A stretch of DNA of 64,000 bases from Nitrospirota bacterium (GTDB lineage Bacteria; Nitrospirota; UBA9217). Below the pieces are notes generated by a model. It ran no database searches. It saw only the letters and a program-made list of their open reading frames with translations, and had not been told where the DNA came from. The DNA lies in assembly GCA_963840455.1 (NCBI GenBank), contig CAWIYV010000010.1, forward strand, positions 382,785 through 446,784. The letters are read 5' to 3'. How positions within the stretch are numbered: position 1 is the first letter of the stretch; the number at the start of each line of letters is the position of its first letter. Positions 1-64,000 of this stretch are shown here, one piece after another. The position numbers were made by a program, and so were the translations under genes.

Positions 1-255
1 ATACTCCTTGACGCGCGCGGCATTCGGTGTGATGGTGGCGCATTTTACCCCCACGCCGTACTGCTTGATCGCCTCCGCGGCTTCGACCGTGATCCGGTCG
101 TCGGTCTCGTCGCGGTGCTTCATGCCAAGGTCGAAATATTTGAGGTTGACCGTGAGATGGGGCAGGATCAGCTTCTCCTTGATCATCTGCCACATGATCC
201 GGGTCATCTCGTCGCCGTCCATCTCGACGATGGGGTTCTTTACCGTTATGGCCAC
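1..255 (-). CDS. icd: NADP-dependent isocitrate dehydrogenase, N-terminal ~85 aa only (gene runs off the left edge)
   Basis: Minus-strand translation from GTG at 255 (AAGGAG 9 nt upstream) gives [34 protein letters not shown]...[17 protein letters not shown], the conserved N-terminus of dimeric NADP-IDH. Absent from the ORF track because it has no in-window end. Confidence 0.8.
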
Positions 256-293
256 TGGTCCGTTCTCCTTCGGAATGATCCCGTCATGATCCC

Positions 294-716
294 TTACGCG
301 CAGAGCTCGAGGGTGCTGAAGAAATACGCGATCTCGAACGCCGCGGTCTCCGGCGCATCGGAGCCGTGGACCGAGTTTGCCTCCATGCTCTGGGCGAACT
401 CCTTCCGGATCGTGCCGGGCTCGGCATTGGCAGGGTTCGTGGCGCCCATGAGCTTGCGCCACGCCGCTATGGCGTTCTCTTTCTGAAGCACCAGGACGAT
501 GCAGGGTCCGGACGACATGAAGTCCGTGAGGCTGCTGAAAAAGGGCTTCCCCCGATGCACGGCGTAGAATCCCTCGGCCTGCTTTTTGGTCATCCGCAGC
601 CTCTTCATGGCAATGACCTGAAAACCGTTCTCCTCGATCTTCGCGAGGACCTTTCCGGTAATACTCCTGCTGCATGCATCAGGCTTGATGATGGCAAAGG
701 TCTTTTCCGTGGGCAT
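294..716 (-). CDS. ndk: nucleoside diphosphate kinase
   Basis: 140 aa with the canonical NDK sequence (FAIIKPDA..., [34 protein letters not shown]). TAA stop at 296..294. Confidence 0.92.
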
Positions 717-919
717 GGCACTCCCTCCGGCAGGCTTCGGTAATGAACATGAGAACTGATTTTAAAGCGCGTGGGATGAATTGTCAACAGAACAGTGAAG
801 CTCCCTGCAGCGAGCTGCGGGGAGTGCCCTCGCTCCTGGATTCTCTGCGGACCGGGGGGCATGCTTCGCCGGGGAAAACGGTTGCGGAAGATGGCCGGCC
901 ATCAATTGGGTCTGTTCAG

Positions 920-1600
920 CTATCGCTTTTTCAGGAAGACCACTATCGCGCCGCTGCCACCCTTGTCGCGGGGCGCGGCATGGAACTCGGCGACCAGGCC
1001 TTTGCCCTGCTCCCGGAGCCATGCATTAACCGCCCCGGGAAGGACCGGCCCATCTGGCGAGTTGATCCCTTTTCCCGTGATCACGAGGACCGCCTGCAAA
1101 CCACGAGCACAGGCGCCAGCGATGAAGTGCTCGAGCCGCCGGAGCGCCTCGTCCTTCAGAAATCCGTGAAGGTCCAGCTCCTCGCTTATGCGTATGGTGC
1201 CGCGCTTGAGCTGGCGCATCCTGCTGGACGAAGAGCGCGCGGGCGCCTCGTCTTCCGGTTCCGGTGCTCCGTCACGGTACACCGCGGCCCCGATCATGCC
1301 CACCGCTTGAAGAAAAAGAGCCCGCCCGTGTGCTTCGTCATCGACACGCTTTTCTGCAGCCATTGGAGACGTCTGCGGTCCCGGCTCCTGGTCACCGTCC
1401 GCCGCGATCCTCGTAGCGCCTCCCACGGACCGCAGGAAAAGACCTTCATCGTCCTCATGATCCTCGTGCGAAGAGGCCTTTTGTGTCGTTGCCTGCAGCG
1501 GCGGGGTCTTCCCGATGACGCCTTTCAGCGCCTTGAAAGGGCTGTTCTGAAAAGCACCGGCACCTCGCTGATGCTTGCTGTCCTTGCGTTTCCTGGTCAT
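920..1600 (-). CDS. Smr-domain protein (SmrB/YdaL-like endonuclease family)
   Basis: C-terminal Smr domain (LDLHGF...LVITGKG...AVNAWLREQ) and the N-terminal DEGLFLRSVGG motif typical of SmrB-like proteins. Confidence 0.7.
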   Translation of the reverse strand: MTRKRKDSKHQRGAGAFQNSPFKALKGVIGKTPPLQATTQKASSHEDHEDDEGLFLRSVGGATRIAADGDQEPGPQTSPMAAEKRVDDEAHGRALFLQAVGMIGAAVYRDGAPEPEDEAPARSSSSRMRQLKRGTIRISEELDLHGFLKDEALRRLEHFIAGACARGLQAVLVITGKGINSPDGPVLPGAVNAWLREQGKGLVAEFHAAPRDKGGSGAIVVFLKKR

Positions 1601-1674
1601 GAGAATGCGAAGAATGTTCGTGCGCCGGATCGCAGGCGAAACCTCTCGTGGGGCAGAGCGCCGATCCGTTGAGG

Positions 1675-2904
1675 TTAATGGTCGGGATAGCGTTCAGCGA
1701 TGTTGCGGATCGTGTCGATACAGGCAAAGAACGTCTCGACCATCTCGGGATCGAAATGCGTGCCGGAACTGACCTTGAGCTCTTCGAGGACCTGTGCCTC
1801 TTCCCACCGCTCTTTATACGCACGCTTGGAGCTCAGGGCGTCATAGACATCAGCCAGGGCGACAAGCCTGCCGAACACCGGGATCTCATCGCCCTTTTTG
1901 GGCCTCGGTGAACCATCGCTGTTCTCATAGCCCGGCAGCACCTTGGCGTCGAAGGGATTGATATGGCCGGGGTACCCCGTGCCGTCCCATTTCTCGTGGT
2001 GGTTCAGTGCGACCACGGCTGACGCGTCGTCGAACTCAGAATACTGCTCGGAAAAGAGCCGTGCACCCATAATGGTGTGCTGCTTCATGATCTCGCGCTC
2101 CGCGTCGTCGAGTCGCGCCGGCTTCTTGAGGATCGCATCCGAGATTGCCACCTTGCCCACATCGTGGAGCATGGCAGCCATTCGCAGGATGTCGCGGTTC
2201 TTTTCGAGGACATCATGGGGCACGCTGCGTTTGCCCGCCCAGTGCTCGTAGAGAGCCACGGAATAGGATGCCACACGGTTGACATGGGCTCCGGTCTCCT
2301 TGGGGTCCCGCAGCTCCGCCATCTTGATGGTCCGGAGGATCATGGCACGCGTCATCTGGGCGCGCTCGATGGCGACCGCGGCCATGTTGGCGAAATGCAT
2401 GACGAGGGGCTCATCCTTCTTCGAGAACGGCACCACCGCGCCCTTTGCATTCTTTTCGTTGATGAGCTGCAGAACGCCGACCGTGTCGCCACGGTTCGTC
2501 TTGAGCGGGAACGTCAGCATGGACTGGGTGCGATAGCCGGAGAGATCGTCGAACTTGCGGTTGAACGAGAACGGAAGCGTCGAGGGGAGCTTATAGACAT
2601 CCGTAAGGTTCAGCATCTCACCGGTGTTGGCCACATAACCCGCGATGGTCTGATTGTTGATCGGAAGGGTAAAGGTGGAGTAGATCAGCTTTTTCCCGGG
2701 CAGACGCTGCTGGAACGTGTCGTTCTGGGTATAGGTGAACTTCAGTTTGTCGTCTTCCTTCACATAGATGGTGCCGGCGTCGGCGTTCACCAGGCTCCGC
2801 GCTTCCTTCAGGATTCGCTCGAGCAGCACGTCCAGGTCCTTCACCTGGGTGATCTCGATGCCAAGGTTCACGATTTTCGCGAATTTCTGTTTTTCTGTGA
2901 GCAT
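1675..2904 (-). CDS. GAF domain / HD-GYP domain c-di-GMP phosphodiesterase
   Basis: 409 aa with an N-terminal GAF-like region and a C-terminal HD domain carrying the HHEKWDGTGYP (HD-GYP) signature. ATG at 2904. Confidence 0.85.
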   Translation of the reverse strand: MLTEKQKFAKIVNLGIEITQVKDLDVLLERILKEARSLVNADAGTIYVKEDDKLKFTYTQNDTFQQRLPGKKLIYSTFTLPINNQTIAGYVANTGEMLNLTDVYKLPSTLPFSFNRKFDDLSGYRTQSMLTFPLKTNRGDTVGVLQLINEKNAKGAVVPFSKKDEPLVMHFANMAAVAIERAQMTRAMILRTIKMAELRDPKETGAHVNRVASYSVALYEHWAGKRSVPHDVLEKNRDILRMAAMLHDVGKVAISDAILKKPARLDDAEREIMKQHTIMGARLFSEQYSEFDDASAVVALNHHEKWDGTGYPGHINPFDAKVLPGYENSDGSPRPKKGDEIPVFGRLVALADVYDALSSKRAYKERWEEAQVLEELKVSSGTHFDPEMVETFFACIDTIRNIAERYPDH

Positions 2905-2972
2905 GTCGGCTATCTTACATCCCGAAAGAGCGGCTTGTCAATTCAAGGATGGCCAGAAAATCCTTTTCTTAA

Positions 2973-3001
2973 TTGACTCACTACACCTTTTTTGTTATAG
3001 T
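2973..3001 (+). promoter_or_regulatory. sigma70-like promoter upstream of the dksA-like gene
   Basis: TTGACT (2973-2978), a 17-nt spacer, then TATAGT (2996-3001). Followed by a leader hairpin gcgaacgg...ccgttcgc. Confidence 0.4.
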
Positions 3002-3075
3002 ATACCATTCAGCAGCGAACGGTGCGGTCATTCCGTTCGCCTTTTCATTATTACCCGGGAGCAGAGGTCGTTCGC

Positions 3076-3438
3076 ATGAACATGAAGATCAACGCCATTC
3101 GGAAGAAGCTCATGAAACAGCGCGAGGAGCTTTTGTCCGAGGCAGAGCAAACCATCAACTCCAAGCTGGGCGCGGATAAGCAGAGCTTTCCTGACCCCAC
3201 GGACCAGGCCGCGGCGGAACTGGACAACAATTTCATGCTCAGGCTCCGCGGCCGGGAGCAGAAGCTCCTGAAGAAGATCGACGAGGCCATTGCCCGCATC
3301 GACGAGGGATCATATGGCATATGCGAGTCCTGCGGCGGCCAGATCGGTTTCAAGCGGCTTGAGGCCCGGCCGGTCACGACGCTCTGCATCGAGTGCAAGA
3401 CCGAACAGGAAGAGAACGAGAAGCGCCAGGTGGGGTAA
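3076..3438 (+). CDS. dksA: DksA/TraR-family C4-type zinc-finger transcription factor
   Basis: Coiled-coil region plus CESCGGQIGFKRLEARPVTTLCIEC zinc finger. ATG at 3076 (alternative 3082). The track ORF 3022..3438 starts from an upstream non-ATG codon. Confidence 0.8.
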   Translation: MNMKINAIRKKLMKQREELLSEAEQTINSKLGADKQSFPDPTDQAAAELDNNFMLRLRGREQKLLKKIDEAIARIDEGSYGICESCGGQIGFKRLEARPVTTLCIECKTEQEENEKRQVG

Positions 3439-3576
3439 GAGCGGGACAGGTTCCGGTTGAATCCAGGAGCGAGCGCATTCCCTGCAGCTTGCCGCAGGAT
3501 TCGTGAGCGATTAGAATAAACATACTGCACTGAGGATCGAAGACTCCCTGCAGCTTGCTGAAGGGAGCTTCAACAT

Positions 3577-3609
3577 GGCTGACCGTCATTGGTCGGCCTT
3601 TTGTTTTTG
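3577..3609 (+). terminator. rho-independent terminator after the dksA-like gene
   Basis: Stem ggctgacc/ggtcggcc (one mismatch) followed by ttttgtttttg. Confidence 0.5.
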
Positions 3610-3657
3610 TGGTGGACGGCAGGGTCCAGCTCCCTGGCCGCTGCCGTGTACCGACCC

Positions 3658-5517
3658 TCAGAGCATCAGCCCCTCGGCGATCTCGGAGTTGACCTGATGG
3701 ATCCATTGCACGATCCGGTGATGCACATTTTCCTGCATGTCCTCGAAACACAATCCGACATAATAGGCCGCATCCTGCTTCCTGGCGTGGTAGACCGTTG
3801 CGCGTATCGTGATGTTCTCCAGTTCAAGCAGGCTGAAGTTCACATTCACCTTTGAACCGATCCCGACCGGGGAACCGACCACCAGAAGGCATCCTGTTGG
3901 GCTGATGTTCTTCACCATGGCCGTGAACGCTTCATCGGGAAAACCTGCGAGCGAGTAGACTGCCGGGGCATCCGTCGCCTTCCGCATATACTGACGCGCG
4001 CCGCCCTTTACGCTTACGACTTCCGCGATGCCGATAGGCTGGTCCTTCCCTTTTACCATCACCGGATGCAGGTCCTTCAACGACGCCTGGTCGCCGATCG
4101 CCTCGGCAATTGCCCTGCTTACCAGGACCATGCCCGGCTGCGCGATCCCGCACATTCTCGCCGCGATGTTGATGTTATCGCCGATCACGGTATAGTCCAT
4201 ATGGTCTTCCGAGCCCATATTGCCCATGACGACCTCGCCGTTGTTCAGGCCGATCCCGATGCTGATCACCTTTTCCCCCGCAGCTGACCGCGCAGCATTC
4301 AAGGCCTTGCAGTAGCTCTGGATCTCCACGGCGGCCCGTACTGCGTTGATCTCGTTGCCCCGCCCCTCAAAGATGGCCATCACCTCATCGCCCACAAACT
4401 TATCGATCGTGCCGCCGAACTGATGGATAACCTTCGCCTGCAGGTTCAGATAGACGTTCATCAGCCTGACCACGTCCTCAGGGCTCATCTTCTCGGAAAG
4501 CGAGGTGAAGCCGCGCGCATCAGAAAAGAGGGCGGTCACGTACTTCCTCTCCCCTCCCAGCTTCAACTGCGTCATATCGCGATGCTCCTTGATGCTCTGG
4601 ACCGTGGGCTGGGACAGGTACTTCTCCATGAGGAGCTTTTCCCGAAGGCTCAGGATCATCTGGTTGAAGACATTGGTGAGCTTGCCGATCTCGTCGCTCG
4701 AGCTTACGGGGACCAGCCTGCGCAGGTCGCCGCGCGCAACGACCTGGATGCCTGCCGCGAGTGAATCAAGCGGTTTCGTGATAAGGCGGGCGAGCGCAAA
4801 TGAGATCAGCAGTCCGCCGACAACGAATCCCAGGGCCATCCCGAGGTAAACGCTCTGCTGCCTGCGGATGGCCTTGTTCAGCGCTTTCTGAGAGATCCCG
4901 ATGCGCGCCACGCCGATCTTGAGATTCTTCGTCTTCAGCATGATGGGGATTGTGGTGTCCAGGACAGGGTCGTTCCCGGCAATGGTCTCCTGGAATAGCA
5001 AGCCGTTGGCGTGTAGTGCCGCCAGGTCCGCCGAGCCGGCAAGGAGCGCCCCTTTCTTGGTCAGGTCGCTGTGCGCGAAGACCTCCCCCTTATCGTCCAT
5101 GACCATGGCATAGACAACGTCCTCACGCTGCCGGATGTCCGTGATGGTGGAATAGACCGGCAACTCCTGTTTCGTAAGCAGACCTTCTTTCCCGACGTTC
5201 GCAAGCTGGTTGACCAGCGTTTCCGCGCGGCTTTTCATTTCTTGGCGCAGGATGGCGTTCTGCTGGGTGAAGGTCACCACGCCGAGGGAGATAACGGCGA
5301 GGCTCAGGATCACGATGAGCGTTCCGGCGATCTTGTACCGGACGCTGATCGAGAAAAGAAACTGGAGAAGGCGAGAAGGCGTTTCTGGGTTCTCAGCCTC
5401 CTGCGTCGCCACGGACAGGGCGGCAGCGCTCATCTGCTCCAGCTTCGGCTGTTCCTCCATCGTGGGTTCAGCAGCAATGCTGGCCGCCTCCTTGTTATAT
5501 TCCGGTTCATTGCTCAT
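3658..5517 (-). CDS. membrane-bound class III adenylate/guanylate cyclase with HAMP linker and C-terminal PilZ domain
   Basis: 619 aa. TM segment, periplasmic sensor region, a second TM and HAMP, then the CYCc catalytic core (YVTALFSDARGFTSL...FVGDEVMAIFEG). The C-terminal ~110 aa carries the PilZ signatures RQYMR (RxxxR) and NISPTG (NxSxxG). ATG at 5517 overlaps the upstream gene stop (ATGA). Confidence 0.8.
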   Translation of the reverse strand: MSNEPEYNKEAASIAAEPTMEEQPKLEQMSAAALSVATQEAENPETPSRLLQFLFSISVRYKIAGTLIVILSLAVISLGVVTFTQQNAILRQEMKSRAETLVNQLANVGKEGLLTKQELPVYSTITDIRQREDVVYAMVMDDKGEVFAHSDLTKKGALLAGSADLAALHANGLLFQETIAGNDPVLDTTIPIMLKTKNLKIGVARIGISQKALNKAIRRQQSVYLGMALGFVVGGLLISFALARLITKPLDSLAAGIQVVARGDLRRLVPVSSSDEIGKLTNVFNQMILSLREKLLMEKYLSQPTVQSIKEHRDMTQLKLGGERKYVTALFSDARGFTSLSEKMSPEDVVRLMNVYLNLQAKVIHQFGGTIDKFVGDEVMAIFEGRGNEINAVRAAVEIQSYCKALNAARSAAGEKVISIGIGLNNGEVVMGNMGSEDHMDYTVIGDNINIAARMCGIAQPGMVLVSRAIAEAIGDQASLKDLHPVMVKGKDQPIGIAEVVSVKGGARQYMRKATDAPAVYSLAGFPDEAFTAMVKNISPTGCLLVVGSPVGIGSKVNVNFSLLELENITIRATVYHARKQDAAYYVGLCFEDMQENVHHRIVQWIHQVNSEIAEGLML

Positions 5518-5846
5518 TTAGTTTCGATTTCCTCGAGGGTCTTCAGTATGCGTTCGATCTTCTTCAGATTCTCCTGCGCCTTCACCCCGAGGGTGGTTTT
5601 CGGCCCGAGCGCAAGGGCCTGCTCGAACGCCTCCTTGGCCTCTCCGTAATTCTCCCGGGAGTACTGCTGGACACCGAGGTCGTAATACTGCTTCTGGGCC
5701 TTGGCATCAGCATGCTGGCGGGCCGGCGACCTCGAAGGTGCAGTTGGAGGCGGGGGGGGCGTTTTTTTGAACAACGCGCATCCGGACAGAACGAGCAGCA
5801 TCATGCTGCAGATGAACAATTGTACCAGTGAACTTCGGGTCTTCAT
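5514..5846 (-). CDS. lipoprotein with proline-rich linker and TPR-like helical domain
   Basis: Signal peptide with lipobox LSGC, a PPPPPTAPS linker and a TPR-like C-terminus. The stop overlaps the cyclase start by 4 nt (translational coupling). Start taken at the internal ATG at 5846; the track ORF extends to 5942. Confidence 0.6.
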   Translation of the reverse strand: MKTRSSLVQLFICSMMLLVLSGCALFKKTPPPPPTAPSRSPARQHADAKAQKQYYDLGVQQYSRENYGEAKEAFEQALALGPKTTLGVKAQENLKKIERILKTLEEIETK

Positions 5847-6020
5847 GAACTTGTCTGGTGTCAACCTCGTAAGCTCCTTCGCTGTCAATCCCGAGACCGA
5901 TGCCGCCCTCCGGGTCGGTACCGCGCGCTGTTTTCCGTTCATAGCGATATAAATATATCACAAAAATACCGTGATGGGCAAAAAAAGTGGGTTAGCGATG
6001 GTCTGCTAACCCTTTGATTA

Positions 6021-6067
6021 CATGGTGGGCGCTGCAGGGTTTGAACCTGCGACCCCTGCCGTGTGAA
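6021..6067 (-). repeat. truncated 3' copy of tRNA-Val(CAC) (attR-like direct repeat)
   Basis: Exact 47-nt match to the 3' end (CCA end, T-arm, 3' half of the anticodon arm) of the tRNA at 11531..11605. Sequence diverges immediately beyond. Confidence 0.8.
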
Positions 6068-6343
6068 TGACCTGCTGTATGAGAAACACGTTTTCCTTAC
6101 AATGGAAAATAGTGGAAATCTAATCGCTTTGATCTATTCAAAGGAGGGAACATCTCTCCCATTTTTTTCCTATTTCTTCTGTCTACTATACAATTACTAT
6201 ACAGTCCCTCAAAAAAAATGCTTTCCGCCATGCAGAGTGGAACAGCCCCCTCCCCTCTGGTCGACGAAGACTTGGTTAAGCATGCTACCTGGGATGATCT
6301 GCATGAAAACATACGGGACAGGATTTTTCGGAATAGGTTCGTT

Positions 6344-7387
6344 CTAACGATGTTGGTGGTAAATTTCTTCGAAAATAAAGCCAGAAATCTCTGCGATGGT
6401 AGTATCCAGATACTCGGGTATGGGACCTGAGGTCATCACACACAAAAGGTAGGGATGACCCGGATAATAAACAATTCCGCAATCATGCAGCTGTTTTATC
6501 CCTTTTATCTTCCGCAAACCGAACTTATGCGCGACTGCGATATTGGGAGGCACTCCGGCAACTAAACCTTTTTTGTAATCAGTTTTTGTGAGATATTTTA
6601 AAGCCTTTTCGGACATTTCTCTACTTAGGTATGAGGCATTGAAAAGAACGCGGAAGAAAGACGAATATAATTCTGCTGAGAGCACATAACCACTTTCGTC
6701 ATTTAAATAATAAGGGTCGGGAATGCCCAAGTCATCATATGCCTTTCTGAGGTCAATCTTACTAATTGCTTCTTCAAGGAGTAGAGAGGAAACATTATCA
6801 GAATAATCAATCATTCTTATCAGCAAGTCTTCAACTGTGTAAGACCTGCCAAACAACAATTTATCAGCTACATCGGTATTTTGGATTGATTTAAGGTCAG
6901 GATTTTTATAGGCAATTCTTTTAGTCAGTATCTGGGGGTCCGTTTCTGCCTTTTTCAAGACGGAGATCATTTCAGGCACCTTCAGTAAGCTTGCCGGATA
7001 GAATTGTGTATCTTTCCCTATGTTGAAAGCATGTCCGTCGTTGAGTTCACGATAATATACCGAGATCTCATCGCCCCATCTCTTTTTTACGTTTTCTCTT
7101 ATAAATTTTTCAACATGATCTCTCATCGGTTTGAGTTCAGGGTCCGACAGCAGATTTGTAGCTTGCTCGCATTCCAACAAAGGATTTATATAGTTCCAGC
7201 CTCTCTGTCGGATCTCGATGACTTGAGGCTTTGATTTTTCCGGGATGAAACCTCTAAGCATGAACCCGACGGAAAATCCGGCAAGAAGGGTCAGGGCCAG
7301 CGTCAGATATTTACGAAATGGACTTTTGGATTCGAAATTACTGTTCATACCATTATTAAGACTGTCAATCAACTTTTTTGAGGCCAT
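6344..7387 (-). CDS. membrane-anchored serine hydrolase, class A beta-lactamase-like
   Basis: 347 aa with an N-terminal TM anchor, an SxxK motif (ASLLK), an SDN motif (YSDNVSS) and a KTG-like motif (HKFG). Low-GC gene inside the island. Confidence 0.65.
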   Translation of the reverse strand: MASKKLIDSLNNGMNSNFESKSPFRKYLTLALTLLAGFSVGFMLRGFIPEKSKPQVIEIRQRGWNYINPLLECEQATNLLSDPELKPMRDHVEKFIRENVKKRWGDEISVYYRELNDGHAFNIGKDTQFYPASLLKVPEMISVLKKAETDPQILTKRIAYKNPDLKSIQNTDVADKLLFGRSYTVEDLLIRMIDYSDNVSSLLLEEAISKIDLRKAYDDLGIPDPYYLNDESGYVLSAELYSSFFRVLFNASYLSREMSEKALKYLTKTDYKKGLVAGVPPNIAVAHKFGLRKIKGIKQLHDCGIVYYPGHPYLLCVMTSGPIPEYLDTTIAEISGFIFEEIYHQHR

Positions 7388-7771
7388 CAGGAGAAGGTTG
7401 TCATGGCGGCAAATGACTTTTGCTGCCTTATTAACCTATCCGAAAGCACATGTCAAGCTCAATCATTTAAGCAGGGTTGATCTTCCCTGATTATTCATTG
7501 GTAGAAAACCGCTTCGTGGTGCACTGCATGCACTCTTCTCTCCGGCTTCTACCCCGGCCACTGTGATTGCCGGTCTATTTCTTCATAAATAAGCGTAGTG
7601 ACATCACGAATGATGTTCGTTATTTTCCCGGAATCTTCCCCCAGGGCAGTTCGTCAGTACTATGTGATCACCTGAAAAGGCGATTCAACGACGAGCACAA
7701 GCCTGCCGCATTGCTGGCCGGCATGAGCCTAGCATTGCAGAAGCTATGCTGAGAAGAGAAAGCGTCCGAGG

Positions 7772-10700
7772 TCAGTGCGGCTCCCCGCGCGGGAAGTAAG
7801 TTCCATACCCTGCCAGCTCCCGCGAGAGGCGGGTCACTAAGAGTTGCACTGTTATAGACTGTGCATTCTTAGCGGGCAGAAGAGGGCCGTATTTTCTCCA
7901 TAGAAGACCAGCTTCTTGTATGTTGCCTACCGCCAAATCTCCCAACATTCCTGCAGATAATGTATATTCTAGGAGATCGGCATCTACTGCATTCTGCTCC
8001 ATCTGCACCAATATTTTTTTCGAATATTGGGCCATGCCTGCAGCGTCTTTTTTCCCCACGGCCTTGATGAGTTCAATGAAGTCGCGCTGTGAATCGGAAA
8101 GGGATTTTGAACATGATGAAGTTTCGATGCTCTTCAAAATCCGCGAAAGCTGTTCCGGCGACCAGCAGGGAACGAAGTCAGCGACAACATGAAGCATCGC
8201 CATCCACCATTCTTGCCTCAAAGAATCCTCTGAACATTTTCTGGTGAGCGCCTGTTTGGCATTCATAACGAGCTGTCGGCTCTGGTCCCGCAGCGGCGCA
8301 TACGGATGGCTCCATTTCATTTGATCATTCATAAAATACTGAAAGATCATGTTAGCAAAATGGATCCTAATTGATTTTGGAAAAGTGGAATACGCCACCG
8401 GAGAGATGCTGACATCTGAATGCTTCTTTCCGAGCATGTGCATGATCGGCAGTCGACCAAACTCGATACTGTGAAACTGTGGAGAGGCCGTTAGATCGTA
8501 AAAACGGCTTTTTACAGCATAGAGATCTACGATCGGTTCGTAGTCCGAATTGGCCGCCGTGCCGTAGCTTTCAAAAAGAGGCGAGAGCATCGATTTATTC
8601 CCAAGGACACGGACATTGATATCCGGCAGGCCCATGACATCGACCTTATTCAGTTCATTCATGAGTGACTCAATGGCCAAGAATGAAATTTTCGGTTCCT
8701 GGACATCTCCTACAGGACACGCTACAATGAGCATGTCGTAAGGATTTGTCGCGTAGATGATATAATCGGAGAAATAAGGCGCAAGAGCCTTCATGATAGA
8801 AGCAACTAGCGACATGTCAATGTCGTAGAGGTGGATCCACTGAACGAACAAGCCGTCTTTGGTAAGATATTCGCGTACCCGAGAGTAAAATTCCTTCGTA
8901 AAAAGGCTTGCAACACCGCTGACCCAGGGATTGGAAGGCTCAGAGATGATAAGATCGTATTGTTTGTTCGTGAATGAAAAATATGACTTCGCATCTTCGA
9001 TCCGCACATGACTGCGAGGATCGTCATATGCGAGCCTGACACGTGGACCGAAAAGCCTTGCAGCCTTGATCATTTCCGGCTCTATCTCTATTGTATCAAC
9101 ACTGTTGATATTCGGAACCGTCAGCAGGGTGTGGGTTGTCAATCCTGAGCCCCATCCGATGATGGCTGCTGTCCTGGCTTCGGGTCGATGAATGATACCG
9201 ATAGCGCCTGCCAATACCATGGTTTCTTCATCCTTTGAATGTCCCCTGCCGGTTATTTGCAGGCCCGCATCGGATTTCCCATTGGTTTTGATCGACATGT
9301 TCTGCAGGTCCTTGGTTATTGATACCGTGGCTGTTTTACCATCGCGGTGATAAAGGACCTCTTCTTTAGTCTGATCGGGCAAAATTCCAAATCGATAGAC
9401 CCCCGACGCCATTTTGCCGGGGTCGAGCTTCAACCAGAACATCGGGAGCACAAGAGCGACGACGCCCGCGATTGTATATACGGCGGGGATACGCCAGGAG
9501 GGGAACGCCCACCATGCCAGACCGAGTCCAAGAGCGATGTCTATGCCTGCTCCAAGAATGATCATGCCTTTGAGACCCAGCAAAGGCATCGCCAGATGGA
9601 CAGCCATAAAGACGCCGAGGATCGATCCTATGGTATTGAATCCATAGACCGCGCCAATGCTCCGTTCGCCCGATCCGCTTCGGAGAAGTCCATTCGTAAT
9701 AAGGGGAAGCGTCATGCCTGCACAAAAAGCGGCAGGCAGCATGATGACGAGTGCGATGCCGTTACTGGTGAGATTAAAGAGAAAGTATCCTGCATTGGTT
9801 TTTGGTAAATTCCTGATCAGCCATGCCATCGCGCTGAAAGTGCCGCCATAAATGGGAAGGGTCGCCAGGGCCAGAATCCCCATGGCGACCTGTACCAAGG
9901 CCAAAAACCGGCGCGGATCATCGAATGAATCAATTCGTCGTTTGATCCAGAGGCCGCCGAGCGCAATGCCCGTGATGAAGGCGCTCAACATGAGCTCAAA
10001 GGCATGGGTAGACGCGCCCAGAACGAGACTCAGCATTCTGATCCAGCCGATCTCATAGATGAACGAGGACAGTCCCGTAAGCAGAGCGATCAAGAGGAAG
10101 ACTTTATAAACGAGACCTCGCGAAGTGCCGGGAACATCGGTTTTCGTTTGAATAGATGCTGAGACCTGAACAGATGAACTCCTTTTGTCTTCAATCCAGA
10201 CAATAGCAGCCACCATGATGTTGATGCAGCCGGCAAGGACAAGCGTGCCCGGCAGGCCGACCCATCCAATGAACAGAAAACCGGCCGCCAGAACGCCGAT
10301 TGCGGCGCCTATGCTGTTCGTAAAATAGAGCATGGCCACAAGAGAACCAGAAGATTGTGGAAATCTCCGTATAAGCCCTGCGGTCATGAGCGGGAAGGTC
10401 ATTCCCAGCAGAATGGACTGCGGCAGGATCAACAGACTGGCAGCGGTCCACTTAAAAACGGCCACTGCCGTAGGCGAGCTTAACGCGGGAATGAACTTCG
10501 CGTACGTTAGCTCGATAAAGTGGACATAAAGTGGATGGAAAAAAATCGCGCAGACACCGATGACCGTTTCAACAACTGCATATCCGATCAACAGATTGGG
10601 GAGCCGCTCGGAATATTTCGAACAGATCAAGGCTCCTGATGCCATACCCCCCATGAACACAGCGAGAACGAGAGCTTGAGCGTATGCCGCGTGCCCTAAG

Positions 10701-10816
10701 AAAAGTTTTAAATAGTGTGTCCAGATGGATTCATATATAAGGCCGGCAAAACCTGAAGCGGTAAACATAAGGAAAAAAAGACGAAGACTTATATTGTTCA
10801 TGAGGTTTTTCTCCAC
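7772..10816 (-). CDS. fused MFS-type membrane domain / spermidine-synthase-like (aminopropyltransferase) protein
   Basis: 1014 aa. About 480 aa of a polytopic MFS-like membrane domain, then a PABS/spermidine-synthase-like domain (IIGWGSGLTTHTLL, IEIEPEMIKAARLF, DLIISEPSNPWVSGVASLFTKEFY), then a long C-terminal extension. Confidence 0.8.
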   Translation of the reverse strand: MEKNLMNNISLRLFFLMFTASGFAGLIYESIWTHYLKLFLGHAAYAQALVLAVFMGGMASGALICSKYSERLPNLLIGYAVVETVIGVCAIFFHPLYVHFIELTYAKFIPALSSPTAVAVFKWTAASLLILPQSILLGMTFPLMTAGLIRRFPQSSGSLVAMLYFTNSIGAAIGVLAAGFLFIGWVGLPGTLVLAGCINIMVAAIVWIEDKRSSSVQVSASIQTKTDVPGTSRGLVYKVFLLIALLTGLSSFIYEIGWIRMLSLVLGASTHAFELMLSAFITGIALGGLWIKRRIDSFDDPRRFLALVQVAMGILALATLPIYGGTFSAMAWLIRNLPKTNAGYFLFNLTSNGIALVIMLPAAFCAGMTLPLITNGLLRSGSGERSIGAVYGFNTIGSILGVFMAVHLAMPLLGLKGMIILGAGIDIALGLGLAWWAFPSWRIPAVYTIAGVVALVLPMFWLKLDPGKMASGVYRFGILPDQTKEEVLYHRDGKTATVSITKDLQNMSIKTNGKSDAGLQITGRGHSKDEETMVLAGAIGIIHRPEARTAAIIGWGSGLTTHTLLTVPNINSVDTIEIEPEMIKAARLFGPRVRLAYDDPRSHVRIEDAKSYFSFTNKQYDLIISEPSNPWVSGVASLFTKEFYSRVREYLTKDGLFVQWIHLYDIDMSLVASIMKALAPYFSDYIIYATNPYDMLIVACPVGDVQEPKISFLAIESLMNELNKVDVMGLPDINVRVLGNKSMLSPLFESYGTAANSDYEPIVDLYAVKSRFYDLTASPQFHSIEFGRLPIMHMLGKKHSDVSISPVAYSTFPKSIRIHFANMIFQYFMNDQMKWSHPYAPLRDQSRQLVMNAKQALTRKCSEDSLRQEWWMAMLHVVADFVPCWSPEQLSRILKSIETSSCSKSLSDSQRDFIELIKAVGKKDAAGMAQYSKKILVQMEQNAVDADLLEYTLSAGMLGDLAVGNIQEAGLLWRKYGPLLPAKNAQSITVQLLVTRLSRELAGYGTYFPRGEPH

Positions 10817-10873
10817 TGATACTTATTTTTTCTCATCTCAAACGATTCATTACATGAAATAGTAGTAATGACA

Positions 10874-10898
10874 CTCCCCCGGCAGGAGCCGGGGGTTT
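10874..10898 (+). repeat. 25-nt hairpin repeat (copy 1): ctcccccggcaggagccgggggttt
   Basis: Exact 25-mer also found at 50057..50081. Stem cccccggc/gccggggg with loop agga, followed by T residues. Confidence 0.7.
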
Positions 10899-10904
10899 CT
10901 TAAA

Positions 10905-11311
10905 TTACAACGTCAATTGCTGTTGCCCTTTGTCTTCCTTTTCCTGATAGGAAACATAAGCGAGAATTTCCTTTTCGTTCAGCCCGATACACCATACACA
11001 ATATGCTCGCGACCAGATGCCTTCTTTGCTTGCGTATGTTTTGTGATAAAAAGGAAATTTCGCCTTAAGCTTTTTCGCCGATTGTGACTTGATGTACTGT
11101 ACGACGTCGGCAACTGCAATTTTCCGCGGAACAACGATTACCATGTGTACATGGTCTATCCGCACACTGAGCTTGATTACCTCGATATCGGGATCAAGAT
11201 CTGGGAGATAACCAAGCGTCTTGGCCGCATACTCCTTGACACCCTTTACGAAGATCTTCCGCCGATATCTCGATATCCAGACGAGATGCTACTCTTTTTT
11301 GTAAATGCCAT
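10905..11311 (-). pseudogene. tnpA: IS200/IS605-family Y1 (HUH) transposase TnpA, apparently frameshifted near the N-terminus
   Basis: The frame from 11283 reads HLVWISRYRRKIFVKGVKEYAAKTLGYLPDLDPDIEVIKLSVRIDHVHMVIVVPRKIAV...SRAYCVWCIGLNEKEILAYVSYQE (HUH HVHM and catalytic Y region). The ATG at 11311 (MAFTKKSS) is in another frame. An in-frame TAG precedes HLVW. The shift sits at a T6 run (11295-11300). No tnpB present. Confidence 0.65.
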
Positions 11312-11530
11312 GGGCACTCTTTCGATATCTCATGCCCCATCATATCAAATACCATCTCGTCTGGATAGCCGCTAAATCACCAGACAGGGGTTTGGTATTT
11401 TATGCGGCTCAATAAAGGTTGAAGCTTGCATTACACCCGTCCCCAAACTGCACACCGCCCACCAATCGCACAATTACTGCACAAGAAACAGAAAAGGAGT
11501 CAGCATTTTCTGCTAACTCCTTGTAATTCA

Positions 11531-11605
11531 TGGTGGGCGCTGCAGGGTTTGAACCTGCGACCCCTGCCGTGTGAAGGCAGTGCTCTCCCGCTGAGCTAAG
11601 CGCCC
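11531..11605 (-). tRNA. tRNA-Val (anticodon CAC)
   Basis: Cloverleaf confirmed by hand: acceptor GGGCGCU/AGCGCCC, D-arm GCUC/GAGC, anticodon stem CUGCC/GGCAG with loop UUCACAC, T-arm GCAGG-UUCAAAC-CCUGC. CCA is encoded. Confidence 0.9.
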
Positions 11606-11761
11606 GGAAACGGTGATTATCTTACCCAGAGGGTACCTGTTAGTCAAGCGAAAACTTGGTTCTTATGGTCTACAAAGCCCGTGACGGACAGAGCTAGCAA
11701 GGAATGATCCGCCGTTATCCCCCCTGTCGATTTGATCCGTGTCAAATGCCGTTTTAAGAAA

Positions 11762-12925
11762 TTATTCCACGCTCAGAATCGCGCACTTCAGGTACTGCGA
11801 CTCCTTTGCGGCGAGCAGCATGGGGTGATCGCGGGACTGCGAGCGCATCTCCAGGAGCCGCGCCTGCCTCCCCGCTGACCAGGCCGCGTCGATCAGCATC
11901 TCCCGGAACAGCTCCTGGTCGATGTGGTGCGAGCAGGAGCAGGTGACGAGGAACCCGCCCGGTTCGAGCAGGCGCATGCCGCGCAGGTTGATCTCCTTGT
12001 ATCCCTTCAGTGCCTCGCGCACCTTCGCCCTGCTCTTGACAAAGGCAGGAGGGTCCAGGACGAGGCACCCGAACCGCTCCTTCTGCTTCTCGAGCTCCCG
12101 CAGCTTCTCGAACACGTCGCCGACCGCAAATTTCGCGGGCAGGTTGTTCAGCTCCGCGTTCGACCGTGCAAGCGTCACGGCCTTCTCCGACGAGTCGATG
12201 CCGATGACCTCTGTCGCGCCGTACCGGGCGGCGGATAGCGCCCATGCGCCCACATAGCAGAAACAGTCCAGCGTCCGCCGGCCCCGTACCAGGTCCTTGA
12301 GCGCCAGACGGTTCTCGCGCTGGTCGAAAAAGAAGCCCGTCTTCTGGCCCTCAAGCACGTCGGCCCGGTAGCGGATACCTGATTCCTCGAACTCCACCAT
12401 GCCCGATGTTTCCCCGAGAACGACCCGCGTCTCCTGTCCCAGTCCCTCGAGCGCCCGCGAGGCAGTGTCGTTCCTGAGCACGATGGTCTTCGGGCTGTAG
12501 ACCTCGCGGAGAGCGGCAAGGACCAAGTCCAACATGCCGTCGACCCCCGCGGTGAGCGACTGGACCACAAGCGTGTCTGCGTACTTGTCCACGATGAGGC
12601 CGGGAAGTCCGTCGCCCTCGCTGAACACCGCGCGGAAGGACTCGCCGAAACCGAGGTCCTTCCGCAGGTCGCGTGCTCTGCCGATCCTCCTCGTGAAGAA
12701 AGCGGCGTCCATATCCTCCTGCTTCCTGGTCAGGATGCGTACCGCGATGAGAGAGCGGGGATTCACGTATCCCCGCCCAAGGAAGTTCCCGGTAAAATCC
12801 CGGACCTCGACAGGCTCACCGGGCACGGCATCAGCGGGCAGGTCCTGGACCTCGTTGCTGAACACCCACGGATGGCCGCGCTGGACACGGCGTTCTTCTT
12901 TCTTTTTGAGCTTGATGGTTCTCAT
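11762..12925 (-). CDS. rlmI: 23S rRNA (cytosine-C5) methyltransferase RlmI family (PUA + class I SAM MTase)
   Basis: 387 aa. N-terminal PUA-like region, SAM-binding GIDSSEKA...LVLDPPAF and a C-terminal region typical of RlmI/RlmK family. Confidence 0.75.
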   Translation of the reverse strand: MRTIKLKKKEERRVQRGHPWVFSNEVQDLPADAVPGEPVEVRDFTGNFLGRGYVNPRSLIAVRILTRKQEDMDAAFFTRRIGRARDLRKDLGFGESFRAVFSEGDGLPGLIVDKYADTLVVQSLTAGVDGMLDLVLAALREVYSPKTIVLRNDTASRALEGLGQETRVVLGETSGMVEFEESGIRYRADVLEGQKTGFFFDQRENRLALKDLVRGRRTLDCFCYVGAWALSAARYGATEVIGIDSSEKAVTLARSNAELNNLPAKFAVGDVFEKLRELEKQKERFGCLVLDPPAFVKSRAKVREALKGYKEINLRGMRLLEPGGFLVTCSCSHHIDQELFREMLIDAAWSAGRQARLLEMRSQSRDHPMLLAAKESQYLKCAILSVE

Positions 12926-13030
12926 GGAAGGGAGAGGAAGGAGAAAACATATCCAGGGCGCAGCAGTCGGAAACCGAAAGCAGTTCTTCGTTCACCTGAG
13001 TTCTGGTTCCTGGCTCCTGGCTCCTGCATC

Positions 13031-13966
13031 TTATAGCTTGTTCTCGATATGTGCTTCGCTCCGGAGGGACTGGAGAAAGGCGCGATAGGTGTTCTCCATC
13101 TTCTGTTCGTAAAGCATTTTCTGGATTTCTTCCTTCACCTTTTCGAACGGCTTGACCGGCGTGCGAATCTCCTCAACGCGGATGATGTAAAAGCCGTCCG
13201 CTGCCTTCACCGGGCCCGCATATTGACCGGGCTTAAGGTCCTTCGCCGCCTCCTCAATCTCCGGGATAGCTTGGCCCCGCTGCATGAAACCGAGGTCGCC
13301 GTCCTGTGCGGCCGTCGGGCTGTCCGAATTTTCCCGGATGAGGCGGATGAAGTCCTCGCCCTTCCCGATCCGCGCCATGAGGGCCGCGGCCTTGTCCCGG
13401 GACTCGGCGATCTGGGCGGGTGGCGCCTTCTCGGGCACGGTCACCACAAGGAGTCGGACCCTGATCTCTTCCGGGAGGGAGAACTGCCCCAAATTCCGGT
13501 CATAATGCTCCCGGATCTCCTTCTCATCCACGGAGAGGCCGGTGCGGATAAACTTGTTGAACAGGCGCGACATCGTCATCTGCTCCCGAAATTCCGAACG
13601 GTACTGTTCCAAGGTGAGACCTTCCCGCGCCAGGGCCTCCTCGAACTGCTTGTTGTCCATGTTGTTCCGCTTCATGATGTCAGCGATCGCGTCGGCGAGC
13701 TCCCGGTCAGTGACCTCCATGCCATTCCGTTTTGCAGCGACCATCTGGAGCTTCCGGTCGATCATGTCCTCGAGCGTGAGCCGTTGATCAGTGCCCGCGG
13801 GCCGCTTCAGCGATTCCCGCTGCAGGTCGCTCATCGTGATGACCTCATCGTTCACCACGGCAACGACCCTATCTACAACCACGGGGCCGGACGCCGCCGG
13901 TACGGAGCCGGCGGACACGCAGACAGCCATGGCTACGCTCATCAATATTGAAACGCCTTTTGTCAT
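13031..13966 (-). CDS. periplasmic peptidyl-prolyl isomerase, SurA-like (parvulin/PpiC domain)
   Basis: Signal peptide, SurA-N-like region and a PpiC-type domain (DGDLGFMQRGQAIPEIEEAA...GFYIIRVEE). Start taken at the ATG at 13966 (alternative 13984). The upstream part of the track ORF looks noncoding. Confidence 0.75.
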   Translation of the reverse strand: MTKGVSILMSVAMAVCVSAGSVPAASGPVVVDRVVAVVNDEVITMSDLQRESLKRPAGTDQRLTLEDMIDRKLQMVAAKRNGMEVTDRELADAIADIMKRNNMDNKQFEEALAREGLTLEQYRSEFREQMTMSRLFNKFIRTGLSVDEKEIREHYDRNLGQFSLPEEIRVRLLVVTVPEKAPPAQIAESRDKAAALMARIGKGEDFIRLIRENSDSPTAAQDGDLGFMQRGQAIPEIEEAAKDLKPGQYAGPVKAADGFYIIRVEEIRTPVKPFEKVKEEIQKMLYEQKMENTYRAFLQSLRSEAHIENKL

Positions 13967-14020
13967 CCTGTTCACTTCCGTCATCCTTTTCTGTTGCCTT
14001 TTACCGGCACGGTGCTTAAT

Positions 14021-15097
14021 ATGGGACCCATGCCGCACCGGAACCTGTATGCTGCCGTCATTTCGCTCGTCCTGCTGGCTGCTTCCGCGCTGCCTGCTGC
14101 AGAGCAGGCAACCTCTGCGGATGAGATCACCATCGCCGCGGTCGGCGACATCATGCTCGGCCACCGGGCCGAGCCGTATCTCCTCAAGGAGGGCCCTGCC
14201 TATCCCTTCGTGAATGTCCTACCCGTGTTGCGGCAGGCCCACGTTGTCATCGGAAACCTGGAAAGCCCTGTCTCGACGCGCGGCACGGCCGTGGAGAACA
14301 AGACGTTCACGCTCCGCGTCAGGCCCGTTGCCGTGGAAGCGCTCAAGGCTGCGGGCATCCGCGTGGTGACGCTCGCCAACAACCACATCCTCGACTTCGG
14401 GCCGCAGGCGCTCCAGGACACCCTCACGCTCCTTAATGAGAACGGTATTCTCTATACCGGCGCGGGCATGGACCTCGATGACGCCCGTGAGCCCGCGCTC
14501 CTCAAGGTCGGCGAGCGGACCATTGCGTTCCTGTCCTACTCGCTGACCTTTCCCCTGGAGTTCTACGCCTCCGCTGGAAGGCCCGGCACCGCGCCCGGAT
14601 ACAAGGAGTACGTGAAAAAGGATATCCAGAAGGTGAGGTCTCTGGCCGACCTGGTAGTGGTCTCGTTCCACTGGGGCGCCGAGCTCATGACCTCTGCCAA
14701 GGACTACCAGCAGGCGCTCGGCCGCCTTTCGATCGACTGGGGCGCCGATCTGGTCCTGGGCCACCACCCCCACATCCTGCAGGAGCTGGAGGTCTACCAC
14801 GGACGCCTCATCGCCTACAGCCTCGGCAACTTTGTCTTCGGTTCCGAGAGCGACAAGACGAACTCGAGCATCATACTCCTTTGCACATTCAAAGGAAAGT
14901 CCCTTGTACGGGTCGAGGCGGTGCCCCTGGACGTGAACAACTACCGGGTGGCCTACCAGCCCCGGGTCCTGGCGGGAAGAAAGGCAGATGGCGTTCTTGC
15001 GGAGATCAATACTGCGTCGGAACGGTTCAAGACCCGGCTGACCGTAAGGGACGGCCGTGGGACCATCGACCTCACTGCTGCAGCCCCTGGTAATTGA
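14021..15097 (+). CDS. capA: CapA-family metallophosphatase (poly-gamma-glutamate/capsule biosynthesis protein family)
   Basis: Signal peptide plus CapA/PGA_cap motifs (AAVGDIM, LANNHILDFG, GHHPH). The track ORF starts at TTG 13994; the first ATG is at 14021. The 3' end overlaps the convergent gene by 26 nt. Confidence 0.7.
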   Translation: MGPMPHRNLYAAVISLVLLAASALPAAEQATSADEITIAAVGDIMLGHRAEPYLLKEGPAYPFVNVLPVLRQAHVVIGNLESPVSTRGTAVENKTFTLRVRPVAVEALKAAGIRVVTLANNHILDFGPQALQDTLTLLNENGILYTGAGMDLDDAREPALLKVGERTIAFLSYSLTFPLEFYASAGRPGTAPGYKEYVKKDIQKVRSLADLVVVSFHWGAELMTSAKDYQQALGRLSIDWGADLVLGHHPHILQELEVYHGRLIAYSLGNFVFGSESDKTNSSIILLCTFKGKSLVRVEAVPLDVNNYRVAYQPRVLAGRKADGVLAEINTASERFKTRLTVRDGRGTIDLTAAAPGN

Positions 15098-16031
15098 CGA
15101 CGAACTTCGTTCTCCCGCGCAGCTCCGTGAGCCATTGTTTGTACCGGACGTCCTGCTTCTGGCGCGAGAGCTTCTCGGCGATCTCTTTATATGCCTCCTC
15201 GAATGTCATCTTCCCGGCCTTCCGCTTTTCCTCAAGCTTGAAGATGTGATATCCGTAGGGGCTCTTCACCACGCTGCTGATTCCCCCCCGGGGCAGCCCA
15301 AAGACCACATTGAACTCGCCCGGCATCTCGCCCATGGCGAAAAAGCCCAGGTCCCCGCCCTCTTCGGCCTCGGGCGCCGTCGACTTCTTCCGCGCAAGCG
15401 TGGCGAAATCCGCCTTCTCATTCTGGAGCTGGTCGAGGACCTTCTGGGCCTCCTCTTCGGTGGCCACGACGATCTGGCGGACACGAACCTGCTCCGGCCG
15501 CTGGAACTCCTGGAGGTTCTCCTGGTAATACCGCCGGACCTCCGATGACGGAACGCGCAGCTTGTGGACCACGTCGCGCGCGATGAGCTTCTCGATCATC
15601 ATGTCTTCCCAGAGATCTGACTTCCACTTCTCGAAGTCGATCCCCAGCCCGCCCAGCGTCTCTTTCATGTCCTTGCCCTGCTCGTTGCGCATGGCCTCGA
15701 CGCGAGCGTTGATCTCGGGGAGGCTGACCTTGATGCGGCGCCGCTGCGCCTCGCGCAGAATCATCTTGCGCTCGATGAGCCGGTTCAGGAACTCCTCCTT
15801 CACCTGAAGCTCAGCTTCCTTCTCGGGCTTGATCCCCGCCCTCGCGAACCGCTCCTGGAACTCGCCCAGGGTGATAGGGTCCCCGTTCACCGTGGCAAGG
15901 ACCTTCACTTCGGGGGCAATGGCAGCTGCGGAAGGGGGCCGCTTTGCCTCCTCCTTCTTCGAGCAGCCGAAAAACAAAAGCCCCAGCAGGAGCACCGGGG
16001 CAGATACGATCGTGATTCGGGAATTCCGCAT
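15072..16031 (-). CDS. lipoprotein peptidyl-prolyl isomerase (SurA-N + PpiC/parvulin domain)
   Basis: Lipobox LFFGC and a PpiC domain (RQIVVATEEEAQKV...GGDLGFFAMGEM...GYHIFKLEE). ATG at 16031. Confidence 0.75.
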   Translation of the reverse strand: MRNSRITIVSAPVLLLGLLFFGCSKKEEAKRPPSAAAIAPEVKVLATVNGDPITLGEFQERFARAGIKPEKEAELQVKEEFLNRLIERKMILREAQRRRIKVSLPEINARVEAMRNEQGKDMKETLGGLGIDFEKWKSDLWEDMMIEKLIARDVVHKLRVPSSEVRRYYQENLQEFQRPEQVRVRQIVVATEEEAQKVLDQLQNEKADFATLARKKSTAPEAEEGGDLGFFAMGEMPGEFNVVFGLPRGGISSVVKSPYGYHIFKLEEKRKAGKMTFEEAYKEIAEKLSRQKQDVRYKQWLTELRGRTKFVVNYQGLQQ

Positions 16032-16053
16032 TACGCTCTTCTTCTCGCGACCA

Positions 16054-16752
16054 TTACTTGGTCCCTTCGGCCTTCTTCTCCGTCTTTCCCTCCGGCAGGT
16101 TAAGCTGGAGCGTACCCGACTGCGCCGGCTTGGAAAGATCGCTTGCCAGGGTTTCCAGGGCCTTGTCGTCAACCGTGATCTTTGCTTTTTCCTTGAGCCC
16201 CTTGGAGAACTCCAGATAGGCTTCGCGTTGCTTCATCTGGAACACATACCGTTTGAGCCCCTGCGCCTCCGCCTGCTTGAGCGTGATGTCCTTGCCGCCG
16301 GCGGCCTTTTTGATCTCGTCGCGGTGGATGTCGTAGTAGGCCTTCACCTCGGCATCGGTGGGCTCTTTGACCTTGTCCATGAGCTCTTTTTTGAGAAGCG
16401 CGTTGAAGAGGTCGTTCTTGGTCGCGTCCTGGAGCCGCTGTTCCAACTCCTTCTTGCGCGCATCCTGCTTCTTCTTGAACTCTGCATCTTTATCGAGCCC
16501 CTGCCGTCGTGCCTCCTGAAGGACCAGTTCGATGCCGATCAGGTCCTCGAGGAACTCCTTCCGCGCCTTGGGATCCGTTGCCACGGCCTGCAGCATCTGG
16601 GGCTGCAGCTCGTCGAGCTGCTTCTTGAAGTCGGCAGACGTGATCTTGGCGTTGTTTACCTTGGCGATGACCGCGCTGTCGGTGCCCTTGGTGCAGCCGG
16701 CCAGCGAAAGGGCGATGATCGCCACTGCTGCCGCTGTCATTCTGTTCATCAT
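16054..16752 (-). CDS. SurA N-terminal-domain chaperone-like lipoprotein
   Basis: Lipobox LAGC and a lysine/glutamate-rich helical SurA_N-like domain with no PPIase domain. Lies immediately downstream of mfd. Confidence 0.65.
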   Translation of the reverse strand: MMNRMTAAAVAIIALSLAGCTKGTDSAVIAKVNNAKITSADFKKQLDELQPQMLQAVATDPKARKEFLEDLIGIELVLQEARRQGLDKDAEFKKKQDARKKELEQRLQDATKNDLFNALLKKELMDKVKEPTDAEVKAYYDIHRDEIKKAAGGKDITLKQAEAQGLKRYVFQMKQREAYLEFSKGLKEKAKITVDDKALETLASDLSKPAQSGTLQLNLPEGKTEKKAEGTK

Positions 16753-16806
16753 GGAATCCTTCCTCCCGGTGAGAGATTTGACGTTAATTTGTAATTATAT
16801 AACACA

Positions 16807-19800
16807 CTACCTGAGGTCGTGCAAGCACTTTTTCACCGCATCTGACGCGGTCCGGAGCGACGAGTCCGGCAGCATGATCTGCAGCGCGTGTTCAGGGATG
16901 AGCTTGATCCTTCCCTTGCTCCGCTTGAGCATCGCCACGACCTTGTCCGGCGCGACGGCCGCGTCCGCAGCGAAGGTGATGGTGACCGCATGAGAGCTCC
17001 CGTCGATGCGGCTGACGCGGTAACGTTTTGCGACTATCCTGATCCCCATGATCTCGAGCAGGTTCGACGCCGGCTCGGGCAGCGGGCCGTAGCGGTCCCG
17101 AAGGTCCGTGGCGATCTGCCCCAGCGCCTCTTCGTCCTCAACGCTCGAAAGCTCCTTGTAGGCGGCGAGCCGCAAGCTCATGTCCTGGATGTAGGACTCG
17201 GGCAGGAACGCGGATGCGCGCAGGTTGATCTGCGTGTCCGGTTCAGCTGCGATCTCCTCGCCCCGCAGCTCGGCAACGGCCTCCTCCATCATCTGCGTGT
17301 AGAGGTCGATGCCCACGGCGGCAATGTGGCCTGACTGCTGTTTGCCCAGGAGGTTCCCGGCGCCCCGCGTCTCCAGGTCCTGGGCCGCAATGCGGAACCC
17401 GGCGCCGAGCTCCGACAGCTCCTGGATGGCGCGGAGCCGGATGCGGGCAACGTCGGACAGCGCCTCCTCCGCGGGCGTCAGGAGATAGGCGAAGGCCTTC
17501 TGCCGACTCCGTCCGACACGACCCTTGATCTGGTACAGCTCTGCCAGGCCGAATCGGTCTGCGCGGTTGATGATGATGGTGTTCGCGTTCGGGATGTCGA
17601 TGCCGGATTCGATGATCGTGGTCGTGATGAGCACGTTCAGCTCACCGGCAACGAACTTCGCCATCGCCTCCTCGATCTCGCCCTCCTTCATCTGGCCGTG
17701 GGCTACACCGATCTTCGCCTCAGGCACGAGGCCCTGGACATACGCGGCCATGCGCTCTATGCCGGCGACGCGGTTCTGGACGAAGAAGACCTGACCTCCG
17801 CGCCCGAGCTCGTGCTGGATGGCCTCGCGGATCACGCGCTTCCCGAACCGCGCAAGCACGACCTGGATCGCCTGCCGGTCCAGGGGCGGCGTCTGGATGA
17901 TCGAGAGGTCGCGGATGCCGGCGAGGGACATGTGCAGCGTGCGGGGGATTGGCGTCGCCGTGAGCGTCAGCACGTCCACGAGCTTCTTGAACTCCTTGAT
18001 GCGCTCCTTGTGCTTCACGCCGAAGCGGTGCTCCTCGTCGATGACCAGGAGGCCCAGGTTCCGAAATACGACATCCCGCTGCAGCAGCCGGTGGGTGCCG
18101 ATCACGATGTCCACGGTGCCGCTCTTCATCCCCTTCAGCGTCTCTTTCTGCTCGGTCTTGGTGCGGAACCGGGACATCATCTCCACGCGGATGGAAAAGG
18201 CGGCGAGCCGCTCGGCAAAGGTGCGGCTGTGCTGATCCGCAAGCAGTGTCGTAGGCACGATCACCGCCACCTGGAACCCGTCCTCCACCGCCTTGAAGGA
18301 GGCCCGGAGCGCCACCTCGGTCTTGCCGAACCCCACATCGCCGCAGACGAGCCGGTCCATGGGCTTTTCCTTCTGCATGTCATTGAGCACGTCCTCGATG
18401 GCCTTCTGCTGGTCCGGCGTTTCCTCGAAGGGGAACGCCGCCTCGAACTCCCGATAGAGGTTGTCCGGCGGGCCGAGCGGCGTCCGGTGCATGGCCTCGC
18501 GGGCCGCATAGATCTTGACCAGCTCCTGCGCCATGGCGAGGATGTCCTTCTTCACCCGCTCCTTGGTCCTTGCCCACGTCGTTGCGCCGAGACGGTCCAC
18601 CTTGGGCTGCGCCCCTTCGGCGCCGATGTACTTCTGGACCTTGTCGAGACTGTAGAGCGGAACGTGCAGCTTCGCATCGGGCTCATAGCGGAGTGTCAGG
18701 AAGTCGGTCTCGAACCCGTCCACGCTGATGTGCGAGAGCCCCTGGTACTCGCCGACACCATAGTCCGCGTGGACCACGAAGTCGCCGGGCTTCAGCTCCT
18801 TGAAGGACGAGAGGAACGGCGCGGTCTTCGTTCTCGTGGCACGCGGGCGGTGGACCTTACTGCCGAAGATCTCCTCATCGGTGATCATGATGAGCGAAAG
18901 GTCCTGCCATGCGAACCCCGCGGAGAGCCTGCCGGTCATCACCATGACAGGCCAGGGCCCATCGGCCTCCAGGTCGAGGGATGTCCTTCGGGCCATCGGC
19001 ACGGTGAACTCGGTGAACATCCGCATGAGCCGGTCAGCCGCCTCGTCGGTGCCGCAGACGAGCAGCACACGGTTCTTTTCCCTAAGCTTCTTCAGCTTCT
19101 CCGCGAGGCCGCCAACCGTTCCCTCGGCGTTTTCCGGAACAGACGTCCCGTGGCCAAGGACATGCGTGGACCGGAGCCGCACACCGAGCCAGGCAGCTGA
19201 CTTGGTATCCATGCGAAGACCTTGCGTATCAGCGCCGAGCAGACCAAAGTTTACGACCGGGAACTTCGACAGACCAGCCATGATGCCGCCGTGATCGTGA
19301 TAGAACTCCGCAGTTTCCGGCAGGGTCCTGCCCTCTTCGGTCTCCTCGCGCCTGCCCTGTTCGATCTTCTCGAACCATTCGTCTGCCTGCTTCTTGATGT
19401 CGTCTGGCTCGATCAGCGCGCACAGGGTCTGTTCAGGCAGATAATGGAACAGGTCTTCCATGGTATAGAAGAAGGGTGCAAGGAACTCGGCGCCAGGAAG
19501 GGTACCCTGCCTGATCTGACCGACTATATCGTTATTGTTTTTTTCTTCTTCTAAGCCGCGCTCATCCGTGGTTACTTCCAACCGCTTCTCAAGCCGCGCG
19601 ATGCCCCCATCGGTCACAATCAGCTCACGCACCGGCAGGGCGACCGCCTGCTTGATCTCTTCAAGAGAACGCTGGGTCTCCAGGTCGAAGGTCCGAAGGG
19701 AATCGATGGTGTCGCCGAAGAACTCCACGCGGATGGGTGTGTCATGGGCCGGAGAGAAGAAATCGATGATGCCGCCGCGCCTGCTGAACTCGCCGATGCG

Positions 19801-20319
19801 GGTAACTGTGGGTGAATGCTCGTAGCCGCTTGCTGCCAGAGCGCTACTCAGGCCGTCAGGGTCCAGCTGCTGGTCTGTCGAGATGGTCTTGACCGAATCA
19901 GCGAAAAGATCCCAGGGCATGAGCTTCTGGATCAAAGATGCCACAGGGGCAAGATAGATGCAGCTCGTGCCGGAAACAAGATGATAGAGGAACCGCATCC
20001 GCTCGCCGACCGTGCTGCTGTCCGGCGAGTCAGCTTCAAAAGGCAGGACGCCCCAGGCAGGAAAGGTCAGGACGTCCGGTTTGGATGATGTCCCTTCGGG
20101 ATGGGGAAGAGTTTCTGCAAAGAACCGGAGGTCATCGGCAAGAGCCGATGATTCTTCTTCGTTCGCGGTAATGATCAGCAGCGGCCTTCCGCTCTCGCGG
20201 AAAAGCTGAAACAAAAAAAGGCCCCGCGAACCGCCCCAGAGTTCGGATATCTCTATGTTTGATGCACCTGATCGGAGCTTTTCGAGCGGCAGACGAAGTA
20301 TATCGTGAAGCTGTTTCAT
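16807..20319 (-). CDS. mfd: transcription-repair coupling factor
   Basis: 1170 aa. UvrB-homology N-terminus, RNAP-interaction domain, DEAD/DEAH helicase motifs (GDVGFGKTEVALRA, DEEHRFG) and TRCF C-terminal domain. Confidence 0.92.
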   Translation of the reverse strand: MKQLHDILRLPLEKLRSGASNIEISELWGGSRGLFLFQLFRESGRPLLIITANEEESSALADDLRFFAETLPHPEGTSSKPDVLTFPAWGVLPFEADSPDSSTVGERMRFLYHLVSGTSCIYLAPVASLIQKLMPWDLFADSVKTISTDQQLDPDGLSSALAASGYEHSPTVTRIGEFSRRGGIIDFFSPAHDTPIRVEFFGDTIDSLRTFDLETQRSLEEIKQAVALPVRELIVTDGGIARLEKRLEVTTDERGLEEEKNNNDIVGQIRQGTLPGAEFLAPFFYTMEDLFHYLPEQTLCALIEPDDIKKQADEWFEKIEQGRREETEEGRTLPETAEFYHDHGGIMAGLSKFPVVNFGLLGADTQGLRMDTKSAAWLGVRLRSTHVLGHGTSVPENAEGTVGGLAEKLKKLREKNRVLLVCGTDEAADRLMRMFTEFTVPMARRTSLDLEADGPWPVMVMTGRLSAGFAWQDLSLIMITDEEIFGSKVHRPRATRTKTAPFLSSFKELKPGDFVVHADYGVGEYQGLSHISVDGFETDFLTLRYEPDAKLHVPLYSLDKVQKYIGAEGAQPKVDRLGATTWARTKERVKKDILAMAQELVKIYAAREAMHRTPLGPPDNLYREFEAAFPFEETPDQQKAIEDVLNDMQKEKPMDRLVCGDVGFGKTEVALRASFKAVEDGFQVAVIVPTTLLADQHSRTFAERLAAFSIRVEMMSRFRTKTEQKETLKGMKSGTVDIVIGTHRLLQRDVVFRNLGLLVIDEEHRFGVKHKERIKEFKKLVDVLTLTATPIPRTLHMSLAGIRDLSIIQTPPLDRQAIQVVLARFGKRVIREAIQHELGRGGQVFFVQNRVAGIERMAAYVQGLVPEAKIGVAHGQMKEGEIEEAMAKFVAGELNVLITTTIIESGIDIPNANTIIINRADRFGLAELYQIKGRVGRSRQKAFAYLLTPAEEALSDVARIRLRAIQELSELGAGFRIAAQDLETRGAGNLLGKQQSGHIAAVGIDLYTQMMEEAVAELRGEEIAAEPDTQINLRASAFLPESYIQDMSLRLAAYKELSSVEDEEALGQIATDLRDRYGPLPEPASNLLEIMGIRIVAKRYRVSRIDGSSHAVTITFAADAAVAPDKVVAMLKRSKGRIKLIPEHALQIMLPDSSLRTASDAVKKCLHDLR

Positions 20320-20414
20320 TCCGGAAGAACTATAACACGGCGGGATGGGCTATGCAACACGTGGTACTGCAAGTTCGAAGTGGTTCGAGATAAAAAATAG
20401 GAACTGTACTTAAC

Positions 20415-20450
20415 AAAAAAGGCGGCGGGGATGTTCCCCGCCGCCTTTCC
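20415..20450 (-). terminator. rho-independent terminator (bidirectional-looking) after the small membrane protein genes
   Basis: aaaaaa-ggcggcgggga-tgtt-ccccgccgcc-ttt. On the minus strand the stem is followed by a U-tract. Confidence 0.65.
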
Positions 20451-20496
20451 ATTGTCTTCCTATCTTCCGACTTCTTGCTTCTGGCTCCTGCTTTTC

Positions 20497-20811
20497 CTAT
20501 GCCTTCGCCGAAGCCTTCGCTTCCTTCATCACCTTCGGGGCCGATACCACGAAGCCCAGCGCTGTCCCGATCAGACCGCCCGTGATGATGTGCACCGTGG
20601 CCGAAGCCGCGATTCCAACGCCGATGCCGACCACGATGGCCGCCCGCACGAAGAGGGTCGGCTCAACCGTCCCGCCCATCAGCTTCTGCAGGATGAACAG
20701 GGTCCCGTAGCTCCCGAAGTAGAAGCCCGCCATCACCCCGAATACCAGGAACAGAATGCCGCCAACCACCGCTCCGATCTTCATGCCCGTCTTTACTGTT
20801 TCGTTCTTCAT
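20497..20811 (-). CDS. small glycine-rich membrane protein (paralog 1)
   Basis: 104 aa, MKNETVKTGMKIGAVVGGILF..., two or three TM segments with GxxxG-like repeats. Paralogous to 20892..21209. Confidence 0.6.
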   Translation of the reverse strand: MKNETVKTGMKIGAVVGGILFLVFGVMAGFYFGSYGTLFILQKLMGGTVEPTLFVRAAIVVGIGVGIAASATVHIITGGLIGTALGFVVSAPKVMKEAKASAKA

Positions 20812-20891
20812 TGCCGTATCTCCTTTTCTAAGGTTTTATAGTATCATTCTCGCTTCTTGTTTGCTGTTGTCTTTCCTCTGACTCCTGACTT

Positions 20892-21209
20892 TTACTTATG
20901 CGCCGCCGCTTCCTTCTGGTCTTCCCGCGCTGCCGAACCCTCAAGCAGCCTGCCTGCCAGCCAGCCCACCGTGGTGGTCGCTGTCACGATCACGATGCCC
21001 GAGACCAGCACGCCCACCAGCATGGACACCAGCACGATGGCCCGGGAGATGAGGCCCGGCTCGAGCGGAAGTCCGAACATCCAGCCGGCGATATTGATGC
21101 CCATGGCGCCGCCCAGAAGGCTGCCCGGGAGAAGTCCGAAGATGGCGAAGAGCACCAGTCCTGCTCCTGCTCCAATGTAAGCACCTTTTTTTGCGATTGA
21201 GTTCTTCAT
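20892..21209 (-). CDS. small glycine-rich membrane protein (paralog 2)
   Basis: 105 aa, MKNSIAKKGAYIGAGAGLVLF.... Shares pattern with paralog 1 (MKN..K.G..IGA..G..LF..FG...EP.L..RA.V.V...VG). Confidence 0.6.
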   Translation of the reverse strand: MKNSIAKKGAYIGAGAGLVLFAIFGLLPGSLLGGAMGINIAGWMFGLPLEPGLISRAIVLVSMLVGVLVSGIVIVTATTTVGWLAGRLLEGSAAREDQKEAAAHK

Positions 21210-21444
21210 GTTCGTTACCTCCTTTTTTCGTTCGCTTCTGCCCTATATATTGCAGACCTTATGCCAAAATGTAAGTGCCTGAAAATATAGAATACACCCT
21301 CCTATTCTTCTTTGCAATGTTGAGAATGACCGCTGTTTTTTGGAGGGAATGCAAATAACCTTGTCTTTCAGAGAGCGGGCCTTACCTATCTATATATATG
21401 AAACTGACCGGCTGGACAGTGGACCGACCGGGGTCGGGTCCACC

Positions 21445-21474
21445 GGGCATCATGGTCTGATAATGCCCGTTTTT
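21445..21474 (+). terminator. terminator-like hairpin just upstream of the rpmH promoter
   Basis: gggcat-(12 nt loop)-atgccc followed by gttttt. Confidence 0.35.
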
Positions 21475-21477
21475 CCC

Positions 21478-21505
21478 TTGACTTATTTATGGTTTCGATT
21501 ATAAT
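21478..21505 (+). promoter_or_regulatory. near-consensus sigma70 promoter of the rpmH operon
   Basis: TTGACT (21478-21483), a 16-nt spacer, then TATAAT (21500-21505). Lies 35 nt upstream of the rpmH ATG. Confidence 0.55.
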
Positions 21506-21539
21506 ACGCCCCTATCCAAAATCTTCAAGGAGCAGGGAA

Positions 21540-21677
21540 ATGTCTGAAACTACAGCACAAAAAAGCAATCTCAAGCAAAAGCGCCTGCAGGGTTTCCGCA
21601 AGCGGATGAGCACTGCCGGTGGCAGGAAGGCCATCAGCCGCCGGAGAGCCAAGGGAAGAGCGCGCCTCTCCGTCTAA
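21540..21677 (+). CDS. rpmH: 50S ribosomal protein L34
   Basis: 45 aa ending ...[43 protein letters not shown] 7 nt upstream of the ATG at 21540. Confidence 0.9.
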
Positions 21678-21696
21678 CCGGGCAACGCATTCTCCC

Positions 21697-22065
21697 ATGC
21701 CGTACGCATACCGCAAAAGCGAGCGCATACGGAAGAACACAGAGTTCGTAGCGACGATGAAGGGGAAAAGGCTGTCAACTGACGGTCTTTCTCTTTTTTA
21801 TAGGAAGAACGACACGGGTAATTTCCGCGTCGGCATTTCGGTCAGCAAGAAGCTGGCGAACGCGGTCAGGCGGAACCGGCTCCGGCGGCAGATCAGAAGC
21901 TGCATTACGAAGGCCCTCGGCCGGATCGCAGCAGGGTATGACCTGGTCTTCATGGCCCGGCAGGGTCTTGCGGACCGCGAGTTCGATCAGATCCTGAAGG
22001 CCGTCACGCAGGTCCTCCAGAGATCCGCCATCATCGGCTCGAAAGCAGAAGGCGGCCAGCAGTGA
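21697..22065 (+). CDS. rnpA: ribonuclease P protein component
   Basis: MPYAYRKSERIRKNTEF...RNRLRRQIR, basic RnpA-like, directly after rpmH. The track ORF start at 21619 overlaps rpmH. Confidence 0.85.
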   Translation: MPYAYRKSERIRKNTEFVATMKGKRLSTDGLSLFYRKNDTGNFRVGISVSKKLANAVRRNRLRRQIRSCITKALGRIAAGYDLVFMARQGLADREFDQILKAVTQVLQRSAIIGSKAEGGQQ

Positions 22066-22271
22066 AGACGCTCATACTCTTTTTCCTCCGGCTGTATAAG
22101 CGGTACGTCTCCCCCCTGTTTCCGCCGGCCTGCCGTTTCGTCCCTACCTGTTCCGAATACGCCATCGAAGCATTCGAGAAGAAGAAGACCCTCACCGCCA
22201 TCGGAATGACGGTGGTGCGCATCGCCAAATGTCATCCCTTCCATCCCGGCGGTTACGACCCGGTGAAATGA
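22062..22271 (+). CDS. yidD: membrane protein insertion efficiency factor YidD
   Basis: 69 aa with YVSPLFPPACRFVPTCSEYA...KCHPFHPGGYDPV. GTG start overlapping the rnpA stop. Confidence 0.85.
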   Translation: MKTLILFFLRLYKRYVSPLFPPACRFVPTCSEYAIEAFEKKKTLTAIGMTVVRIAKCHPFHPGGYDPVK

Positions 22272-22283
22272 TTCGGAGGATCC

Positions 22284-23951
22284 ATGGAAACTCGTAGGTA
22301 TATCTTGGCCATCGGCCTGTCAATGCTCGTCCTGGTCGTCTATCTTCGCTTCTTCGGGCCCTCGCCCGTCGAGCAGGCGCCTCCGCAGCCGCAGACCGCG
22401 CAAAGCGAGGCCGCTGCGGAGAAGGCCCCGGCGCCCAAGCCGCAGCCGGCGGTAGTGGCCAAGTCCATAGCCGTGGCAGCCAGGGGCAGGGACATCGTCA
22501 TCGAGACCGACGTGGTCAAGGCCGTCGTGAACACCGCGGGCGGGGTAATCACGAAATGGGAACTTAAGAACTACCTTGAGGCCGACAAGGAAGAGGTCGG
22601 CTTCATGGTCCTCATGAAGAGGATCTTCGGCGGCGAGAAGAAGGTAGAAAAGCCGAAGCGAGCCCTCGGGAACGTCGAGCTCTTCACACGGTATGAAGGC
22701 GTGAAGCCGGAGGACCTGGTCGCGCCGCTCACGGTGACGCCCGTCGAGAAGGAGCTGCGGAACCTGACTGCCGTGGAGTTCCGGCCGAACGTGGACAGCA
22801 TCCGCCTGGACAAGGACCGGAAGTCCCAGACCCTCGTCCTTACCTACACAGGGCCGGCCGGAATCGCGGTCGAGAAAAAGCTTACGTTCTACCATGATGA
22901 GTACAAGGTGGACGTGGCGATCAGTACCAAGGGCCTCGATGGTTATGCTTTGGCGCTCGGCACTGACTTCGGACTGTCGGACAAGACCAGCTCGAACGCC
23001 AGCGGTCGTGTGGGCGTCGCGGCGCTCGTGGACGGGAAGACCGTGATAGAAAAGACCGACAGCATCAAGGTGGAGCTGCAGCAGGCCGGAACGATCGGCT
23101 GGTTCGGGCAGGAGGACAAGTACTTCACGGCAGCGCTGCTCTACGGCGGACCGGGGATCATCACGACGAAGAAGACCGCTGCGCCGAAGGAGATCGGCGA
23201 CCTGCTGAGCACCGAGCTTCTGGTCAAGGACAAGCCGGAATCGCGCACGCTCACGCTCTACGCCGGCCCCAAGAGCCTCCACCTCCTCCAGGCCTACGGC
23301 AAAGGCCTCGAGCAGATGGTCGACTACGGGTGGTTCGGCATCCTGGCCAAGCCCATGTTCTGGCTCATGGAGCAGTTCTTCTACATCACGAGGAATTACG
23401 GCATCGCTATCATCCTCCTCACCATCGTGGTGCGCATCCTGCTCTTCTACCCCTCCCTTAAGAGCGCCACGGCCATGGAGGAGATGAAGGCGCTCCAGCC
23501 GCAGATGACCGCGCTTAGGGAGAAGTACAAGAAGGACCCGCAAAAGCTGAACGCGGAAATGATGCGGCTCTACAAGGAGCACAAGGTGAACCCGCTTGGC
23601 GGCTGCCTCCCCATGCTCTTGCAGCTGCCGTTCTTCGTGGCCCTCTACAACGTGCTGAGCGTGTCCATCGAGCTGCGGCAGGCCTCGTTCATCCCCTTCT
23701 GGATCAAGGACCTCTCGGTCCACGACCCCTTCTACATCCTGCCGGTGCTCATGGGCGTCAGCATGGTCTTTACCATGAAGATGACCTCCACCTCCGTGGA
23801 CCCGCAGCAGCAGAAGATGATGATGTACATGAACCTCGCCTTTATCTTCCTGTTCGCCTGGCTGCCGGCCGGGCTTCTGCTCTACATCACGCTGTCCAAC
23901 GTGCTGTCCATCGTGCAGCAGCTGTACGTGAGGAAGCTCCTGGCGAAGTAG
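22284..23951 (+). CDS. yidC: membrane protein insertase YidC
   Basis: 555 aa. Large periplasmic domain then the conserved C-terminal five-TM core (PMFWLMEQFF...LPFFVALYNVL...). Confidence 0.92.
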   Translation: METRRYILAIGLSMLVLVVYLRFFGPSPVEQAPPQPQTAQSEAAAEKAPAPKPQPAVVAKSIAVAARGRDIVIETDVVKAVVNTAGGVITKWELKNYLEADKEEVGFMVLMKRIFGGEKKVEKPKRALGNVELFTRYEGVKPEDLVAPLTVTPVEKELRNLTAVEFRPNVDSIRLDKDRKSQTLVLTYTGPAGIAVEKKLTFYHDEYKVDVAISTKGLDGYALALGTDFGLSDKTSSNASGRVGVAALVDGKTVIEKTDSIKVELQQAGTIGWFGQEDKYFTAALLYGGPGIITTKKTAAPKEIGDLLSTELLVKDKPESRTLTLYAGPKSLHLLQAYGKGLEQMVDYGWFGILAKPMFWLMEQFFYITRNYGIAIILLTIVVRILLFYPSLKSATAMEEMKALQPQMTALREKYKKDPQKLNAEMMRLYKEHKVNPLGGCLPMLLQLPFFVALYNVLSVSIELRQASFIPFWIKDLSVHDPFYILPVLMGVSMVFTMKMTSTSVDPQQQKMMMYMNLAFIFLFAWLPAGLLLYITLSNVLSIVQQLYVRKLLAK

Positions 23952-23981
23952 GCTGAGACTCTAAGCCTGAGACAAAAGCAG

Positions 23982-24018
23982 AGGCCTCCGGGGAAAAATC
24001 CGGAGGCCTTTTTTTTTG
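23982..24018 (+). terminator. rho-independent terminator after yidC
   Basis: aggcctccgg-ggaaaaat-ccggaggcct followed by ttttttttt. Confidence 0.75.
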
Positions 24019-24429
24019 AAGTTCCAGATCATTTTTTTGGGCAGGCCGGTGCAGGGGTGAGTCAAAATCTAATGCCGATCGCTCGTTCGAGTTTGGGGTT
24101 AGCTGTGCGAAAATCCAGGCAGGCGACCGAGTTCGAGGGTTAAACAATTCGGATGTCTGAGCCCGTAGGGCGAATTTCCGAAATGTAGCGAGGACGACCG
24201 AACATCCGTGAAGGATTTTTTTACTGGGTACCCTTCTGTGGAGGTCCTTAGCCGAGTCGGAGGCTCTCAAGACAGCGACCTCACGCGGCTGACGCATCCC
24301 CGGGCTCAGCCCGGGATCACCTGTCGCAGGGATTGGGTCACTTTCTCGGGCACGCAAGAAAGGTGATAAAGGGCGGTGGCCGAGATGCCGGAAAATATTC
24401 TCATGGCTGTGGTTTTCATCGACTTTCCG

Positions 24430-25086
24430 CTATTTCTTCTCTCCCCGCACCACCACGAACGACCCCTTGCCGTGCCCTTCCTTCACCGGCTCGACCTCGA
24501 CCATCTCCGACAGCGGGCGGAACAGGGTCTGGCGGAATGCAAGCTTATCGCAGCCGGCAAGCTGAATATGCGTAACGATATCATCTGCTGAATAGAACGT
24601 GGCATGCTGGTAGAACTCGCTCTTGTCCTTTCTCGTGTGGTATTCCCTTCCCAAAGGGCTGTCCCGGTCCACGAAGCCGATCACGAGCGAACCGCCCGGC
24701 TTGAGAACCCGATGGGCCTCACGGAATGCCATTTCCATGTCGTCGAGGAAGCAGACTGTGGTGACCATGAGCACGAAGTCGAACTCTCCGTCCTTGAACG
24801 GAAGATGCTCGGCGACACCGTAAATGACCTCGATGCCCTTTTTCCTCGCCAGCTCTGCCATGGACCGCGAAGGCTCGATCCCCTTGGTGATGCCCAGCGG
24901 CGCGGCGAACCGGCCGGTGCCAATGCCGAGCTCGATCCCATTGCCCTTCGCGGGCAGCAGCTCGCGAACGGCGCGAAGCTCGGAAACGTAGGCCAGCGGG
25001 TTGTCCACGAACCACTGTTCATACTGGTCCACATTCTTGTCAAAGGTGTTCACGCCGGGCATAGCGTATCGCTCGTTGAAGCTCAC
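24430..25086 (-). CDS. class I SAM-dependent methyltransferase (Methyltransf_11-like)
   Basis: 218 aa. Motif I ILELGIGTGRFAAPLG, acidic motif DFVLMV, and LKPGGSLVIG. Confidence 0.75.
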   Translation of the reverse strand: MSFNERYAMPGVNTFDKNVDQYEQWFVDNPLAYVSELRAVRELLPAKGNGIELGIGTGRFAAPLGITKGIEPSRSMAELARKKGIEVIYGVAEHLPFKDGEFDFVLMVTTVCFLDDMEMAFREAHRVLKPGGSLVIGFVDRDSPLGREYHTRKDKSEFYQHATFYSADDIVTHIQLAGCDKLAFRQTLFRPLSEMVEVEPVKEGHGKGSFVVVRGEKK

Positions 25087-25254
25087 TGCAGCAAGCTGCA
25101 GGAAATCTTCGATCCTTAAGGTAGTCTGTTTATCCTGATTGCTCGCTGACCCCGCAGCACGCCGCAGGGAATGTGCTCGCTCCTGAAATCATAAAGCAAC
25201 CGCGCTTTTTAAAAATGGGTCATTTGGTGAACGGGGTTCTTTTCCCATGGCCGG

Positions 25255-26022
25255 TCAGATTGTCAATATCTTCGATACGGCATAGCGGCTTGCGACGCAA
25301 AGGGAAAGGCCCGGCCCGTGCACTTCACGGTGTGTCCTGAGCGCGAGATCGGGGCTGTTGTTCTCTTCCGACAGATGGGCCAGGCATGCCCACCGGAGCC
25401 GGTCGCCCGCGGCGCCGGCCAGGAGCTCGGCAGCTTCGAGGTTCGAGATATGCCCGCCGGGTCCTTTGATGCGGGCCTTGAGGAAGCGGGGATAGGGGCC
25501 GTTCGCGAGCATCTCCGGGTCATAGTTGCTTTCCAGAAGGACCGCGTCAAGGGTGGCGATGGTCCTGCCGAGGTCCTGGAACACATGGCCCAGATCGGTC
25601 AGGATCCCGAGGCGGTGCGTGCCGTCGTCGACGACGAAGACGACGCCGTCCTCGCCGTCGTGCGGCGTCGGGATTGTGTGCACGGACACATGGCCGATGC
25701 GGATGCTGCTTCCGCTTCGGAAGTGACGGACATCCTTCAGCTTTCCCAGTGAACAGCGCATCTGGGCCGCCGAAAGACAGCGCGGCGTTACATAGAGAGG
25801 GATGCCGAACTTCCGCTGGAACACACCTGCGGAGCTGATGTGGTCGGAATGGTTGTGCGATATAATGAGCGCGTCAACAGCGCGGATATCCCTGCCGTGG
25901 ACGGCGAGCCGCTCCTCGGCGCAGGAGCCGCTGATCCCGGCGTCGAACAGGAGCTTCCGTCCGCCTGCCTCGACGTAGATGCAGTTCCCGTTGCTTCCGG
26001 ACTGGAGCGATATCACCTGCAT
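25255..26022 (-). CDS. MBL-fold metallo-hydrolase
   Basis: HNHSDH (HxHxDH) motif with downstream His/Asp ligands. Start taken at MQVISLQSGSNGNC (ATG 26022); the longer track ORF to 26265 is probably noncoding. Confidence 0.72.
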   Translation of the reverse strand: MQVISLQSGSNGNCIYVEAGGRKLLFDAGISGSCAEERLAVHGRDIRAVDALIISHNHSDHISSAGVFQRKFGIPLYVTPRCLSAAQMRCSLGKLKDVRHFRSGSSIRIGHVSVHTIPTPHDGEDGVVFVVDDGTHRLGILTDLGHVFQDLGRTIATLDAVLLESNYDPEMLANGPYPRFLKARIKGPGGHISNLEAAELLAGAAGDRLRWACLAHLSEENNSPDLALRTHREVHGPGLSLCVASRYAVSKILTI

Positions 26023-26074
26023 GGTCGTACCGATGTGCGGAAAACGCTGCTGTTCAGCGGGCAGGAAGGAAGGT

Positions 26075-26878
26075 TCACGAAGCTCTCCAGTCGGCCACGG
26101 TGGCATAGGGAAATCGTGCGTTGTGCCGATTGAGGTCGGCGACCATCTGTTCCATTTCTTCGCGCGAAAGAAAACCGCGCTGGACGAAATACTGACCGAG
26201 CTTCTTCTGAAGCGTCCGCTGGAACGCGAGCAGGATCCGTGCCTGGTAGGAGGAAATGAAGCCAAGGTGCAGCGCCCGCTGCCCGAAGAGGAGAGGCATG
26301 CCGCGGTACCCGAGGATCGCGCTGATGTGCTTGTCGTTCAGCCAGCCCCAGCGCTTCGCGATGATCCCCAGCGCAGGTCGCTGGCGCATCTGCCACGAAA
26401 GCGCCTTGAGCAGCATGTGATAGGGTATGCATCCGCGGTAATAAAGGTAACGACCGATCTCGTGCCGCCGATCAGGCATAGCGCCCTGGTACAGCCAGCC
26501 TGCCTCGGTCACGCGAAAGGTCTTCGTTGCTGACCCCGCAGGTCGCCGGGTGTTTGTTGGGGCCATGTGCGCGGGTCGGGACGCTCGGGTGCGGGAGCGA
26601 GTGTGTATGCGGACGCCCGCGTTGTCGCGCAGCTCGCAGTACTTCCGCATGATGTCATACGCATCGTTCGCGACACGGAACATCTCGGCCTGGCGCTTTT
26701 GCACGAGCGGGTCATGGGCCGTGAAGAGATCGGGATGGGTCTCCTTGGCTTTTTTTCTGAATGCGGTCTTGAGGACGTTCGGCTTGAGGGAAAGGAGGAA
26801 CTCGGGAGATACCGCTGCTTCGGTGCCGAACAGCGTCCGGCATGCGTTTAGAACATTTGCGTCGGGAGTGGCGAGCAC
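26075..26878 (-). CDS. J-domain (DnaJ-like) protein with an uncharacterised C-terminal domain
   Basis: N-terminal J domain with an HPD motif (KTAFRKKAKETHPDLF...ANDAYDIMRKY). The C-terminal 150 aa are Trp/Arg-rich with no recognisable motif. Confidence 0.6.
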   Translation of the reverse strand: MLATPDANVLNACRTLFGTEAAVSPEFLLSLKPNVLKTAFRKKAKETHPDLFTAHDPLVQKRQAEMFRVANDAYDIMRKYCELRDNAGVRIHTRSRTRASRPAHMAPTNTRRPAGSATKTFRVTEAGWLYQGAMPDRRHEIGRYLYYRGCIPYHMLLKALSWQMRQRPALGIIAKRWGWLNDKHISAILGYRGMPLLFGQRALHLGFISSYQARILLAFQRTLQKKLGQYFVQRGFLSREEMEQMVADLNRHNARFPYATVADWRAS

Positions 26879-27001
26879 GGGCCCGGGGCGCTCCTTTGCA
26901 GGATGGCGGTTTTGCCGCTCAGGCAGCTAGCGGCCTGGCCGGTTGGAGGCAATGTACTCCATCAGGGGTCGCTTTGTCAAGAAATGGTTCGGCGGGAGCG
27001 G

Positions 27002-27580
27002 TTAGATCTTCTGTGCTTTGCCGGCGAGGAAAGCCTTGCGGTTGATGTCCAGCAACTTCTTCGGCACCGAGTTCGTAATGGCCTCGTCCACCACCGACTC
27101 CTTCAGAGGAAGGAACCTGAACACGGCGCCCATCAGGACGAGGTTCACGGCGCGCTTCTCGCCGACCTTAACGGCGACATTCGTCGCGTCGAAGGGGTGG
27201 ACCTTTGACGCGTGCCGCCTGATGGTCTCGTGGATGTCCTGGGGATAGACCTCTTTTCCTATGGACACGCCAATGGTGCCGATGGGCCGTGTATTGTAGA
27301 CGACAGTCCCGTCCTCGCGCAGGAAGTGGAGATACCGCGCGGTCTCGAGTGGCTCAAAGCCGATCAGAAGGTCGGCCTCTCCTTCGGCGACGATAGGCGA
27401 GAACACTTGGTCCCCGAAGCGGACCTGCGAAAGGACGCTGCCGCCGCGCTGGGCCATGCCGTGCACCTCGCTCTGCTTCACGTCCAGGCCCTGGAGCAGC
27501 GCTGCCTCGGCAATGATCTTGCTGGTCAGCAGCACGCCCTGCCCGCCGACCCCGGCTATCAAAATATTGAATACGTTCAC
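27002..27580 (-). CDS. iorB: indolepyruvate ferredoxin oxidoreductase subunit beta
   Basis: 192 aa of the pyruvate/ketoisovalerate oxidoreductase gamma-like family (ILIAGVGGQGVL...). GTG start, directly downstream of iorA. Confidence 0.82.
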   Translation of the reverse strand: MNVFNILIAGVGGQGVLLTSKIIAEAALLQGLDVKQSEVHGMAQRGGSVLSQVRFGDQVFSPIVAEGEADLLIGFEPLETARYLHFLREDGTVVYNTRPIGTIGVSIGKEVYPQDIHETIRRHASKVHPFDATNVAVKVGEKRAVNLVLMGAVFRFLPLKESVVDEAITNSVPKKLLDINRKAFLAGKAQKI

Positions 27581-27685
27581 CAGAGTTTCCTTAGAGATCG
27601 ATATTGTCCGTATCAGAGAACGAATGCAGGCGCAAGGGAAAAGCGATCCTCTTTATCTCCGTGTAGCCGCGTCTCCGCGTCGGCA

Positions 27686-29431
27686 TCACGCGTTCACCAT
27701 CGAGTTCGTCGCGCAGAGCTGACTGCAGACACCACAGCCGTTGCACAGGAGCGCGTCAACCTCGGCATGACCCTTCTTGCCCTCGGGAACAAATGAGAGC
27801 GCGATGCATCCTGCCTTGAGGCAGGCCTTGCAGCCCACGCAGGTATCGGTATCGACGCGGTACGACTTCTTGGAGACCTTATACCGCAGCACGCAGGGCT
27901 GGTTCGAGATGAGCACCGCGGTCCCGGGCGCTGCGAGCTCTTCCTTCATGATCCGCTCAAGCTCTTTCAGATTATAGGCGTCGATCTCGCGCACGCGCTT
28001 CGCGCCGATGGCCTGGCAGAGCTTCCCGATGTCGAGCTTCGGCGCGGCGGAGCCTGCGGCAGTCCGTCCCGTTCCGGCGTGCTCCTGGCCGCCGGTCATG
28101 CCTGTCGTGTCGTTGTTCATGATGACGACAAGCGCGTCGCCGCCGTTGTAGACCATGTCGATGAGCCCGGTGATGCCGGAATGGAGGAACGTGGAGTCGC
28201 CGATCACGGCCACGGGCTTCTGCTTCACGCCCCTGAGGGCCAGGCCGCGCGAGATGCCGTGGGCGCCGGAGATGCTCGCGCCCATGCAGATGCAGGTGTG
28301 CATGGACGAGAACGGCGGCAGGGCGCCAAGGGTATAACAGCCGATGTCGCCGGACACGAAGAGCTTCAGCTTTGCGATGACGGTGTAAAGGCCGCGGTGG
28401 GAACAGCCGGGGCAGAACGTGGGCGGACGGACGATGAGGCCACCGACCGGGAGCTTGCACGCAACCGCGGAGCCGCTGACCGCCTCGCGGATGGTCCGGG
28501 AGGTGAGCTCGCCGCAGGGCGGAAAGGCCGTCTTGCCGAAGTGGACCGTAATGCCCATAGCCTTGAGCAGTTCCTCCACGAAGCCGTCGAGCTCCTCGAC
28601 GACGGCGAGCTTCGTGACGGACGCCGCGAAACCGCGGAGCTTCTTCTCCGGAAGGGGATAGGTCATGCCGAGCTTCAGGACCGGCGCATCCGGGAACGCC
28701 TCGCGGACATACTGGTAGGCGATGCCGTTGGCGATAAAGCCCACATCGCCCTTCCCGGGCCGGACCTCGTTGAATGCTGCGGTCTCGGCGTATTCGCGGA
28801 GCTTCGCGAGCCGCTCCTCGACCACGAGATGGCGCTTCTTGGCGTTCGCCGGCAGCATCACGTACTTCGGCACGTCCCGGGCGAGGTCGCGGTCCTTGAC
28901 TGCGGCAGGCTCCGCGGTCTGGACAACGCTTTTGCAGTGGGAAATTCGGGTGGTCGTGCGCAGGATCACAGGTGTGTCGAAGGATTCTGAGAGTTCGAAG
29001 GCAGCGCGCACGTAAGCCCGCGCTTCATCGGAGTCCACCGGCTCGATGCAGGGGATCTTCGCCATGCGGGCGTAGTGCCGCGTGTCCTGTTCGTTCTGCG
29101 AGCTGAACATGCCCGGATCGTCCGCGGCCATCAGCACGAGACCCGCGTTCACGCCGGTGTAGGCCACGGTCATGAGCGGGTCCGCGGCGACGTTCACGCC
29201 CACGTGCTTCATGCAGGCCAGGGAGCGCACGCCGGCCAGCGAGCCGCCGATGGCTACCTCCATGGCCACCTTCTCGTTCGTGGACCACTCGGCATGGATC
29301 CCCTTCTCGCGCGAGAGGGTCTCGAGCACTTCCGTGCTCGGCGTGCCGGGGTAGGCGGCGGCGATCTTGCCGCCTGCTTCAAGGAACCCGCGGGCGATGG
29401 CTTCGTTGCCTGAAAGGATTGCTTTCGTCAC
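27686..29431 (-). CDS. iorA: indolepyruvate ferredoxin oxidoreductase subunit alpha
   Basis: 581 aa. TPP-binding domain and two C-terminal 4Fe-4S motifs (CVGCKACLKAGC; CNGCGVCSQLC). GTG start. Confidence 0.85.
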   Translation of the reverse strand: MTKAILSGNEAIARGFLEAGGKIAAAYPGTPSTEVLETLSREKGIHAEWSTNEKVAMEVAIGGSLAGVRSLACMKHVGVNVAADPLMTVAYTGVNAGLVLMAADDPGMFSSQNEQDTRHYARMAKIPCIEPVDSDEARAYVRAAFELSESFDTPVILRTTTRISHCKSVVQTAEPAAVKDRDLARDVPKYVMLPANAKKRHLVVEERLAKLREYAETAAFNEVRPGKGDVGFIANGIAYQYVREAFPDAPVLKLGMTYPLPEKKLRGFAASVTKLAVVEELDGFVEELLKAMGITVHFGKTAFPPCGELTSRTIREAVSGSAVACKLPVGGLIVRPPTFCPGCSHRGLYTVIAKLKLFVSGDIGCYTLGALPPFSSMHTCICMGASISGAHGISRGLALRGVKQKPVAVIGDSTFLHSGITGLIDMVYNGGDALVVIMNNDTTGMTGGQEHAGTGRTAAGSAAPKLDIGKLCQAIGAKRVREIDAYNLKELERIMKEELAAPGTAVLISNQPCVLRYKVSKKSYRVDTDTCVGCKACLKAGCIALSFVPEGKKGHAEVDALLCNGCGVCSQLCATNSMVNA

Positions 29432-29535
29432 TGATTACCCCTGATAGGATTGAACCGCGAAGGCGCAAAGGACACAAGGGGAAACCATTCGTCCTTATCC
29501 GTGTCTCCCCGTTCCCGTGTCCCCGCGTCAGTTTA

Positions 29536-30879
29536 TTACTTCGGTCGGTTGTCGATGACCCGCTTGGCCTTGCCTTCGCTGCGCTGGATAGATCCCGGCG
29601 GCACGAGGGTCACCTCGGTGTTCACGCCGATGATGTCCTTGACGTTCTTCTGGATGTCGCGCTTGACCTTGATCAGGTCTTCCTCTTCCTGGGCGAAGGA
29701 CTTGAGATCGGTGGTGAGCACCTTGGCAGCCATCTGGTCCATGAAGCCTGCGGTCACCTCGACGCGGACGTTCATCTCGTCCATTCGGCCCTTGCGGTTC
29801 ACCTCGATGACGTAATGAGGCGCGATGTCCCTGGTGCGGAGCAGCACCGATTCCACCTGGGAGGGGAACACGTTCACACCGCGGATGATGAGCATATCGT
29901 CCGCGCGGCCGCGCACGCGCCTCATGCGGACCAGCGTCCTGCCGCAGGAACATTTTTCGGGGTTCAGGGTCGTAATGTCGCCGGTGCGGTAGCGGATCAG
30001 CGGCATGGCCTCGCGGGACATGCTCGTGATCACCAGCTCGCCTTCCTGGCCGTAGGGCAGCTGCTCGCCGGTCAGGGGATTGATGACCTCGGGATAGAAA
30101 TGGTCCTCGTTGATGTGCAAGCCGCTCTGGGCCTCGATGCACTCGGCCGAGACGCCCGGGCCGATGATCTCGGACAGGCCGTAGATGTCGATGGCTTTTA
30201 TCCGGAGCCGCTCCTCGATCTCGCGGCGCATCTCCTCGGTCCAGGGCTCGGCGCCGAAGAGGCCGACGCGCAGCTTGATGTTCTCAAAGCCCGCCTTCAT
30301 CTCGCAGGCCACGTCATAGAGATAGAGGGCGAAGGACGGCGTGGAGCACAGCACCGTGCTGCCGAAGTCCAGCATGAGCATGATCTGCTTCTGTGTGTTC
30401 CCGCCGGAGATGGGGATGACCGCCGCGCCGACCCGCTCGGCGCCATAGTGAGCGCCCAGGCCGCCGGTAAAGAGGCCGTAACCGTAAGCGTTCTGGACGA
30501 TGTCCTTGCTCGTGGTACCCGCAGCAGTGAACGTGCGGGCCATCACATCGGCCCAGAGGTTGATGTCGTTGCGGTTATAAGCGACCACCGTTGGTTTGCC
30601 TGTGGTTCCCGAAGAAGCATGGATACGAACGATGTTCTCAAGCGGTTCGGCGAAGAGGCCGTAGGGGTAGTTATCCCGGAGGTCCACCTTCTTGGTGAAG
30701 GGAAGCTTGACCACATCCGCGATGCTTTTGATGTCAGACGGCTTGATGCCCTTCTCGTCGAAGGCCTTCTTGTAGAACGGCACGCGGGAATAGACACGCT
30801 CGCATACCTTCGTTAGGCGTTCTCCTTGCAGCTTCGCAAGTTCGGGCCGGGTTAAAGACTCTTCTTTATTCCAGTGCAT
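29536..30879 (-). CDS. paaK: phenylacetate-CoA ligase family (adenylate-forming)
   Basis: 447 aa from the ATG at 30879 (GGAG 9 nt upstream). AMP-binding motifs SSGTTGKPT and YGLSE plus a PaaK-like C-terminal domain. The track ORF starts further upstream. Confidence 0.85.
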
Positions 30880-31026
30880 TGGATGGCTCCTGTGGCAGTG
30901 GTCCCGCCGGAAATACTCCGGCGGAGAAGTGTCGGAAACGGGCGCATTATATACCAGATAAGAATCCTTTGCAATTGGAAACAAACCGCTAGACTGTCTT
31001 CCGGAGGGAAATAAAAAGGGCCCCGA

Positions 31027-31053
31027 AAGGGGCCCGGAGATGTCACGGCAGGA
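31027..31053 (-). terminator. rho-independent terminator after the c7 cytochrome gene
   Basis: On the minus strand: gggcccc-tttc-ggggccc followed by tttttattt. Confidence 0.75.
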
Positions 31054-31056
31054 GGA

Positions 31057-31338
31057 TCATTTCTTCTTGTGGCATTCCATGCACTTATTCGCCGCGGGGC
31101 CAGCCTTCTTCTCCGTGTGGCAGCCGCCGCACAACTTGTGTGCAGGGTCCTTGCCGCCGAGCGACATTTTTCCCGGTGTCGCCTCGGGATGGCAGGCCTT
31201 GCATCCGGCCTTCTCGCCGTGAACCTTATGGTTGAAGGTCACGTCCCCGTTCTTTGCCTTAAGCGTGACCGTGTCCGCGGCCATCAGCGGCGCGGCGACG
31301 AACAACAACAGCACAACAACAGCTACGATCCTCTTCAT
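31057..31338 (-). CDS. triheme cytochrome c7 (PpcA family)
   Basis: 93 aa. Signal peptide, then ADTVTLKAKNGDVTFNHKVH with three CxxCH motifs (CKACH, CGGCH, CMECH). Close to Geobacter PpcA. GGAGGA RBS. Confidence 0.82.
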   Translation of the reverse strand: MKRIVAVVVLLLFVAAPLMAADTVTLKAKNGDVTFNHKVHGEKAGCKACHPEATPGKMSLGGKDPAHKLCGGCHTEKKAGPAANKCMECHKKK

Positions 31339-31649
31339 GCTTGCTCCTCCTTCAGAATGAGATACCCGCTTGCTTTGAATGCAAAGGGATGCTGCAGTGC
31401 GAGATACTGGTATCGAATGTAGCAGAGGAGCAGAACAAAGGCAAGTTTGGCCGATATTTTTTTTAACCGCAGATACCCAGATGGTCGGGCAGAGGCCGGA
31501 CCAAGCGCACACTTCCATGCAAAAAGTATCATTGTGTACCGCTATGCAAGTGCCCATTAATTGCGAAACTCTTAGTCATTTAGTCATTATAATGATAGGG
31601 TCGATGCATCACCCTTGCAGAGTTAGTGTGAACGAGCTACTATAAGCAA

Positions 31650-32117
31650 ATGAGAAGATTCTTTTCTGCTGCTCTTGTTCTTGCCCTATGCCTCTTGTAC
31701 CCCGGGACGTACGGAAATGGCTTGTCCGCTGCCACCTGCGAACCATCGAGCAGTGACGCTTTGGGACCTTTCTACAAGCCTAACGCGCCGATTCGTTCCA
31801 GCGTGGGCACGGGGTACGTACTGCGAGGTGTCGTGCGGACAGCGAAGGACTGCAGCCCTGTTGCCGGTGCGATGGTCGAGCTCTGGCTCGCAGGGCCGAA
31901 TGGCGAGTATGATGATGCCCACCGCGCCACGATCATCGCCGACGCATCAGGCGCCTATCGTTTCGAGAGCAATATTCCGCAGCCCTACTATGGAAGACCG
32001 CCGCACATCCACCTGCGGGTCTCAGCGAAAGGTTTTTCCACGCTCGTGACGCAGCACTACCCTGCCGCCAGCACGAAGGAAGCTGTATTTGACGCCGTTC
32101 TGGTCCCCTCGCGATGA
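31650..32117 (+). CDS. secreted intradiol ring-cleavage dioxygenase-like protein
   Basis: Signal peptide plus a dioxygenase_C-like core (GPFY, GRPPHIHL). Confidence 0.55.
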   Translation: MRRFFSAALVLALCLLYPGTYGNGLSAATCEPSSSDALGPFYKPNAPIRSSVGTGYVLRGVVRTAKDCSPVAGAMVELWLAGPNGEYDDAHRATIIADASGAYRFESNIPQPYYGRPPHIHLRVSAKGFSTLVTQHYPAASTKEAVFDAVLVPSR

Positions 32118-32259
32118 CCCGCCCCCCTATGGTCCCGCCCGTCCATGTCGATTGCGCTCTGATCAGCCTGCGCTCCCTTTTCCTGTGGACAAAGAAGACG
32201 GCGTCTGGTACAAATGCTCAATTATGTCGACTGCGTTCCTCCCAACGACGGTTCCGGGC

Positions 32260-32997
32260 ATGCGGTCCCTGCTGATCGTCTTGTCCGCGGTGCTCGCGCT
32301 GACAGGCTGCGGCGGAAAGAAGCCGCCTGTTGCGCCGGATGGCGGCAAGACAAAGGCCTCGCAGCGGCCGTACACCGTGATGGGCAAGCGGTATGAACCG
32401 CTCAAATCCCACATCGGCTTCACGCAGGAGGGCATTGCCAGCTGGTACGGGAAAGACTTTCACGGCAAGAAGACAAGCAACGGCGAGACCTATGATATGC
32501 ACGCCATGACCGCGGCGCACAAGACCCTGCCGCTCGGCGTGTTCGTAAAAGTTCGGAACAAGGAGAACGGGGAGGAGACCATCGTCCGGGTCAACGACCG
32601 CGGCCCGTTTGTCAAGAACCGCATCATCGACCTCTCTTACTCGGCGGCGAAGAAGCTGGGCGTTGACCTAAAGGGCACCGCGCCGGTTCGGATCGAGGCG
32701 CTGGGCTACAAGGCGAGCGGGACGGGCGAGGAAAATTACAAGGCGCCGGAGACCTACGACAGCGGCAACTACTCGGTGCAGGTCGGCGCGTTCAAAGATC
32801 AGCAGAACGCCAAGCGGCTGTCCGAGGAGATGAGGAGGCTGCATGGCTATTCCGAGGTAAAGTCTGCCATGGTGAACGGCGAGCTCTTTTACCGGGTGCA
32901 GGCGGGGAAATTCTCTTCCCTGCATGAGGCCGAGGAGGCTGAAGTGCGCTTCTCGGACCAGGGCTATCCGGGCAGCTTCGTCGTATCCGTGGATTAG
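32260..32997 (+). CDS. rlpA: septal ring lytic transglycosylase RlpA-family lipoprotein (DPBB + SPOR domains)
   Basis: Lipobox LTGC, DPBB domain (IASWYGKDFHGKKTSNGETYD...VRVNDRGPF) and a C-terminal SPOR domain (YSVQVGAFKDQQNAKRL). Start taken at 32260; alternative 32224. Confidence 0.75.
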   Translation: MRSLLIVLSAVLALTGCGGKKPPVAPDGGKTKASQRPYTVMGKRYEPLKSHIGFTQEGIASWYGKDFHGKKTSNGETYDMHAMTAAHKTLPLGVFVKVRNKENGEETIVRVNDRGPFVKNRIIDLSYSAAKKLGVDLKGTAPVRIEALGYKASGTGEENYKAPETYDSGNYSVQVGAFKDQQNAKRLSEEMRRLHGYSEVKSAMVNGELFYRVQAGKFSSLHEAEEAEVRFSDQGYPGSFVVSVD

Positions 32998-33200
32998 CGA
33001 ATCGATGAAAAGAGGATGAACACTTTAGGCGAGGACCACATCAGGTTTGCAATACAGATGAACGCAGACAAGACCGGTCTTCTCACGTAGAGCAACGCAA
33101 ATACATGATGACGTTTTATGAACGCCCTGCTAACAGTATTTTGGGCAGGCGTCGCCGCTTCTAGGTTATCAATTCCGGACTCTGAACTCCACGATCCGCG

Positions 33201-33503
33201 CTAGACAAGATAATCCACTACCGCCCTGCTTTCCCGAACCTTTCCCAGAAACTCTGCGACTTTCACATGCTCAGGATGCCTCATATATAAGGAAAGGTCT
33301 TTCTCATCCTGAAACTCTGAATAAATGGCGATGTCATACGCCGCATCGGACGGAATGCTGTTGATGCCGACCTCGAGACACCGGACCTGTGGTATCTTCT
33401 TGGCGAGGGCCTCCAGCGCCTCCTTCGCCTTCCCGGCGTTCTCCGCCTTTCCCGCGCCTTCCGCATGTTCCTTCAGTTTGAACAGCACGATGTGTTTAAG
33501 CAT
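33201..33503 (-). CDS. Dabb-family (dimeric alpha/beta barrel, stress-responsive) protein
   Basis: 100 aa, MLKHIVLFKLKE...PEHVKVAEFL. Confidence 0.6.
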   Translation of the reverse strand: MLKHIVLFKLKEHAEGAGKAENAGKAKEALEALAKKIPQVRCLEVGINSIPSDAAYDIAIYSEFQDEKDLSLYMRHPEHVKVAEFLGKVRESRAVVDYLV

Positions 33504-33526
33504 GTCAGCCGCCCCGTTCCCTTCTG

Positions 33527-33958
33527 CTATTCGAGAATCGATACCAGCTCGATGTCGAAGGTAAGGTCCCTCCCCGCCAGCGGATGGTTGGCATCGAGCG
33601 TGAGCGTCGAGTCGGTCTTTCCGATGACCGTGACCAGCACGACCTCGTCGTTCTCCTGCGTGATCTCGAGCCGCTGACCGATCTGGGCGTCCAGATTTGG
33701 CGGCAAGTGTTTCCGTTCCACCTCCACCACCGAGGCTTCTTGCCGCGGCCCGTACGCCTCGGCAACGGGGATCACCACCGTCTTCTTGTCGCCCGCTGCC
33801 ATGCCCAGTACGGCCTTCTCAAAGCCTGCGATCAACTGGCCCTTTCCGAGCGTGAACTGCAACGGATGCCGGTCAAGCGATGTATCGAAGATCGTCCCGT
33901 CATGCAGCTTCCCCGTGTAGTTAACCTGAACCGTATCACCCTGCTTTACTTGTGCCAT
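33527..33958 (-). CDS. FKBP-type peptidyl-prolyl cis-trans isomerase (SlyD/SlpA-like)
   Basis: MAQVKQGDTVQVNYTGKLHDGTIFDTS...IPVAEAYG. ATG at 33958 with an AAGGAGG RBS. The track's upstream start is a TTG. Confidence 0.8.
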   Translation of the reverse strand: MAQVKQGDTVQVNYTGKLHDGTIFDTSLDRHPLQFTLGKGQLIAGFEKAVLGMAAGDKKTVVIPVAEAYGPRQEASVVEVERKHLPPNLDAQIGQRLEITQENDEVVLVTVIGKTDSTLTLDANHPLAGRDLTFDIELVSILE

Positions 33959-34118
33959 GACTCCTCCTTGCAATGCTATTGCTTCCTGAATATCCGGTCG
34001 TTAAGGACGCTCTTGACATACTCATGCCCATCTGTGGCATATTGTCTCCGCTGTTAAAGACTCCTCATCCCACGCAGCAGTCCCCTGGCGGGCTATGAAC
34101 AGTCCTTTTCGCAGAACG

Positions 34119-34595
34119 CTAAGGCTCTTGCTGACGTTCCTGTATGACCGCGTCGCTGCCCAGATAGGGTTCGAACAATTTCTTCAGCCGGGGAAGCTGA
34201 TCGGCCAGCCAGATGAGCTGTTTCGAATTCTCCACGGTGACCCCGTCGCGCTCCTCTCCGATGGGAAGGTCGGTGCTCTTCAAACGGTCATTGGTGGCCC
34301 GCAGCTTCGAGGCCTGTGCATACAGCTTGTCGATATAATCCGTTATCTCCTGGCCGAAGAGGAATGCGCCTTCCTGGGTCTTTGCCCGGAACTCCTGCAG
34401 GCTTTGGCGAGAAATATCCCCGTCGCGGGTGATGGTGCTGAGGAGCTGTACGATCTCCCGGTATATGCGCAGGCGATTTTCATACAGATCGCCGTTCGCT
34501 TGCGCTTTGTCCTTCCGATAATATTGATAGGCGATGTAGGTCGTGCTGGCCGCAATGACGAGCAGGAGAAGCGTATCAAGGATGTTCGTGACCAT
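34119..34595 (-). CDS. hypothetical single-pass membrane / coiled-coil protein
   Basis: TM helix (ILDTLLLLVIAAS) followed by a charged helical region. No recognisable domain. Confidence 0.45.
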   Translation of the reverse strand: MVTNILDTLLLLVIAASTTYIAYQYYRKDKAQANGDLYENRLRIYREIVQLLSTITRDGDISRQSLQEFRAKTQEGAFLFGQEITDYIDKLYAQASKLRATNDRLKSTDLPIGEERDGVTVENSKQLIWLADQLPRLKKLFEPYLGSDAVIQERQQEP

Positions 34596-34660
34596 GACCA
34601 AGCTCTGTCTTTCTCCGCAGAACACTGCGCCTGCCCGTGATCAGGCATGCGATGCCGCGG

Positions 34661-37600
34661 TTAGTTTTCCCTCTCGCACCATTCCCGGGCGTTCTGGAAC
34701 ATCCGGAGCCAGGGCGACGCCGCAAGCGTCCTCTTCATCTGCTCCGGCATCCAGCCCCACTGCCAGGGGAGCACCACACGCTCGGGGTGCGGCATCATGG
34801 CAAGATGCCTGCCGTCAGGCGAGCACAGGCCCGCGATGCCTGCAGGTGAGCCATTGGGATTGAACGGGTAGTCTTCCGTGATCGCGCCGTTATCATCGAC
34901 ATAGCGGAGTGGAGCAAGACCGAACTCCGCTTCATTGTATATGTCTTTCTCGGGAAAATAGGCCATACCCTCACCATGGGCGACCCAGATGCCGAGCGCC
35001 GAGTTCTCCATGCCTTGGAACATGATGGCCGGGCTCTTCAGGACCTTCACGGTGGAAAAGCGGGACTCGAAGCGGCCGGACCGGTTGTGGATGAAGCGCG
35101 GCTGCAGCTCGTCGGCAATGCCCCGCCACGGCACCCAGCCGAGCAGCGCCATGAGCTGGCAACCGTTGCACACGCCGAGACTGAAGGTGTCGGGCCGGTG
35201 ATAGAAGCGCTCGAACTGTTCCCAGACCTTCTTGTTGAACCGTATGCTCGCCGCCCATCCCTTCGCCGAATCGAGCACGTCGGCGTAGCTGAACCCGCCG
35301 ACGAACACCACGCCGCGGAATCCGTCGAGCGTCGCCCGGCCTTCGAGAAGGTCCGTCATCATCACGTCCCAAGGCTCGAAGCCCGCGAGGGCGAAGGCCG
35401 AGACCATCTCGCGGTCGCCGTTGCTCCCCTCTTCCCGGATCACCGCGACCTTCGGCTTGTCCTTCCGCGCGAGCGCGGACGCAGGCGTCGGCTCAGGTTT
35501 GAAGGGAACGATAAACTGCGGTCCTTTCCGGTCATAGTTATTCTTCCGTTCTTCGCGGATGCTGTCCGGGTTCCGCTGGAACAGGTCGAGGCGGTGGCTC
35601 GTCTCTTCCCAGATGTCGCGAAGCACGCGCATGTCCTCGTCGAGCACGCTCTTCCAGCCCAGGTCCACCTTGATGCGCTTCTCCTGCACGGTCTTTCCGA
35701 TCATAAAGAACGGCACCTCGGCGCTGCTCAGGACCCGAAAGATCGCAGCTTCGCATGTCGGCAGGTATTCAACGACCAGCCCGGCTTCTTCGGAGAAGAG
35801 CGTCGCGATCGGATCGCTGCTGTGAACGCTCTCGCTCGGCAGGTTGATGTCGATGCCGCAGTTCCCGGAGAAGGACATCTCGAGCAGCGTCGTGATGATG
35901 CCCCCGTCGGAGCGGTCGTGGCCGGCGAGAATGAGGCGCTTGCTGATCAGCTTCTGTACAGCATTGAAACCGCGCTTCAGCAGTTCGGCGTCCTCGATGT
36001 CCGGCGACTCGTTCCCTGTCTGGCCGAAGACTTGCGCCAGGGCCGAGCCGCCAAGGCGGTTCTTGCCGCTCGAGAGATCGATGAACAGAAGATTGCTCCG
36101 TCCCGGCATCTTGAGGTCAGGCGTGACCGTCTTGGTAATGTCGGGGCAGGTGACGTAGGCGGAGATGACGAGCGTGCCCGGTGACTTCACCGTTTCGTGC
36201 GATCCGTCGGCGTTCGTCACTTTCGCTGCCATCGAAAGACTGTCCTTCCCGCCGTCGACCGCGATGCCGAGCTTGATCATGATGTCCCGCATGGCGACGG
36301 CGGCATCATACAACCGGCTGCCTTCGCCCGGGAGCTTGGGCGCCCACATCCAGTTGCCGGAGCATCGGATGTCCCCGAGCCCGCTCACTTCGGCCCAGAT
36401 AATGTTCGTAAGCGCTTCGGCGATGCTCATCCTTGCCATGGCAGCCGGGTCGAGTAGCTCCTTCACCGGCTGCTCGCCGATGGAACAGGCTGCACCGGTG
36501 GTGCCGAAGTGGGACTGGGCGATGACCGCGACGTCGGACACGGTAAGCTGCAAGGGGCCTGCGCACTGCTGACGCGCGATGAGGCCGGTCACGGACCGGT
36601 CGACCTTGTTCGTAAGAAAGCGTTTCGATCCGACCGAAAGAAGCCTCAGCACACGGTCAAGGGCCTTCCTGACTGTCAGATCAGGGGGAAGTTCAAGTGG
36701 CTTGAGCGCTGATTTCCTGCGGTCGAGCGTGAAGGTCTTTTGCGGCATGTCGCCCAGCACTTTCGACAGCTCGAGGTTCACCGGCGTGGAACCGTCGCTC
36801 GCGTCATGAAGAACGATATAGCCGTCGCCGGTTACCTGGCCGATGAACGCTACCGGCACCTTCTCCCGCGTACAGAGATCCTCAAAGAGCGGCGCATGCT
36901 CCGGCTTCAGCAGCAGCGCGTTCTGCTCCTGGTATTCGGCGCCCCAGATCTCGAGCGCCGACAGGGTCTCATCACCCACCTGGATCTTCCGGATCTCGAT
37001 CTTCGCGCCGGCAGGGTGAACGATCTCTTTCACCACGTTGCAGTTCCCGCCCGCACCCTGGTCGTGGATGCTCACAATCGGGTTCTTCTCGCCCAATTCC
37101 ACGCAGGCTCGGATCACGCGGTTCATCTTTTGCTCCATCTCGGCGTCGCCGCGCTGGACAGCGTTGAAGTCGAGCTCCGCTATATTCTCGCCCTGGATCA
37201 TGGACGAAGCAGCACCACCGCCCATACCGATGCGGTAGGCGGGGCCGCCCACCTTGACCACGAGCATCCCCTTCTGGGGCTCCGATTTCGACCTGTGGCG
37301 GCTGTCCATCTGGCCGATGCCGCCGCTGAACATGATCGGCTTGAGCCACTCGCGCCGCTCGCCGTCGGGGAGACGCAAGCCGAAGGACCGCGTGAACCCC
37401 TGAATGAGCGGCTCACCGAACTTGTTGCCGTAGTCAGACGCACCATTGCTCGCCTCAACCTCGATCTGAAGCGGCGACGCGAGGTTCGAGGGATACACGA
37501 AGGACGCGTCCTCCCATGGCAACTCGTACCCCGGAATGCGGAGGTTCCCGACACAGTAGGCGGCCGTGCCGGCCACGACAAGTCCGCCGATACCCGTGGC

Positions 37601-38614
37601 CTGCACGTCGCGGATGCGGCCGCCGGTCCCGGTCTCGGCGCCCGGGAAGGGGGCCACGCCCGAGGGGAAATTGTGCGTCTCGGCGGTGAAAATGATGTCG
37701 TGCCTTCGCTTCGCTTTCTTAAAAGGAGACGGGCTACCGGGGGTCTCAGGGATTATCGTGGTAATATCGTAGCCCCGGATGGAGCTTGAATTATCGCTGA
37801 AGGCGATGATGCTGTTGTTCCGGTTCGCCTCGTACGTCGCCTTCACGATCTTCATCAGCGTCTCGGGGACCTCCCTGCCGTCCACAATGAGCTTGCCGCG
37901 GAAGAACCAGTGGCGCGAGTGCTCGCTGTTCGACTGGGAAAGATCGAAGCACTCCACATTGGTGGGATTCCGCCCGATGTCCTTCACAAAGAGACTGGTA
38001 TAGTAATCAAGGTCCCAGTCATCCATGCCCAGCCCCATAGCGCGATTGATCTTCTCGAGCGCCGGCCTGCCTTCTTCCATGAGCGGGATAACGCGGACCG
38101 GCTCAGGATTCACGCCGGTCTCAAAGGTTGTGAGCGGCTCCGGATAGGGGCACTCGGTCATGCGGTCGTGTACCAGCGACAGGAATGCGGCCCGCTGCCC
38201 CCGGCTCAGCGCCACCTTCCCAGCAAGGACCAGCACATAGCGGCGCGAGCGCTCGATGCGCGTGATCTTCCTGAGCCCGCAGGCATGGCAGACGGACACA
38301 GCGTTCGTGGACCAGGCCGTGGTGAAGCTCATGCGAGGACCGACCTCGAACAGGATGTACGGCCGCGGGTGAGAGGCATCGGCAGCGAGAAAGCTCCTTG
38401 CCGAGAACTTCTCCGGTTCGAAGGTCTCGGCAAGGAGCCACCGGAGGAGAAGCATCTCATCCGCGGACAGCGATGATAACGCGGCAATGTTATAGCAGAA
38501 CTCGGTCTCGATGCCATGGACGCCGCGAAAGACCTCCTGCCGCACGGCATGGAGGAGGCCGTCGGTCTGGAACGAGGAGAGTGCAGGGGTGCGGTAGAGA
38601 CGAAAGAGGACCAT
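34661..38614 (-). CDS. purL: phosphoribosylformylglycinamidine synthase (single-chain large PurL)
   Basis: About 1317 aa. N-terminus MVLFRLYRTPALSSFQ matches E. coli PurL LRGSPALSAFR. Two AIRS-like repeats and a C-terminal glutaminase domain. Start taken at the ATG at 38614; the track begins from GTG 38656. Confidence 0.9.
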   Translation of the reverse strand: MVLFRLYRTPALSSFQTDGLLHAVRQEVFRGVHGIETEFCYNIAALSSLSADEMLLLRWLLAETFEPEKFSARSFLAADASHPRPYILFEVGPRMSFTTAWSTNAVSVCHACGLRKITRIERSRRYVLVLAGKVALSRGQRAAFLSLVHDRMTECPYPEPLTTFETGVNPEPVRVIPLMEEGRPALEKINRAMGLGMDDWDLDYYTSLFVKDIGRNPTNVECFDLSQSNSEHSRHWFFRGKLIVDGREVPETLMKIVKATYEANRNNSIIAFSDNSSSIRGYDITTIIPETPGSPSPFKKAKRRHDIIFTAETHNFPSGVAPFPGAETGTGGRIRDVQATGIGGLVVAGTAAYCVGNLRIPGYELPWEDASFVYPSNLASPLQIEVEASNGASDYGNKFGEPLIQGFTRSFGLRLPDGERREWLKPIMFSGGIGQMDSRHRSKSEPQKGMLVVKVGGPAYRIGMGGGAASSMIQGENIAELDFNAVQRGDAEMEQKMNRVIRACVELGEKNPIVSIHDQGAGGNCNVVKEIVHPAGAKIEIRKIQVGDETLSALEIWGAEYQEQNALLLKPEHAPLFEDLCTREKVPVAFIGQVTGDGYIVLHDASDGSTPVNLELSKVLGDMPQKTFTLDRRKSALKPLELPPDLTVRKALDRVLRLLSVGSKRFLTNKVDRSVTGLIARQQCAGPLQLTVSDVAVIAQSHFGTTGAACSIGEQPVKELLDPAAMARMSIAEALTNIIWAEVSGLGDIRCSGNWMWAPKLPGEGSRLYDAAVAMRDIMIKLGIAVDGGKDSLSMAAKVTNADGSHETVKSPGTLVISAYVTCPDITKTVTPDLKMPGRSNLLFIDLSSGKNRLGGSALAQVFGQTGNESPDIEDAELLKRGFNAVQKLISKRLILAGHDRSDGGIITTLLEMSFSGNCGIDINLPSESVHSSDPIATLFSEEAGLVVEYLPTCEAAIFRVLSSAEVPFFMIGKTVQEKRIKVDLGWKSVLDEDMRVLRDIWEETSHRLDLFQRNPDSIREERKNNYDRKGPQFIVPFKPEPTPASALARKDKPKVAVIREEGSNGDREMVSAFALAGFEPWDVMMTDLLEGRATLDGFRGVVFVGGFSYADVLDSAKGWAASIRFNKKVWEQFERFYHRPDTFSLGVCNGCQLMALLGWVPWRGIADELQPRFIHNRSGRFESRFSTVKVLKSPAIMFQGMENSALGIWVAHGEGMAYFPEKDIYNEAEFGLAPLRYVDDNGAITEDYPFNPNGSPAGIAGLCSPDGRHLAMMPHPERVVLPWQWGWMPEQMKRTLAASPWLRMFQNAREWCEREN

Positions 38615-38730
38615 ATTTATCTTAATACCAAGGCCCGGGATGTGCCGTGCGAGCACCTGGTACGAGAGGGGGCCATGGTGTCATCCTGGAAACCATGCTC
38701 TGCTGCCGCAAGTGTTCGATCTAGCTGAGG

Positions 38731-39132
38731 TTACTTCCGTTCGGCCAGGGAGACGACCTTCTGATCGGATGATTTTTTCTGGCTGGCCATCTCGCACTTG
38801 CCGTCGAAAGTCACGCCTTCTTCGATAATGAGATTCGGGGTCTTGATGTTCCCTTCGATGATGCCCGGAGCGAGGATATGCACTCTCTGGCTCGCATTGA
38901 CGTTGCCGACGATCTTCCCGCTCGAGATGATCGTCCCGATGCTGATCTCGCCCTGGAGGTGGGCCTCGTCGCCGGCGATCAAGGTGTCCTTCGAGAGGAC
39001 TTCTCCTTCCACCCTGCCGTCGACCCGGATGGTCCCCTCGAAACTGAGCACGCCCTTGAACTCGGTGCCCTTGCCGAGGAACGCGGTGATCTCCGCATGT
39101 TCCGCTGATACGCCCGAAGCTTTTTTCAACAT
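38731..39132 (-). CDS. bactofilin
   Basis: 133 aa of beta-helical bactofilin (DUF583) repeats (KGTEFKGVLSFEGTIRVDGRVEGEV...). Immediately downstream of parB. Confidence 0.8.
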   Translation of the reverse strand: MLKKASGVSAEHAEITAFLGKGTEFKGVLSFEGTIRVDGRVEGEVLSKDTLIAGDEAHLQGEISIGTIISSGKIVGNVNASQRVHILAPGIIEGNIKTPNLIIEEGVTFDGKCEMASQKKSSDQKVVSLAERK

Positions 39133-39272
39133 GGATGAATCCTCCTCAGGAAATTCTTAGAAAGATCTTCGTCACAGAGGTCACCGAGAGCACAGAGAAG
39201 AGCCATTGCAAAAACCCCTCTCGTCTCCCTTCGTGTCCTCCGTGTGCTCTATGGTACTATCTTGATCGATAC

Positions 39273-40118
39273 TTACCCGATCGTTTCCAGGATGCGCTCC
39301 AGCTCTTCGTTGGAATAGTACTCGATGATGATCTTCCCGCCCTTGGCCTTGGCTGCGATGCTCACCTTCGTGCCGAGGGATTTTCTCAGCCGATCCTCAA
39401 TAGCCTTGAACTCGGCTCCCGCTCGCGCCTTCTTCTCCTTCACCGGATTCTTGAGCCGGGCCGCAAGCGCCTCGGCCTCACGGACCGAGAGCGCCTTCTT
39501 CACGATCTGGTTCGCTGCGAACATCTGGTCGCGCAGCCGTTCAAGGGAAAGGAGGGCCTTGGCATGACCCATATTGAGCGTGCCCGCTGCCAGGTGCTGT
39601 TTTATCTCCTTCGGCAGTCCGAGAAGCCGCAGGAAGTTGGTGATCGTGGAGCGCTCCTTGCCCACGCGCTTTGCGAGGTCCTCCTGGGTCAGCTTGTATT
39701 CGTCTTGGAGCTGCTTGAACGCTTCCGCTGCTTCGAGCGGGTTCAGGTCCTCGCGCTGGATGTTCTCGATGAGGGCCTGCTCGATGAGCTCCCGCTTGCT
39801 GGCCTCCCGGACCAGCGCCGGGACCGTCTTAAGGCCGGCAAGTCGCGCAGCACGCCAGCGGCGCTCGCCGGCGATGAGGCCGAAGTTCGTGCCGATGCGG
39901 TGCACGATGATCGGCTGGATGACGCCCTGAATTTTGATCGACGCGGCAAGTTCCTTGAGTTTCTCGTCGTTGAACACCTTCCGGGGCTGATATTCGTTCG
40001 GGACCAGCTTGTCCAGCTCGATCTCCAGGATGCCGAGGGATTTCCGCTCTTTTTCATCAAGGGCAGAAAGGTCGGGGATCAGCGCGCCGAGCCCCTTACC
40101 GAGCGCCTGTTTTTGCAT
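39273..40118 (-). CDS. parB: chromosome partitioning protein ParB (Spo0J)
   Basis: 281 aa with the ParB N-domain GERRWRAA motif, an HTH region and a C-terminal dimerisation region. Confidence 0.92.
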   Translation of the reverse strand: MQKQALGKGLGALIPDLSALDEKERKSLGILEIELDKLVPNEYQPRKVFNDEKLKELAASIKIQGVIQPIIVHRIGTNFGLIAGERRWRAARLAGLKTVPALVREASKRELIEQALIENIQREDLNPLEAAEAFKQLQDEYKLTQEDLAKRVGKERSTITNFLRLLGLPKEIKQHLAAGTLNMGHAKALLSLERLRDQMFAANQIVKKALSVREAEALAARLKNPVKEKKARAGAEFKAIEDRLRKSLGTKVSIAAKAKGGKIIIEYYSNEELERILETIG

Positions 40119-40872
40119 GGCTCAGAACCTCCCTTGCGAGATCGAGATAGCTCTGCGCACCTTTCGAGCGTATATCATAGAGAATGACGGGTTTGCCATG
40201 GCTGGGTGCTTCGCTCAACGTCACATTCCGGTTGATCACCGTATTGTAGACCTTGCTGCCGAAATACTTGCGCACCTCGCTGGCTACCTGGTCCGCGAGA
40301 TTGTTCCGACTGTCGTACATGGTCAGGAGCACGCCTTCGACGACCAGCTCCGGGTTCAGATCCTGCTTGATGAGCTTCACGGTGTTCATGAGCGCTGACA
40401 ATCCCTCGAGTGCATAGTACTCGCACTGGACCGGGATCAGTACCCCGTCGGCCGCGGTCAGGGCGTTCACCGTCAACAGACCTAGCGATGGCGGGCAGTC
40501 TATGAAGATGTAATCGTAACTGTTTCGATACGGTTGGAGCGCCTTCTTGAGCACCCGCTCGCGGGAGATCATCTGGATAAGCTCGACCTCCACCCCGACG
40601 AGGTCGATCCGGGAAGGAACGACCTCGAGCCAGGAAAAATGCGTCGCCTTTTTAATCTCTTCAAGGGAACGCTTGCCGGTAAACAGGTCGTACGTGCTAC
40701 CGACCACGTCCTGCCGGTCGATCCCCATTCCGCTTGTGGAATTGCCCTGGGGGTCGGAGTCGATGAGCAATACCTTCTTTTCCGCTGCGGCAAGCGAAGC
40801 GGCGATGTTCACTGCGGTCGTCGTCTTGCCGACACCGCCCTTTTGATTGGCAATGGCAATGACCCTGCCCAT
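40096..40872 (-). CDS. parA: chromosome partitioning ATPase ParA (Soj)
   Basis: Deviant Walker A KGGVGKTT. 258 aa. Overlaps the parB start. Confidence 0.92.
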   Translation of the reverse strand: MGRVIAIANQKGGVGKTTTAVNIAASLAAAEKKVLLIDSDPQGNSTSGMGIDRQDVVGSTYDLFTGKRSLEEIKKATHFSWLEVVPSRIDLVGVEVELIQMISRERVLKKALQPYRNSYDYIFIDCPPSLGLLTVNALTAADGVLIPVQCEYYALEGLSALMNTVKLIKQDLNPELVVEGVLLTMYDSRNNLADQVASEVRKYFGSKVYNTVINRNVTLSEAPSHGKPVILYDIRSKGAQSYLDLAREVLSHAKTGAR

Positions 40873-41169
40873 GAAACCTCCGGCACAGCCTTTAAAAAAA
40901 CCGGGTTACTTTACCATAGGAGGAGGATAAAAGGAAGAAAAAATTCATCTTATCGCTTCGAATGGGACCAAAATGAAGAGAGGAATATTCTTAGTATTTT
41001 GAATGAATAAAGGTCAGAGAAAGGGTCGCTGAGACGTTCAGTCCTGCTTATTTGGATGAACCACGGTATCAGCTTATTGGGCGTCCTTCGTCATGATTGC
41101 GGTGTCCGCTGTGGTTAAAACAAACTGGAATTTCCATTACCTGTCGTGCGCGCAGCTCAGCGCCTCCGA

Positions 41170-41185
41170 TGTTCCACGTGGAACA
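41170..41185. promoter_or_regulatory. parS site (perfect palindrome TGTTCCACGTGGAACA)
   Basis: Matches the parS consensus tGTTNCACGTGNAACa. The left half is identical to B. subtilis parS. Abuts the stop of the Clp1-like gene. Confidence 0.7.
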
Positions 41186-42253
41186 TTACCACTGTCCCAG
41201 CTCGCTCCCTGCGGGATTGACCCGGAGCGATCCCAGAGCTATATGCCGGACCGCGGCCACATCCCGGAGCGGGGTTATGACGCGCAGGATCAGCTCTTTC
41301 AAATCCAACTCCCGGACAATGCCCAGTCCGAGGCAAAGGTTCCCGTCATCGCTTAGGCCGACCAGAAGATAGTCGAGCTCGGACCTCTTTACGACAGAGA
41401 TCTCCCTGACGCCGTACCGCTCTCTCGCCGTGTACTGCTCCTCCTCCGAGTAGTCTCCATCGGTGATCACGAACAGCCGGTCTGCTGAAAGCTCGGCATG
41501 GACCACGATGCTATTCAGGACCTTTGACAGATGGTTGATATCCCGGAACCCCAGCCGCTCCCCGGTCCCGAGTCCGGGGCCGTGAACACCCATGTCGCTC
41601 AATGCGATATCCTGGAACTCGGCGCCGCGAAAATACTCCTTAAACCTTTGCTCGCGGCCAGCCTTGCGCGCCTCACTGGTCGAGATCCGGGCGTCAGGCG
41701 AGACTGGCAGCCGCAGGATCAGCAAACCAGCCCGGTGCGAGTGCGGCGAGACCAGGTGCTCGACCTCGTTCTTCTGCTCGATGGCGACAACATAGCGCGG
41801 CGCGATCATGTCGATCTCGTGATACTTGAGCTCCCGGGCAGCACCTCCGTTCACCAGGCCGCAGGTATTGATGATGACCAAATCTGGAGCAAGGGACAGC
41901 GCCCGGTTATAGAGCTTCTGAATGGCCGTGACCGCGTCGAGGAGATGGCCGACCGGGCTTGTGTTGCCGATAAAGCCCATGACGAGCGGCGCCTTCCGCT
42001 TGAGCAGTTCACCGGCGTCCGCGTAAAGGCCGAGCGAGTAAGCCGCAGGCGGGCCGATGAACGGCTGGCCGGGATCAGCATCAATCCAGGCAACACGCCT
42101 GCCCAGCCTGCAGAAATATCCTGCAAGGTACAGGCAAAACGTGGTCTTGCCAGAACCTGGCGCGCCGATGACCATGACCGGACCGCCCTGGGCAGCGATC
42201 TCCTCTGCCGACGCCCGCCATTCAGGCGGGATATGGAATGTACTTTCTGACAT
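41186..42253 (-). CDS. Clp1-family P-loop polynucleotide kinase-like protein
   Basis: Walker A VIGAPGSGKTT in a Clp1_P-like context (FCLYLAGYFCRLGRRVAWIDADPGQPFIGPP) plus a Clp1-like C-terminal region. Start ambiguous between ATG 42253 and TTG 42286. Confidence 0.6.
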   Translation of the reverse strand: MSESTFHIPPEWRASAEEIAAQGGPVMVIGAPGSGKTTFCLYLAGYFCRLGRRVAWIDADPGQPFIGPPAAYSLGLYADAGELLKRKAPLVMGFIGNTSPVGHLLDAVTAIQKLYNRALSLAPDLVIINTCGLVNGGAARELKYHEIDMIAPRYVVAIEQKNEVEHLVSPHSHRAGLLILRLPVSPDARISTSEARKAGREQRFKEYFRGAEFQDIALSDMGVHGPGLGTGERLGFRDINHLSKVLNSIVVHAELSADRLFVITDGDYSEEEQYTARERYGVREISVVKRSELDYLLVGLSDDGNLCLGLGIVRELDLKELILRVITPLRDVAAVRHIALGSLRVNPAGSELGQW

Positions 42254-42341
42254 GTGCGTATTCGGAATCCGGAATCCCGGGACCAAAAGAAAATCTTGTG
42301 CCTTGGTCGCTCTTCTGACTCCTGACTCCAGTTATATTAAT

Positions 42342-42357
42342 TGTTCCACGTGGAACA
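42342..42357. promoter_or_regulatory. parS site (second identical copy, TGTTCCACGTGGAACA)
   Basis: Identical 16-mer (18-mer with flanks) to 41170..41185. Lies between the rsmG stop and the Clp1-like gene start. Confidence 0.7.
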
Positions 42358-43002
42358 TCAGTCCTTCTTCTGAAACACCCAGAGTGCGCGGGGGTCGCCG
42401 GAGCCCGGGAGGATTATTTCGTGCTGCGCCTTGACCAGCATGCCTTGCTCCGCAACCGTATCATCGCTGACCGTTTCGGCAGGTCCCCTGCTCAGAATCA
42501 TGAGCCCGCCCGGCTTCAGGAAGAGAGATCCCTCCTTGAGAGCAGTTCCCATGTCTGCAAAGGCCCGGGCCGTTACGACGTTATACCTCGCATGATGCTC
42601 CGGGAGGAGTGCGTCTGTCCTAGCATCGAGGACCTCCACACCTTCAAGCCGGAGGGTCCTGATGATATGCCGGAGAAAGGTCCCTTTCTTCCGGACCGAC
42701 TCCACCATGATCACCGAAAGGGCAGGAGCAGCGATCTTGATGGGCAGGGCCGGGAAGCCTGCACCGGAACCCATGTCGAGCAGCGTCATGCCCGGCCTTG
42801 GTTTGAAGCCCCTCAGATAGGAGAAAGAATCGATGAAGTGCTTGGTGACGATCTCTCGCCCATCGCGGATGGCGGTCAGATTGAACTTCCGGTTCCACTT
42901 TTCGAGCTCAACAAGGTAGACCATGCATGCATCAGCCTGCTCGTCGGTCAGGCCGAGCCCGAACGCGGCTGCTCCAGCAATGAGGGTCCTCCGGAGCGTC
43001 AT
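42358..43002 (-). CDS. rsmG: 16S rRNA (guanine527-N7)-methyltransferase
   Basis: 214 aa GidB family with SAM motif LLDMGSGAGFP. Start overlaps the mnmG stop. Confidence 0.88.
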   Translation of the reverse strand: MTLRRTLIAGAAAFGLGLTDEQADACMVYLVELEKWNRKFNLTAIRDGREIVTKHFIDSFSYLRGFKPRPGMTLLDMGSGAGFPALPIKIAAPALSVIMVESVRKKGTFLRHIIRTLRLEGVEVLDARTDALLPEHHARYNVVTARAFADMGTALKEGSLFLKPGGLMILSRGPAETVSDDTVAEQGMLVKAQHEIILPGSGDPRALWVFQKKD

Positions 43003-44882
43003 CCTGCTGCCTTTCCCCGCTTTCGCTTCTCCAGGGCGACCATGAGCAGCGAAATGGCCGCCGGCGTAATCCCGGAGATACGCGAGGCCTGGCCAAGCGA
43101 GACAGGCCTTACCTGTTTGAGCTTCTGCTTAACTTCCGAACCGAGCCCGGTGATGGCCTCGTAGTCCAGGTCAGGGGGAATGGCCTTCTGCTCAAGCCCT
43201 GCATAGCGCTTCACCTGGTTCATCTGGCGCTCGATGTATCCTTCGTACTTGACCTGGATCTCCACCTGCTCTGCTGCATCAGGCTTGACCGGAGCAGGCG
43301 GCGGGCTGATCTTTTCAATGTCCCCGTAGCTGAGCTCGGGCCGCTTAAGCAACTGCTCCAGCGACGCCTCTGCCGAAAGTGGCGATGAGCTCCTGCGCTG
43401 GAGGTCCGCATTGATCTGCGGGGACGGCTTGATCAATGTCCGCTTGAGCCTGCCGAGTTCCTGCCCCACAGATTCCTTCTTCTCGAGATACTGATGATAG
43501 ACCTCATCGGACACGAGCTTGATCTCCCTGCCGATGTCCCGAAGCCTCATATCGGCGTTGTCCTCCCGAAGGATAAGCCGATACTCCGCACGGGAAGTGA
43601 ACATTCGGTACGGCTCTTCCGTTCCGCGCGTCACAAGATCGTCGATCATCACGCCGATATAGGCCTGCGATCTTGCGAGTACGAGCGGTTCCCTTTTTTG
43701 TACTTTCAGGCCTGCATTGATGCCCGCCATCAGGCCCTGTGCCGCCGCTTCTTCGTATCCCGATGTGCCGTTGATCTGGCCGGCAAAGTAAAGACCTTCG
43801 ATGAGTTTCGTCTCTAGGGTATGCTTGACCTGTGTCGGCGGTGCGTAATCATACTCGATCGCGTAGGCAGGCCGCATAATCTCGACATCTTCCAGTCCCG
43901 TTATCGAGCGGTAGAGCTTTGTCTGCACGTCGACCGGCAGGCTGGTAGAAACACCATTGGCGTAATACTCCTCCGTTTCGAGGCCCTCAGGTTCCAGGAA
44001 AACCTGATGCCTCTCCCTCTCAGAGAAGCGCATGACTTTATCTTCGATTGATGGACAGTACCTCGGCCCTATTCCTTTTATCACACCAGCATATAGTGGG
44101 GACTGATGAAGATTATTTCTTATAATTTCATGTGTAAGTGGGTTGGTATATGTTAAATAGCAGGGTAATTGAGGTAATGGATGGCTATTTTCAGTGAACG
44201 AAAAGATCGGCGCAGGTTCGTCGCCTGGTTGGATCTTCATTTTTCTGAAGTCAATCGAGCGTCCGTTGAGCCGGGCAGGCGTTCCGGTCTTCAGCCTGCC
44301 GAGCTCAAAGCCGAGCTGACTCAGGTTGTCCGACAATCCCACAGACGGGAACTCTCCCGCTCTCCCTGAAGGATAATGTGACAGTCCAATGTGGATCAGC
44401 CCCTTCAGGAATGTACCGGTCGTGATGATCACTGCAGATGACCGATATTGGACGCCGATGTTCGTCTCTACGCCTTCGACGCGGCCTCCTTCTACGATGA
44501 GCTTTTCCACCTGTCCCTGTTTCACATCGAGACCCTGCTGCTTCTCGAGCGTTTCCTTCATCGCTATGCGGTACCGTTGTTTGTCCGCCTGCGCGCGCGT
44601 ACCCCGCACTGCCGGCCCCTTGCTCTTGTTCAGGACGCGGAACTGGATGCCTGTGCGATCGATGCACTTCGCCATCTCTCCGCCCAGCGCGTCGATCTCT
44701 TTCACCAGATGGCCCTTGGCAAGGCCACCGATGGCGGGATTGCAGGACATCTGTGCGATGGTGTCCAGGTTCATCGTGAGCATGAGCGTGGAACAGCCCA
44801 TGCGCGCCGACGCCAGTGCTGCCTCACACCCCGCATGCCCGGCGCCTATGACGATGACATCATATCTGTCCTGGTAAGACAT
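42999..44882 (-). CDS. mnmG: tRNA uridine 5-carboxymethylaminomethyl modification enzyme MnmG (GidA)
   Basis: 627 aa with FAD-binding N-terminus YDVIVIGAGHAGCEAA. Confidence 0.92.
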   Translation of the reverse strand: MSYQDRYDVIVIGAGHAGCEAALASARMGCSTLMLTMNLDTIAQMSCNPAIGGLAKGHLVKEIDALGGEMAKCIDRTGIQFRVLNKSKGPAVRGTRAQADKQRYRIAMKETLEKQQGLDVKQGQVEKLIVEGGRVEGVETNIGVQYRSSAVIITTGTFLKGLIHIGLSHYPSGRAGEFPSVGLSDNLSQLGFELGRLKTGTPARLNGRSIDFRKMKIQPGDEPAPIFSFTENSHPLPQLPCYLTYTNPLTHEIIRNNLHQSPLYAGVIKGIGPRYCPSIEDKVMRFSERERHQVFLEPEGLETEEYYANGVSTSLPVDVQTKLYRSITGLEDVEIMRPAYAIEYDYAPPTQVKHTLETKLIEGLYFAGQINGTSGYEEAAAQGLMAGINAGLKVQKREPLVLARSQAYIGVMIDDLVTRGTEEPYRMFTSRAEYRLILREDNADMRLRDIGREIKLVSDEVYHQYLEKKESVGQELGRLKRTLIKPSPQINADLQRRSSSPLSAEASLEQLLKRPELSYGDIEKISPPPAPVKPDAAEQVEIQVKYEGYIERQMNQVKRYAGLEQKAIPPDLDYEAITGLGSEVKQKLKQVRPVSLGQASRISGITPAAISLLMVALEKRKRGKAAG

Positions 44883-44915
44883 CGTTACGCTCGGATCTTC
44901 TTATATAACTTTTGT

Positions 44916-46286
44916 TCACTTGCCGATGCAAAAATCATTGAATATCCTCTCCAGGATATCGTCGGTGTATGTCGCGCCGATGATCATGCCAAGGTGATCA
45001 AGCGCGTCGCGCAAATCAAGGGCGATAAGCTCGGGCGACAAACTCACTCCCGCTGTCTCGAGCGCCCGCTCTACTGCAGCCCGCGTCAGCTCCAACTCGC
45101 GCCGGTGGCGCTCGTTTACCGCCCAGCCGTGTTCAGCAACAACAGTCCCGTCCTTGGTGACCATGCCGGCAATCATTTCCCGGAGCGCGTCCAGTCCCGC
45201 GCCGCTCGCGCACGAAACCTCGACCTTCTGAGCTGCATCATTGATCGGCCCGATCCTGCGCGGCAGGTCCACCTTGTTGATCACGATGATCCTGTTCTTG
45301 CCGCTGACCTCCCGCAGGACCCGCTTGTCCCCATCGTGCAGGGGCACTGATCCATCGAGCACGGTGATCGCGATGTCCGCATCTTCAATGGCCGCGAGGC
45401 TCCTCTTTACTCCCTCCGTCTCCACCATGTCATGAGTGTCCCGAATCCCCGCTGTATCAATGATCCTGACCATCACGCCCGCGATGTTCAGGCTTTCCTC
45501 AATCACATCCCGCGTCGTGCCAGGGATGGCAGTGACGATGGCCCGGTCCTGCCGGAGCAGCGCGTTCATGAGCGACGATTTGCCGACATTCGGCCTTCCC
45601 ACGATTGTCGCCGCCGCGCCCTCCCGCAGGATCCTTCCGAACGTGTGGCTCCTCAGAAGCTGGTCAACATCCTCCAGAGCGCGCTGCAAAGCGTCGCGCA
45701 GCGTCCCTCCCGTTGGCGTCTCGATGTCCTCGTCGGGAAAATCGACCCCCGCCTCCACTCCGGCAAGAATGCCGACGATCTGTTCCCGCACCGTATCGAT
45801 CCGCTGTGAAAGCCCGCCCTTCAGCTGCTCATTCGCCGCGCGCAGGCTCAGCTCCGTCCGGGCCCGTATGAGGTCCATCACCGCCTCGGCCTGCACCAGG
45901 TCGATCCTTCCGTTCATGAAGGCCCGCTTCGTGAACTCCCCCGGCTCTGCCTGGCGCGCTCCCGCCGCGTTCAATAGGCGGACCGTGCGCCAGAGCGGGG
46001 CAAGGCCTCCGTGGCAGTTGACCTCCACAACGTCCTCACGGGTGTACGTGGCTGGAGCGCGCATGACCGAAAGGAGCACCTCATCGACCGTGTCGCCGTC
46101 CTCAGGGTCAACGATGTGGCCGTAGTGGATCCGGTGGCTCTTCGCAGCGCGGATATCCCCGCCCTGCTTCGGCCTGAAGAGACGTGCCGCGATATCAATG
46201 GCATCCCTCCCGCTCACGCGGATGATGCCGATGCCCCCTTCGCCGACCGGCGTCGAGACTGCACAGATGGTATCCTGTTCAGACAT
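44916..46286 (-). CDS. mnmE: tRNA modification GTPase MnmE (TrmE)
   Basis: 456 aa with the G domain GRPNVGKSSLMNAL and the C-terminal CIGK motif. Confidence 0.92.
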   Translation of the reverse strand: MSEQDTICAVSTPVGEGGIGIIRVSGRDAIDIAARLFRPKQGGDIRAAKSHRIHYGHIVDPEDGDTVDEVLLSVMRAPATYTREDVVEVNCHGGLAPLWRTVRLLNAAGARQAEPGEFTKRAFMNGRIDLVQAEAVMDLIRARTELSLRAANEQLKGGLSQRIDTVREQIVGILAGVEAGVDFPDEDIETPTGGTLRDALQRALEDVDQLLRSHTFGRILREGAAATIVGRPNVGKSSLMNALLRQDRAIVTAIPGTTRDVIEESLNIAGVMVRIIDTAGIRDTHDMVETEGVKRSLAAIEDADIAITVLDGSVPLHDGDKRVLREVSGKNRIIVINKVDLPRRIGPINDAAQKVEVSCASGAGLDALREMIAGMVTKDGTVVAEHGWAVNERHRRELELTRAAVERALETAGVSLSPELIALDLRDALDHLGMIIGATYTDDILERIFNDFCIGK

Positions 46287-46494
46287 TGGCGTATATTACC
46301 ATAAAGACCATGGCTGCAGAACAGGTTCTTTTCCCCCGTTCTGCCGGGGATGCCGGATAAATTGTTTTATGATAGAATATCGGCAACCGTAAGAAAAAAC
46401 ATGCTCCCGGCTTGTCATACAGGAGAATCCATGAACAGCGAAGGCCCTTTGGGAACGGTATCAGCACCATCTTTGTGTTTGTCCCTCCATCGGT

Positions 46495-48024
46495 ATGCAG
46501 CTCGACATCAGCAGGATGGGTTTTCCCGACGACTACCTCCCGCGTATGGAGCCTGCCATACAGAAGGCTTTTCATTCCATGGCGCTCCTCGAGGCAGGCG
46601 TCGTGGCGAACCCGGACGAGAACCGCATGGTCGGCCACTATTGGCTCAGGAGCCCCGATCGCTCCCCTTCTCCGGAGATCCGGCGCGAGATCGAGCATAC
46701 GGTCAAGGCCATCCTTAAATTTGTTCATGCTATTCACACGGGTTCGATCAAACCGGAGAAACGCGCGCGTTTTACCCGCCTGCTTTGCATCGGTATCGGT
46801 GGCTCTGCACTCGGCCCGCAGTTTGTTTCTGATGCCCTTGGTACTTCCCATGACCGCCTTAAGCCGTTCTTTCTCGACAACACTGATCCCGATGGCATCG
46901 ACCGCGTTCTTTCTGAGATAGACAACGACCTGGCTGAAACGCTCACGATCGTCATTTCGAAAAGTGGTGGAACAATCGAGACCAGGAACGGGATGGTGGA
47001 GACAGCAGAAGCATATCGAAAGAAAAAACTGAAATTTGAAAAACACGCAGTAGCAGTAACCGGGGTGGGAAGCAAGTTAGATATTCATGCTATTAATGGA
47101 AAATGGATAACAAGATTTCCGATGTGGGAATGGGTTGGTGGGAGAACCTCTATTACATCTGCTGTTGGACTTCTCCCAATGGCACTACAAGGTATTGATA
47201 TAATTGATTTTATAAGCGGCTCTTCACTTTGCGACACCTTTACGAGAAATACGATTACCTCTATCAATCCTGCTGCTCTTCTCGCCTTAATGTGGCATTA
47301 TGCGACAGACGGGCGCGGCAAACGGGATATGGTCATCCTTCCTTACAAGGACCGGCTCCATCTCTTTGCCAAGTATCTTCAGCAGCTCATCATGGAATCG
47401 ATCGGCAAGGAGAAGGACCTGCAGGGCAAGACCGTAAATCAGGGCATCACGGTCTACGGCAACAAGGGGGCGACAGACCAGCACGCCTATGTCCAGCAGC
47501 TGCGCGAGGGAGTGAACAATTTCTTCGTGACCTTCATCGAAGTGCTCGAGGACCGTGCCGGCCATTCCATTGAGGTCGAACCCGGCGTGACCAGCGGCGA
47601 CTACCTGAACAGCTATCTCCAGGGTACGCGCAATGCCCTTTACGAGAACGGCCGCCATTCCCTTACTATCACGATCGACCGTCTCGACGCACGATCGATC
47701 GGCGCACTTATCGCTCTCTACGAGCGCGCGGTCGGGCTCTACGCCTCGCTCGTGAACATCAACGCCTACCACCAGCCCGGTGTCGAAGCAGGGAAAAAAA
47801 TGGCCGGCGCCGTCATCGCAATCCAGAACCAGGTCCTTGCGTACCTGCACAAGAATCCCGGCCAATCGTTCACCGCGGAAGAGATTTCCAGAGCCATCAA
47901 CGCGGAAGACAGCGTTGAGATAATCTTCAAGGTCCTGCTGCATGCCAGCGCAAACAAGGACCACAAGATCAAGAAGACCGCAGGGAAGGACATTATTTCT
48001 TCAAAGTACGAATCTTTGCGATAG
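46495..48024 (+). CDS. pgi: glucose-6-phosphate isomerase; N-terminus probably disrupted by a frameshift, likely true start ATG 46431
   Basis: 509 aa PGI from ATG 46495. The conserved N-terminal [10 protein letters not shown] motif is encoded in-frame upstream (46441-46494) but behind a TGA at 46432. A strong AGGAG+ATG at 46421/46431 is in the -1 frame. Confidence 0.8.
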
Positions 48025-48046
48025 AGCGTCTTGACGCCCTGCTCGA

Positions 48047-49182
48047 TCACATCAGCCCGTCGATAGCCTCAAAGAGCCTTTCAATATCGGATTCGATGTT
48101 GTAAAAATGCGGTGACACACGCAAACCCCCGCCCCGGACGTTGACCATGATCCCCTTCTCCCGAAGTCCGATTCTGACCGCCTCCTGATCGAAATGCCCC
48201 CTAAACGTTACGTTGCCTCCTCGTTCGCGGCGCTCCCTCGGCGTCAGAATTTCGAATCCCCTTTTGTCCGCTTCTTCGATTATCTCATCGCCTAGATCGA
48301 GCACGTGCTGTTCGATATCCCTATGCTGGCTTCCAGGAGCAGCTCTACTGCCGCCCCGAGGCCGAAGACCCCCATCAGGTTCATGGATCCCTCCTCGAAT
48401 CGCTGTGCATCTCGCTTCAGTACGAGGTGCGGCTGATCGAAATCGAACTCGTTCTGAACGCTCTTCCAGCCGATAAGCGATGGGGCAATGCGTTCGGTTA
48501 GCTCCTTTCTGCAGTAGAAGATCCCGATCCCTTCGGGGCCGAGAAGCCATTTGTGCGCATCTGCAGAAAGAAAATCCACGTTACACGCCTGCACATCCAT
48601 CGGGATCATGCCCAGGCTCTGAATGGCATCAACACAGAGCAGAATGTTCCTATCGCGGCACAGACCGCCCAGCCGCTTCAAATCGATCCTGAACCCGTTG
48701 GAGAACTGGACCGAGCTGACTGTTACCATACGCGTCCGGCTGTCCATGAGCCTCTCAATGTCTTCGATCTGAACCCTCCCGTTCCTGAAAGGAACCGGTC
48801 TCGCTTCGACACCTTTTCTTTTGAGGTTCTGCCACGGAAATATATTTGAGGGGAATTCCCGTTCATAGAACAAAATGTTCTCCCCGGCTTTCCAATCAAT
48901 ACCCTCCGCAACAAGGGAAAGTCCATGCGAAGTGTTCTTAACAAAGGCGATTTCATCTGCTTCTGCGTGAATGAGACGGGCGCAGCTTGTTCTGACCTCA
49001 TTGACCCTGTGTGCCCACGCGGGATAATGGAACGCCCCGCCTTCTGATGATTCCCGAAGAAAAACCTCGACGGCAGACTTCACGCGCACGGAGGCCGGCG
49101 CAACGCCCGCGTGGTCGAGGTAGATATAGTTCTCCACCACAGGAAATTCCCGTCGGTATTTTTCTATCGTTTTATCGTCCAT
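48047..49182 (-). pseudogene. class V aminotransferase / cysteine-desulfurase-like PLP enzyme, split by a frameshift near 48320-48340
   Basis: Frame A (49182..48292) encodes the N-terminal four-fifths, including the AHKW pyridoxal-lysine region. Frame B from about 48316 continues with the conserved C-terminus (IEQHVLDLGDEII...RVSPHFYN). A single-base indel in ...agcatagggatatcgaacag... would restore one ORF. Confidence 0.6.
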
Positions 49183-49442
49183 GGCTTTCGTATATACACC
49201 TCTTTATCCGCGCGCGACAGCCTCTTGATCGCATGCTCCTTCTTCAGCGCATCCGACCTCCCCCTGCACGTTTCATGGTGCACCATCCTGACCGGCAGTC
49301 TGCTTCTCGTATATTTCGATGCGGTCCCGTTCCGGTGCCTCTCGAGACGCCTCGGCAAATCCACGGTTATCCCGGTATACAGCGTCCTGTCGCCGCACTT
49401 TAGTATGTACAGGCTCCACTTCTTTTTTATCGTTTTCGGCAC
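49164..49442 (-). CDS. GIY-YIG nuclease-family protein (UPF0213/YhbQ-like)
   Basis: WSLYILKCGDRTLYTGITVDLPRRLERH...ALKKEHAIK. Probable GTG start at 49442. The track ORF start at 49499 is a TTG. Confidence 0.55.
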   Translation of the reverse strand: MPKTIKKKWSLYILKCGDRTLYTGITVDLPRRLERHRNGTASKYTRSRLPVRMVHHETCRGRSDALKKEHAIKRLSRADKEVYIRKPWTIKR

Positions 49443-49520
49443 GCGGAAATTGTAATGAAACTGCCCTGTAATAGCAAGATGATTGTAGACAGTACCCAAG
49501 AAAGACGTTATTATTTCGGC

Positions 49521-49955
49521 ATGAAAAAAGGCATTGACTACATCGGTGTCGGAACCGGCGCGATTATTTTCAATAAGGACGGAGCCCTCTTTCTAGCGAA
49601 ACGCGGAAAAGAAGCGCGGAACGAGAAGCACAAATGGGAGTTCCCCGGTGGCAGCGTCGAGTTCGGTGAGACCTTGGAAAATGCCCTCGTGCGGGAAGTG
49701 CGGGAGGAATTCGGGTTCGTGATCAAGGTGATTCAGCTTCTTGATGTGGTGAACCACATCCTACCCAAGGAAAAGCAGCACTGGGTCTCCCCGACCTATC
49801 TATGCAGTTACATGAGCGGCGAGCCCTGCATCCTGGAACCACACAAATGCGAAGAGATCGGCTGGTTCAGCCTTGACAAGATTCCGGTGAACGATTTGAC
49901 CATGGCCTCTCAAAAAAGCCTGGGTAGTCTGAAGAAATATCTTTCTGCTAACTGA
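49521..49955 (+). CDS. NUDIX hydrolase
   Basis: Nudix box GGSVEFGETLENALVREVREEFG. ATG at 49521. Confidence 0.8.
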   Translation: MKKGIDYIGVGTGAIIFNKDGALFLAKRGKEARNEKHKWEFPGGSVEFGETLENALVREVREEFGFVIKVIQLLDVVNHILPKEKQHWVSPTYLCSYMSGEPCILEPHKCEEIGWFSLDKIPVNDLTMASQKSLGSLKKYLSAN

Positions 49956-50056
49956 TCCGTAGCATTTATGTGATTATGCATGAACCATTATCGTTCTTTT
50001 CCCGCCGATGTCTGTGCTCCTGAAATTCGGTGTTCTGCTGGCTTCTGAAACGACCC

Positions 50057-50081
50057 TCCCCCGGCAGGAGCCGGGGGTTTT
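50057..50081 (+). repeat. 25-nt hairpin repeat (copy 2), terminator-like, downstream of the NUDIX gene
   Basis: ctcccccggcaggagccgggggttt, identical to 10874..10898 and followed by ttct. Confidence 0.7.
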
Positions 50082-50186
50082 CTGCGGCTCAATAATCTTG
50101 GAGAAAATTATACGGGGTAAGATGATGTAGTCGTTCATGTTGTCACCACAACAACCACAACGGTCGACATGTCCGATCAAAAACAC

Positions 50187-50762
50187 TCATCGCTTACCGC
50201 CGGTGATCCACCAGTCACCTTTATCACTGAACCACCATAACGATGAATCTGTTTCTAGGATGGTCCTCGCGAGCTCTTTCGCGCTTTCGGTCTGGAGCCT
50301 CTTCATCGAGAAACCAAGCCATTCGTCAGCATACTTGTTCCCGAGATCCTTGTACTCCTTGAGTGCGAGGATCATTTCCAGCTGGTCTGCATCCTTTGCC
50401 AATCGTGCTTCTTCGGTCATTCCCTCCTCATATTCACTGATCAGTCCCTGGATCTCGTTGCCGAATGGAAGCGTCTCTACAAGGTCCTTAACAGCCTTTT
50501 TTTCATCCGCAGTGACATATTTCTTGTTAACATAATTAAGATCACCAGTCCTCGCTTCCGGCAGGTCATGGAAAAGACACATCTTGATCAACCTGTCAAC
50601 ATTGATCCCCGTTGCCGATTGTCCGAGTGCATATCCAATATATGTCGTTCTGAAAATGTGTTCTGCGACCGATTCTGCTCCGGTCCCGAGGAATTGAAAA
50701 CCGCTTCGTGGCGTGCGCTTCAGCATGCCTGCTTCGAACAAAAAGTTTGCGATATTTTTCAT
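50187..50762 (-). CDS. HD-domain phosphohydrolase (YfbR-like 5'-deoxynucleotidase family)
   Basis: HD motif (AEHIFRT...LFHDLPEARTGD). Confidence 0.72.
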   Translation of the reverse strand: MKNIANFLFEAGMLKRTPRSGFQFLGTGAESVAEHIFRTTYIGYALGQSATGINVDRLIKMCLFHDLPEARTGDLNYVNKKYVTADEKKAVKDLVETLPFGNEIQGLISEYEEGMTEEARLAKDADQLEMILALKEYKDLGNKYADEWLGFSMKRLQTESAKELARTILETDSSLWWFSDKGDWWITGGKR

Positions 50763-50858
50763 GGGATCTCTTTGTGGTATTATCGCAATAGCGATTCAGC
50801 TGGCATCCGGTGCTTTCTTCCGGGTTGTCCTGCTGATCAGTACCCGCGTGACCTGTGC

Positions 50859-51068
50859 TTACAATACCGTTATCATCCTTCCCTCATATTCCACAATCTG
50901 ACCCTTGCGGATCTTGCTCCTTTTTCTCAACTCCACAATTCCATCAACCTTTACAAGACCTTCTGCAATTGCTGTTTTTGCGGCACCACCCGTGGAACAG
51001 AGACCCTTGACCTTCAAAAGATCGTGCAGTTCTATGAACTTCTGATCCGTTATCTCGAATACTTCCAT
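50859..51068 (-). CDS. RNA-binding S4-domain protein (YbcJ-like)
   Basis: 69 aa with the S4 fold signature (KTAIAEGLVKVDG...KGQIVEYEG). Confidence 0.7.
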   Translation of the reverse strand: MEVFEITDQKFIELHDLLKVKGLCSTGGAAKTAIAEGLVKVDGIVELRKRSKIRKGQIVEYEGRMITVL

Positions 51069-51540
51069 ATTTCATCCTTCCCGGATTTTCCTTTAGACCG
51101 CCCCCGCAGCTTTTTCAATCGTATTGTTATGACGCTTTCAGAATAAACACGAGCTCTTTGTTCTCCACAATCTCTTCGGTAAATATATTATCAGTGATCA
51201 AGAGAAAGAAAGATACCACGCTGGTGACAGAAAGCCAATGAATTTTTTATTCCAGTATGTTTTTTTTCGATTGAAAATGATGACGCGGAAAATGTGTTCT
51301 CTATAAGATTATTATTACTATACTATATAAATAAAATTAGTAGTAGTAGTAGTAGGTCGTGTTGAAATGTTAGGATGAAACGCAACGATAGGAAAAGGAA
51401 TGAAAATTCTTGAAGGATAAGGCTGATGACATCGGAACCATGCTGATGGGATTTGTGTGGAAGAAAAAGCGGATAAAGGAATCCACAGGGTTGTGAGTAC
51501 GGAATCAACAGGGATGCGTTGAAAAGATGGTAAGTCCTTG

Positions 51541-51894
51541 TTATCCTGGAGGCCACGAAAAAGCTCGTCCCGATAACAAGTGAAGATGGATATGAAAGAC
51601 CGTCTGTCCGGCATTACGGCCGTTGTTGATGACCATCCGATAGCCACCATTATTGAGCCCGCGCTTTTCTCCAAGCGTTTGCGCAACGAAGAACAAATGC
51701 CCGATGAGCTCGCGGTCTACGTGTTTAATACTGTGAATGTCCTGGATATGCTTTTTCGGCACGATCAGAATATGGATCGGCGCCTGAGGGTTGATATCCT
51801 CGAATGCGACGGCATGCTCGTCTTCGTAGACCAGTTTGGCGGGCACCTTTTTTTCGATGATCTTGCAGAAGATGCAGTTTGGGTCGTGACCCAT
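51541..51894 (-). CDS. HIT-family (histidine triad) protein
   Basis: CIFCKII...HIHLHLL histidine triad. Start taken at ATG 51894 to avoid overlap with hisI. Confidence 0.8.
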   Translation of the reverse strand: MGHDPNCIFCKIIEKKVPAKLVYEDEHAVAFEDINPQAPIHILIVPKKHIQDIHSIKHVDRELIGHLFFVAQTLGEKRGLNNGGYRMVINNGRNAGQTVFHIHLHLLSGRAFSWPPG

Positions 51895-51905
51895 TTTACG
51901 TCCCC

Positions 51906-52232
51906 CTATTCCCGTGCAAAGCTTCGGAAGAAACAGCTCTTCTCTCCCGTGTGGCATGCTGGCCCCGTCTGGTCCACTTTGATGAGCAACGTGTCTAGGT
52001 CGCAGTCATACAGGATGTCCTTCACCTTCTGGACATGGCCGGACGTCTCCCCTTTTTGCCAGAACTTCTGCCGCGAACGGCTCCAAAACCAGGTGAATCC
52101 CGTTTCTACGGTTTTTTTTACAGACGCAGCGTTCATGTAGGCAACCATGAGCACGTCACCGCTTTTCCAGTCCTGGATTACAGCGGGAATCAGGCCTTTT
52201 TCATCGTACTTGAGGTCTGCCGGAATTTTCAT
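51906..52232 (-). CDS. hisI: phosphoribosyl-AMP cyclohydrolase
   Basis: 108 aa, GLIPAVIQD...[17 protein letters not shown]...CDLDTLL...CHTGEKSCF. Confidence 0.85.
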
Positions 52233-52341
52233 GCCGGTCTTTTATCATAAATGCAGTGAAATGTCCAGTGGAAGCAACAAAAAACCGGTCTCGCATGGTA
52301 GTACGAGACCGGTCATCAAAACTCTTCAGGACGTTCTTTTT

Positions 52342-52815
52342 TTAAATAAATAGGTTGACCTGGGAATCTGCGGCAGCATCCAGCCACATTGCGGCGCCGC
52401 CGAATTCAACGCCATCGATGATGTCCGTTTGCTTGACACCCATGACATCCATGGTCATCTGGCAGGCGATGAGCTTGACGCCGCTTTCCTTCGCCATGTC
52501 GAGGAGTTGCCCGATAGTGGCGACGCCGTGTTTTTTGAACATGGACTTCATCATGGCTGTTGCCATGGCCTCCATTCCGGGAAGCGAAGAAATAAGAGTC
52601 GGGATGGGTACCGGCATTGGCATTGCGGGATTCCCGAGCGGCGAGACCTTGAGGCTGTCGGCCTTCCCTTTCTTGATAATGTCGAGTCCGTAGAATGTGA
52701 AGAAGATTGTTACATCCAAGTCCATCGCAGCGGCAGTGGTTGCGAGAATGAGTGGTGGATAGGCCATGTCAAGCGATCCCTTGGACGCAATGATGGTCAT
52801 TTTTTTCTTTGCCAT
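52342..52815 (-). CDS. DsrE/DsrF-like family protein
   Basis: 157 aa DsrE-fold protein immediately downstream of tusA. Confidence 0.65.
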   Translation of the reverse strand: MAKKKMTIIASKGSLDMAYPPLILATTAAAMDLDVTIFFTFYGLDIIKKGKADSLKVSPLGNPAMPMPVPIPTLISSLPGMEAMATAMMKSMFKKHGVATIGQLLDMAKESGVKLIACQMTMDVMGVKQTDIIDGVEFGGAAMWLDAAADSQVNLFI

Positions 52816-52828
52816 GGTGATAAGCCCC

Positions 52829-53071
52829 CTATGTCGTTTTCTTGATATAGAACGTGAACGTCCCCGAGCCTTCTTCGACCTTCAGGATCTCATTACCGGT
52901 CCTTTTGGCCCACGACGCCATATCGTTCTTTGATCCGGGGTCCGTGGTCTCGACCTTCAAGACCTGGTCTTTGGAAAGTCCTTCGATGGTTTTCTTGGTC
53001 TTTAAGATCGGGAGAGGACAGCTCATCCCTTTTGCATCGAGCAACTGGTCAAATTTGATGTCTGCTGACAT
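52829..53071 (-). CDS. tusA: TusA-family sulfurtransferase
   Basis: 80 aa with the conserved CPLP motif (KGMSCPLPILKTKK). Confidence 0.82.
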   Translation of the reverse strand: MSADIKFDQLLDAKGMSCPLPILKTKKTIEGLSKDQVLKVETTDPGSKNDMASWAKRTGNEILKVEEGSGTFTFYIKKTT

Positions 53072-53475
53072 ATAGCTACCCCCTTCTTGTCATAAGATGA
53101 TAAAAATATTCCTGTGCAACAAGTGTTTTATTATAGCCGCCAATAGTTTCAAAGTCAAGCAATTTTGCATGAATTGTTTGTAATGACGATGCAAACTTCC
53201 GTATCCGGTAAGCATGAAAAGAAAAATACCTTGCCAGAGATTAGTCGTTCTGGTATAGTTCCGCCTCTCTCATTGCATTGAATTATAGAGTCAGCAAGAA
53301 CCATGCTTGGACTGGTTTTTCACGCGCTTGTGAAAAGCAGCAATCATAGGGCCGGAAAAAGCGGATAGATGACATCCCCGCAGCCAAATAACTATTTAAT
53401 AATACAAACGTTTTTGGCTTATTAACAGGTGTGGATAAGCATGTTTGTAACCACCAGCTTTTTTTGAGGTAACGT
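53072..53475. promoter_or_regulatory. AT-rich dnaA upstream region / candidate oriC, with a perfect DnaA box at 53430..53438
   Basis: TGTGGATAA (reverse complement of TTATCCACA) 38 nt upstream of the dnaA ATG. Weaker box-like 9-mers (TGTGAAAAG, GCGGATAGA) also present. The region is much more AT-rich than its flanks, and gene orientation switches here. Confidence 0.5.
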
Positions 53476-54810
53476 ATGGATTTGGCAGGGGTTTGGGAAG
53501 AGATCCTTTTCCTGATAGAAAACAAGATGTCCCGTCAGGGCTATGATACGTGGTTTGCTCAGTCAAGGCTCGTTTCTTTCGATGGCCAGAAGATAGTCAT
53601 TCAGGTCCCGAGCAAGTTCCACCGTGACTGGATCCGGGAACACCATCATGACGTCCTTAGTGATGTCATCAGGGAAGTGACCAAGAAGGACACCATCGAG
53701 ATAGATTTCTTCGTTGAGCCCCAGGAGCCTCCAAAAAAAGCCGCCAAAACCTCCAAGGACGAAAAGAGAGAGGACCGACAGCAAAAGACCAGTCTTCTTC
53801 ATGATAGAAAATACACCTTTAACTCTTTTGTTGTTGGCCCAAGCAACCAGTTCGCCCACGCTTCGGCAAAAGCCGTAGCAGAAGCACCCGGCAGAGCATA
53901 TAATCCGCTTTTCATATACAGCGGGGTAGGGCTTGGCAAAACCCACCTGGTCAACGCCATTGGCCATTTCGTCCAGAGCAAGAATCCTCGTGCAAGAGCA
54001 GCCTATCTCTCTTCCGAACAGTTCACGAATGAACTGATCAGCCACTTGAGCCACAAAACGATGGATGCGTTCCGCATGAAATACCGGAATATGGATATCC
54101 TGATCATTGATGATATTCAGTTCATGGCCGGAAAAGAGCGGACTCAAGAGGAGTTCTTTCATACCTTCAACACGCTGTATGAAGCGCAGAAGCAAATCGT
54201 GCTCACGAGCGACCGCCAGCCGAAGGAGATCCCCGACATCGAGGAGCGCCTTCGTTCTCGTTTCGAAGCCGGTCTTATTGCCGATATTCAGCCTCCTGAC
54301 CTTGAGACGCGCATCGCGATCCTGAAGAAGAAGGCGGACCTCCAGAATATCCGGCTTCCCGATGATGTCGCGGCATATCTTGCCACAATCCTCAGGAACA
54401 ACATCCGGGAACTGGAAGGGGGACTTATGAGGCTCGGTGCGATTGCGTCCCTCACGAACACCGAGATCACTGTTGACCTCGCCAAGGCCGAAATGAAGCA
54501 TTTGGTCGACCTACGGGAAAAGGTGATCACGAACGAGCTCATCCAGAAGCTGGTCGCAGAGTCGTTCGGCGTGAAGCCCATAGAACTTAAGTCGAAACGG
54601 CGCACGCGAACGGTCGTCCTGCCACGCCAGGTGGCCATGTATCTCTGCAGGCATCTGGCCGGTTCGTCGCTTCCGGAGATAGGCCAGTTCTTCGGAGGAA
54701 AGGACCACAGCACGGTGATCCATTCCTGCAACACCATCGAGGAAAAGAAGGAAAAAGACCCCGAGCTCAAGGCCCGGATCGAAGCGCTTACAAAGCAGCT
54801 AAAATCTTGA
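53476..54810 (+). CDS. dnaA: chromosomal replication initiator protein DnaA
   Basis: 444 aa with the AAA+ motif GVGLGKTHL and the C-terminal DNA-binding domain (PRQVAMYLCR...). Confidence 0.95.
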   Translation: MDLAGVWEEILFLIENKMSRQGYDTWFAQSRLVSFDGQKIVIQVPSKFHRDWIREHHHDVLSDVIREVTKKDTIEIDFFVEPQEPPKKAAKTSKDEKREDRQQKTSLLHDRKYTFNSFVVGPSNQFAHASAKAVAEAPGRAYNPLFIYSGVGLGKTHLVNAIGHFVQSKNPRARAAYLSSEQFTNELISHLSHKTMDAFRMKYRNMDILIIDDIQFMAGKERTQEEFFHTFNTLYEAQKQIVLTSDRQPKEIPDIEERLRSRFEAGLIADIQPPDLETRIAILKKKADLQNIRLPDDVAAYLATILRNNIRELEGGLMRLGAIASLTNTEITVDLAKAEMKHLVDLREKVITNELIQKLVAESFGVKPIELKSKRRTRTVVLPRQVAMYLCRHLAGSSLPEIGQFFGGKDHSTVIHSCNTIEEKKEKDPELKARIEALTKQLKS

Positions 54811-54897
54811 TAGTTTTAGGTTTTTCAAGATATATTTATATTGCTATTTACCAGGCTTTCTGATAATATTGGCGAATATCCGAGGGAGGCTTTCTGA

Positions 54898-56013
54898 ATG
54901 AAACTGAAGATCAAGAAAGACGAAATCCTCAAGGGTTTGCAGCGGATCCAGGGCGTCGTCGACAAGAAGAACACGATGCCCATCCTTTCCAACATGCTCT
55001 TGATTGCCGATGGCAAGGGTGTCGAGATCATTGCAACAGATCTTGAGATAGGCCTGCGAGGACGCTATGTCGCGGAGGTAGAAAAGACCGGCGCAGTAAC
55101 CGTATCGGCCAAGAAGATGTTCGAGATCGTGCGAGAGCTTCCCGAGGAAAACATTCAGATACGCGTGGAAGACGGCAATTGGGTGAAGATCGTTTCCGGC
55201 CGCTCCCAGTTCAAGCTCGTCGGCCTTCCGAAGGAAGAGTATCCCAGCATGCCCGATGTGGCCGAAGAGGGGATGATCACCATTGCCGGGGATACGCTCA
55301 GGGACATGATCAAGAAAACCCTGTATGCAGCCGGTGAGAACGATGCACGGTACGTGCTGAACGGGCTGTTCGTGCATCTCACGCCGGGCAAAGGCGGCAT
55401 CAATATCCGCATGGTTGGCACCGACGGTCACCGTCTGTCCATGATCGACCGCAGCGTGGAGGCAAAGCATAAGGAAGAGAGCGTCATCGTTCCGAAGAAG
55501 GCCATGATGGAGCTCCGCCGGCTGCTGGAGGAAGATGAGTCGCAGGAGGGGTTCCAGATCGGTTTCAGCAAGAACCACGCCCTGTTCAAACGGGGAGATC
55601 TTGTGATGGTCTCAAAGCTTATTGACGGCAATTACCCGAACTATCAGCAGGTCCTGCCTGCTCAGAGCACGAAAAAAGTCACCGTCTCCAAGGACCAGAT
55701 CACCCATGCGGTGAAGCGTGTTTCGATTCTGTCCAAGGAAAAGACCAATGCCGTAAAGCTCCAGCTCGAGAAGAACGCGCTCCTGTTGTCTACGAACAAT
55801 CCTGAGGTAGGGGAGGCGAACGAAGAGCTCGAGATCGTCTATGGGGGCGACAGCCTTTCCATCGGATTTAACTCGCGTTATCTGATGGACGTGCTTATGT
55901 CCATGGACGGCGGGAACATAACGCTAGAGCTCAACGACTCGCTCAGCCCTTGTCTTATCAAGGAAGAGGGGAACGATTCATACAAATGCGTCGTGATGCC
56001 GATGCGGGTGTAA
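54898..56013 (+). CDS. dnaN: DNA polymerase III beta sliding clamp
   Basis: 371 aa, three-domain beta clamp. GGAGG RBS. Confidence 0.93.
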   Translation: MKLKIKKDEILKGLQRIQGVVDKKNTMPILSNMLLIADGKGVEIIATDLEIGLRGRYVAEVEKTGAVTVSAKKMFEIVRELPEENIQIRVEDGNWVKIVSGRSQFKLVGLPKEEYPSMPDVAEEGMITIAGDTLRDMIKKTLYAAGENDARYVLNGLFVHLTPGKGGINIRMVGTDGHRLSMIDRSVEAKHKEESVIVPKKAMMELRRLLEEDESQEGFQIGFSKNHALFKRGDLVMVSKLIDGNYPNYQQVLPAQSTKKVTVSKDQITHAVKRVSILSKEKTNAVKLQLEKNALLLSTNNPEVGEANEELEIVYGGDSLSIGFNSRYLMDVLMSMDGGNITLELNDSLSPCLIKEEGNDSYKCVVMPMRV

Positions 56014-56133
56014 ACGTCCTTCTTCATACGGACGAATAAGATCTGCAGATTGGAAATGCATACTTTAAAGCAAGCAAAACAGCTTCCAATCTCCCTGTTC
56101 CAAGGCATAATCTTCAATTCAGTACTGGTGTGA

Positions 56134-58584
<2,451 letters not shown>

Positions 58585-58836
58585 CCGCGTATACGGGAAG
58601 CTCCTTATATTGCAGGCTGCAGAGCGGGCTCATCTGGTATAACAAGCCTGCTATACCGCGCTCCTGAGGGACCGTGAAGCCGCCATCCAGGGCCTGTTGC
58701 AGGCGAACTTACGGGAACAGCGCAAGAAACACGAAACGCAGGGAAAGCCGCACCTGAACATCCTCCGGGAAGACCATGAGTTTATGAAGATCGTCGAGCA
58801 GCACGTCGAGCCGGACAGCGGGACCATAACGAGACC

Positions 58837-61320
58837 ATGGAACAACAGGAAATAAAATCCCAGATCAACATCGAGCAGGAGATGAAGACCGCCTATCTCG
58901 ACTACTCGATGAGCGTAATCGTGGGGCGCGCCCTGCCGGATGTGCGCGACGGACTGAAGCCGGTACACCGCAGGATCCTGTACGCCATGTTCCGGGAAGG
59001 CCTCCTGCACAACAAGAAGTACTCGAAGAGCGCCGGCGTCGTCGGGGAAGTGCTCAAAAAATATCATCCCCACGGCGACAGCGCCGTCTACGACACCATG
59101 GTGCGCATGGCCCAGGATTTCAACATGCGGTATCCGCTTGTGGACGGCCAGGGGAACTTCGGGTCCATTGACGGCGACTCCGCAGCAGCCTACCGGTATA
59201 CTGAGGCGCGCCTGACGAAGCTCGCTGAGGAGCTGCTCGCCGACATCGACAAGGAGACCGTGGAGTTCGTCCCGAACTTCGACGACACGACCGTCGAGCC
59301 GTCGGTACTTCCCACGCGCGTGCCGAACCTCCTGATCAACGGCTCGGCGGGCATCGCCGTGGGCATGGCTACGAACATCCCGCCGCACAACCTCGGCGAG
59401 GTCGTTGACGGCCTCGTAATGATGATCGACAACCCCGAGGTGACGATCCCGGAGCTCATGACCTCCATCAAGGGCCCGGACTTTCCGACCGCGGGCTTCA
59501 TCCACGGCTACGAGGGCATCCGCCAGGCCTATATGACGGGCCGGGGGATCGTCCAGATGCGCGCGCGGGTCACCATTGAGGAAGGGAAGGGCGACCGGGA
59601 GAGTATCGTCATCACGGAGCTCCCGTATCAGGTGAACAAGGCCCGCCTGCTCCAGAACATCGGCGAGCTCATCCGCGACAAGAAGATCAACGGGATCGCC
59701 GAGCTTCGGGACGAGTCCGACCGTCAAGGCATGCGCGTCGTGGCAGACCTCAAGAAGGGCGAGATCGCCAATGTCATTCTGAACCAGCTGTACAAGCACA
59801 CTGCGCTCCAATCGACGTTCGGCGTCATCATGCTGGCGCTGGTGAACAATCAGCCCCGGGTGTTGAACCTCAAGCGACTTCTGTCGAACTTCCTGCAGCA
59901 CCGGCGCGAAGTGGTCGTCAGGCGGACCAAATATGACCTCCGGAAGGCCGAGGAACGCGCACATATTCTCCTGGGCCTCAAGATCGCCCTCGAGAACCTT
60001 GATGCCGTCATTGCGCTCATCAAAGCGTCCAGGAATCCTGAAGAGGCGAAGGCCGGTCTGGTTCGCGAGTTCAAGCTCTCGGAGACCCAGGCCCAGGCCA
60101 TCCTCGAGATGCGGCTCCAGCGGCTCACAGGCCTTGAGCGGGACAAGATCATTGCCGAGTACGAGGAGACGCTCAAGGAGATTGCGCGCTTGAGCGAGAT
60201 CCTGGCCTCCGATGCCCTGGTCATGAAGATCATCCGCGACGAGCTCTTGGCGCTCAAGACCGAGTACGGCGACGCCCGGCGTACCGAGATCCTGGCCCAG
60301 ACCTCGGAGATCGGCATCGAGGACCTCATTAAGGACGAGGAGATGGTGATCACCATCTCGCATGCCGGCTATATCAAGCGGAACCCGCTTACGAACTATC
60401 GCGCCCAGCGCCGCGGCGGCAAGGGCAAGGTAGGCATGGAGACCCGCGAAGAGGACTTTGTCGAGCGGCTGTTCATGGCGACCATGCACAGCTATATCCT
60501 CTTCTTCACGAACAAGGGGCGCGTATACTGGCTCAAGGTGCACCAGATCCCTGAGGCGGGTAGGCAGGCCAAGGGCAAGGCCATAGTGAACCTGCTGCAG
60601 ATCGGCCAGGACGAGCGGGTCACTGCGGCCCTGCCGGTTCGTGAGTTCACGCCGGATCACTTCATCCTCATGGCAACCAAGCAGGGGATCATCAAGAAAA
60701 CAGAGCTCGATGCCTACAGCCACCCGCGGCCATCGGGTATCATCGCCATCACGCTCGAGGAGGGCGACGATCTGATCGGCGCAGAAGTGACCGACGGTAA
60801 ACGCGACGTGTTCCTTGGAACGAAGGATGGCCTCTCCATCCGGTTCAACGAGGAGGACGTACGCGAGATTGGCAGGACTGGAAAGGGCGTCATCGGCGTA
60901 CGGCTCGACGAGGGGAACGAGGTCGTGGGCATGGAGATCGTGCGCGATGATTCAACGATCCTCACCGTCACGGAGAACGGATTCGGAAAGCGCAGCTCCC
61001 TCGAGGACTACCGGAGCCAGAGCCGGGGCGGCAAGGGCATCATCACCATCAAGACCACAGCGAAGAACGGCAGGGTCGTTGCCATCGCCCAGGTGTCCAA
61101 GGACGATGAGATCCTGCTGATCACCGGGAACGGGAAGATCCTCCGCACCCGGGCGAAGGACATCTCGGTGCAGGGACGGAACACCCAGGGCGTGCGGCTT
61201 CTTGAAACCGAAGAAGGCGACAAGGTAAAGAGCCTTGCAAAGGTCGTGGAGCGCGAGGAGGAGAAAGAGGTCGGGACCGAAAAGGACCTCCCCGCTTCAC
61301 CGGTGACCGGGAACGCGTAA
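58837..61320 (+). CDS. gyrA: DNA gyrase subunit A
   Basis: 827 aa. Active-site region [11 protein letters not shown] and the GyrA-box beta-pinwheel C-terminal domain. Confidence 0.93.
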
Positions 61321-61321
61321 C

Positions 61322-62122
61322 ATGAGAAAGAGGCTGATGCTGATGCTCGTTCTCGGTGCGGCCCTTGCGGGGTTGGCCGGGTGCGAGCTCTTTGATAAAC
61401 AGGCAACGCTCGAGTACGAAGCGGCGACCAAGCGCTGGTACGCCGGTGACTACCCGGCGGCGGTATCGATGTATATCAGCCTGGTGAAGAACCATCCCTA
61501 CAGCCCCCATGCGGATAATGCGCTCTACTGGATCGGGGTCACCCAGTTCCTGTACCTGGGCGAGACCGAGAGGTCCCTGCAGACCTTCCGGCTCCTCCTG
61601 AAAAAATATCCGAGCCGTGACATGGCGCCTGCAGCACAGCTCTATATCGCCGAGATCTACGAGCTGGGCTACAATGACTATGTTCGTGCCATTGAAGAAT
61701 ACCGGAAGGCGACCCACTATTCCGACAAGGATGTGCGCGAGCGGAGCCTGTACAGTCTTGCTGACAACCTGTTCCGGGTCGGCAAGATTGACGACGCGCG
61801 GAGCACATGGAAGACCCAGGTTAAGGAGTTTCCCCGCGGCAGCAAGGCCGACCTGGCGCTCTACCGGCTGGGGACCACGGCGTTCTCTAAAGGCCAGATC
61901 GAGGAAGCGGAAAGCTATTACCGCAGGTCGCTTGAGGTGAGCAAGGACAAGGAGACCGTGGTCAAGGCCAAGTTCGCCCTTGCCCAATGCCTTGAGGCTT
62001 CGGAAAGCCTGAAGGCCGCCTTGGAGATCTACCAGGAGCTCGAGCCACTGTACCAGAACAAGGAAGCCATCCGGATCAAGATCAAGGCCCTGGAAACGCG
62101 GATCATCAAGAAAAGCTATTGA
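61322..62122 (+). CDS. tetratricopeptide-repeat lipoprotein (YbgF/CpoB-like)
   Basis: Lipobox LAGC followed by multiple TPR-like helices. Starts 1 nt after the gyrA stop. Confidence 0.65.
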   Translation: MRKRLMLMLVLGAALAGLAGCELFDKQATLEYEAATKRWYAGDYPAAVSMYISLVKNHPYSPHADNALYWIGVTQFLYLGETERSLQTFRLLLKKYPSRDMAPAAQLYIAEIYELGYNDYVRAIEEYRKATHYSDKDVRERSLYSLADNLFRVGKIDDARSTWKTQVKEFPRGSKADLALYRLGTTAFSKGQIEEAESYYRRSLEVSKDKETVVKAKFALAQCLEASESLKAALEIYQELEPLYQNKEAIRIKIKALETRIIKKSY

Positions 62123-62149
62123 CATCTCACAGGGGGCGTGTTACTTTTT

Positions 62150-63442
62150 ATGCTCGATTTAAGGTTCGTCAGGGAACATTCGGAAGAGGTCAAGGCGGGG
62201 ATCCGCAGACGCGGAACCGAGCTTGACCTCAGCGAGTTCCTCGCGCTGGACGAAAAACGGCGCAAGGCACAGCAGGAAGTGGACGATCTCCGGAGAAAGC
62301 GGAACGAGGTCTCCGAAGAGATCGGCAGGCTCAAGAAGGCAGGCCAGCAAGCCGACGACAAGGTCATCGAGATGCGCTCGGTCGGGGACTCCATTGCCGC
62401 GATCGAGGCGGTGGGCCGCGAGGCAGAAGAGGCCCAGCGGAACATCCTGCTGAACATCCCGAACCTGCCGCACGCGTCCGTTCCGGACGGCAGGGACGAG
62501 ACTGGGAATGTGGAAGTGAAGCGGTGGTCGCCTGAAGGGACCGAACCGCGGAAGCTCTCCTTTGAACCCAAGCCGCACTGGGACCTGGCGGAATACCTCG
62601 ACATCATCGATTTTGACCGGGCTGCCAAGATCACGGGAGCCCGATTCGCTCTTTATAAAGGCATGGGCGCAAGGCTCGAGCGGGCGCTCATCAATTTCAT
62701 GCTCGACCTCCATACGACCGAGCACGGATATCTGGAGGTCCTTCCCCCGTTCATGGTGAACCGGACCAGCATGACTGCCACGGGACAGCTTCCCAAGTTC
62801 GAGGAAGAGCTCTTCCGCGTGGAGAACGGGACATACTACCTGATCCCCACGGCAGAGGTCCCGGTGACGAACATCCCCCGGGACGAGATCCTGGCCGATG
62901 AGGTCCTGACGCTCAAGTACACCGCGTACACGCCGTGCTTCCGCCGGGAGGCGGGTTCCTATGGCAAGGACACGCGGGGGCTCATCCGCCAGCATCAGTT
63001 CAATAAGGTGGAGCTGGTGAAGTTCGCGCGGCCTGAGGAGTCCTACCGGGAACTGGATGCGCTTCTGGCCGATGCCGAAGAGGTGCTCAAGCGGCTCGGC
63101 CTGCCCTACCGGGTCATCACGCTTTGCGCTGGCGATATGGGTTTCTCTGCGGCGAAGACCTACGACATTGAGGTCTGGCTTCCGGCGCAAAACCGCTACC
63201 GAGAGATCTCGTCGTGCTCCAACTTCGAGGACTTCCAGGCCCGGCGGGGCAATATCCGGTACAAGCCTCAAGGCAGCAAAAAGACCGAATACGTGCACAC
63301 CCTGAACGGCTCCGGACTTGCCGTCGGGCGGACGGTCGTTGCGATCCTGGAGAACTATCAGCTGCCTGACGGCACCGTGGAGGTGCCGGAAGTGCTCAGG
63401 AAATATATGGGTGGTGCGGAAACGATCGTGCCCAGGAAGTAA
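62150..63442 (+). CDS. serS: serine--tRNA ligase
   Basis: N-terminal coiled-coil arm plus class II core motifs (FRRE, GSALA...RT). Start taken at MLDLRFV (ATG 62150). Confidence 0.92.
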
Positions 63443-63513
63443 GCGCGGAACAGCAGGGAATACTTGATGGTCAATGGCAACGCACGATGCGGCGGGAATG
63501 AGTTTTCAGGAAC

Positions 63514-63599
<86 letters not shown>

Positions 63600-63717
63600 T
63601 ACAATAATAGTTCTGAGTCCATGGTACAGAGTTCAGATTTCAGAAAAGCAGAAGATAAAACGTTAGCAGATTCTGAGCTTTGAACTTAGAACGTTGAACT
63701 GTACACTGAAGTTAAAC

Positions 63718-63807
63718 GGAGAGGTGGCCGAGAGGCTGAAGGCAGCTGCCTGCTAAGCAGTTGTGGGGGTAACTCCACCCCGGGTTCGAATCCCGGCCTC
63801 TCCGCCA
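63718..63807 (+). tRNA. tRNA-Ser (anticodon GCT)
   Basis: Acceptor GGAGAGG/CCUCUCC, anticodon loop CUGCUAA, long variable arm, CCA encoded. Confidence 0.88.
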
Positions 63808-63874
63808 GTTATGACCGCGAGTGAGGAAATACAGACTCTATCATCGAATATCAAGAAGAAGGAGGAAGAACACA

Positions 63875-64000
63875 ATGAAGAGGATCGTAGCAGCAGTATT
63901 GGTCGCCGGTATGCTCGTATCGTTCGCCGGCTGCAAGAAAAAAGAGGAGAAGCCGCAGCTGCCGGCCGGCCATCCCAGCACGGAAGGCGGTATGCCGCAG
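63875..64000 (+). CDS. lipoprotein, N-terminal fragment (continues beyond the window)
   Basis: AAGGAGG RBS, then ATG and MKRIVAAVLVAGMLVSFAGCKKKEEKPQ (lipobox FAGC). Confidence 0.5.
   Translation, partial: MKRIVAAVLVAGMLVSFAGCKKKEEKPQLPAGHPSTEGGMPQ

Follow-up and report, generated by a model that had tools for sequence, protein, structure and literature searches.

A predicted adenylate cyclase with a C-terminal PilZ domain and a conserved lipoprotein partner in a Nitrospirota bacterium

The window analysed is a 64,000-nucleotide (64-kb) stretch of DNA from a Nitrospirota bacterium. The gene of a sensor protein of 619 aa, a predicted adenylate cyclase, lies at 3658..5517 on the reverse strand, as do all of its domains. 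The preliminary description of a membrane cyclase ending in a PilZ domain is borne out, with four Pfam domains above their cut-offs. The order established from Pfam matches and hydropathy is TM1, sCache_3_2, TM2, HAMP, a class IIIb cyclase domain and PilZ. Guanylate_cyc, PilZ and HAMP had all been anticipated. The dCache sensor suggested with them was not recovered, as the periplasmic domain (aa 90-220; 4858..5250) is a single Cache, matching Pfam sCache_3_2 with 41.0 bits (cut-off 28.4). This region takes a helix-sheet-helix form in the AF2 model. A hydropathy scan places hydrophobic segments on either side of it, at aa 53-86 and 221-250, with TM cores at ~60-83 and ~223-245. The HAMP domain (aa 242-293; 4639..4794; 52.5 bits, cut-off 25) is joined to the cyclase domain by a linker of aa 294-325. 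HAMP and linker together show the lowest dN/dS of the protein (0.02-0.08), and the N-terminal tail has values of 0.39-0.89. The N-terminal half also matches YfiN and a YfiR-like-associated kinase family of NCBIfam, though weakly.

Directly upstream is a small TPR-like lipoprotein gene (5514..5846, reverse strand), encoding 110 aa from the ATG at 5846 or 142 aa from an alternative ATG at 5942. In the product, a signal peptide and lipobox (LSGC) are followed by a Pro-rich linker, and a conserved TPR-like domain of ~65 aa makes up the C-terminus. The Pfam TPR_2 match of 25.2 bits falls slightly below the cut-off of 27, and the other matches are weak, to the N-termini of BamD and PilW. The stop of this gene and the start of the cyclase gene share an ATGA at 5517-5514, an overlap already pointed out from the sequence and now found to be kept in 9 of 11 orthologous loci. 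A homologue of the lipoprotein lies directly upstream of the cyclase in all 11 loci examined (L001-L007 among them), and conservation of the lipobox is seen in orthologous loci. The lipoprotein is absent from PilZ-less sCache-HAMP cyclases. It is the conserved partner of the cyclase and, judged only from the coupling of the two genes, may interact with the sensor. Upstream of the pair, a consensus scan gives a promoter-like site (5952..5981, reverse strand), a pattern match only, preceded by a terminator-like hairpin (6012-5989, reverse strand).

On the other side of the cyclase gene, and convergent with it, lies dksA (3076..3438, forward strand; TIGR02420, 129.2 bits, cut-off 115.5; Pfam DksA_N and zf-dskA_traR). 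This confirms the DksA-like neighbour noted earlier, with a corrected start. A longer ORF (3022..3438, forward strand) of 138 aa begins at a GTG, and the true start is most likely the ATG at 3076, giving 120 aa, the same length as in relatives. DksA carries a C4 zinc finger and a DPTDQA motif at the coiled-coil tip, and looks like an ordinary housekeeping factor. Between the convergent genes, 3′ of dksA, is an intrinsic-terminator-like hairpin with a T-tract (3577..3608, forward strand), conserved in two related loci (L081 and L084). Divergent from dksA is the gene of a 409-aa GAF/HD-GYP protein (1675..2904, reverse strand; Pfam GAF, HD and HD_5). Its GAF domain covers aa 23-181 (2362-2838) and its HD-GYP domain aa ~195-405 (1690-2322), with the motifs HDVGK and HHEKWDGTGYP, both on the reverse strand. 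The domains proposed for this neighbour are genuine, and the best solved homologue is PmGH (4mcw, E 1.9e-49), with the motifs aligned. By sequence, the protein is probably a c-di-GMP phosphodiesterase. The divergent intergenic region (2905..3075) holds promoter-like sites at 2941-2912 (reverse strand) and 2973-3001 (forward strand), and this divergent arrangement is kept in loci L086 and L087. No diguanylate cyclase gene is found within the 64-kb window.

The preliminary description presented these genes as one cluster. That holds for the lipoprotein-cyclase pair, which is conserved, but not for dksA and the HD-GYP gene. The core is a two-gene unit and not a four-gene cluster; cyclase, dksA and HD-GYP gene are three separate transcription units. 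That the cyclase lies beside a predicted c-di-GMP-degrading enzyme reflects local gene order and not an operon. The lipoprotein-cyclase pair and the dksA/GAF-HD-GYP-smr block are conserved independently, and the two adjoin only in relatives with at least 78% identity. In seven orthologous loci (57-75% identity), no homologue of the HD-GYP/dksA block occurs within 8 kb, and one genome has the block ~143 kb from the cyclase on the same contig. As the blocks are conserved independently and adjoin only in close relatives, their adjacency is weak evidence for wiring between them.

The class III catalytic domain occupies aa 326-503 (4009..4542), and Pfam Guanylate_cyc matches aa 326-493 with 67.8 bits (cut-off 21.9). 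Alignment to Cya2 (2w01 and 6fht) and to CyaB of P. aeruginosa (3r5g) identifies the metal-binding residues as Asp333 and Asp377, the substrate residues as Lys373 and Thr443, and the remaining catalytic pair as Asn450 and Arg454. The two metal-binding Asp are thus both retained, and across 29 orthologues (56-89% identity) D333, K373, D377, T443, N450 and R454 never vary. The position of Lys373 is a Glu in the guanylate cyclase Cya2 (2w01) and a Lys in 6fht, a Cya2-derived chain in a phytochrome fusion deposited as an adenylate cyclase. The position of Thr443 is also Thr in CyaB and is Gly in Cya2. Inspection of the substrate residues narrows the earlier ‘cAMP/cGMP-forming’ to a predicted adenylate cyclase, because the pair Lys373/Thr443, typical of class IIIb, specifies adenine. 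The product would be cAMP and not cGMP. A His (His439) stands where Cya2 and CyaB align an Arg, and this replacement could mean lower activity. The AF2 monomer model gives only moderate confidence for the cyclase domain.

The PilZ domain (aa 508-607; 3697..3996) matches its Pfam model with 42.1 bits and E 1.2e-10, against a cut-off of 22.5. Both of the signatures read from the sequence beforehand are present in the translation, RQYMR (RxxxR) at 3982-3996 and NISPTG (NxSxxG) at 3892-3909, on the reverse strand. The core of the PilZ model has an AF2 pLDDT >90. When the model is compared with the PDB, the top 48 Foldseek matches are all PilZ domains, with BcsA first (E 1.1e-6), and many of these structures were solved with c-di-GMP. 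A dN/dS of 0.06-0.21 shows the domain to be under purifying selection, and R508, R512, N537 and G542 are invariant in 29 of 29 orthologues. The domain would be expected to bind c-di-GMP.

A survey of co-occurrence, as had been proposed, finds the architecture in at least 120 orthologue clusters, mostly of Nitrospirota. The cyclase-PilZ module also stands behind CHASE2, GAF, dCache-HAMP and FHA-GAF sensors, with RxxxR and [D/N]xSxxG immediately following the cyclase domain, and it occurs in a Planctomycetota MAG as well. The fusion had been called uncommon, which holds in that 117 of the 120 best-matching related cyclases lack PilZ, but not in that the fusion recurs across several sensor types. 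It had also been called uncharacterised, and this stands: full-text literature searches found neither a description of a cyclase-PilZ fusion nor biochemical evidence for any member.

The best explanation, favoured with moderate confidence, is an adenylate cyclase that senses the periplasm and is under allosteric control by c-di-GMP through its PilZ domain. Translation of the periplasmic TPR-like lipoprotein would be coupled to that of the cyclase, a homodimeric class IIIb enzyme of the inner membrane with two inputs. The first would be an extracytoplasmic signal sensed by sCache, probably with or through the lipoprotein, and relayed to the catalytic dimer via TM2, HAMP and the linker. The second would be cytoplasmic c-di-GMP bound by PilZ. 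Binding may order the short linker and dock the PilZ barrel on the catalytic dimer, changing the dimer geometry and with it the cAMP output, so that cAMP synthesis would depend directly on the c-di-GMP level. The gating principle would be that of the cellulose synthase BcsA, by analogy with which the coupling of PilZ to cyclase is proposed. The effect of c-di-GMP could be either activation or inhibition.

A possible but doubtful extension is a two-messenger feedback, in which c-di-GMP sets cAMP and the GAF domain of the HD-GYP protein senses cAMP and adjusts c-di-GMP hydrolysis, as a homeostatic loop or a toggle. This GAF is most like cyclic-nucleotide-binding GAF domains, which makes a reciprocal loop possible: it matches PDE5 (E 1.1e-26, best stretch in the GAF-A region), CyaB2 (6e-20) and PDE10 (3e-17), and shares the segment FN..D..GY.T.S.L..P with them. 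The GAF-HD-GYP protein Tlr0485 is reported to be activated by cAMP and to depend on it for c-di-GMP hydrolysis (bioRxiv 10.1101/2021.11.05.467447). The two genes are neighbours here and in three relatives, and another genome carries both of them apart from each other. However, such non-adjacent co-occurrence was seen in that one genome only, adjacency is limited to close relatives, the genes lie on separate transcription units, and the HD-GYP gene forms a conserved block of its own with dksA and smr.

It is unlikely that PilZ serves instead as a c-di-GMP-dependent docking or localisation module, recruiting or releasing a protein as YcgR and MapZ do, or positioning the cyclase. Many PilZ proteins do work by protein-protein contacts, and MotI, YcgR, the MapZ-CheR1 complex and MrkH are among the structural matches; a helix C-terminal to the PilZ barrel is also conserved. 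Against this, RxxxR lies only 4 residues from the last cyclase strand and the order of cyclase then PilZ is constant in all sensor contexts, both of which fit intramolecular control, and no conserved cytoplasmic partner gene adjoins the cyclase.

A PilZ domain reduced to a structural remnant that does not bind c-di-GMP, leaving merely a periplasm-sensing adenylate cyclase, is very improbable. In 10 of the 29 orthologues, [D/N]xSxxG has Gly, Asn or Cys in place of its Ser, so some family members possibly bind c-di-GMP more weakly or differently, and seven orthologues (P0044, P0054, P0057, P0058, P0075, P0077 and P0083) fall below the precomputed Pfam PilZ threshold. Yet the Arg pair, the Asn and the Gly do not vary, the dN/dS is low, the motifs are retained in independent cyclase-PilZ lineages, and the copy studied here has complete canonical motifs. 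That the catalytic domain yields cGMP or a pyrimidine cyclic nucleotide, as in Pycsar defence cyclases, is barely conceivable: Pfam PF00211 is blind to substrate and there is a weak match to the cytidylate cyclase 8jsf (E 6.6e-4), but adenylate cyclases are the best matches of the domain, the adenine-specifying Lys/Thr is Glu/Gly in the guanylate cyclase Cya2, and no defence-type effector gene lies in the neighbourhood.

The gated cyclase favoured here can be compared with several known systems. Its catalytic domain is homologous to those of the HAMP-linked class IIIb adenylate cyclases CyaB (3r5g), Spirulina CyaC (1wc0) and Synechocystis Cya2 (2w01), with E 1e-32 to 1e-36. It shares with them the full metal/Lys/Thr/Asn/Arg set, the HAMP and linker ahead of the domain and the expected homodimeric active sites. 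It differs in the additional C-terminal PilZ, in the dedicated upstream lipoprotein and, from CyaB and Cya2, in His439 in place of the conserved Arg. Lipoprotein-assisted envelope sensors are known in YfiB/YfiR-YfiN, NlpE-CpxA, RcsF and QseG-QseE. As in these, the inner-membrane sensor has a periplasmic domain and HAMP and its gene is coupled to that of a small lipoprotein, but the lipoprotein found here has no sequence relationship to YfiB, NlpE, RcsF or QseG.

BcsA (4p00) likewise carries PilZ after the catalytic domain on the same polypeptide, with the RxxxR and DxSxxG motifs. In BcsA, c-di-GMP binding reportedly relieves auto-inhibition. Its catalytic domain is an unrelated glycosyltransferase, so the coupling mechanism is not transferable residue by residue, and the sequence identity is ~21%. 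The 409-aa neighbour, not co-transcribed with the cyclase, resembles PmGH (4mcw) and Tlr0485 in combining GAF with HD-GYP and in its HD and HHExxDGxGYP motifs, and differs from PmGH by a 21-residue insertion after GYP.

Parallels in principle are the cAMP-to-c-di-GMP cross-talk proteins Bd1971 (cNMP-EAL; PMC6717892) and Lcd1 (GAF-GGDEF; as cited in PMC7288161), in which a domain sensing one messenger is likewise fused to an enzyme making or breaking another. Full-text literature searches found no characterised fusion passing from c-di-GMP to cAMP. Unlike Bd1971 and Lcd1, the cyclase-PilZ protein would run in that direction and, if gated by c-di-GMP, would be a direct predicted link from c-di-GMP to cAMP.

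The cyclase gene occupies 3658..5517 on the minus strand (619 aa). Around it lie a GAF/HD-GYP gene (1675..2904, minus strand, 409 aa), a dksA ORF (3022..3438, plus strand, 138 aa) and a lipoprotein gene (5514..5942, minus strand, 142 aa; a second start lies within it at 5846); the ORF table places all four as they had been read in the preliminary description. The cyclase contains an sCache_3_2 domain (aa 90-220) and a HAMP domain (aa 242-293), both over the curated Pfam cut-offs, followed by a Guanylate_cyc domain (PF00211, aa 326-493, 67.8 bits against a cut-off of 21.9) and a PilZ domain (PF07238, aa 508-607). In a hydropathy scan, the segments aa 53-86 and 221-250 were hydrophobic, with transmembrane (TM) cores at approximately 60-83 and 223-245. 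As these segments bracket the Cache domain, it is considered to be periplasmic. The sensor had been described as a dCache; this identity is ruled out by the match to sCache_3_2, which is a single Cache domain.

It was concluded that the product is a predicted class IIIb adenylate cyclase rather than an “adenylate/guanylate” one. Among solved structures, its closest relatives are Cya2 of Synechocystis (2w01; fusion 6fht) and CyaB of P. aeruginosa (3r5g), with E values of 1e-32 to 1e-38 (3.9e-36 for Cya2 and 1.8e-32 for CyaB in the PDB alignments). Both metal-binding Asp residues are kept, D333 within FSDARGFT and D377 within FVGDE, and both are invariant in 29 orthologues, as is the transition-state pair of N450 and R454 (NIAAR). 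In class IIIb enzymes, the adenine-specifying Lys is paired with a Thr where class IIIa has an Asp. Thr443 of the cyclase lies within YTVIGD, as in CyaB, and Lys373 aligns with a Glu of the guanylate cyclase Cya2. In 6fht, in which Cya2 is fused to a bacteriophytochrome and which was deposited as an adenylate cyclase, the equivalent position is a Lys. The residues Asp333, Lys373, Asp377, Thr443, Asn450 and Arg454 are all invariant (6/6) across the 29 orthologues, which share 56-89% identity. The prediction of an adenylate cyclase is based on this full class IIIb set, the Lys373/Thr443 pair together with the other four residues. A guanylate cyclase is ruled out by the Lys/Thr substrate pair. 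Of the cAMP/cGMP-forming activity first proposed, the cAMP part is upheld by this pair and the cGMP part is dropped, given the Glu of Cya2 at the Lys373 position. His439 (window 4201-4203), three residues before the YT motif, aligns with an Arg of both Cya2 and CyaB, which contacts the triphosphate; most of the 29 orthologues also have a His here. It is an accessory rather than a defining position for class III cyclases, and with the His, basal activity could be low or the handling of the substrate changed.

The C-terminal domain matches the Pfam PilZ profile with 42.1 bits against a cut-off of 22.5 (E 1.2e-10), covering profile positions 3-101 of 102. Both signatures noted in the preliminary description are found in the translation. 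RQYMR (RxxxR) occupies aa 508-512, encoded by 3982-3996, and both of its Arg residues are invariant in the 29 orthologues. NISPTG ((D/N)xSxxG) occupies aa 537-542, encoded by 3892-3909, with an equally invariant Asn and Gly. The Ser of [D/N]xSxxG is replaced by Gly, Asn or Cys in 10 of these 29 orthologues; the window copy is fully canonical. When the PilZ segment alone was searched by sequence against the PDB, only spurious armadillo-repeat matches were returned, hence a fold search was needed. An AlphaFold2 model of aa 495-619 forms a six-stranded barrel with a C-terminal helix (core pLDDT >90). The 48 best Foldseek matches of this model in the PDB are all PilZ domains, the best of which is BcsA (E 1.1e-6). 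MrkH, MotI, YcgR, Alg44, VCA0042, PlzA and MapZ are also among the PilZ matches, many of which were solved in the c-di-GMP-bound form. In a codon-level comparison with six orthologues, dN/dS, approximate because dS is near saturation, was 0.06-0.21 for PilZ. The value for the Cache region was similar (0.10-0.28), that of the N-terminal tail was far higher (0.39-0.89), and the route through TM2, HAMP and the linker was under the strongest purifying selection in the cyclase (0.02-0.08). Several lines of evidence, from sequence and model, agree on a real, functional-looking PilZ domain, which is predicted to be a c-di-GMP receptor.

The gene directly upstream encodes a lipoprotein, of which the window copy has a signal peptide and lipobox (L-x-G/A-C), MKTRSSLVQLFICSMMLLVLSGC. 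The lipobox is present in nine of the ten orthologues compared, the sequence at locus L001 being incomplete. The family shares a layout of signal peptide, lipobox [LV][AS]GC, Pro-rich linker and a highly conserved C-terminal domain of ~65 residues, ...KAQQQYYDLGLQQYSKENYGEAKEAF...LGPNT.LG.KAQENLKKI..ILKTLEEIESK. TPR profiles remain below cut-off (TPR_2 at 25.2 against 27 bits; TPR_1 at 23.5 against 27.8), and the lipoprotein is judged from its sequence to be TPR-like only. The ATGA overlap of its stop codon with the cyclase start codon, already recognized in the preliminary description, is located at 5517-5514 (...ACT AAA TGA / ATG AGC AAT...) and is kept in 9 of 11 orthologous loci compared. 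Eight window proteins were used as tblastn queries against loci from GTDB species representatives, and in each of the seven orthologous loci with upstream sequence (L001-L007, 57-75% identity), the lipoprotein gene immediately precedes the cyclase. In the gene tables of five further relatives, the lipoprotein gene ends 4 nt inside the cyclase gene in every case. The sCache-HAMP cyclases without PilZ are also without the small lipoprotein, and have a 418-aa TPR protein instead. This conserved multi-TPR protein follows the PilZ-less cyclases in two comparison loci (L088, 5692-6948; L089, 5677-6933). A TPR partner may be common to sCache-HAMP sensors in general.

The most likely mechanism for a protein of this sequence would be that of a two-input adenylate cyclase. 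The first input would be extracytoplasmic, perceived by the Cache domain, probably jointly with the co-translated lipoprotein, and passed on through TM2, HAMP and the linker. The second input would be c-di-GMP at the PilZ domain. The RxxxR motif starts four residues past the last strand of the catalytic domain, and the ligand-induced ordering of this arm is well-known PilZ behaviour. The binding of c-di-GMP would order the arm and clamp the barrel onto the catalytic dimer, altering its productive geometry. BcsA, the closest structural match to the PilZ of the cyclase, is the reference example of an enzyme under the control of its own PilZ domain, which is C-terminal in both proteins; this is an analogy only, because the catalytic fold of BcsA is unrelated to that of the cyclase. 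The full-length monomer model is not confident enough in the cyclase domain and contains no dimer, and no mechanism is argued from it.

The 409-aa protein encoded nearby is over the Pfam cut-offs for HD_5, HD and GAF. Its HDVGK and HHEKWDGTGYP motifs align with PmGH (4mcw, E 1.9e-49) and PA4781 (4r8z), and it has the C-terminal helical region of solved HD-GYP proteins. The GAF/HD-GYP neighbour of the preliminary description is genuine by these domains, and is a PmGH-type GAF-HD-GYP protein and putative c-di-GMP phosphodiesterase. Some HD-GYP proteins favour 3′3′-cGAMP as substrate, and the cGAMP phosphodiesterase 5z7c also matches the protein (E 3.3e-27). The length is constant at ~409-412 aa among the top relatives. 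A 21-residue insertion, GHINPFDAKVLPGYENSDGSPRP, is found directly after the GYP motif (aa 313-333, window 1906-1968) and is absent in PmGH and PA4781. By sequence similarity alone, the best PDB matches of the GAF domain are cNMP-binding GAFs (1.1e-26 to 1e-16), namely PDE5 (1.1e-26, GAF-A being the best-scoring stretch), CyaB2 (6e-20), PDE10 (3e-17) and the GAF-B of PDE2 (6e-17); on the same basis, FNRKFDDLSGYRTQSMLTFPL aligns with PDE5 GAF-A in the NKFDE region, and the segment FN..D..GY.T.S.L..P is common to the domain and these GAFs, which belong to cyclic-nucleotide phosphodiesterases and cyclases. The domain matches the GAF of PmGH more weakly (6e-12). Tlr0485, another GAF-HD-GYP protein, is reported in a review preprint to depend on cAMP for its activity (bioRxiv 10.1101/2021.11.05.467447). 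The other neighbour scores 129.2 bits against the TIGR02420 equivalog cut-off of 115.5, and its translation contains a C4 zinc finger (CESC...CIEC) and an acidic coiled-coil tip, DPTDQA (DxxDxA). It is DksA-like, as previously described, and looks like an ordinary RNA-polymerase factor.

The preliminary description had joined these genes and the cyclase into one second-messenger cluster. An operon or cluster of this kind is contradicted by the strand layout, the terminator- and promoter-like sites and the comparative gene order. In the window, the dksA and cyclase genes converge, with a terminator-like hairpin between them at 3577-3598; dksA and the HD-GYP gene diverge, and promoter-like sites are present here on both strands. 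No homologue of HD-GYP, DksA, Smr or Ndk was detected by tblastn within 8 kb of the cyclase in L001-L007. The order in which the cyclase is followed by dksA, GAF-HD-GYP, smr and ndk is restricted to relatives with ≥78% identity (cluster representatives P0003, P0007 and P0014); in a relative of 72% identity, the next gene encodes a PEP-synthase-regulator-like kinase. The divergent dksA/GAF-HD-GYP pair, followed by smr, is kept across Nitrospirota in unrelated contexts (comparison loci L086, 5462-7997, and L087, 5471-7955), and the cyclase and HD-GYP blocks are ~143 kb apart on the same contig of GCA_964447405.1. Given the convergent and divergent gene order and the adjacency in close relatives only, the cluster consists of two blocks that are conserved independently of each other and lie side by side in this lineage only. 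The pairing of dksA with GAF-HD-GYP hints that DksA, and with it the stringent response, is tied to c-di-GMP turnover, or else at a stable shared promoter region.

Several other features of these loci were recorded. In L085, which contains a 69%-identical orthologue, an HDOD/HD-domain gene (8980-9810) lies directly downstream of cyclase-PilZ on the same strand; its protein family is signalling-associated. In GCA_964447405.1, a receiver-type response regulator with a faint PilZ match (L086, 1-320) is located 5.7 kb upstream of the HD-GYP block and would be a further sign of c-di-GMP signalling in the lineage. Within the window, the ORFs flagged by regular expression as further c-di-GMP genes (27975, 54291, 56134 and others) proved by Pfam to be GyrB, SurA, SerRS or nothing. 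No RNA element, such as a c-di-GMP riboswitch, was matched in Rfam at E ≤ 0.1 in window 1-8000, including the region between dksA and the cyclase gene. The dksA-cyclase intergenic sequence (3439-3576) contains TCCCTGCAGCTTGC twice (3479-3492 and 3545-3558), each copy within a small hairpin. This repeat stretch does not align with comparison loci L081 or L084, which have the terminator hairpin alone in common with the window. In the corresponding region of relatives, gene callers report an ORF of 44-53 aa. A 5.4 kb segment (island ~6068-11487 in window 6021-11605) has a GC content of 0.41-0.53 against 0.57-0.61. The edges of this island are tRNA-Val(CAC) (11531-11605, minus strand) and a partial duplicate of the 3′ part of this tRNA and its downstream hairpin (~6021-6067). 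It contains a Beta-lactamase2-family gene (6344-7387), and a gene (7772-10816) for a membrane protein of 1014 aa that includes a spermidine-synthase domain. The segment is absent at the syntenic loci L081 and L084, and resembles an integrase-less island targeted to a tRNA.

The four-domain protein is present in at least 120 clusters at the 90% identity level, with 58-94% identity to the window copy. Almost all of these are from metagenomes; the named sources are Nitrospirota MAGs or bear older “Deltaproteobacteria” MAG labels, and one contig is labelled Nitrospirota class UBA9217. The cyclase-PilZ half was searched against 1.84 billion cluster representatives, and the matches were scanned with Pfam. 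The Guanylate_cyc-PilZ module is also found behind CHASE2 (representative P0152), GAF (P0161, and L066 from a Planctomycetota MAG), dCache_1-HAMP (P0167) and FHA-GAF (P0212). RxxxR and [D/N]xSxxG are located directly after the cyclase domain in all of these cases. An apparently stand-alone cyclase-PilZ protein of 320 aa (P0126) was rejected as a truncated gene, since P0390, from the same cluster, is a sensor protein of 536 aa. Just three of the 120 best database relatives of these other modules contain PilZ, which bears out the earlier view of the architecture as uncommon. The module is a minority form, rare but recurrent, and being rare yet recurrent argues for selection, not accident. That it recurs behind five or more sensor types suggests that the design is a general one rather than a single oddity. 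To our knowledge, signalling in the uncultured Nitrospirota, where the module is abundant, is essentially unstudied.

A closed circuit in Nitrospirota can be envisaged, and is considered rather unlikely, in which c-di-GMP would set cAMP synthesis through cyclase-PilZ, cAMP would set c-di-GMP hydrolysis through the cNMP-type GAF of the HD-GYP protein, and the lipoprotein and Cache domain would feed in a signal from the envelope or the environment. If the HD-GYP protein responds to cAMP, activation at PilZ would result in homeostatic negative feedback, and inhibition in a bistable toggle switch of the cAMP-high/c-di-GMP-low type. Such a circuit, if true, would include the first direct c-di-GMP-to-cAMP enzyme link.

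The wiring had also been called uncharacterised, and a full-text literature search, with the main PilZ reviews outside its reach, found no description of a cyclase-PilZ protein. The matches for “PilZ” with “adenylate cyclase” were mostly bacterial two-hybrid methods or generic lists. Orthologues are annotated by JGI as “class 3 adenylate cyclase”; the architecture has therefore certainly been “seen” by annotation pipelines, and may already be listed somewhere. The lead is built on domain logic, in organisms that are uncultured, and the adjacency to the HD-GYP gene, though eye-catching, lacks conservation. Provided that the enzyme is active and responds to c-di-GMP, synthetic biology or biosensing could employ the module as a c-di-GMP-to-cAMP converter. 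Both parts, class III cyclases and PilZ effectors, are known; the predicted c-di-GMP-to-cAMP direction of the fusion would be new. In Pseudomonas, c-di-GMP is known to lower cAMP, by an unclear mechanism. For the direction from c-di-GMP to cAMP, a cyclase that has its own PilZ receptor would offer a solution within a single protein. The known cross-talk at enzyme level between these two main nucleotide messengers of bacteria has the opposite direction, as in the cAMP-sensing EAL protein Bd1971 (PMC6717892), the GAF-GGDEF protein Lcd1 (cited in PMC7288161) and Tlr0485. These proteins all run from cAMP to c-di-GMP, whereas cyclase-PilZ would run from c-di-GMP to cAMP.

Follow-up and report, generated by a model that had tools for sequence, protein, structure and literature searches.

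A decayed, CIME-like genomic island at the tRNA-Val(CAC) gene of an uncultured Nitrospirota bacterium

Features of the locus

The window analysed here is a stretch of 64,000 nucleotides (64 kb) from an uncultured Nitrospirota bacterium. It holds an intact tRNA-Val(CAC) gene, a second copy of the 3' end of that gene, and between the two copies a segment of mixed content. The features are listed below with coordinates, strand and method.

5980-6012, minus strand: native tRNA-Val terminator, hairpin GGGTTAGC...GCTAACCC plus T-run (read from the sequence)
6021-6067, minus strand: distal att core, an exact 47-nt copy, the displaced original tRNA-Val 3' end (47-mer search)
6068-6258, no strand: distal-arm relic of the element (alignment with the distal arms of intact L091, L093, L027 and L029b)
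6259-7647, minus strand: captured chromosomal segment A, 86% nucleotide identical to chromosomal loci L171/L172
6344-7387, minus strand: gene for a membrane-anchored PBP-A-like serine hydrolase, class-A beta-lactamase fold (PF13354, 3e-32)
7549-7647, minus strand: fragment of another bla-like gene, a paralogue, comprising its final 32 codons and the stop codon (tblastn)
7772-10816, minus strand: fused MFS/spermidine-synthase-like gene, 1014 aa (NF037959, PF01564)
7824-10864, minus strand: captured chromosomal segment B, homologous DNA, 82% nucleotide identical to L082
10865-11430, minus strand: IS200-type element, approximate ends, set at the points where the matches to L082 and to the integrase genes break off
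11333 to 10905, minus strand: tnpA (PF01797; 142-codon frame reconstructed)
11431-11526, plus strand: 3' remnant of a tyrosine integrase gene (int), 31 codons plus TAA, forming the proximal arm (tblastn)
11529-11575, minus strand: proximal att core, within the functional tRNA gene (47-mer search)
11531-11605, minus strand: tRNA-Val(CAC), the integration target, intact (ARAGORN; Rfam tRNA, 68 bits)

Boundaries and composition

The 64-kb window holds exactly two copies of the 47-mer CATGGTGGGCGCTGCAGGGTTTGAACCTGCGACCCCTGCCGTGTGAA, one at 6021 and one at 11529. The repeat consists of 45 nt of the tRNA 3' end, the encoded CCA included, and 2 nt further. A search with a 32-nt sub-pattern, up to 3 mismatches allowed, returned the same two sites only (0 of 100 shuffles matched) and gave no third att copy or tandem array in the window. 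The attP junction would read ...CAGCAGGTCAT + core + GAATTACAAGGAGTTAGCAG.... An Rfam scan of 5-13 kb matched the tRNA-Val alone. ARAGORN, Rfam and the repeat search agree with the sequence-only reading of the locus, which had reported the intact tRNA and the exact repeat. In L001, a relative whose site is empty, the native terminator is contiguous with the tRNA; here the insertion has moved it 5.5 kb away.

The sequence-only reading had also described the stretch as AT-richer than its surroundings, and windowed GC and tetranucleotide usage were computed; both differ from the flanks. The island (6068-11528, 5,461 bp) has a GC content of 0.470, against 0.583 in the left flank and 0.579 in the right. 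In a 500-nt profile, values of 0.39-0.54 within the island return to 0.58-0.64 outside. The tetranucleotide L1 distance between the island and the rest of the window is 0.409, the largest in the window (5-kb windows outside the island: mean 0.174, sd 0.058). The sole other tetranucleotide outlier, at 49-55 kb, was suspected of being a second island and proved to be the dnaA-dnaN-gyrB origin region.

Occupied and empty sites in related genomes

An empty tRNA-Val site had been sought in related genomes and was found in two of them. In L001, at about 93% nucleotide identity, the site is uninterrupted: a tRNA-Val 100% identical to that of the window is followed directly by genes for a TPR protein and a cyclase. 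The site of L002 is empty in the same way. Window positions 19316-11509 align to L001 1-7805 at 93.4%, and positions 6067-919 to L001 7739-12892 at 90.7%; the two alignments overlap in the core region only. In one more genome, L003, the site holds no more than a relic of about 1.1 kb; L001, L002 and L003 are the three closest genomes and those with TPR and cyclase genes still discernible downstream.

The same island was found in three separate metagenome assemblies, L081, L085 and L086 (sources JGI 3300033557, ENA ERZ27267272 and ERZ27267026), colinear over both junctions at 97-98.6% identity and with the same flanks as in the window. L086 extends from the right flank to bla inclusive, and L085 from the MFS gene to the cyclase in the left flank. 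None of these extra copies places the island in a different host background. The distal core has drifted to 46/47 identity in L085 and L086.

These data bear on whether the island is real. The lineage is uncultured, its relatives are all metagenome-assembled genomes, and tRNA repeats can mis-join contigs, so that a chimeric join at the repeated tRNA sequence, by assembly or binning, has to be weighed. Both junctions recur in the independent assemblies L086 and L085, however, and both flanks are syntenic with L001; we regard an artefact as having almost no chance of being correct.

They bear likewise on the direction of change. Were the segment ancestral, recombination between the 47-bp direct repeats in L001 and L002 would regenerate precisely the empty site that is seen, as a scar, and the polarity of insertion is inferred from few genomes only. 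Against this, the occupied strains form a cluster of about 97.5% identity that appears nested within a clade of about 93% that includes the empty L001. Two sites are empty, L003 has its relic, and tblastn found cargo homologues at 0 of 80 RlmI-anchored genome loci. Even if relatives had deleted the segment, its foreign composition, its int remnant, its element arms and the foreign DNA relatives of its cargo mark an earlier insertion. Loss from an ancestral state is therefore considered very improbable.

Integrase remnant and parent element family

The 31 codons at 11431-11526 match the integrase of L010 (tblastn, 71% over 28 aa, E 1.4e-6) and that of L027 (58% over 31 aa). At the DNA level the remnant matches the same position in L010, L018, L027, L029, L033, L056 and L091-L094, and its region carries a hairpin that now lies 3' of the tRNA. 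No other integrase-like sequence was found in the island or in the rest of the 64-kb window. The sequence-only reading, according to which no integrase remains, thus stands as regards an intact gene and had overlooked this remnant.

Integrases adjoining the att core had been sought in databases, and intact homologues (PF00589, 376-395 aa) have their 3' ends next to tRNA-Val in L010, L027 and L091-L094. Direct repeats of 46-48 nt, corresponding to tRNA positions 28/30-75, were seen in L091, L093 and L027. In Nitrospirota the elements of this family are invariably found next to this tRNA. Intact members measure about 7-7.8 kb in the cases that show both att sites. Related elements or relics also occupy the tRNA-Val of L003, L017, L027 and L029, the last with tandem relics; tRNA-Val(CAC) serves this Nitrospirota clade as an integration hotspot.

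Intact members encode the integrase and mostly unannotated genes, with no relaxase or type IV secretion system (T4SS) seen. The L027 element has int, a primase-helicase and a terS-like HTH protein. In the parent elements PHROGs annotated only an integrase, a primase and a terS-like protein, all in one member; Pfam gave almost no matches on L091 and L093, and a comparison with IMG/VR returned only integrases at no more than 29% identity. Because these three resources yield so little, a phage satellite is a low-probability lead only.

Both arms of the parent element can be recognised by position. The distal arm carries a direct pair of ACTATACA at 6185-6192 and 6196-6203, candidate arm-type integrase sites, at offsets of +165/+176 compared with +163/+175 in intact elements. 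On the proximal arm ACTGCACA lies at 11447-11454 and 11476-11483, and its offsets of -160/-131 match the family. All four occurrences of ACTNNACA in the island lie on the two arms at family-conserved offsets. The integrase family at this tRNA has conserved candidate arm sites, and it is their conserved position that suggests such a function for the motifs. The distal pair is unlike the proximal pair, so that one integrase might now be unable to bind the two of them.

Cargo genes

The HMM searches agree with the identities first given to the genes, namely a serine hydrolase, a 1014-aa MFS/spermidine-synthase protein and an IS200-type tnpA. The cargo had further been called unusual, a description that does not hold: both protein families are large and common in Nitrospirota chromosomes.

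The serine hydrolase is a 347-aa Beta-lactamase2 protein with a hydrophobic N-terminal anchor. The SxxK, SDN and HK[F/T]G motifs are invariant in its family. The window protein has S133-x-x-K136 and S196-D-N; K288-F-G takes the place of KTG, and Glu166 aligns to a tyrosine. It was considered as a class A beta-lactamase and rejected, as it scores 63 bits against a cut-off of 200 with NF033103 (bla_class_A), has no Glu166 equivalent and carries KFG, not KTG. By these criteria it is predicted to be a PBP-A-like relative in fold and not a beta-lactamase. The best match of solved structure, of low similarity (E 1e-6), is PBP-A/Tll2115 of Thermosynechococcus (PDB 2J9O), a class-A-beta-lactamase-like penicillin-binding protein. 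The two share SxxK, SDN and K-x-G and the lack of a Glu166-equivalent general base; the window protein differs in its N-terminal membrane anchor, an extension of about 80 aa, and KFG for KTG. Since this 'beta-lactamase' has no base for deacylation and scores below the class A cut-off, the gene has no bearing on antibiotic resistance. The 32-codon fragment upstream resembles the upstream paralogue of L171 (tblastn, 81% over 32 aa, E 2e-15) and is a leftover of the capture of segment A from a chromosomal tandem.

The MFS/spermidine-synthase-like protein scores 85.7 bits with NF037959 (cut-off 40) and 2.8e-18 with PF01564; MFS_1 is weak. An alternative ATG at 10801 would give 1009 aa. Like the fused MFS spermidine synthases (NF037959; PRK03612-type) it joins MFS-like transmembrane repeats to a PF01564 Rossmann domain, and unlike them it is about 1000 aa long and has a further conserved domain of about 320 aa at the C terminus. 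An identity as polyamine aminopropyltransferase (SpeE) was tried and rejected: the SpeE equivalog models all remain far under their cut-offs, the GGGDG motif that discriminates dcSAM reads IGWGSG in the window family, and the catalytic D-x-x-D/E-P reads SEPSNP. IGWGSG and SEPSNPWVSG are invariant in 25 family members. With both altered motifs invariant, canonical aminopropyl transfer is doubtful. Literature searches on the fused MFS/spermidine synthase family gave nothing relevant.

Compared with sister strains the MFS gene has a dN/dS of 0.13-0.17 and is under purifying selection. From strain to strain its synonymous sites diverge 3-10 times as much as those of the flank and of bla, an excess that simple vertical inheritance does not explain.

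It had been suggested that the two cargo genes form a functional module, for example in polyamine-linked envelope chemistry or resistance; in its strong form, the island would have spread a co-evolved unit. The genes are adjacent, co-directional and intact in 4/4 occupied strains, both proteins are predicted to be membrane or envelope proteins, and the purifying selection on the MFS gene counts toward such a reading. The contig neighbourhoods of four close bla homologues and three close MFS/spermidine-synthase homologues were read, and the partner was never near, neither at P0131/L087, P0142 (L088-L090) and P0125 (L171-L172) for the former nor at L082, P0008 (L083-L084) and L173 for the latter. 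These closest homologues lie apart, in ordinary chromosomal neighbourhoods. In the island itself the two genes are 384 bp apart with a fragment of another neighbour gene between them, and they lie on separately captured segments that differ in GC (0.41 vs 0.50) and in nearest relatives. None of 80 metagenome integrase loci carries the cargo genes, a weak match in L097 being an unrelated spermidine-synthase-like domain. The cargo is of mosaic origin, and we consider a co-evolved module improbable.

IS200-type element

The element sits exactly where int is truncated. The 86-aa tnpA ORF scores 52.8 bits with PF01797. An in-frame TAG at 11289-11291 interrupts the gene at codon 15; L081 and L086 have TAC there and an intact 142-aa gene. 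The Y1 transposase noted in the sequence-only reading is thus present, and its status as a pseudogene had been missed. Between sister strains tnpA has a dN/dS of 0.5-0.8, against 0.13-0.17 for the MFS gene.

Classic IS200 is roughly 700 bp long. The window element agrees with the IS200 group of the IS200/IS605 family in its single small Y1 (HUH) tnpA of 142 codons, the lack of tnpB and a stem over the tnpA start, and it has candidate hairpins towards both ends. It differs in the nonsense codon that inactivates tnpA and in its length of about 566 bp, shorter than the classic element and measured between ends set by homology break-points. A GC hairpin at 10876-10895, downstream of tnpA, has a z of -4.3 and the long stem around the start codon a z of -4.9; the outermost stretch of the left end is insignificant (z -1.2), and the element ends are approximate.

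Origin of the island

Site-specific integration into the 3' end of tRNA-Val, leaving attL and attR, had been proposed at the outset; repeat, empty site and composition agree with it, and neither of the two outcomes named in advance as refuting it was observed. The proposal that the island is decayed or IS-remodelled is strengthened by the int remnant, the family-positioned arm motifs and the IS at the point of truncation. The island is very probably the relic of a small tyrosine-integrase element whose interior was swapped for an IS200-type element and two cargo genes and which has since been vertically inherited.

The data show the insertion, its boundaries, the empty site, the int remnant, the mosaic cargo and the tnpA nonsense codon; the sequence of events, the part of the IS in the deletion, the role of the arm motifs and mobilisation in trans are inferred. 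An element of the integrase-defined family found at this tRNA across uncultured Nitrospirota entered the tRNA-Val(CAC) 3' end by tyrosine-integrase recombination over the core of about 47 bp, regenerating an intact tRNA and moving the original 3' end to the far side. Of that element a distal arm of about 190 bp and a proximal arm of about 98 bp, with the last 31 int codons, survive. The interior consists of three unrelated pieces, the IS200-type element, the MFS/spermidine-synthase-like gene and the PBP-A-like gene. Both cargo genes were excised from the chromosomes of other, lower-GC Nitrospirota, and their capture would date from a time when the element could still move, in other hosts. Integration would have followed in a forebear of the window strain, once that line had separated from the one leading to L001. 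A deletion linked to the IS200-type element would then have removed most of int, at a time when the four sampled strains had not yet diverged. Vertical inheritance would have followed, with tnpA and the distal att copy drifting.

The int gene is missing from 4/4 sampled occupied strains, and its loss may thus have preceded arrival, with the island mobilised in trans. In that case it would have lost int in a previous host and arrived as an integrase-less CIME, recombined by the integrase of a co-resident element, a concept that is documented (PMC5704250). The island keeps its two att cores and, on each arm, a set of candidate arm sites, which counts in favour of such a route. As the tRNA-Val hotspot extends to many relatives (L003, L017, L027, L029), helpers of matching specificity circulate in the clade, which favours it further. 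On the other hand, the 64-kb window holds no helper integrase, the two arms carry motifs of unlike sequence, and a transfer vehicle would be needed besides the integrase. Repeated mobilisation would show as an identical island in some other host background; no such island was found, and 3/3 extra copies share the flanks. We regard integrase-less arrival as possible and rather unlikely.

The preferred reading, decay after integration, leaves an island that cannot move by itself. With both cores and both candidate arm-site sets kept, its excision by a related integrase acting in trans is possible in principle, which would be CIME-like behaviour.

Comparison with known systems

The island belongs to an ordinary class of genomic islands: it is a tRNA island, decayed and CIME-like. 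With the tRNA islands of tyrosine-recombinase elements (P4-like, integrative mobilisable) it shares insertion at a tRNA 3' end with regeneration of the tRNA, direct repeats of that 3' end, atypical composition, an empty site in close relatives and, in intact family members, an int gene beside the tRNA. It differs from them in its very small size (5.5 kb), an int reduced to 31 codons, and the lack of any excisionase, replication, transfer or regulatory gene. To our knowledge, such elements have been undescribed to date in the uncultured Nitrospirota lineage of the host.

The cis-mobilisable element, or CIME, was defined for relics of streptococcal ICEs and IMEs (PMC5704250) and is a category in ICEberg 2.0 (PMC6323972). 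Shared with it are the retention of attL and attR with identical cores, a hotspot with related elements and tandem relics in relatives, and a content reduced to the bla-like gene, the MFS/spermidine-synthase gene and the tnpA pseudogene. The island differs from a CIME in that its parent is no demonstrated ICE or IME, conjugation and relaxase genes not being seen in intact family members. Foreign chromosomal genes and an IS have taken the place of its original interior, which goes beyond simple decay, and its mobilisation is putative.

Significance

Current concepts are unchanged by the island. Its main value lies in correct annotation: the segment is horizontally acquired DNA with exact boundaries and an empty site, and the origin of each piece can be traced. 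It is a clean example of an integrative element hollowed out and refilled with chromosomal genes, its att arms kept. By-products are the integration hotspot at tRNA-Val(CAC), an integrase family with conserved candidate arm sites, and two large uncharacterised envelope-protein families with invariant non-canonical active-site motifs.

A wider reading is speculative and has a small chance of being right. The tRNA-Val(CAC) integrase family would define undescribed small integrative elements of about 7-8 kb, possibly phage-satellite-like, whose arms, each made up of a core and paired ACTNNACA sites, may work as a cassette that can be carried about; the island may then be a cargo-swapped, integrase-less derivative that is still moved in trans by resident family members. 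If so, elements of this family would shuttle ordinary chromosomal genes between Nitrospirota.

Integration site and composition

The sequence-only reading had described an island bounded by a 47-bp repeat of the 3' end of tRNA-Val, and this was confirmed in all particulars by ARAGORN, Rfam, an exact repeat search and the G+C content. The target gene is:

11531-11605, minus strand: intact tRNA-Val(cac), found by ARAGORN, with Rfam concurring

The window has just two copies of the 47-mer CATGGTGGGCGCTGCAGGGTTTGAACCTGCGACCCCTGCCGTGTGAA, starting at 6021 (distal core) and 11529 (proximal core); each consists of the tRNA from position 31 to position 75, with its encoded CCA, and of two bases past the tRNA. 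A window search with a 32-nt sub-pattern (up to 3 mismatches) returned the same two repeat sites only, with no match in 100 shuffles. The G+C content of the island (6068-11528, 5,461 bp) is 0.470, compared to 0.583 and 0.579 in the flanks, with abrupt steps at both borders in a 500-nt profile. Measured by tetranucleotide composition, the island stands at a distance of 0.41 from the remainder of the window (other 5-kb windows: 0.17 +/- 0.06), so that it differs from its flanks by both of the measures proposed earlier.

The sole other compositional outlier (49-55 kb), second in strength, is the dnaA-dnaN-gyrB origin region. This region (49000-58600) carries dnaA (53476-54810, +), dnaN (54898-56013, +) and gyrB (56149-58584, +), with AT-rich gaps at about 51000-51500 (GC 0.37) and 53000-53475 (GC 0.41) and a GC skew that turns from negative to positive, and about 42 kb separate dnaA from the island. 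A tRNA-Ser pair (tga and gct anticodons) is located at 63514-63599 and 63718-63807, near the window's right end.

Comparison with related genomes

The flanks encode an RlmI-type methyltransferase, SurA, a TPR lipoprotein and a Cache-HAMP-cyclase-PilZ protein; judged from these genes, the host is an uncultured Nitrospirota lineage. In alignments with the closest genome available for comparison, L001 (JAAXXJ010000002), window positions 19316-11509 match L001 1-7805 (93.4% identity) and positions 6067-919 match L001 7739-12892 (90.7% identity), the overlap being limited to the core region. The tRNA-Val of L001 (100% identical) is followed directly by its own terminator, the TPR gene and the cyclase gene. 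The site is likewise empty in a second relative, L002, and the empty tRNA-Val site to be sought in related genomes is thus present in both; emptiness of the two through secondary deletion is very unlikely. In a three-way junction alignment, island DNA adjoins the 3' side of the window's intact tRNA, and the distal partial copy leads into the native terminator (5980-6012) and the native flank. Integration into a tRNA 3' end gives just such attL/attR geometry, and the island entered at the tRNA-Val 3' end through a core of about 47 bp.

Colinearity with the window extends through the island and both junctions, at 97-98.6% identity, in three contigs of separately assembled metagenomes (L081, L085 and L086), and it is highly improbable that the island is an assembly artefact. 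Overall divergence among these four strains is similar in island and flanks; the insertion is therefore older than the four-strain split and younger than the split from L001, and the island has been vertically inherited since. The distal core of L085 and L086 is 46/47 identical, a drift as expected for a non-functional copy.

The integrase family at tRNA-Val

Similarity of the island DNA to the RlmI-anchored loci of relatives is confined to 11435-11528, beside the tRNA. Its counterpart in L027 and L010 is the 3' end of a tyrosine integrase gene (PF00589; 395 aa and 376 aa), whose stop codons lie 2-15 nt off the tRNA 3' end. The corresponding feature is:

11431-11526, plus strand: integrase 3' remnant, translation ending ...TITAQETEKESAFSANSL and stop

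The translation matches the final 28-31 residues of the L010 and L027 integrases (71% identity to L010, E 1.4e-6). A sequence search of the island and the whole window found no remaining part of the gene; the earlier statement that no integrase is left holds for the gene body, with the match to the last residues surviving. When metagenomes were scanned with these two integrases, many relatives emerged; the closest (L091-L094) adjoin tRNA-Val, with RlmI beside it in L092-L094. The proposed search for integrases next to the tRNA-Val att core thus succeeded in L010, L027 and L091-L094. Complete elements in L091, L093 and L027 measure 6.9-7.7 kb and are bounded by 46-48-nt repeats of tRNA positions 28/30-75. 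Truncated integrase ends like that of the window were found in L018, L056, L033, L019, L029 and L012, and relics or tandem relics are recognisable in L003, L017 and L029 by partial copies of the tRNA.

Elements and relics at tRNA-Val(CAC) in related loci
L027 11260-19053: complete element
L091 2986-10038: complete element
L093 261-7465: complete element
L029 11295-19134: two tandem relics
L003 10996-12158: relic of about 1 kb
L017 10126-11148: relic of about 1 kb

Given these intact and truncated integrases and relics, tRNA-Val is a hotspot for one integrase family in this Nitrospirota clade. The gene content of the intact relatives is variable and mainly unannotated. As the L027 element encodes a primase-helicase and a terS-like HTH protein, other intact relatives lack these, and no close relative of the parent elements was found in IMG/VR, a phage-satellite affiliation of the family is only a lead.

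Arms

The DNA immediately internal to the window's distal core aligns with that of L091, L093, L027 and L029b, the homology being diverged yet recognisable. All four of these intact or relic elements carry a direct pair of ACTNNACA at +163/+175 from the distal core, and the element family has 2-3 more copies within the integrase 3' end, at offsets of -160/-142/-131 relative to the tRNA 5' end. The motifs of the window are:

6185-6192 and 6196-6203: distal-arm pair ACTATACA, offsets +165/+176 from the distal core
11447-11454 and 11476-11483: proximal-arm motifs ACTGCACA, in the integrase remnant

ACTNNACA occurs four times in the whole island, always in the two arms, and both arms descend from one integrase-defined element family. 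Position and arrangement make the motifs candidate arm-type integrase-binding sites. The candidate motif reads ACTATACA in the distal pair of the window; L093 and L029b have ACTGCACA, and L027 and L091 have ACTTCACA. Within each pair both copies are always identical, a pattern more suggestive of co-variation with the integrase than of random decay.

A hairpin GGAGTTAGCAGAAAATGCTGACTCC with a T-rich run, encoded in the integrase 3' end (11480-11528, minus strand), is similar to the tRNA's own terminator, GGGTTAGCAGACCATCGCTAACCC and a T-run (5980-6020, minus strand), and stands in the terminator's position behind the regenerated tRNA. Such a replacement may explain the persistence of integrase 3' ends in many relics.

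Cargo

The island interior has been replaced by foreign pieces and the integrase lost; none of the typical backbone genes of the parent family is left there. The pieces differ in G+C content (bla-like gene 0.41, MFS gene 0.50, tnpA 0.445).

6259-7647: segment A, 86% nucleotide identity to L171/L172, with the intact bla-like gene (6344-7387)
7552-7647: fragment of a first bla-like paralogue, upstream of the bla-like gene; last 32 codons, 81% amino acid identity
7824-10864: segment B, 82% nucleotide identity to L082 and 76% to L173 and L083, with the 1014-aa fused MFS/spermidine-synthase-like (MFS/SpdSyn) gene (NF037959)

L171/L172 have a tandem of two bla-like paralogues behind a PPDK gene, and the second of the tandem corresponds to the intact gene of the window; the 32-codon scar of the first shows that segment A was excised from such a chromosomal tandem. 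The two cargo genes had been proposed as a possible functional module. Neighbourhoods were read for three close MFS/SpdSyn homologues (L082; P0008 on contigs L083-L084; L173, where the gene sits between gltX and pdxA) and four close bla-like homologues (P0131 on L087, P0142 on L088-L090, P0125 on L171-L172), and neither the partner gene nor a tRNA-Val was found in any of them. Both families are large and common in Nitrospirota, so the module proposal is not sustained and the juxtaposition is, as far as the evidence goes, accidental. In one Nitrospirota MAG (L083/L084 1-13018) genes for multihaem cytochromes and a GT2 glycosyltransferase are interspersed among three MFS/SpdSyn-like paralogues, an arrangement that may offer a clue to what the family does.

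The bla-like protein (347 aa) has the membrane anchor expected from the sequence-only reading and a Beta-lactamase2 domain; its class A assignment fared less well, with the class A model scoring 63 bits (cut-off 200) and the Glu166 position aligning to Tyr. The best solved relative is Tll2115/PBP-A (PDB 2J9O), and 22 family members share S133-x-x-K136, S196-D-N and H287-K-x-G290 without variation. These motifs point most probably to a penicillin-binding, DD-peptidase-like envelope enzyme rather than a beta-lactamase.

In the 1014-aa protein the hallmark motifs of the PF01564 domain are altered (GGGDG to IGWGSG, D-x-x-D/E-P to SEPSNP), which makes canonical spermidine synthesis doubtful. Both altered motifs, and a large part of an extra C-terminal domain, are invariant in 25 homologues with identities as low as 47%. 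No literature on this fused family was found. A dN/dS of 0.13-0.17 between strains indicates purifying selection. Synonymous divergence of the MFS gene (7772-10801) from the sister strains L085, L086 and L081 is 0.07-0.087, which exceeds the value for the flanking cyclase gene (0.027) about threefold (Fisher p = 9e-4) and the value for the adjacent bla-like gene (0.004-0.009) about tenfold (Fisher p = 6e-6). This excess hints at allelic recombination within the island as one possibility.

IS200-type element

About 10865-11430: IS200-type element, tnpA of 142 codons (PF01797)

The element is located exactly where the integrase homology stops. Codon 15 of tnpA is TAG in the window and TAC, in an intact gene, in L081 and L086; inactivation is recent and belongs to the window strain. 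Values of dN/dS of 0.5-0.8 suggest relaxed constraint. Hairpins are present downstream of tnpA and around its start codon. The latter, a 17-bp stem (11260-11380, minus strand; DNA fold z = -4.9), is likened to the translation-occluding stem described for IS200, and the nonsense codon falls within its 3' arm. The GC-rich hairpin CTCCCCCGGCAGGAGCCGGGGGTTT just downstream of tnpA (10867-10898) is repeated near the origin (50049-50080, 30/32 identical); possible identities are the right-end hairpin of the IS, a REP-like element and a shared terminator.

Origin of the island

The cargo would have been acquired in earlier, lower-GC Nitrospirota hosts during the mobile phase of the element, and most of the integrase gene would subsequently have been removed by deletion beside the IS200-type element. 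The main alternative, possible and rather unlikely, is that the integrase had been lost beforehand and that a related integrase, acting in trans, recombined the island into the site, a behaviour defined for cis-mobilisable elements (CIMEs; PMC5704250). The island is CIME-like in structure and shows both definitional features: the att sites are retained, and the genes for integration and transfer are gone. Its parent is no demonstrated ICE or IME. The locus is a decayed tRNA-associated genomic island of a known type, well supported, tidy and unsurprising.

Follow-up and report, generated by a model that had tools for sequence, protein, structure and literature searches.

Two separate features, each ordinary on its own, probably share one stretch of DNA in an uncultured Nitrospirota lineage: a centromere and a lineage-specific gene of the Clp1 kinase family. 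ParB, encoded 1 kb away, would load at the two parS sites of the interval between rsmG and parA and, together with ParA, segregate the origin region. In this one lineage, the same interval also houses a vertically inherited and selectively maintained clp1-like gene of the short form. By analogy with the Clp1 proteins of Thermus and Pyrococcus, its product would most likely transfer the γ-phosphate of an NTP to the 5′-OH ends of RNA, and to those of DNA less efficiently, and would be an end-healing or processing enzyme. Current evidence favors coincidence over coupling as the explanation for the position of clp1 inside the predicted centromere.

The window, which is the whole 64-kb stretch of DNA analyzed, had previously been read from its sequence only, and that sequence-only reading described a single extra gene between rsmG and parA. 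Pfam matches agree with the gene block it described and add mnmE: on the minus strand, which carries all of these genes, mnmE, mnmG, and rsmG lie upstream of the extra gene, and parA and parB follow it. The features of the locus are as follows.

44916..46286, minus strand: mnmE (trmE); Pfam TrmE_N / MnmE_helical / MMR_HSR1
42999..44882, minus strand: mnmG (gidA); Pfam GIDA, E 4e-175
42358..43002, minus strand: rsmG (gidB), 16S rRNA methyltransferase; Pfam GidB, E 5e-36
42342..42357, no strand: parS site 1, TGTTCCACGTGGAACA; exact match
41186..42253, minus strand: clp1-like gene, Clp1-family P-loop polynucleotide-kinase-like, 355 aa; Pfam CLP1_P, AF2, Foldseek
41170..41185, no strand: parS site 2, TGTTCCACGTGGAACA; exact match
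40873..40946, minus strand: conserved block upstream of parA, likely parAB promoter and ribosome-binding site; nine-locus alignment A3
40096..40872, minus strand: parA (Soj-type ATPase); Pfam AAA_31 / CbiA / ParA
39273..40118, minus strand: parB; ParB_N (contains GERRWRA), HTH_ParB, ParB_C
38731..39132, minus strand: bactofilin gene, directly 3′ of parB; Pfam Bactofilin, E 1e-26

The first 4 bp of rsmG are also the last 4 bp of mnmG, and parA and parB overlap by 23 bp. Both the open reading frame 41186-42286 and the P-loop peptide quoted for the extra gene are found in the sequence. Within this longer frame, translation almost certainly begins with the ATG at 42253, because hundreds of homologs are 355 aa long and begin with MSE... 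or MS...; the gene ends with TAA at 41188-41186. The genes dnaA-dnaN-gyrB occupy 53.5-58.6 kb of the window, with dnaA at 53476, and the minimum of the GC skew falls at ∼52-54 kb. DnaA boxes are not enriched within the 64-kb window; an exact box occurs immediately 5′ of dnaA. An Rfam scan of the window detected three tRNAs only and gave no match at the clp1-like locus.

The gene order is conserved among relatives. The order rsmG-clp1-parA-parB-bactofilin is kept in ∼75 metagenomic or MAG loci with 64-100% identity, all of them from Nitrospirota where a taxon is named. Across these loci, rsmG always lies 42-419 bp upstream of clp1 (69 loci), the gap between clp1 and parA measures 96-3146 bp, and parA is 81-100% identical. 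The bactofilin gene is present 3′ of parB in nearly every locus long enough to include this position.

The palindrome TGTTCCACGTGGAACA had been reported to occur exactly twice, and it does so in the 64-kb window, at 41170-41185 and 42342-42357. A search relaxed to ≤3 mismatches returns the same two sites alone, with a chance expectation of 0.27. Both match the 16-bp parS palindrome TGTTNCACGTGNAACA exactly, and both abut stop codons on the minus strand, again as described. Site 1 follows the rsmG stop codon (42358-42360) without a gap and precedes the clp1-like start codon by 88 bp; site 2 likewise follows the clp1-like stop codon (41186-41188) without a gap and precedes the start of parA by 297 bp. 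A complete parA/parB pair adjoins the sites, with parB, 1 kb away, encoding a GERRWRA box and an HTH_ParB domain. The identification of the palindromes as parS stands, as they behave as selectively maintained sites beside a complete parA/parB pair, ∼11-12 kb from dnaA. The idea that the parS hairpins act as terminators was rejected, since their stem is 6 bp long and no T-tract follows it on the transcribed strand.

The number of parS sites and the interval that holds them are strongly conserved. Of the 42 complete loci that are not identical to one another, 40 carry exactly two parS and two carry three, all within the rsmG-parA interval, and none occurs in 264,745 bp of flanking sequence. The placement of the sites relative to clp1 is variable. 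One site upstream and one downstream is the arrangement in 33/42 loci, both sites are downstream in seven, and one upstream site is accompanied by two downstream sites in the other two, so that parS is present on both sides of clp1 in 35/42. The gap between clp1 and parA contains parS in all 53 loci in which this gap is complete, and in many loci the site starts on the base next after the clp1 stop codon; one locus, L055, has no parS adjacent to clp1. An unrelated hcp gene is present in the clp1-parA gap in eight loci of one subclade and is flanked by parS on both sides in six of them (L039, L042, L049, L059, L064, and L076). The sole conserved element of the rsmG-clp1 gap (alignment A4, 10 loci) is parS, as is the case for the distal clp1-parA gap (alignment A3, nine loci), and the gaps around the sites are otherwise unalignable between loci. 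For studies of chromosome segregation, the clade provides a clean natural experiment in which the number of parS (two) and the interval are conserved while the exact placement of the sites and the genes they enclose vary.

The best reading of the rsmG-parA interval is that of an ordinary origin-proximal centromere with two parS, as predicted from sequence. ParB bound at these predicted sites would certainly be dense over the clp1-like gene. The presence of an extra gene between rsmG/gidB and parA/soj has a precedent in Bacillus subtilis, where noc lies between gidB and soj. Noc is a ParB paralog whose connection with chromosome biology is established, whereas the clp1-like gene encodes a P-loop kinase that is unrelated to it and has no established connection of this kind. 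The mycobacterial centromere is also similar, consisting of exactly two parS ∼0.8-1 kb apart in the jag-gidB-parA-parB region that flank a gene of the block (PMC2346475). Shared between the two systems are the 16-bp palindrome, its two copies ∼1 kb apart, and the origin-proximal location in a gidB-parA-parB block. In mycobacteria, however, the flanked gene is gidB rather than an extra lineage-specific clp1-like gene, and in the Nitrospirota locus both parS lie between genes, usually right next to a stop codon.

A promoter-like conserved block is found upstream of parA only and not in the rsmG-clp1 gap. This block, at 40873..40946, comprises a T-rich stretch, TATGGTAAAGT, and a GGAGG before the parA ATG, which are invariant columns in the nine loci of alignment A3. 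The element TATGGTAAAGT resembles an extended -10 element, with TAAAGT at ∼40913-40908, and the block is likely the promoter and ribosome-binding site of parAB, which would give parAB-bactofilin a promoter-like block of their own. A scan of 40700-42500 for sigma-70 and terminator consensus sequences called no promoter and no intergenic terminator; the 40873..40946 block was among the sequence not called. The alignment of the rsmG-clp1 gap reveals no conserved promoter or Shine-Dalgarno sequence belonging to clp1 itself. The clp1-like gene stays close to rsmG without exception and lacks such conserved signals, so it probably forms the 3′ end of an mnmG-rsmG expression unit.

The bracketing of clp1 can be explained by the fact that both parS sit in the intergenic gaps of the rsmG-parA interval, where clp1 lies. 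The sequence-only reading instead offered ParB-dependent regulation as one explanation. In such a functional coupling, ParB at the flanking parS, or sliding from them, would control clp1, for instance through a read-through roadblock or local silencing, or the kinase would serve as an accessory factor of the origin or centromere. This scenario agrees with the location of clp1 between the sole two parS in 64 kb, with the clade-wide maintenance of that position with parS upstream and downstream in 35/42 loci, and with the presence of a parS in the probable read-through path from rsmG to clp1, where no conserved promoter is seen. A parS overlapping the gidB promoter has been proposed to be regulatory in mycobacteria (PMC2346475). 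The reading of two separate features must also contend with the simple bracket being the majority state (33/42, or 35/42 with sites on both sides), with the parS placed directly after the clp1 stop codon in many loci, which could reflect more than chance placement, and with the stable presence of clp1 at the centromere across the whole clade, which is also a prediction of a functional link. However, the upstream site is missing in 7/42 loci, L055 lacks any parS adjacent to clp1, and hcp is likewise flanked by parS. Since bracketing is neither obligatory nor specific to clp1, ParB-dependent regulation loses its main argument. In addition, locus L013 retains clp1 and both parS with rsmG but has no parAB within 5 kb downstream, neither par genes nor rsmG nor parS occur near the Clp1 homologs of other phyla among the matches listed, and a literature search gave no link of Clp1 with ParB or parS. 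Functional coupling is unlikely. A little less likely again is a role for the clp1-like kinase as a component or client of the centromere specific to this lineage; in that case its expression would be gated by ParB at the rsmG-clp1 parS, or it would act on 5′-OH ends generated at the origin or centromere together with ParAB and bactofilin. Regulation of clp1 by ParB, or a place for it in origin biology, would constitute a new link, and ParB gating at the rsmG-clp1 parS would connect an RNA/DNA end-kinase with the cycle of replication and segregation.

The extra gene had been assigned to the Clp1 family on the basis of its P-loop and a Clp1-like C-terminal domain. Pfam, the match to human CLP1, and the predicted fold all identify the product as a kinase-like protein of the Clp1/Grc3/Nol9 family. 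The CLP1_P profile (PF16575) matches residues 30-210 with 117.3 bits (cut-off 26.6; E 9.4e-34) over positions 1-188 of 188, and human CLP1 (8hmy) matches with E 7e-15. The AF2 model has a pLDDT of 93.8 and a pTM of 0.90, and its top PDB matches are Clp1/Grc3/Nol9 structures. In the Foldseek search against the PDB, the best 23 matches all belong to this family (E 1e-18 to 9e-11; 342-434 aligned columns; TMq 0.44-0.62; identity 16-19%), and the next matches, FtsY/SRP, are ∼10^6-fold weaker and cover the P-loop core only. The C-terminal domain is Clp1-like by fold, with ∼350-366 columns aligned to Clp1 structures, but not by sequence, as the NOL9_C match (E 8e-4) is below the cut-off. The eukaryotic-type N-terminal domain is absent; ∼25 residues with one helix precede the P-loop strand in the AF2 model.

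Most of the catalytic motifs defined for the family (PMC6777427) are present. The Walker A motif GxxxxGK[S/T] is G30-APGS-G35-K36-T37, with no variation at G30, G35, and K36 among 40 diverse representatives or among the clade members (63/63). The Walker B motif [D/E]hhQ, which supplies the catalytic Asp, is D60-P-G-Q63, aligned to D-V-G-Q of human CLP1, with D60, G62, and Q63 invariant in the 40-sequence alignment A1 and kept in 61-62/63 clade members. The lid arginines R196 and R200, invariant in A1 and in 62-63/63 clade members, align to residues one and five of RRECRDER in human CLP1, a spacing of RxxxR, for which the published shorthand is RxxxxR. The clasp motif [T/S/L]xGW is the exception: the corresponding residues are T130-C-G132-L133, in which T and G are conserved and the Trp position is Leu in 60/63 clade members and L/F/M/W/Y across the wider family. 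In canonical Clp1 this Trp stacks on the substrate base, and its replacement counts against the proposed activity; substrate binding may therefore differ from that of canonical Clp1.

A protein of another kind is improbable. The product could be a SIMIBI-class NTPase, such as a ParA/MinD-like or GTPase-like regulator, with the Clp1 fold but a role other than that of a polynucleotide kinase. Weak P-loop-level matches to CbiA/ParA, MeaB, SRP54/FtsY, and GPN, the Leu in place of the clasp Trp, and the former annotation of bacterial members as GTPases (PMC6777427) are compatible with this idea. Evidence against it comes from the Clp1-specific DxGQ, the TxG backbone of the clasp motif, and the lid arginines, which are invariant across the family, from full-length structural matches to Clp1/Grc3/Nol9 alone, and from the kinase activity of the sole assayed bacterial member (PMC6777427). 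The NCBIfam search of the protein gave no family-level match and P-loop noise only. The PADLOC defense models gave P-loop-level matches only (mad8, E 2e-6 over 50 residues; GajB, E > 1e-3) and no membership in a defense system.

Bacterial Clp1 proteins had been called rare and poorly characterized, and indeed only that of Thermus scotoductus, Ts-Clp1, has been assayed; it is a polynucleotide kinase that prefers ssRNA over ssDNA (Saito et al. 2019, PMC6777427). NTP-dependent phosphorylation of 5′-OH ends is known for Ts-Clp1 and for Ph-Clp1 of Pyrococcus horikoshii, and the bacterial and archaeal forms are short (PMC6777427). The N-terminal domain is reported to be needed for the activity of eukaryotic Clp1. 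The clp1-like protein shares with Ts-Clp1 and other bacterial Clp1 the short N-terminus, the CLP1_P domain, the Walker A, Walker B, and lid-type motifs, and a patchy bacterial distribution, and the NTP-dependent activity of Ts-Clp1, with ssRNA preferred over ssDNA, is predicted for it by analogy. In contrast with Ts-Clp1, which is reported to lack a conserved C-terminal domain (PMC6777427), it has a Clp1-type C-terminal domain by fold. It further differs from other bacterial Clp1 in belonging to a tight Nitrospirota clade that is ≤44% identical to anything else and in its location in the rsmG-parA centromere interval, of which no description was found in the literature. With Ph-Clp1 and the eukaryotic Clp1/Grc3/Nol9 it has in common the kinase and C-terminal fold (Foldseek E 1e-18 to 1e-11; TM about 0.6) and the catalytic motifs. 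It differs from the archaeal and eukaryotic proteins in the absence of the eukaryotic N-terminal β-sandwich domain, the clasp Trp-to-Leu change, and an identity of 16-19% in structural alignments. A further difference is that none of the partners Pcf11, TSEN, and Las1 is known for it, nor is there a pathway of intron-containing tRNA or ITS2 for it to serve.

The Clp1-family kinases of bacteria have no known physiological role, and the Nitrospirota clade provides an abundant, well-conserved, and housekeeping-like example. The dN/dS ratio of the clp1-like gene is 0.06-0.13 (about 0.1), similar to that of parB, which indicates purifying selection. As a single-copy gene at its locus, under strong purifying selection and with a fixed address beside tRNA- and rRNA-modification genes, clp1 is a good candidate for learning the role of bacterial Clp1 kinases.

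The near family is sharply set apart from other homologs, the next best being 44% identical. Distant homologs (28-44% identity) occur in Chloroflexota, Thermodesulfobacteriota, Armatimonadota, and Acidimicrobiia. A contig profile search with an eight-sequence alignment that included the Walker A pattern recovered at least nine loci, one of them close. The nearest outgroup (P0121, 44% identity) is on a contig of 1.6 kb, and the ORF upstream of it there differs from rsmG. The ParB homologs, among the matches listed, are all ≥80% identical and inside the clade. The second explanation offered by the sequence-only reading, an insertion that carried parS, does not hold up, and a recent horizontal insertion, at the rsmG-parA junction, of a mobile cassette carrying one or both parS is largely refuted and very improbable: the patchy distribution of bacterial Clp1 genes, for which Saito et al. 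considered horizontal transfer (PMC6777427), the sharp separation of the near family, and the uptake of hcp into the same interval in a subclade would fit it, but direct or inverted repeats around parS never exceed 17-18 nt, no integrase, transposase, or recombinase ORF lies between rsmG and parA, the GC content of the clp1-like gene (0.57) matches that of its neighbors, and the sites, whose placement can differ, have the parS consensus of the lineage itself. Since clp1 is present in all ∼75 related loci, with divergence that tracks its neighbors and under purifying selection, any acquisition was ancient and took place at the base of the clade.

In the window, the gene for a Clp1-family, polynucleotide-kinase-like protein (clp1) lies between rsmG and parA, with the rsmG, mnmG and mnmE genes upstream and the par genes, a bactofilin gene and purL downstream. 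The minus strand carries every gene of the rsmG-clp1-parA region, which is organized as follows.

44916-46286, minus strand, mnmE
42999-44882, minus strand, mnmG
42358-43002, minus strand, rsmG
42342-42357, parS, exact TGTTCCACGTGGAACA, beginning one base past the rsmG stop codon
41186-42253, minus strand, clp1-like gene, ATG at 42253, 355 aa
41170-41185, parS, exact TGTTCCACGTGGAACA, beginning one base past the clp1 stop codon
40873-40946, minus strand, conserved non-coding block upstream of parA (T-rich stretch, TATGGTAAAGT, GGAGG)
40096-40872, minus strand, parA
39273-40118, minus strand, parB
38731-39132, minus strand, bactofilin gene, directly after parB
purL, also downstream of clp1

The maximal clp1 ORF spans 41186-42286 from a TTG start; the shorter gene was adopted because its 355-aa length and N-terminus are common to hundreds of homologues. 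The sequence-only reading had described TGTTCCACGTGGAACA as a palindrome present in two copies, and both are in place: it is a perfect 16-bp palindrome with two matches in the 64-kb window, and a search allowing three mismatches detected no further parS there.

The parS sites were surveyed, allowing up to two mismatches, in 42 non-identical loci with a complete rsmG-parA interval. Exactly two sites are present in 40 loci and three in the other two, usually with 0 or 1 mismatch, located at the outermost base, while 264,745 bp of sequence flanking the 42 loci contain none. Alignments of both intergenic gaps reveal parS and the block just upstream of parA as the sole conserved elements. The near-constant number, the absence from flanks and the conservation within gaps indicate that the sites are real, selected and the centromere of this lineage, which upholds the original parS assignment. 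Their placement relative to clp1 varies: one site lies on each side in 33 of 42 loci, both lie downstream in seven, and one upstream plus two downstream occur in two; in one locus (L055), no parS adjoins the gene. What the relatives share is thus a pair of parS within the rsmG-parA interval rather than parS placed around clp1. In mycobacteria, the gidB-parA block likewise carries exactly two parS, separated by ~0.8 kb (PMC2346475). In eight loci of one subclade, a 1.7 kb hybrid-cluster-protein gene (hcp; Pfam Prismane, E 5e-171) lies between clp1 and parA, and is flanked by parS on both sides in 6/8; the interval seems to tolerate inserted genes yet retain parS. The hcp gene was located in L049, L064 and the following homologous loci.

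L039, 6414-8129
L042, 2344-4107
L053, 6468-8249
L055, 6964-8787
L059, 6518-8206
L076, 6290-7975

The dnaA, dnaN and gyrB genes at 53.5-58.6 kb coincide with the cumulative GC-skew minimum, which places the parS pair ~11-12 kb from the likely origin. The origin region is likely about 50000-54000, where GC content is 0.465-0.48 and cumulative GC skew reaches its minimum, with dnaA-dnaN-gyrB-gyrA immediately to the right. A single exact DnaA box was found (53430-53438) and boxes are not enriched, so that oriC itself is not delimited. Genes for pgi, NUDIX, HD_3 and DsrE-like proteins lie between mnmE and dnaA; no rnpA/yidC/jag block of the usual kind was found.

On balance, the most economical reading is probably one of shared address: a lineage-specific polynucleotide 5'-kinase gene would lie within a standard two-site ParABS centromere, without a dedicated arrangement. 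ParB clamps loading at both parS are predicted inevitably to cover clp1; to our knowledge, any gene within a few kb of parS, in any bacterium, would likewise be covered. A real coupling, in which ParB gates clp1 expression or the kinase has a centromere-related role, finds no support and appears improbable, as the variable site placement and the unrelated, parS-flanked hcp gene disfavor a dedicated arrangement. Distant Clp1-like homologues (28-44% identity), found in Thermodesulfobacteriota, Chloroflexota, Armatimonadota, Acidimicrobiia and unassigned contigs, also speak against it: parA, parB, rsmG and parS are all absent within ~6 kb of them. The par association is thus confined to a single clade, evidence against a functional link across the whole family. 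Neighbors of the distant homologues are heterogeneous, and three from Chloroflexota-type MAGs are a weak hint that some bacterial members act in nucleic-acid (DNA/RNA end) repair.

L008, 5122-5982, directly downstream of an endonuclease-IV-type AP endonuclease
L009, 5055-5936, directly downstream of an AlkZ-related DNA glycosylase
L006, 1711-2628, directly downstream of an HD_5 (HD-domain) hydrolase

In the literature searched, Clp1 does not appear alongside ParB and parS in any paper; the chromosomal setting of clp1 is not described there and is probably incidental.

A recent mobile insertion is less probable than coupling, and the insertion raised by the sequence-only reading as a carrier or co-opter of parS finds no support. 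The order mnmG-rsmG-clp1-parA-parB-bactofilin is retained in the ~75 close loci recovered. The GC content of clp1 is similar to that of neighboring genes, pairwise dN/dS is similar for clp1 (0.06-0.13) and parB (0.05-0.12) and somewhat lower for parA and mnmG, and no repeat around the palindromes exceeds 17-18 nt; clp1 is therefore not a recent or mobile insertion, and is a fixed gene of this Nitrospirota lineage, maintained by selection. Among 1.84 billion cluster representatives searched, 2,265 are relatives; the near family forms one 50%-identity cluster, and the next relative is only 44% identical. Metagenomes from wetland, soil, sediment and groundwater yield many close homologues, 355 aa long and 64-100% identical, and the named ones come from Nitrospirota MAGs under the label 'Clp1/GlmU family protein'.

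The Clp1-family assignment is confirmed by profile, fold and motifs. The Pfam CLP1_P match spans the entire profile (117 bits against a cut-off of 26.6, E 9e-34), and among solved structures human CLP1 (E 7e-15) and C. elegans Clp1 are nearest in sequence. With 40 diverse family members as input, AlphaFold gives a confident model (pLDDT 93.8, pTM 0.90); the 23 top PDB hits for it in Foldseek are Clp1, Grc3 or Nol9 without exception, aligned over ~350+ columns, which extends the match to the C-terminal domain. FtsY/SRP-type SIMIBI NTPases come next, ~six orders of magnitude weaker and over the P-loop core only. Unlike eukaryotic Clp1, the protein lacks the N-terminal domain, as only ~25 residues precede the P-loop strand. 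By the motif definitions of Saito et al. 2019 (PMC6777427), Walker A (G30...G35-K36-T37), Walker B (D60-P-G-Q63) and the lid arginines R196 and R200, which align with human RRECRDER, are present; these residues are invariant in 40 representatives and kept in 62-63/63 full-length clade members. In the clasp motif, T130 and G132 are retained, whereas its canonical Trp is replaced by Leu in 60/63. Bacterial Clp1 genes occur in ~0.9% of species, and Thermus scotoductus Clp1 was shown to add phosphate to 5'-OH ends of ssRNA and, to a lesser degree, of ssDNA (Saito et al. 2019, PMC6777427). By analogy, and from motifs and modeled fold, the Nitrospirota protein would be a polynucleotide kinase; that it is not one is less likely than coupling. 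It adds a well-conserved member to a bacterial enzyme family that is known but poorly understood.

Across 69 loci, the gap between rsmG and clp1 stays short (42-419 bp, median 164), and its alignment shows conservation of neither a promoter-like nor a Shine-Dalgarno element; the gap between clp1 and parA spans 96 to 3,146 bp. The ~75 bp directly upstream of parA, comprising the T-rich stretch, TATGGTAAAGT, GGAGG and the ATG, are strongly conserved and likely represent the parAB promoter and ribosome-binding site, although a simple sigma-70 scan called no promoter. The nearest parS is ~220-300 bp away and does not overlap. These features suggest that expression of the mnmG-rsmG unit would extend to clp1 as its final gene, and that parAB-bactofilin would form a separate unit. 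In L013, an 'uncultured Nitrospiraceae' MAG contig (84% identity), mnmG-rsmG-parS-clp1-parS is intact and the next 5 kb downstream contain neither parA nor parB. Their place at 7065-12039 is taken by small hypothetical ORFs and by MvhD-like and toxin-like ones, which could be a rearrangement, island insertion or mis-assembly. The clp1 leader also contains a short tandem, GGAGTCAG-GAGTCAG (42296-42316, minus strand), which CAGGAGTCAGGAGT in another locus, L070, resembles.

The bactofilin gene is syntenic with parA-parB clade-wide at 70-100% identity (L001, 9178-9576; L002, 9246-9641; most other loci compared). The conserved parA-parB-bactofilin unit recalls the bactofilin-ParABS scaffolds described in Myxococcus and, of the features at this locus related to segregation, it could be the more interesting. 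Elsewhere, a low-GC segment at about 6000-12000 (0.44-0.50 versus about 0.60) may be a genomic island and contains the following features.

6344-7387, beta-lactamase-family ORF
7772-10816, 1014-aa ORF with a spermidine-synthase domain
11531-11605, tRNA-Val, near the end of the segment
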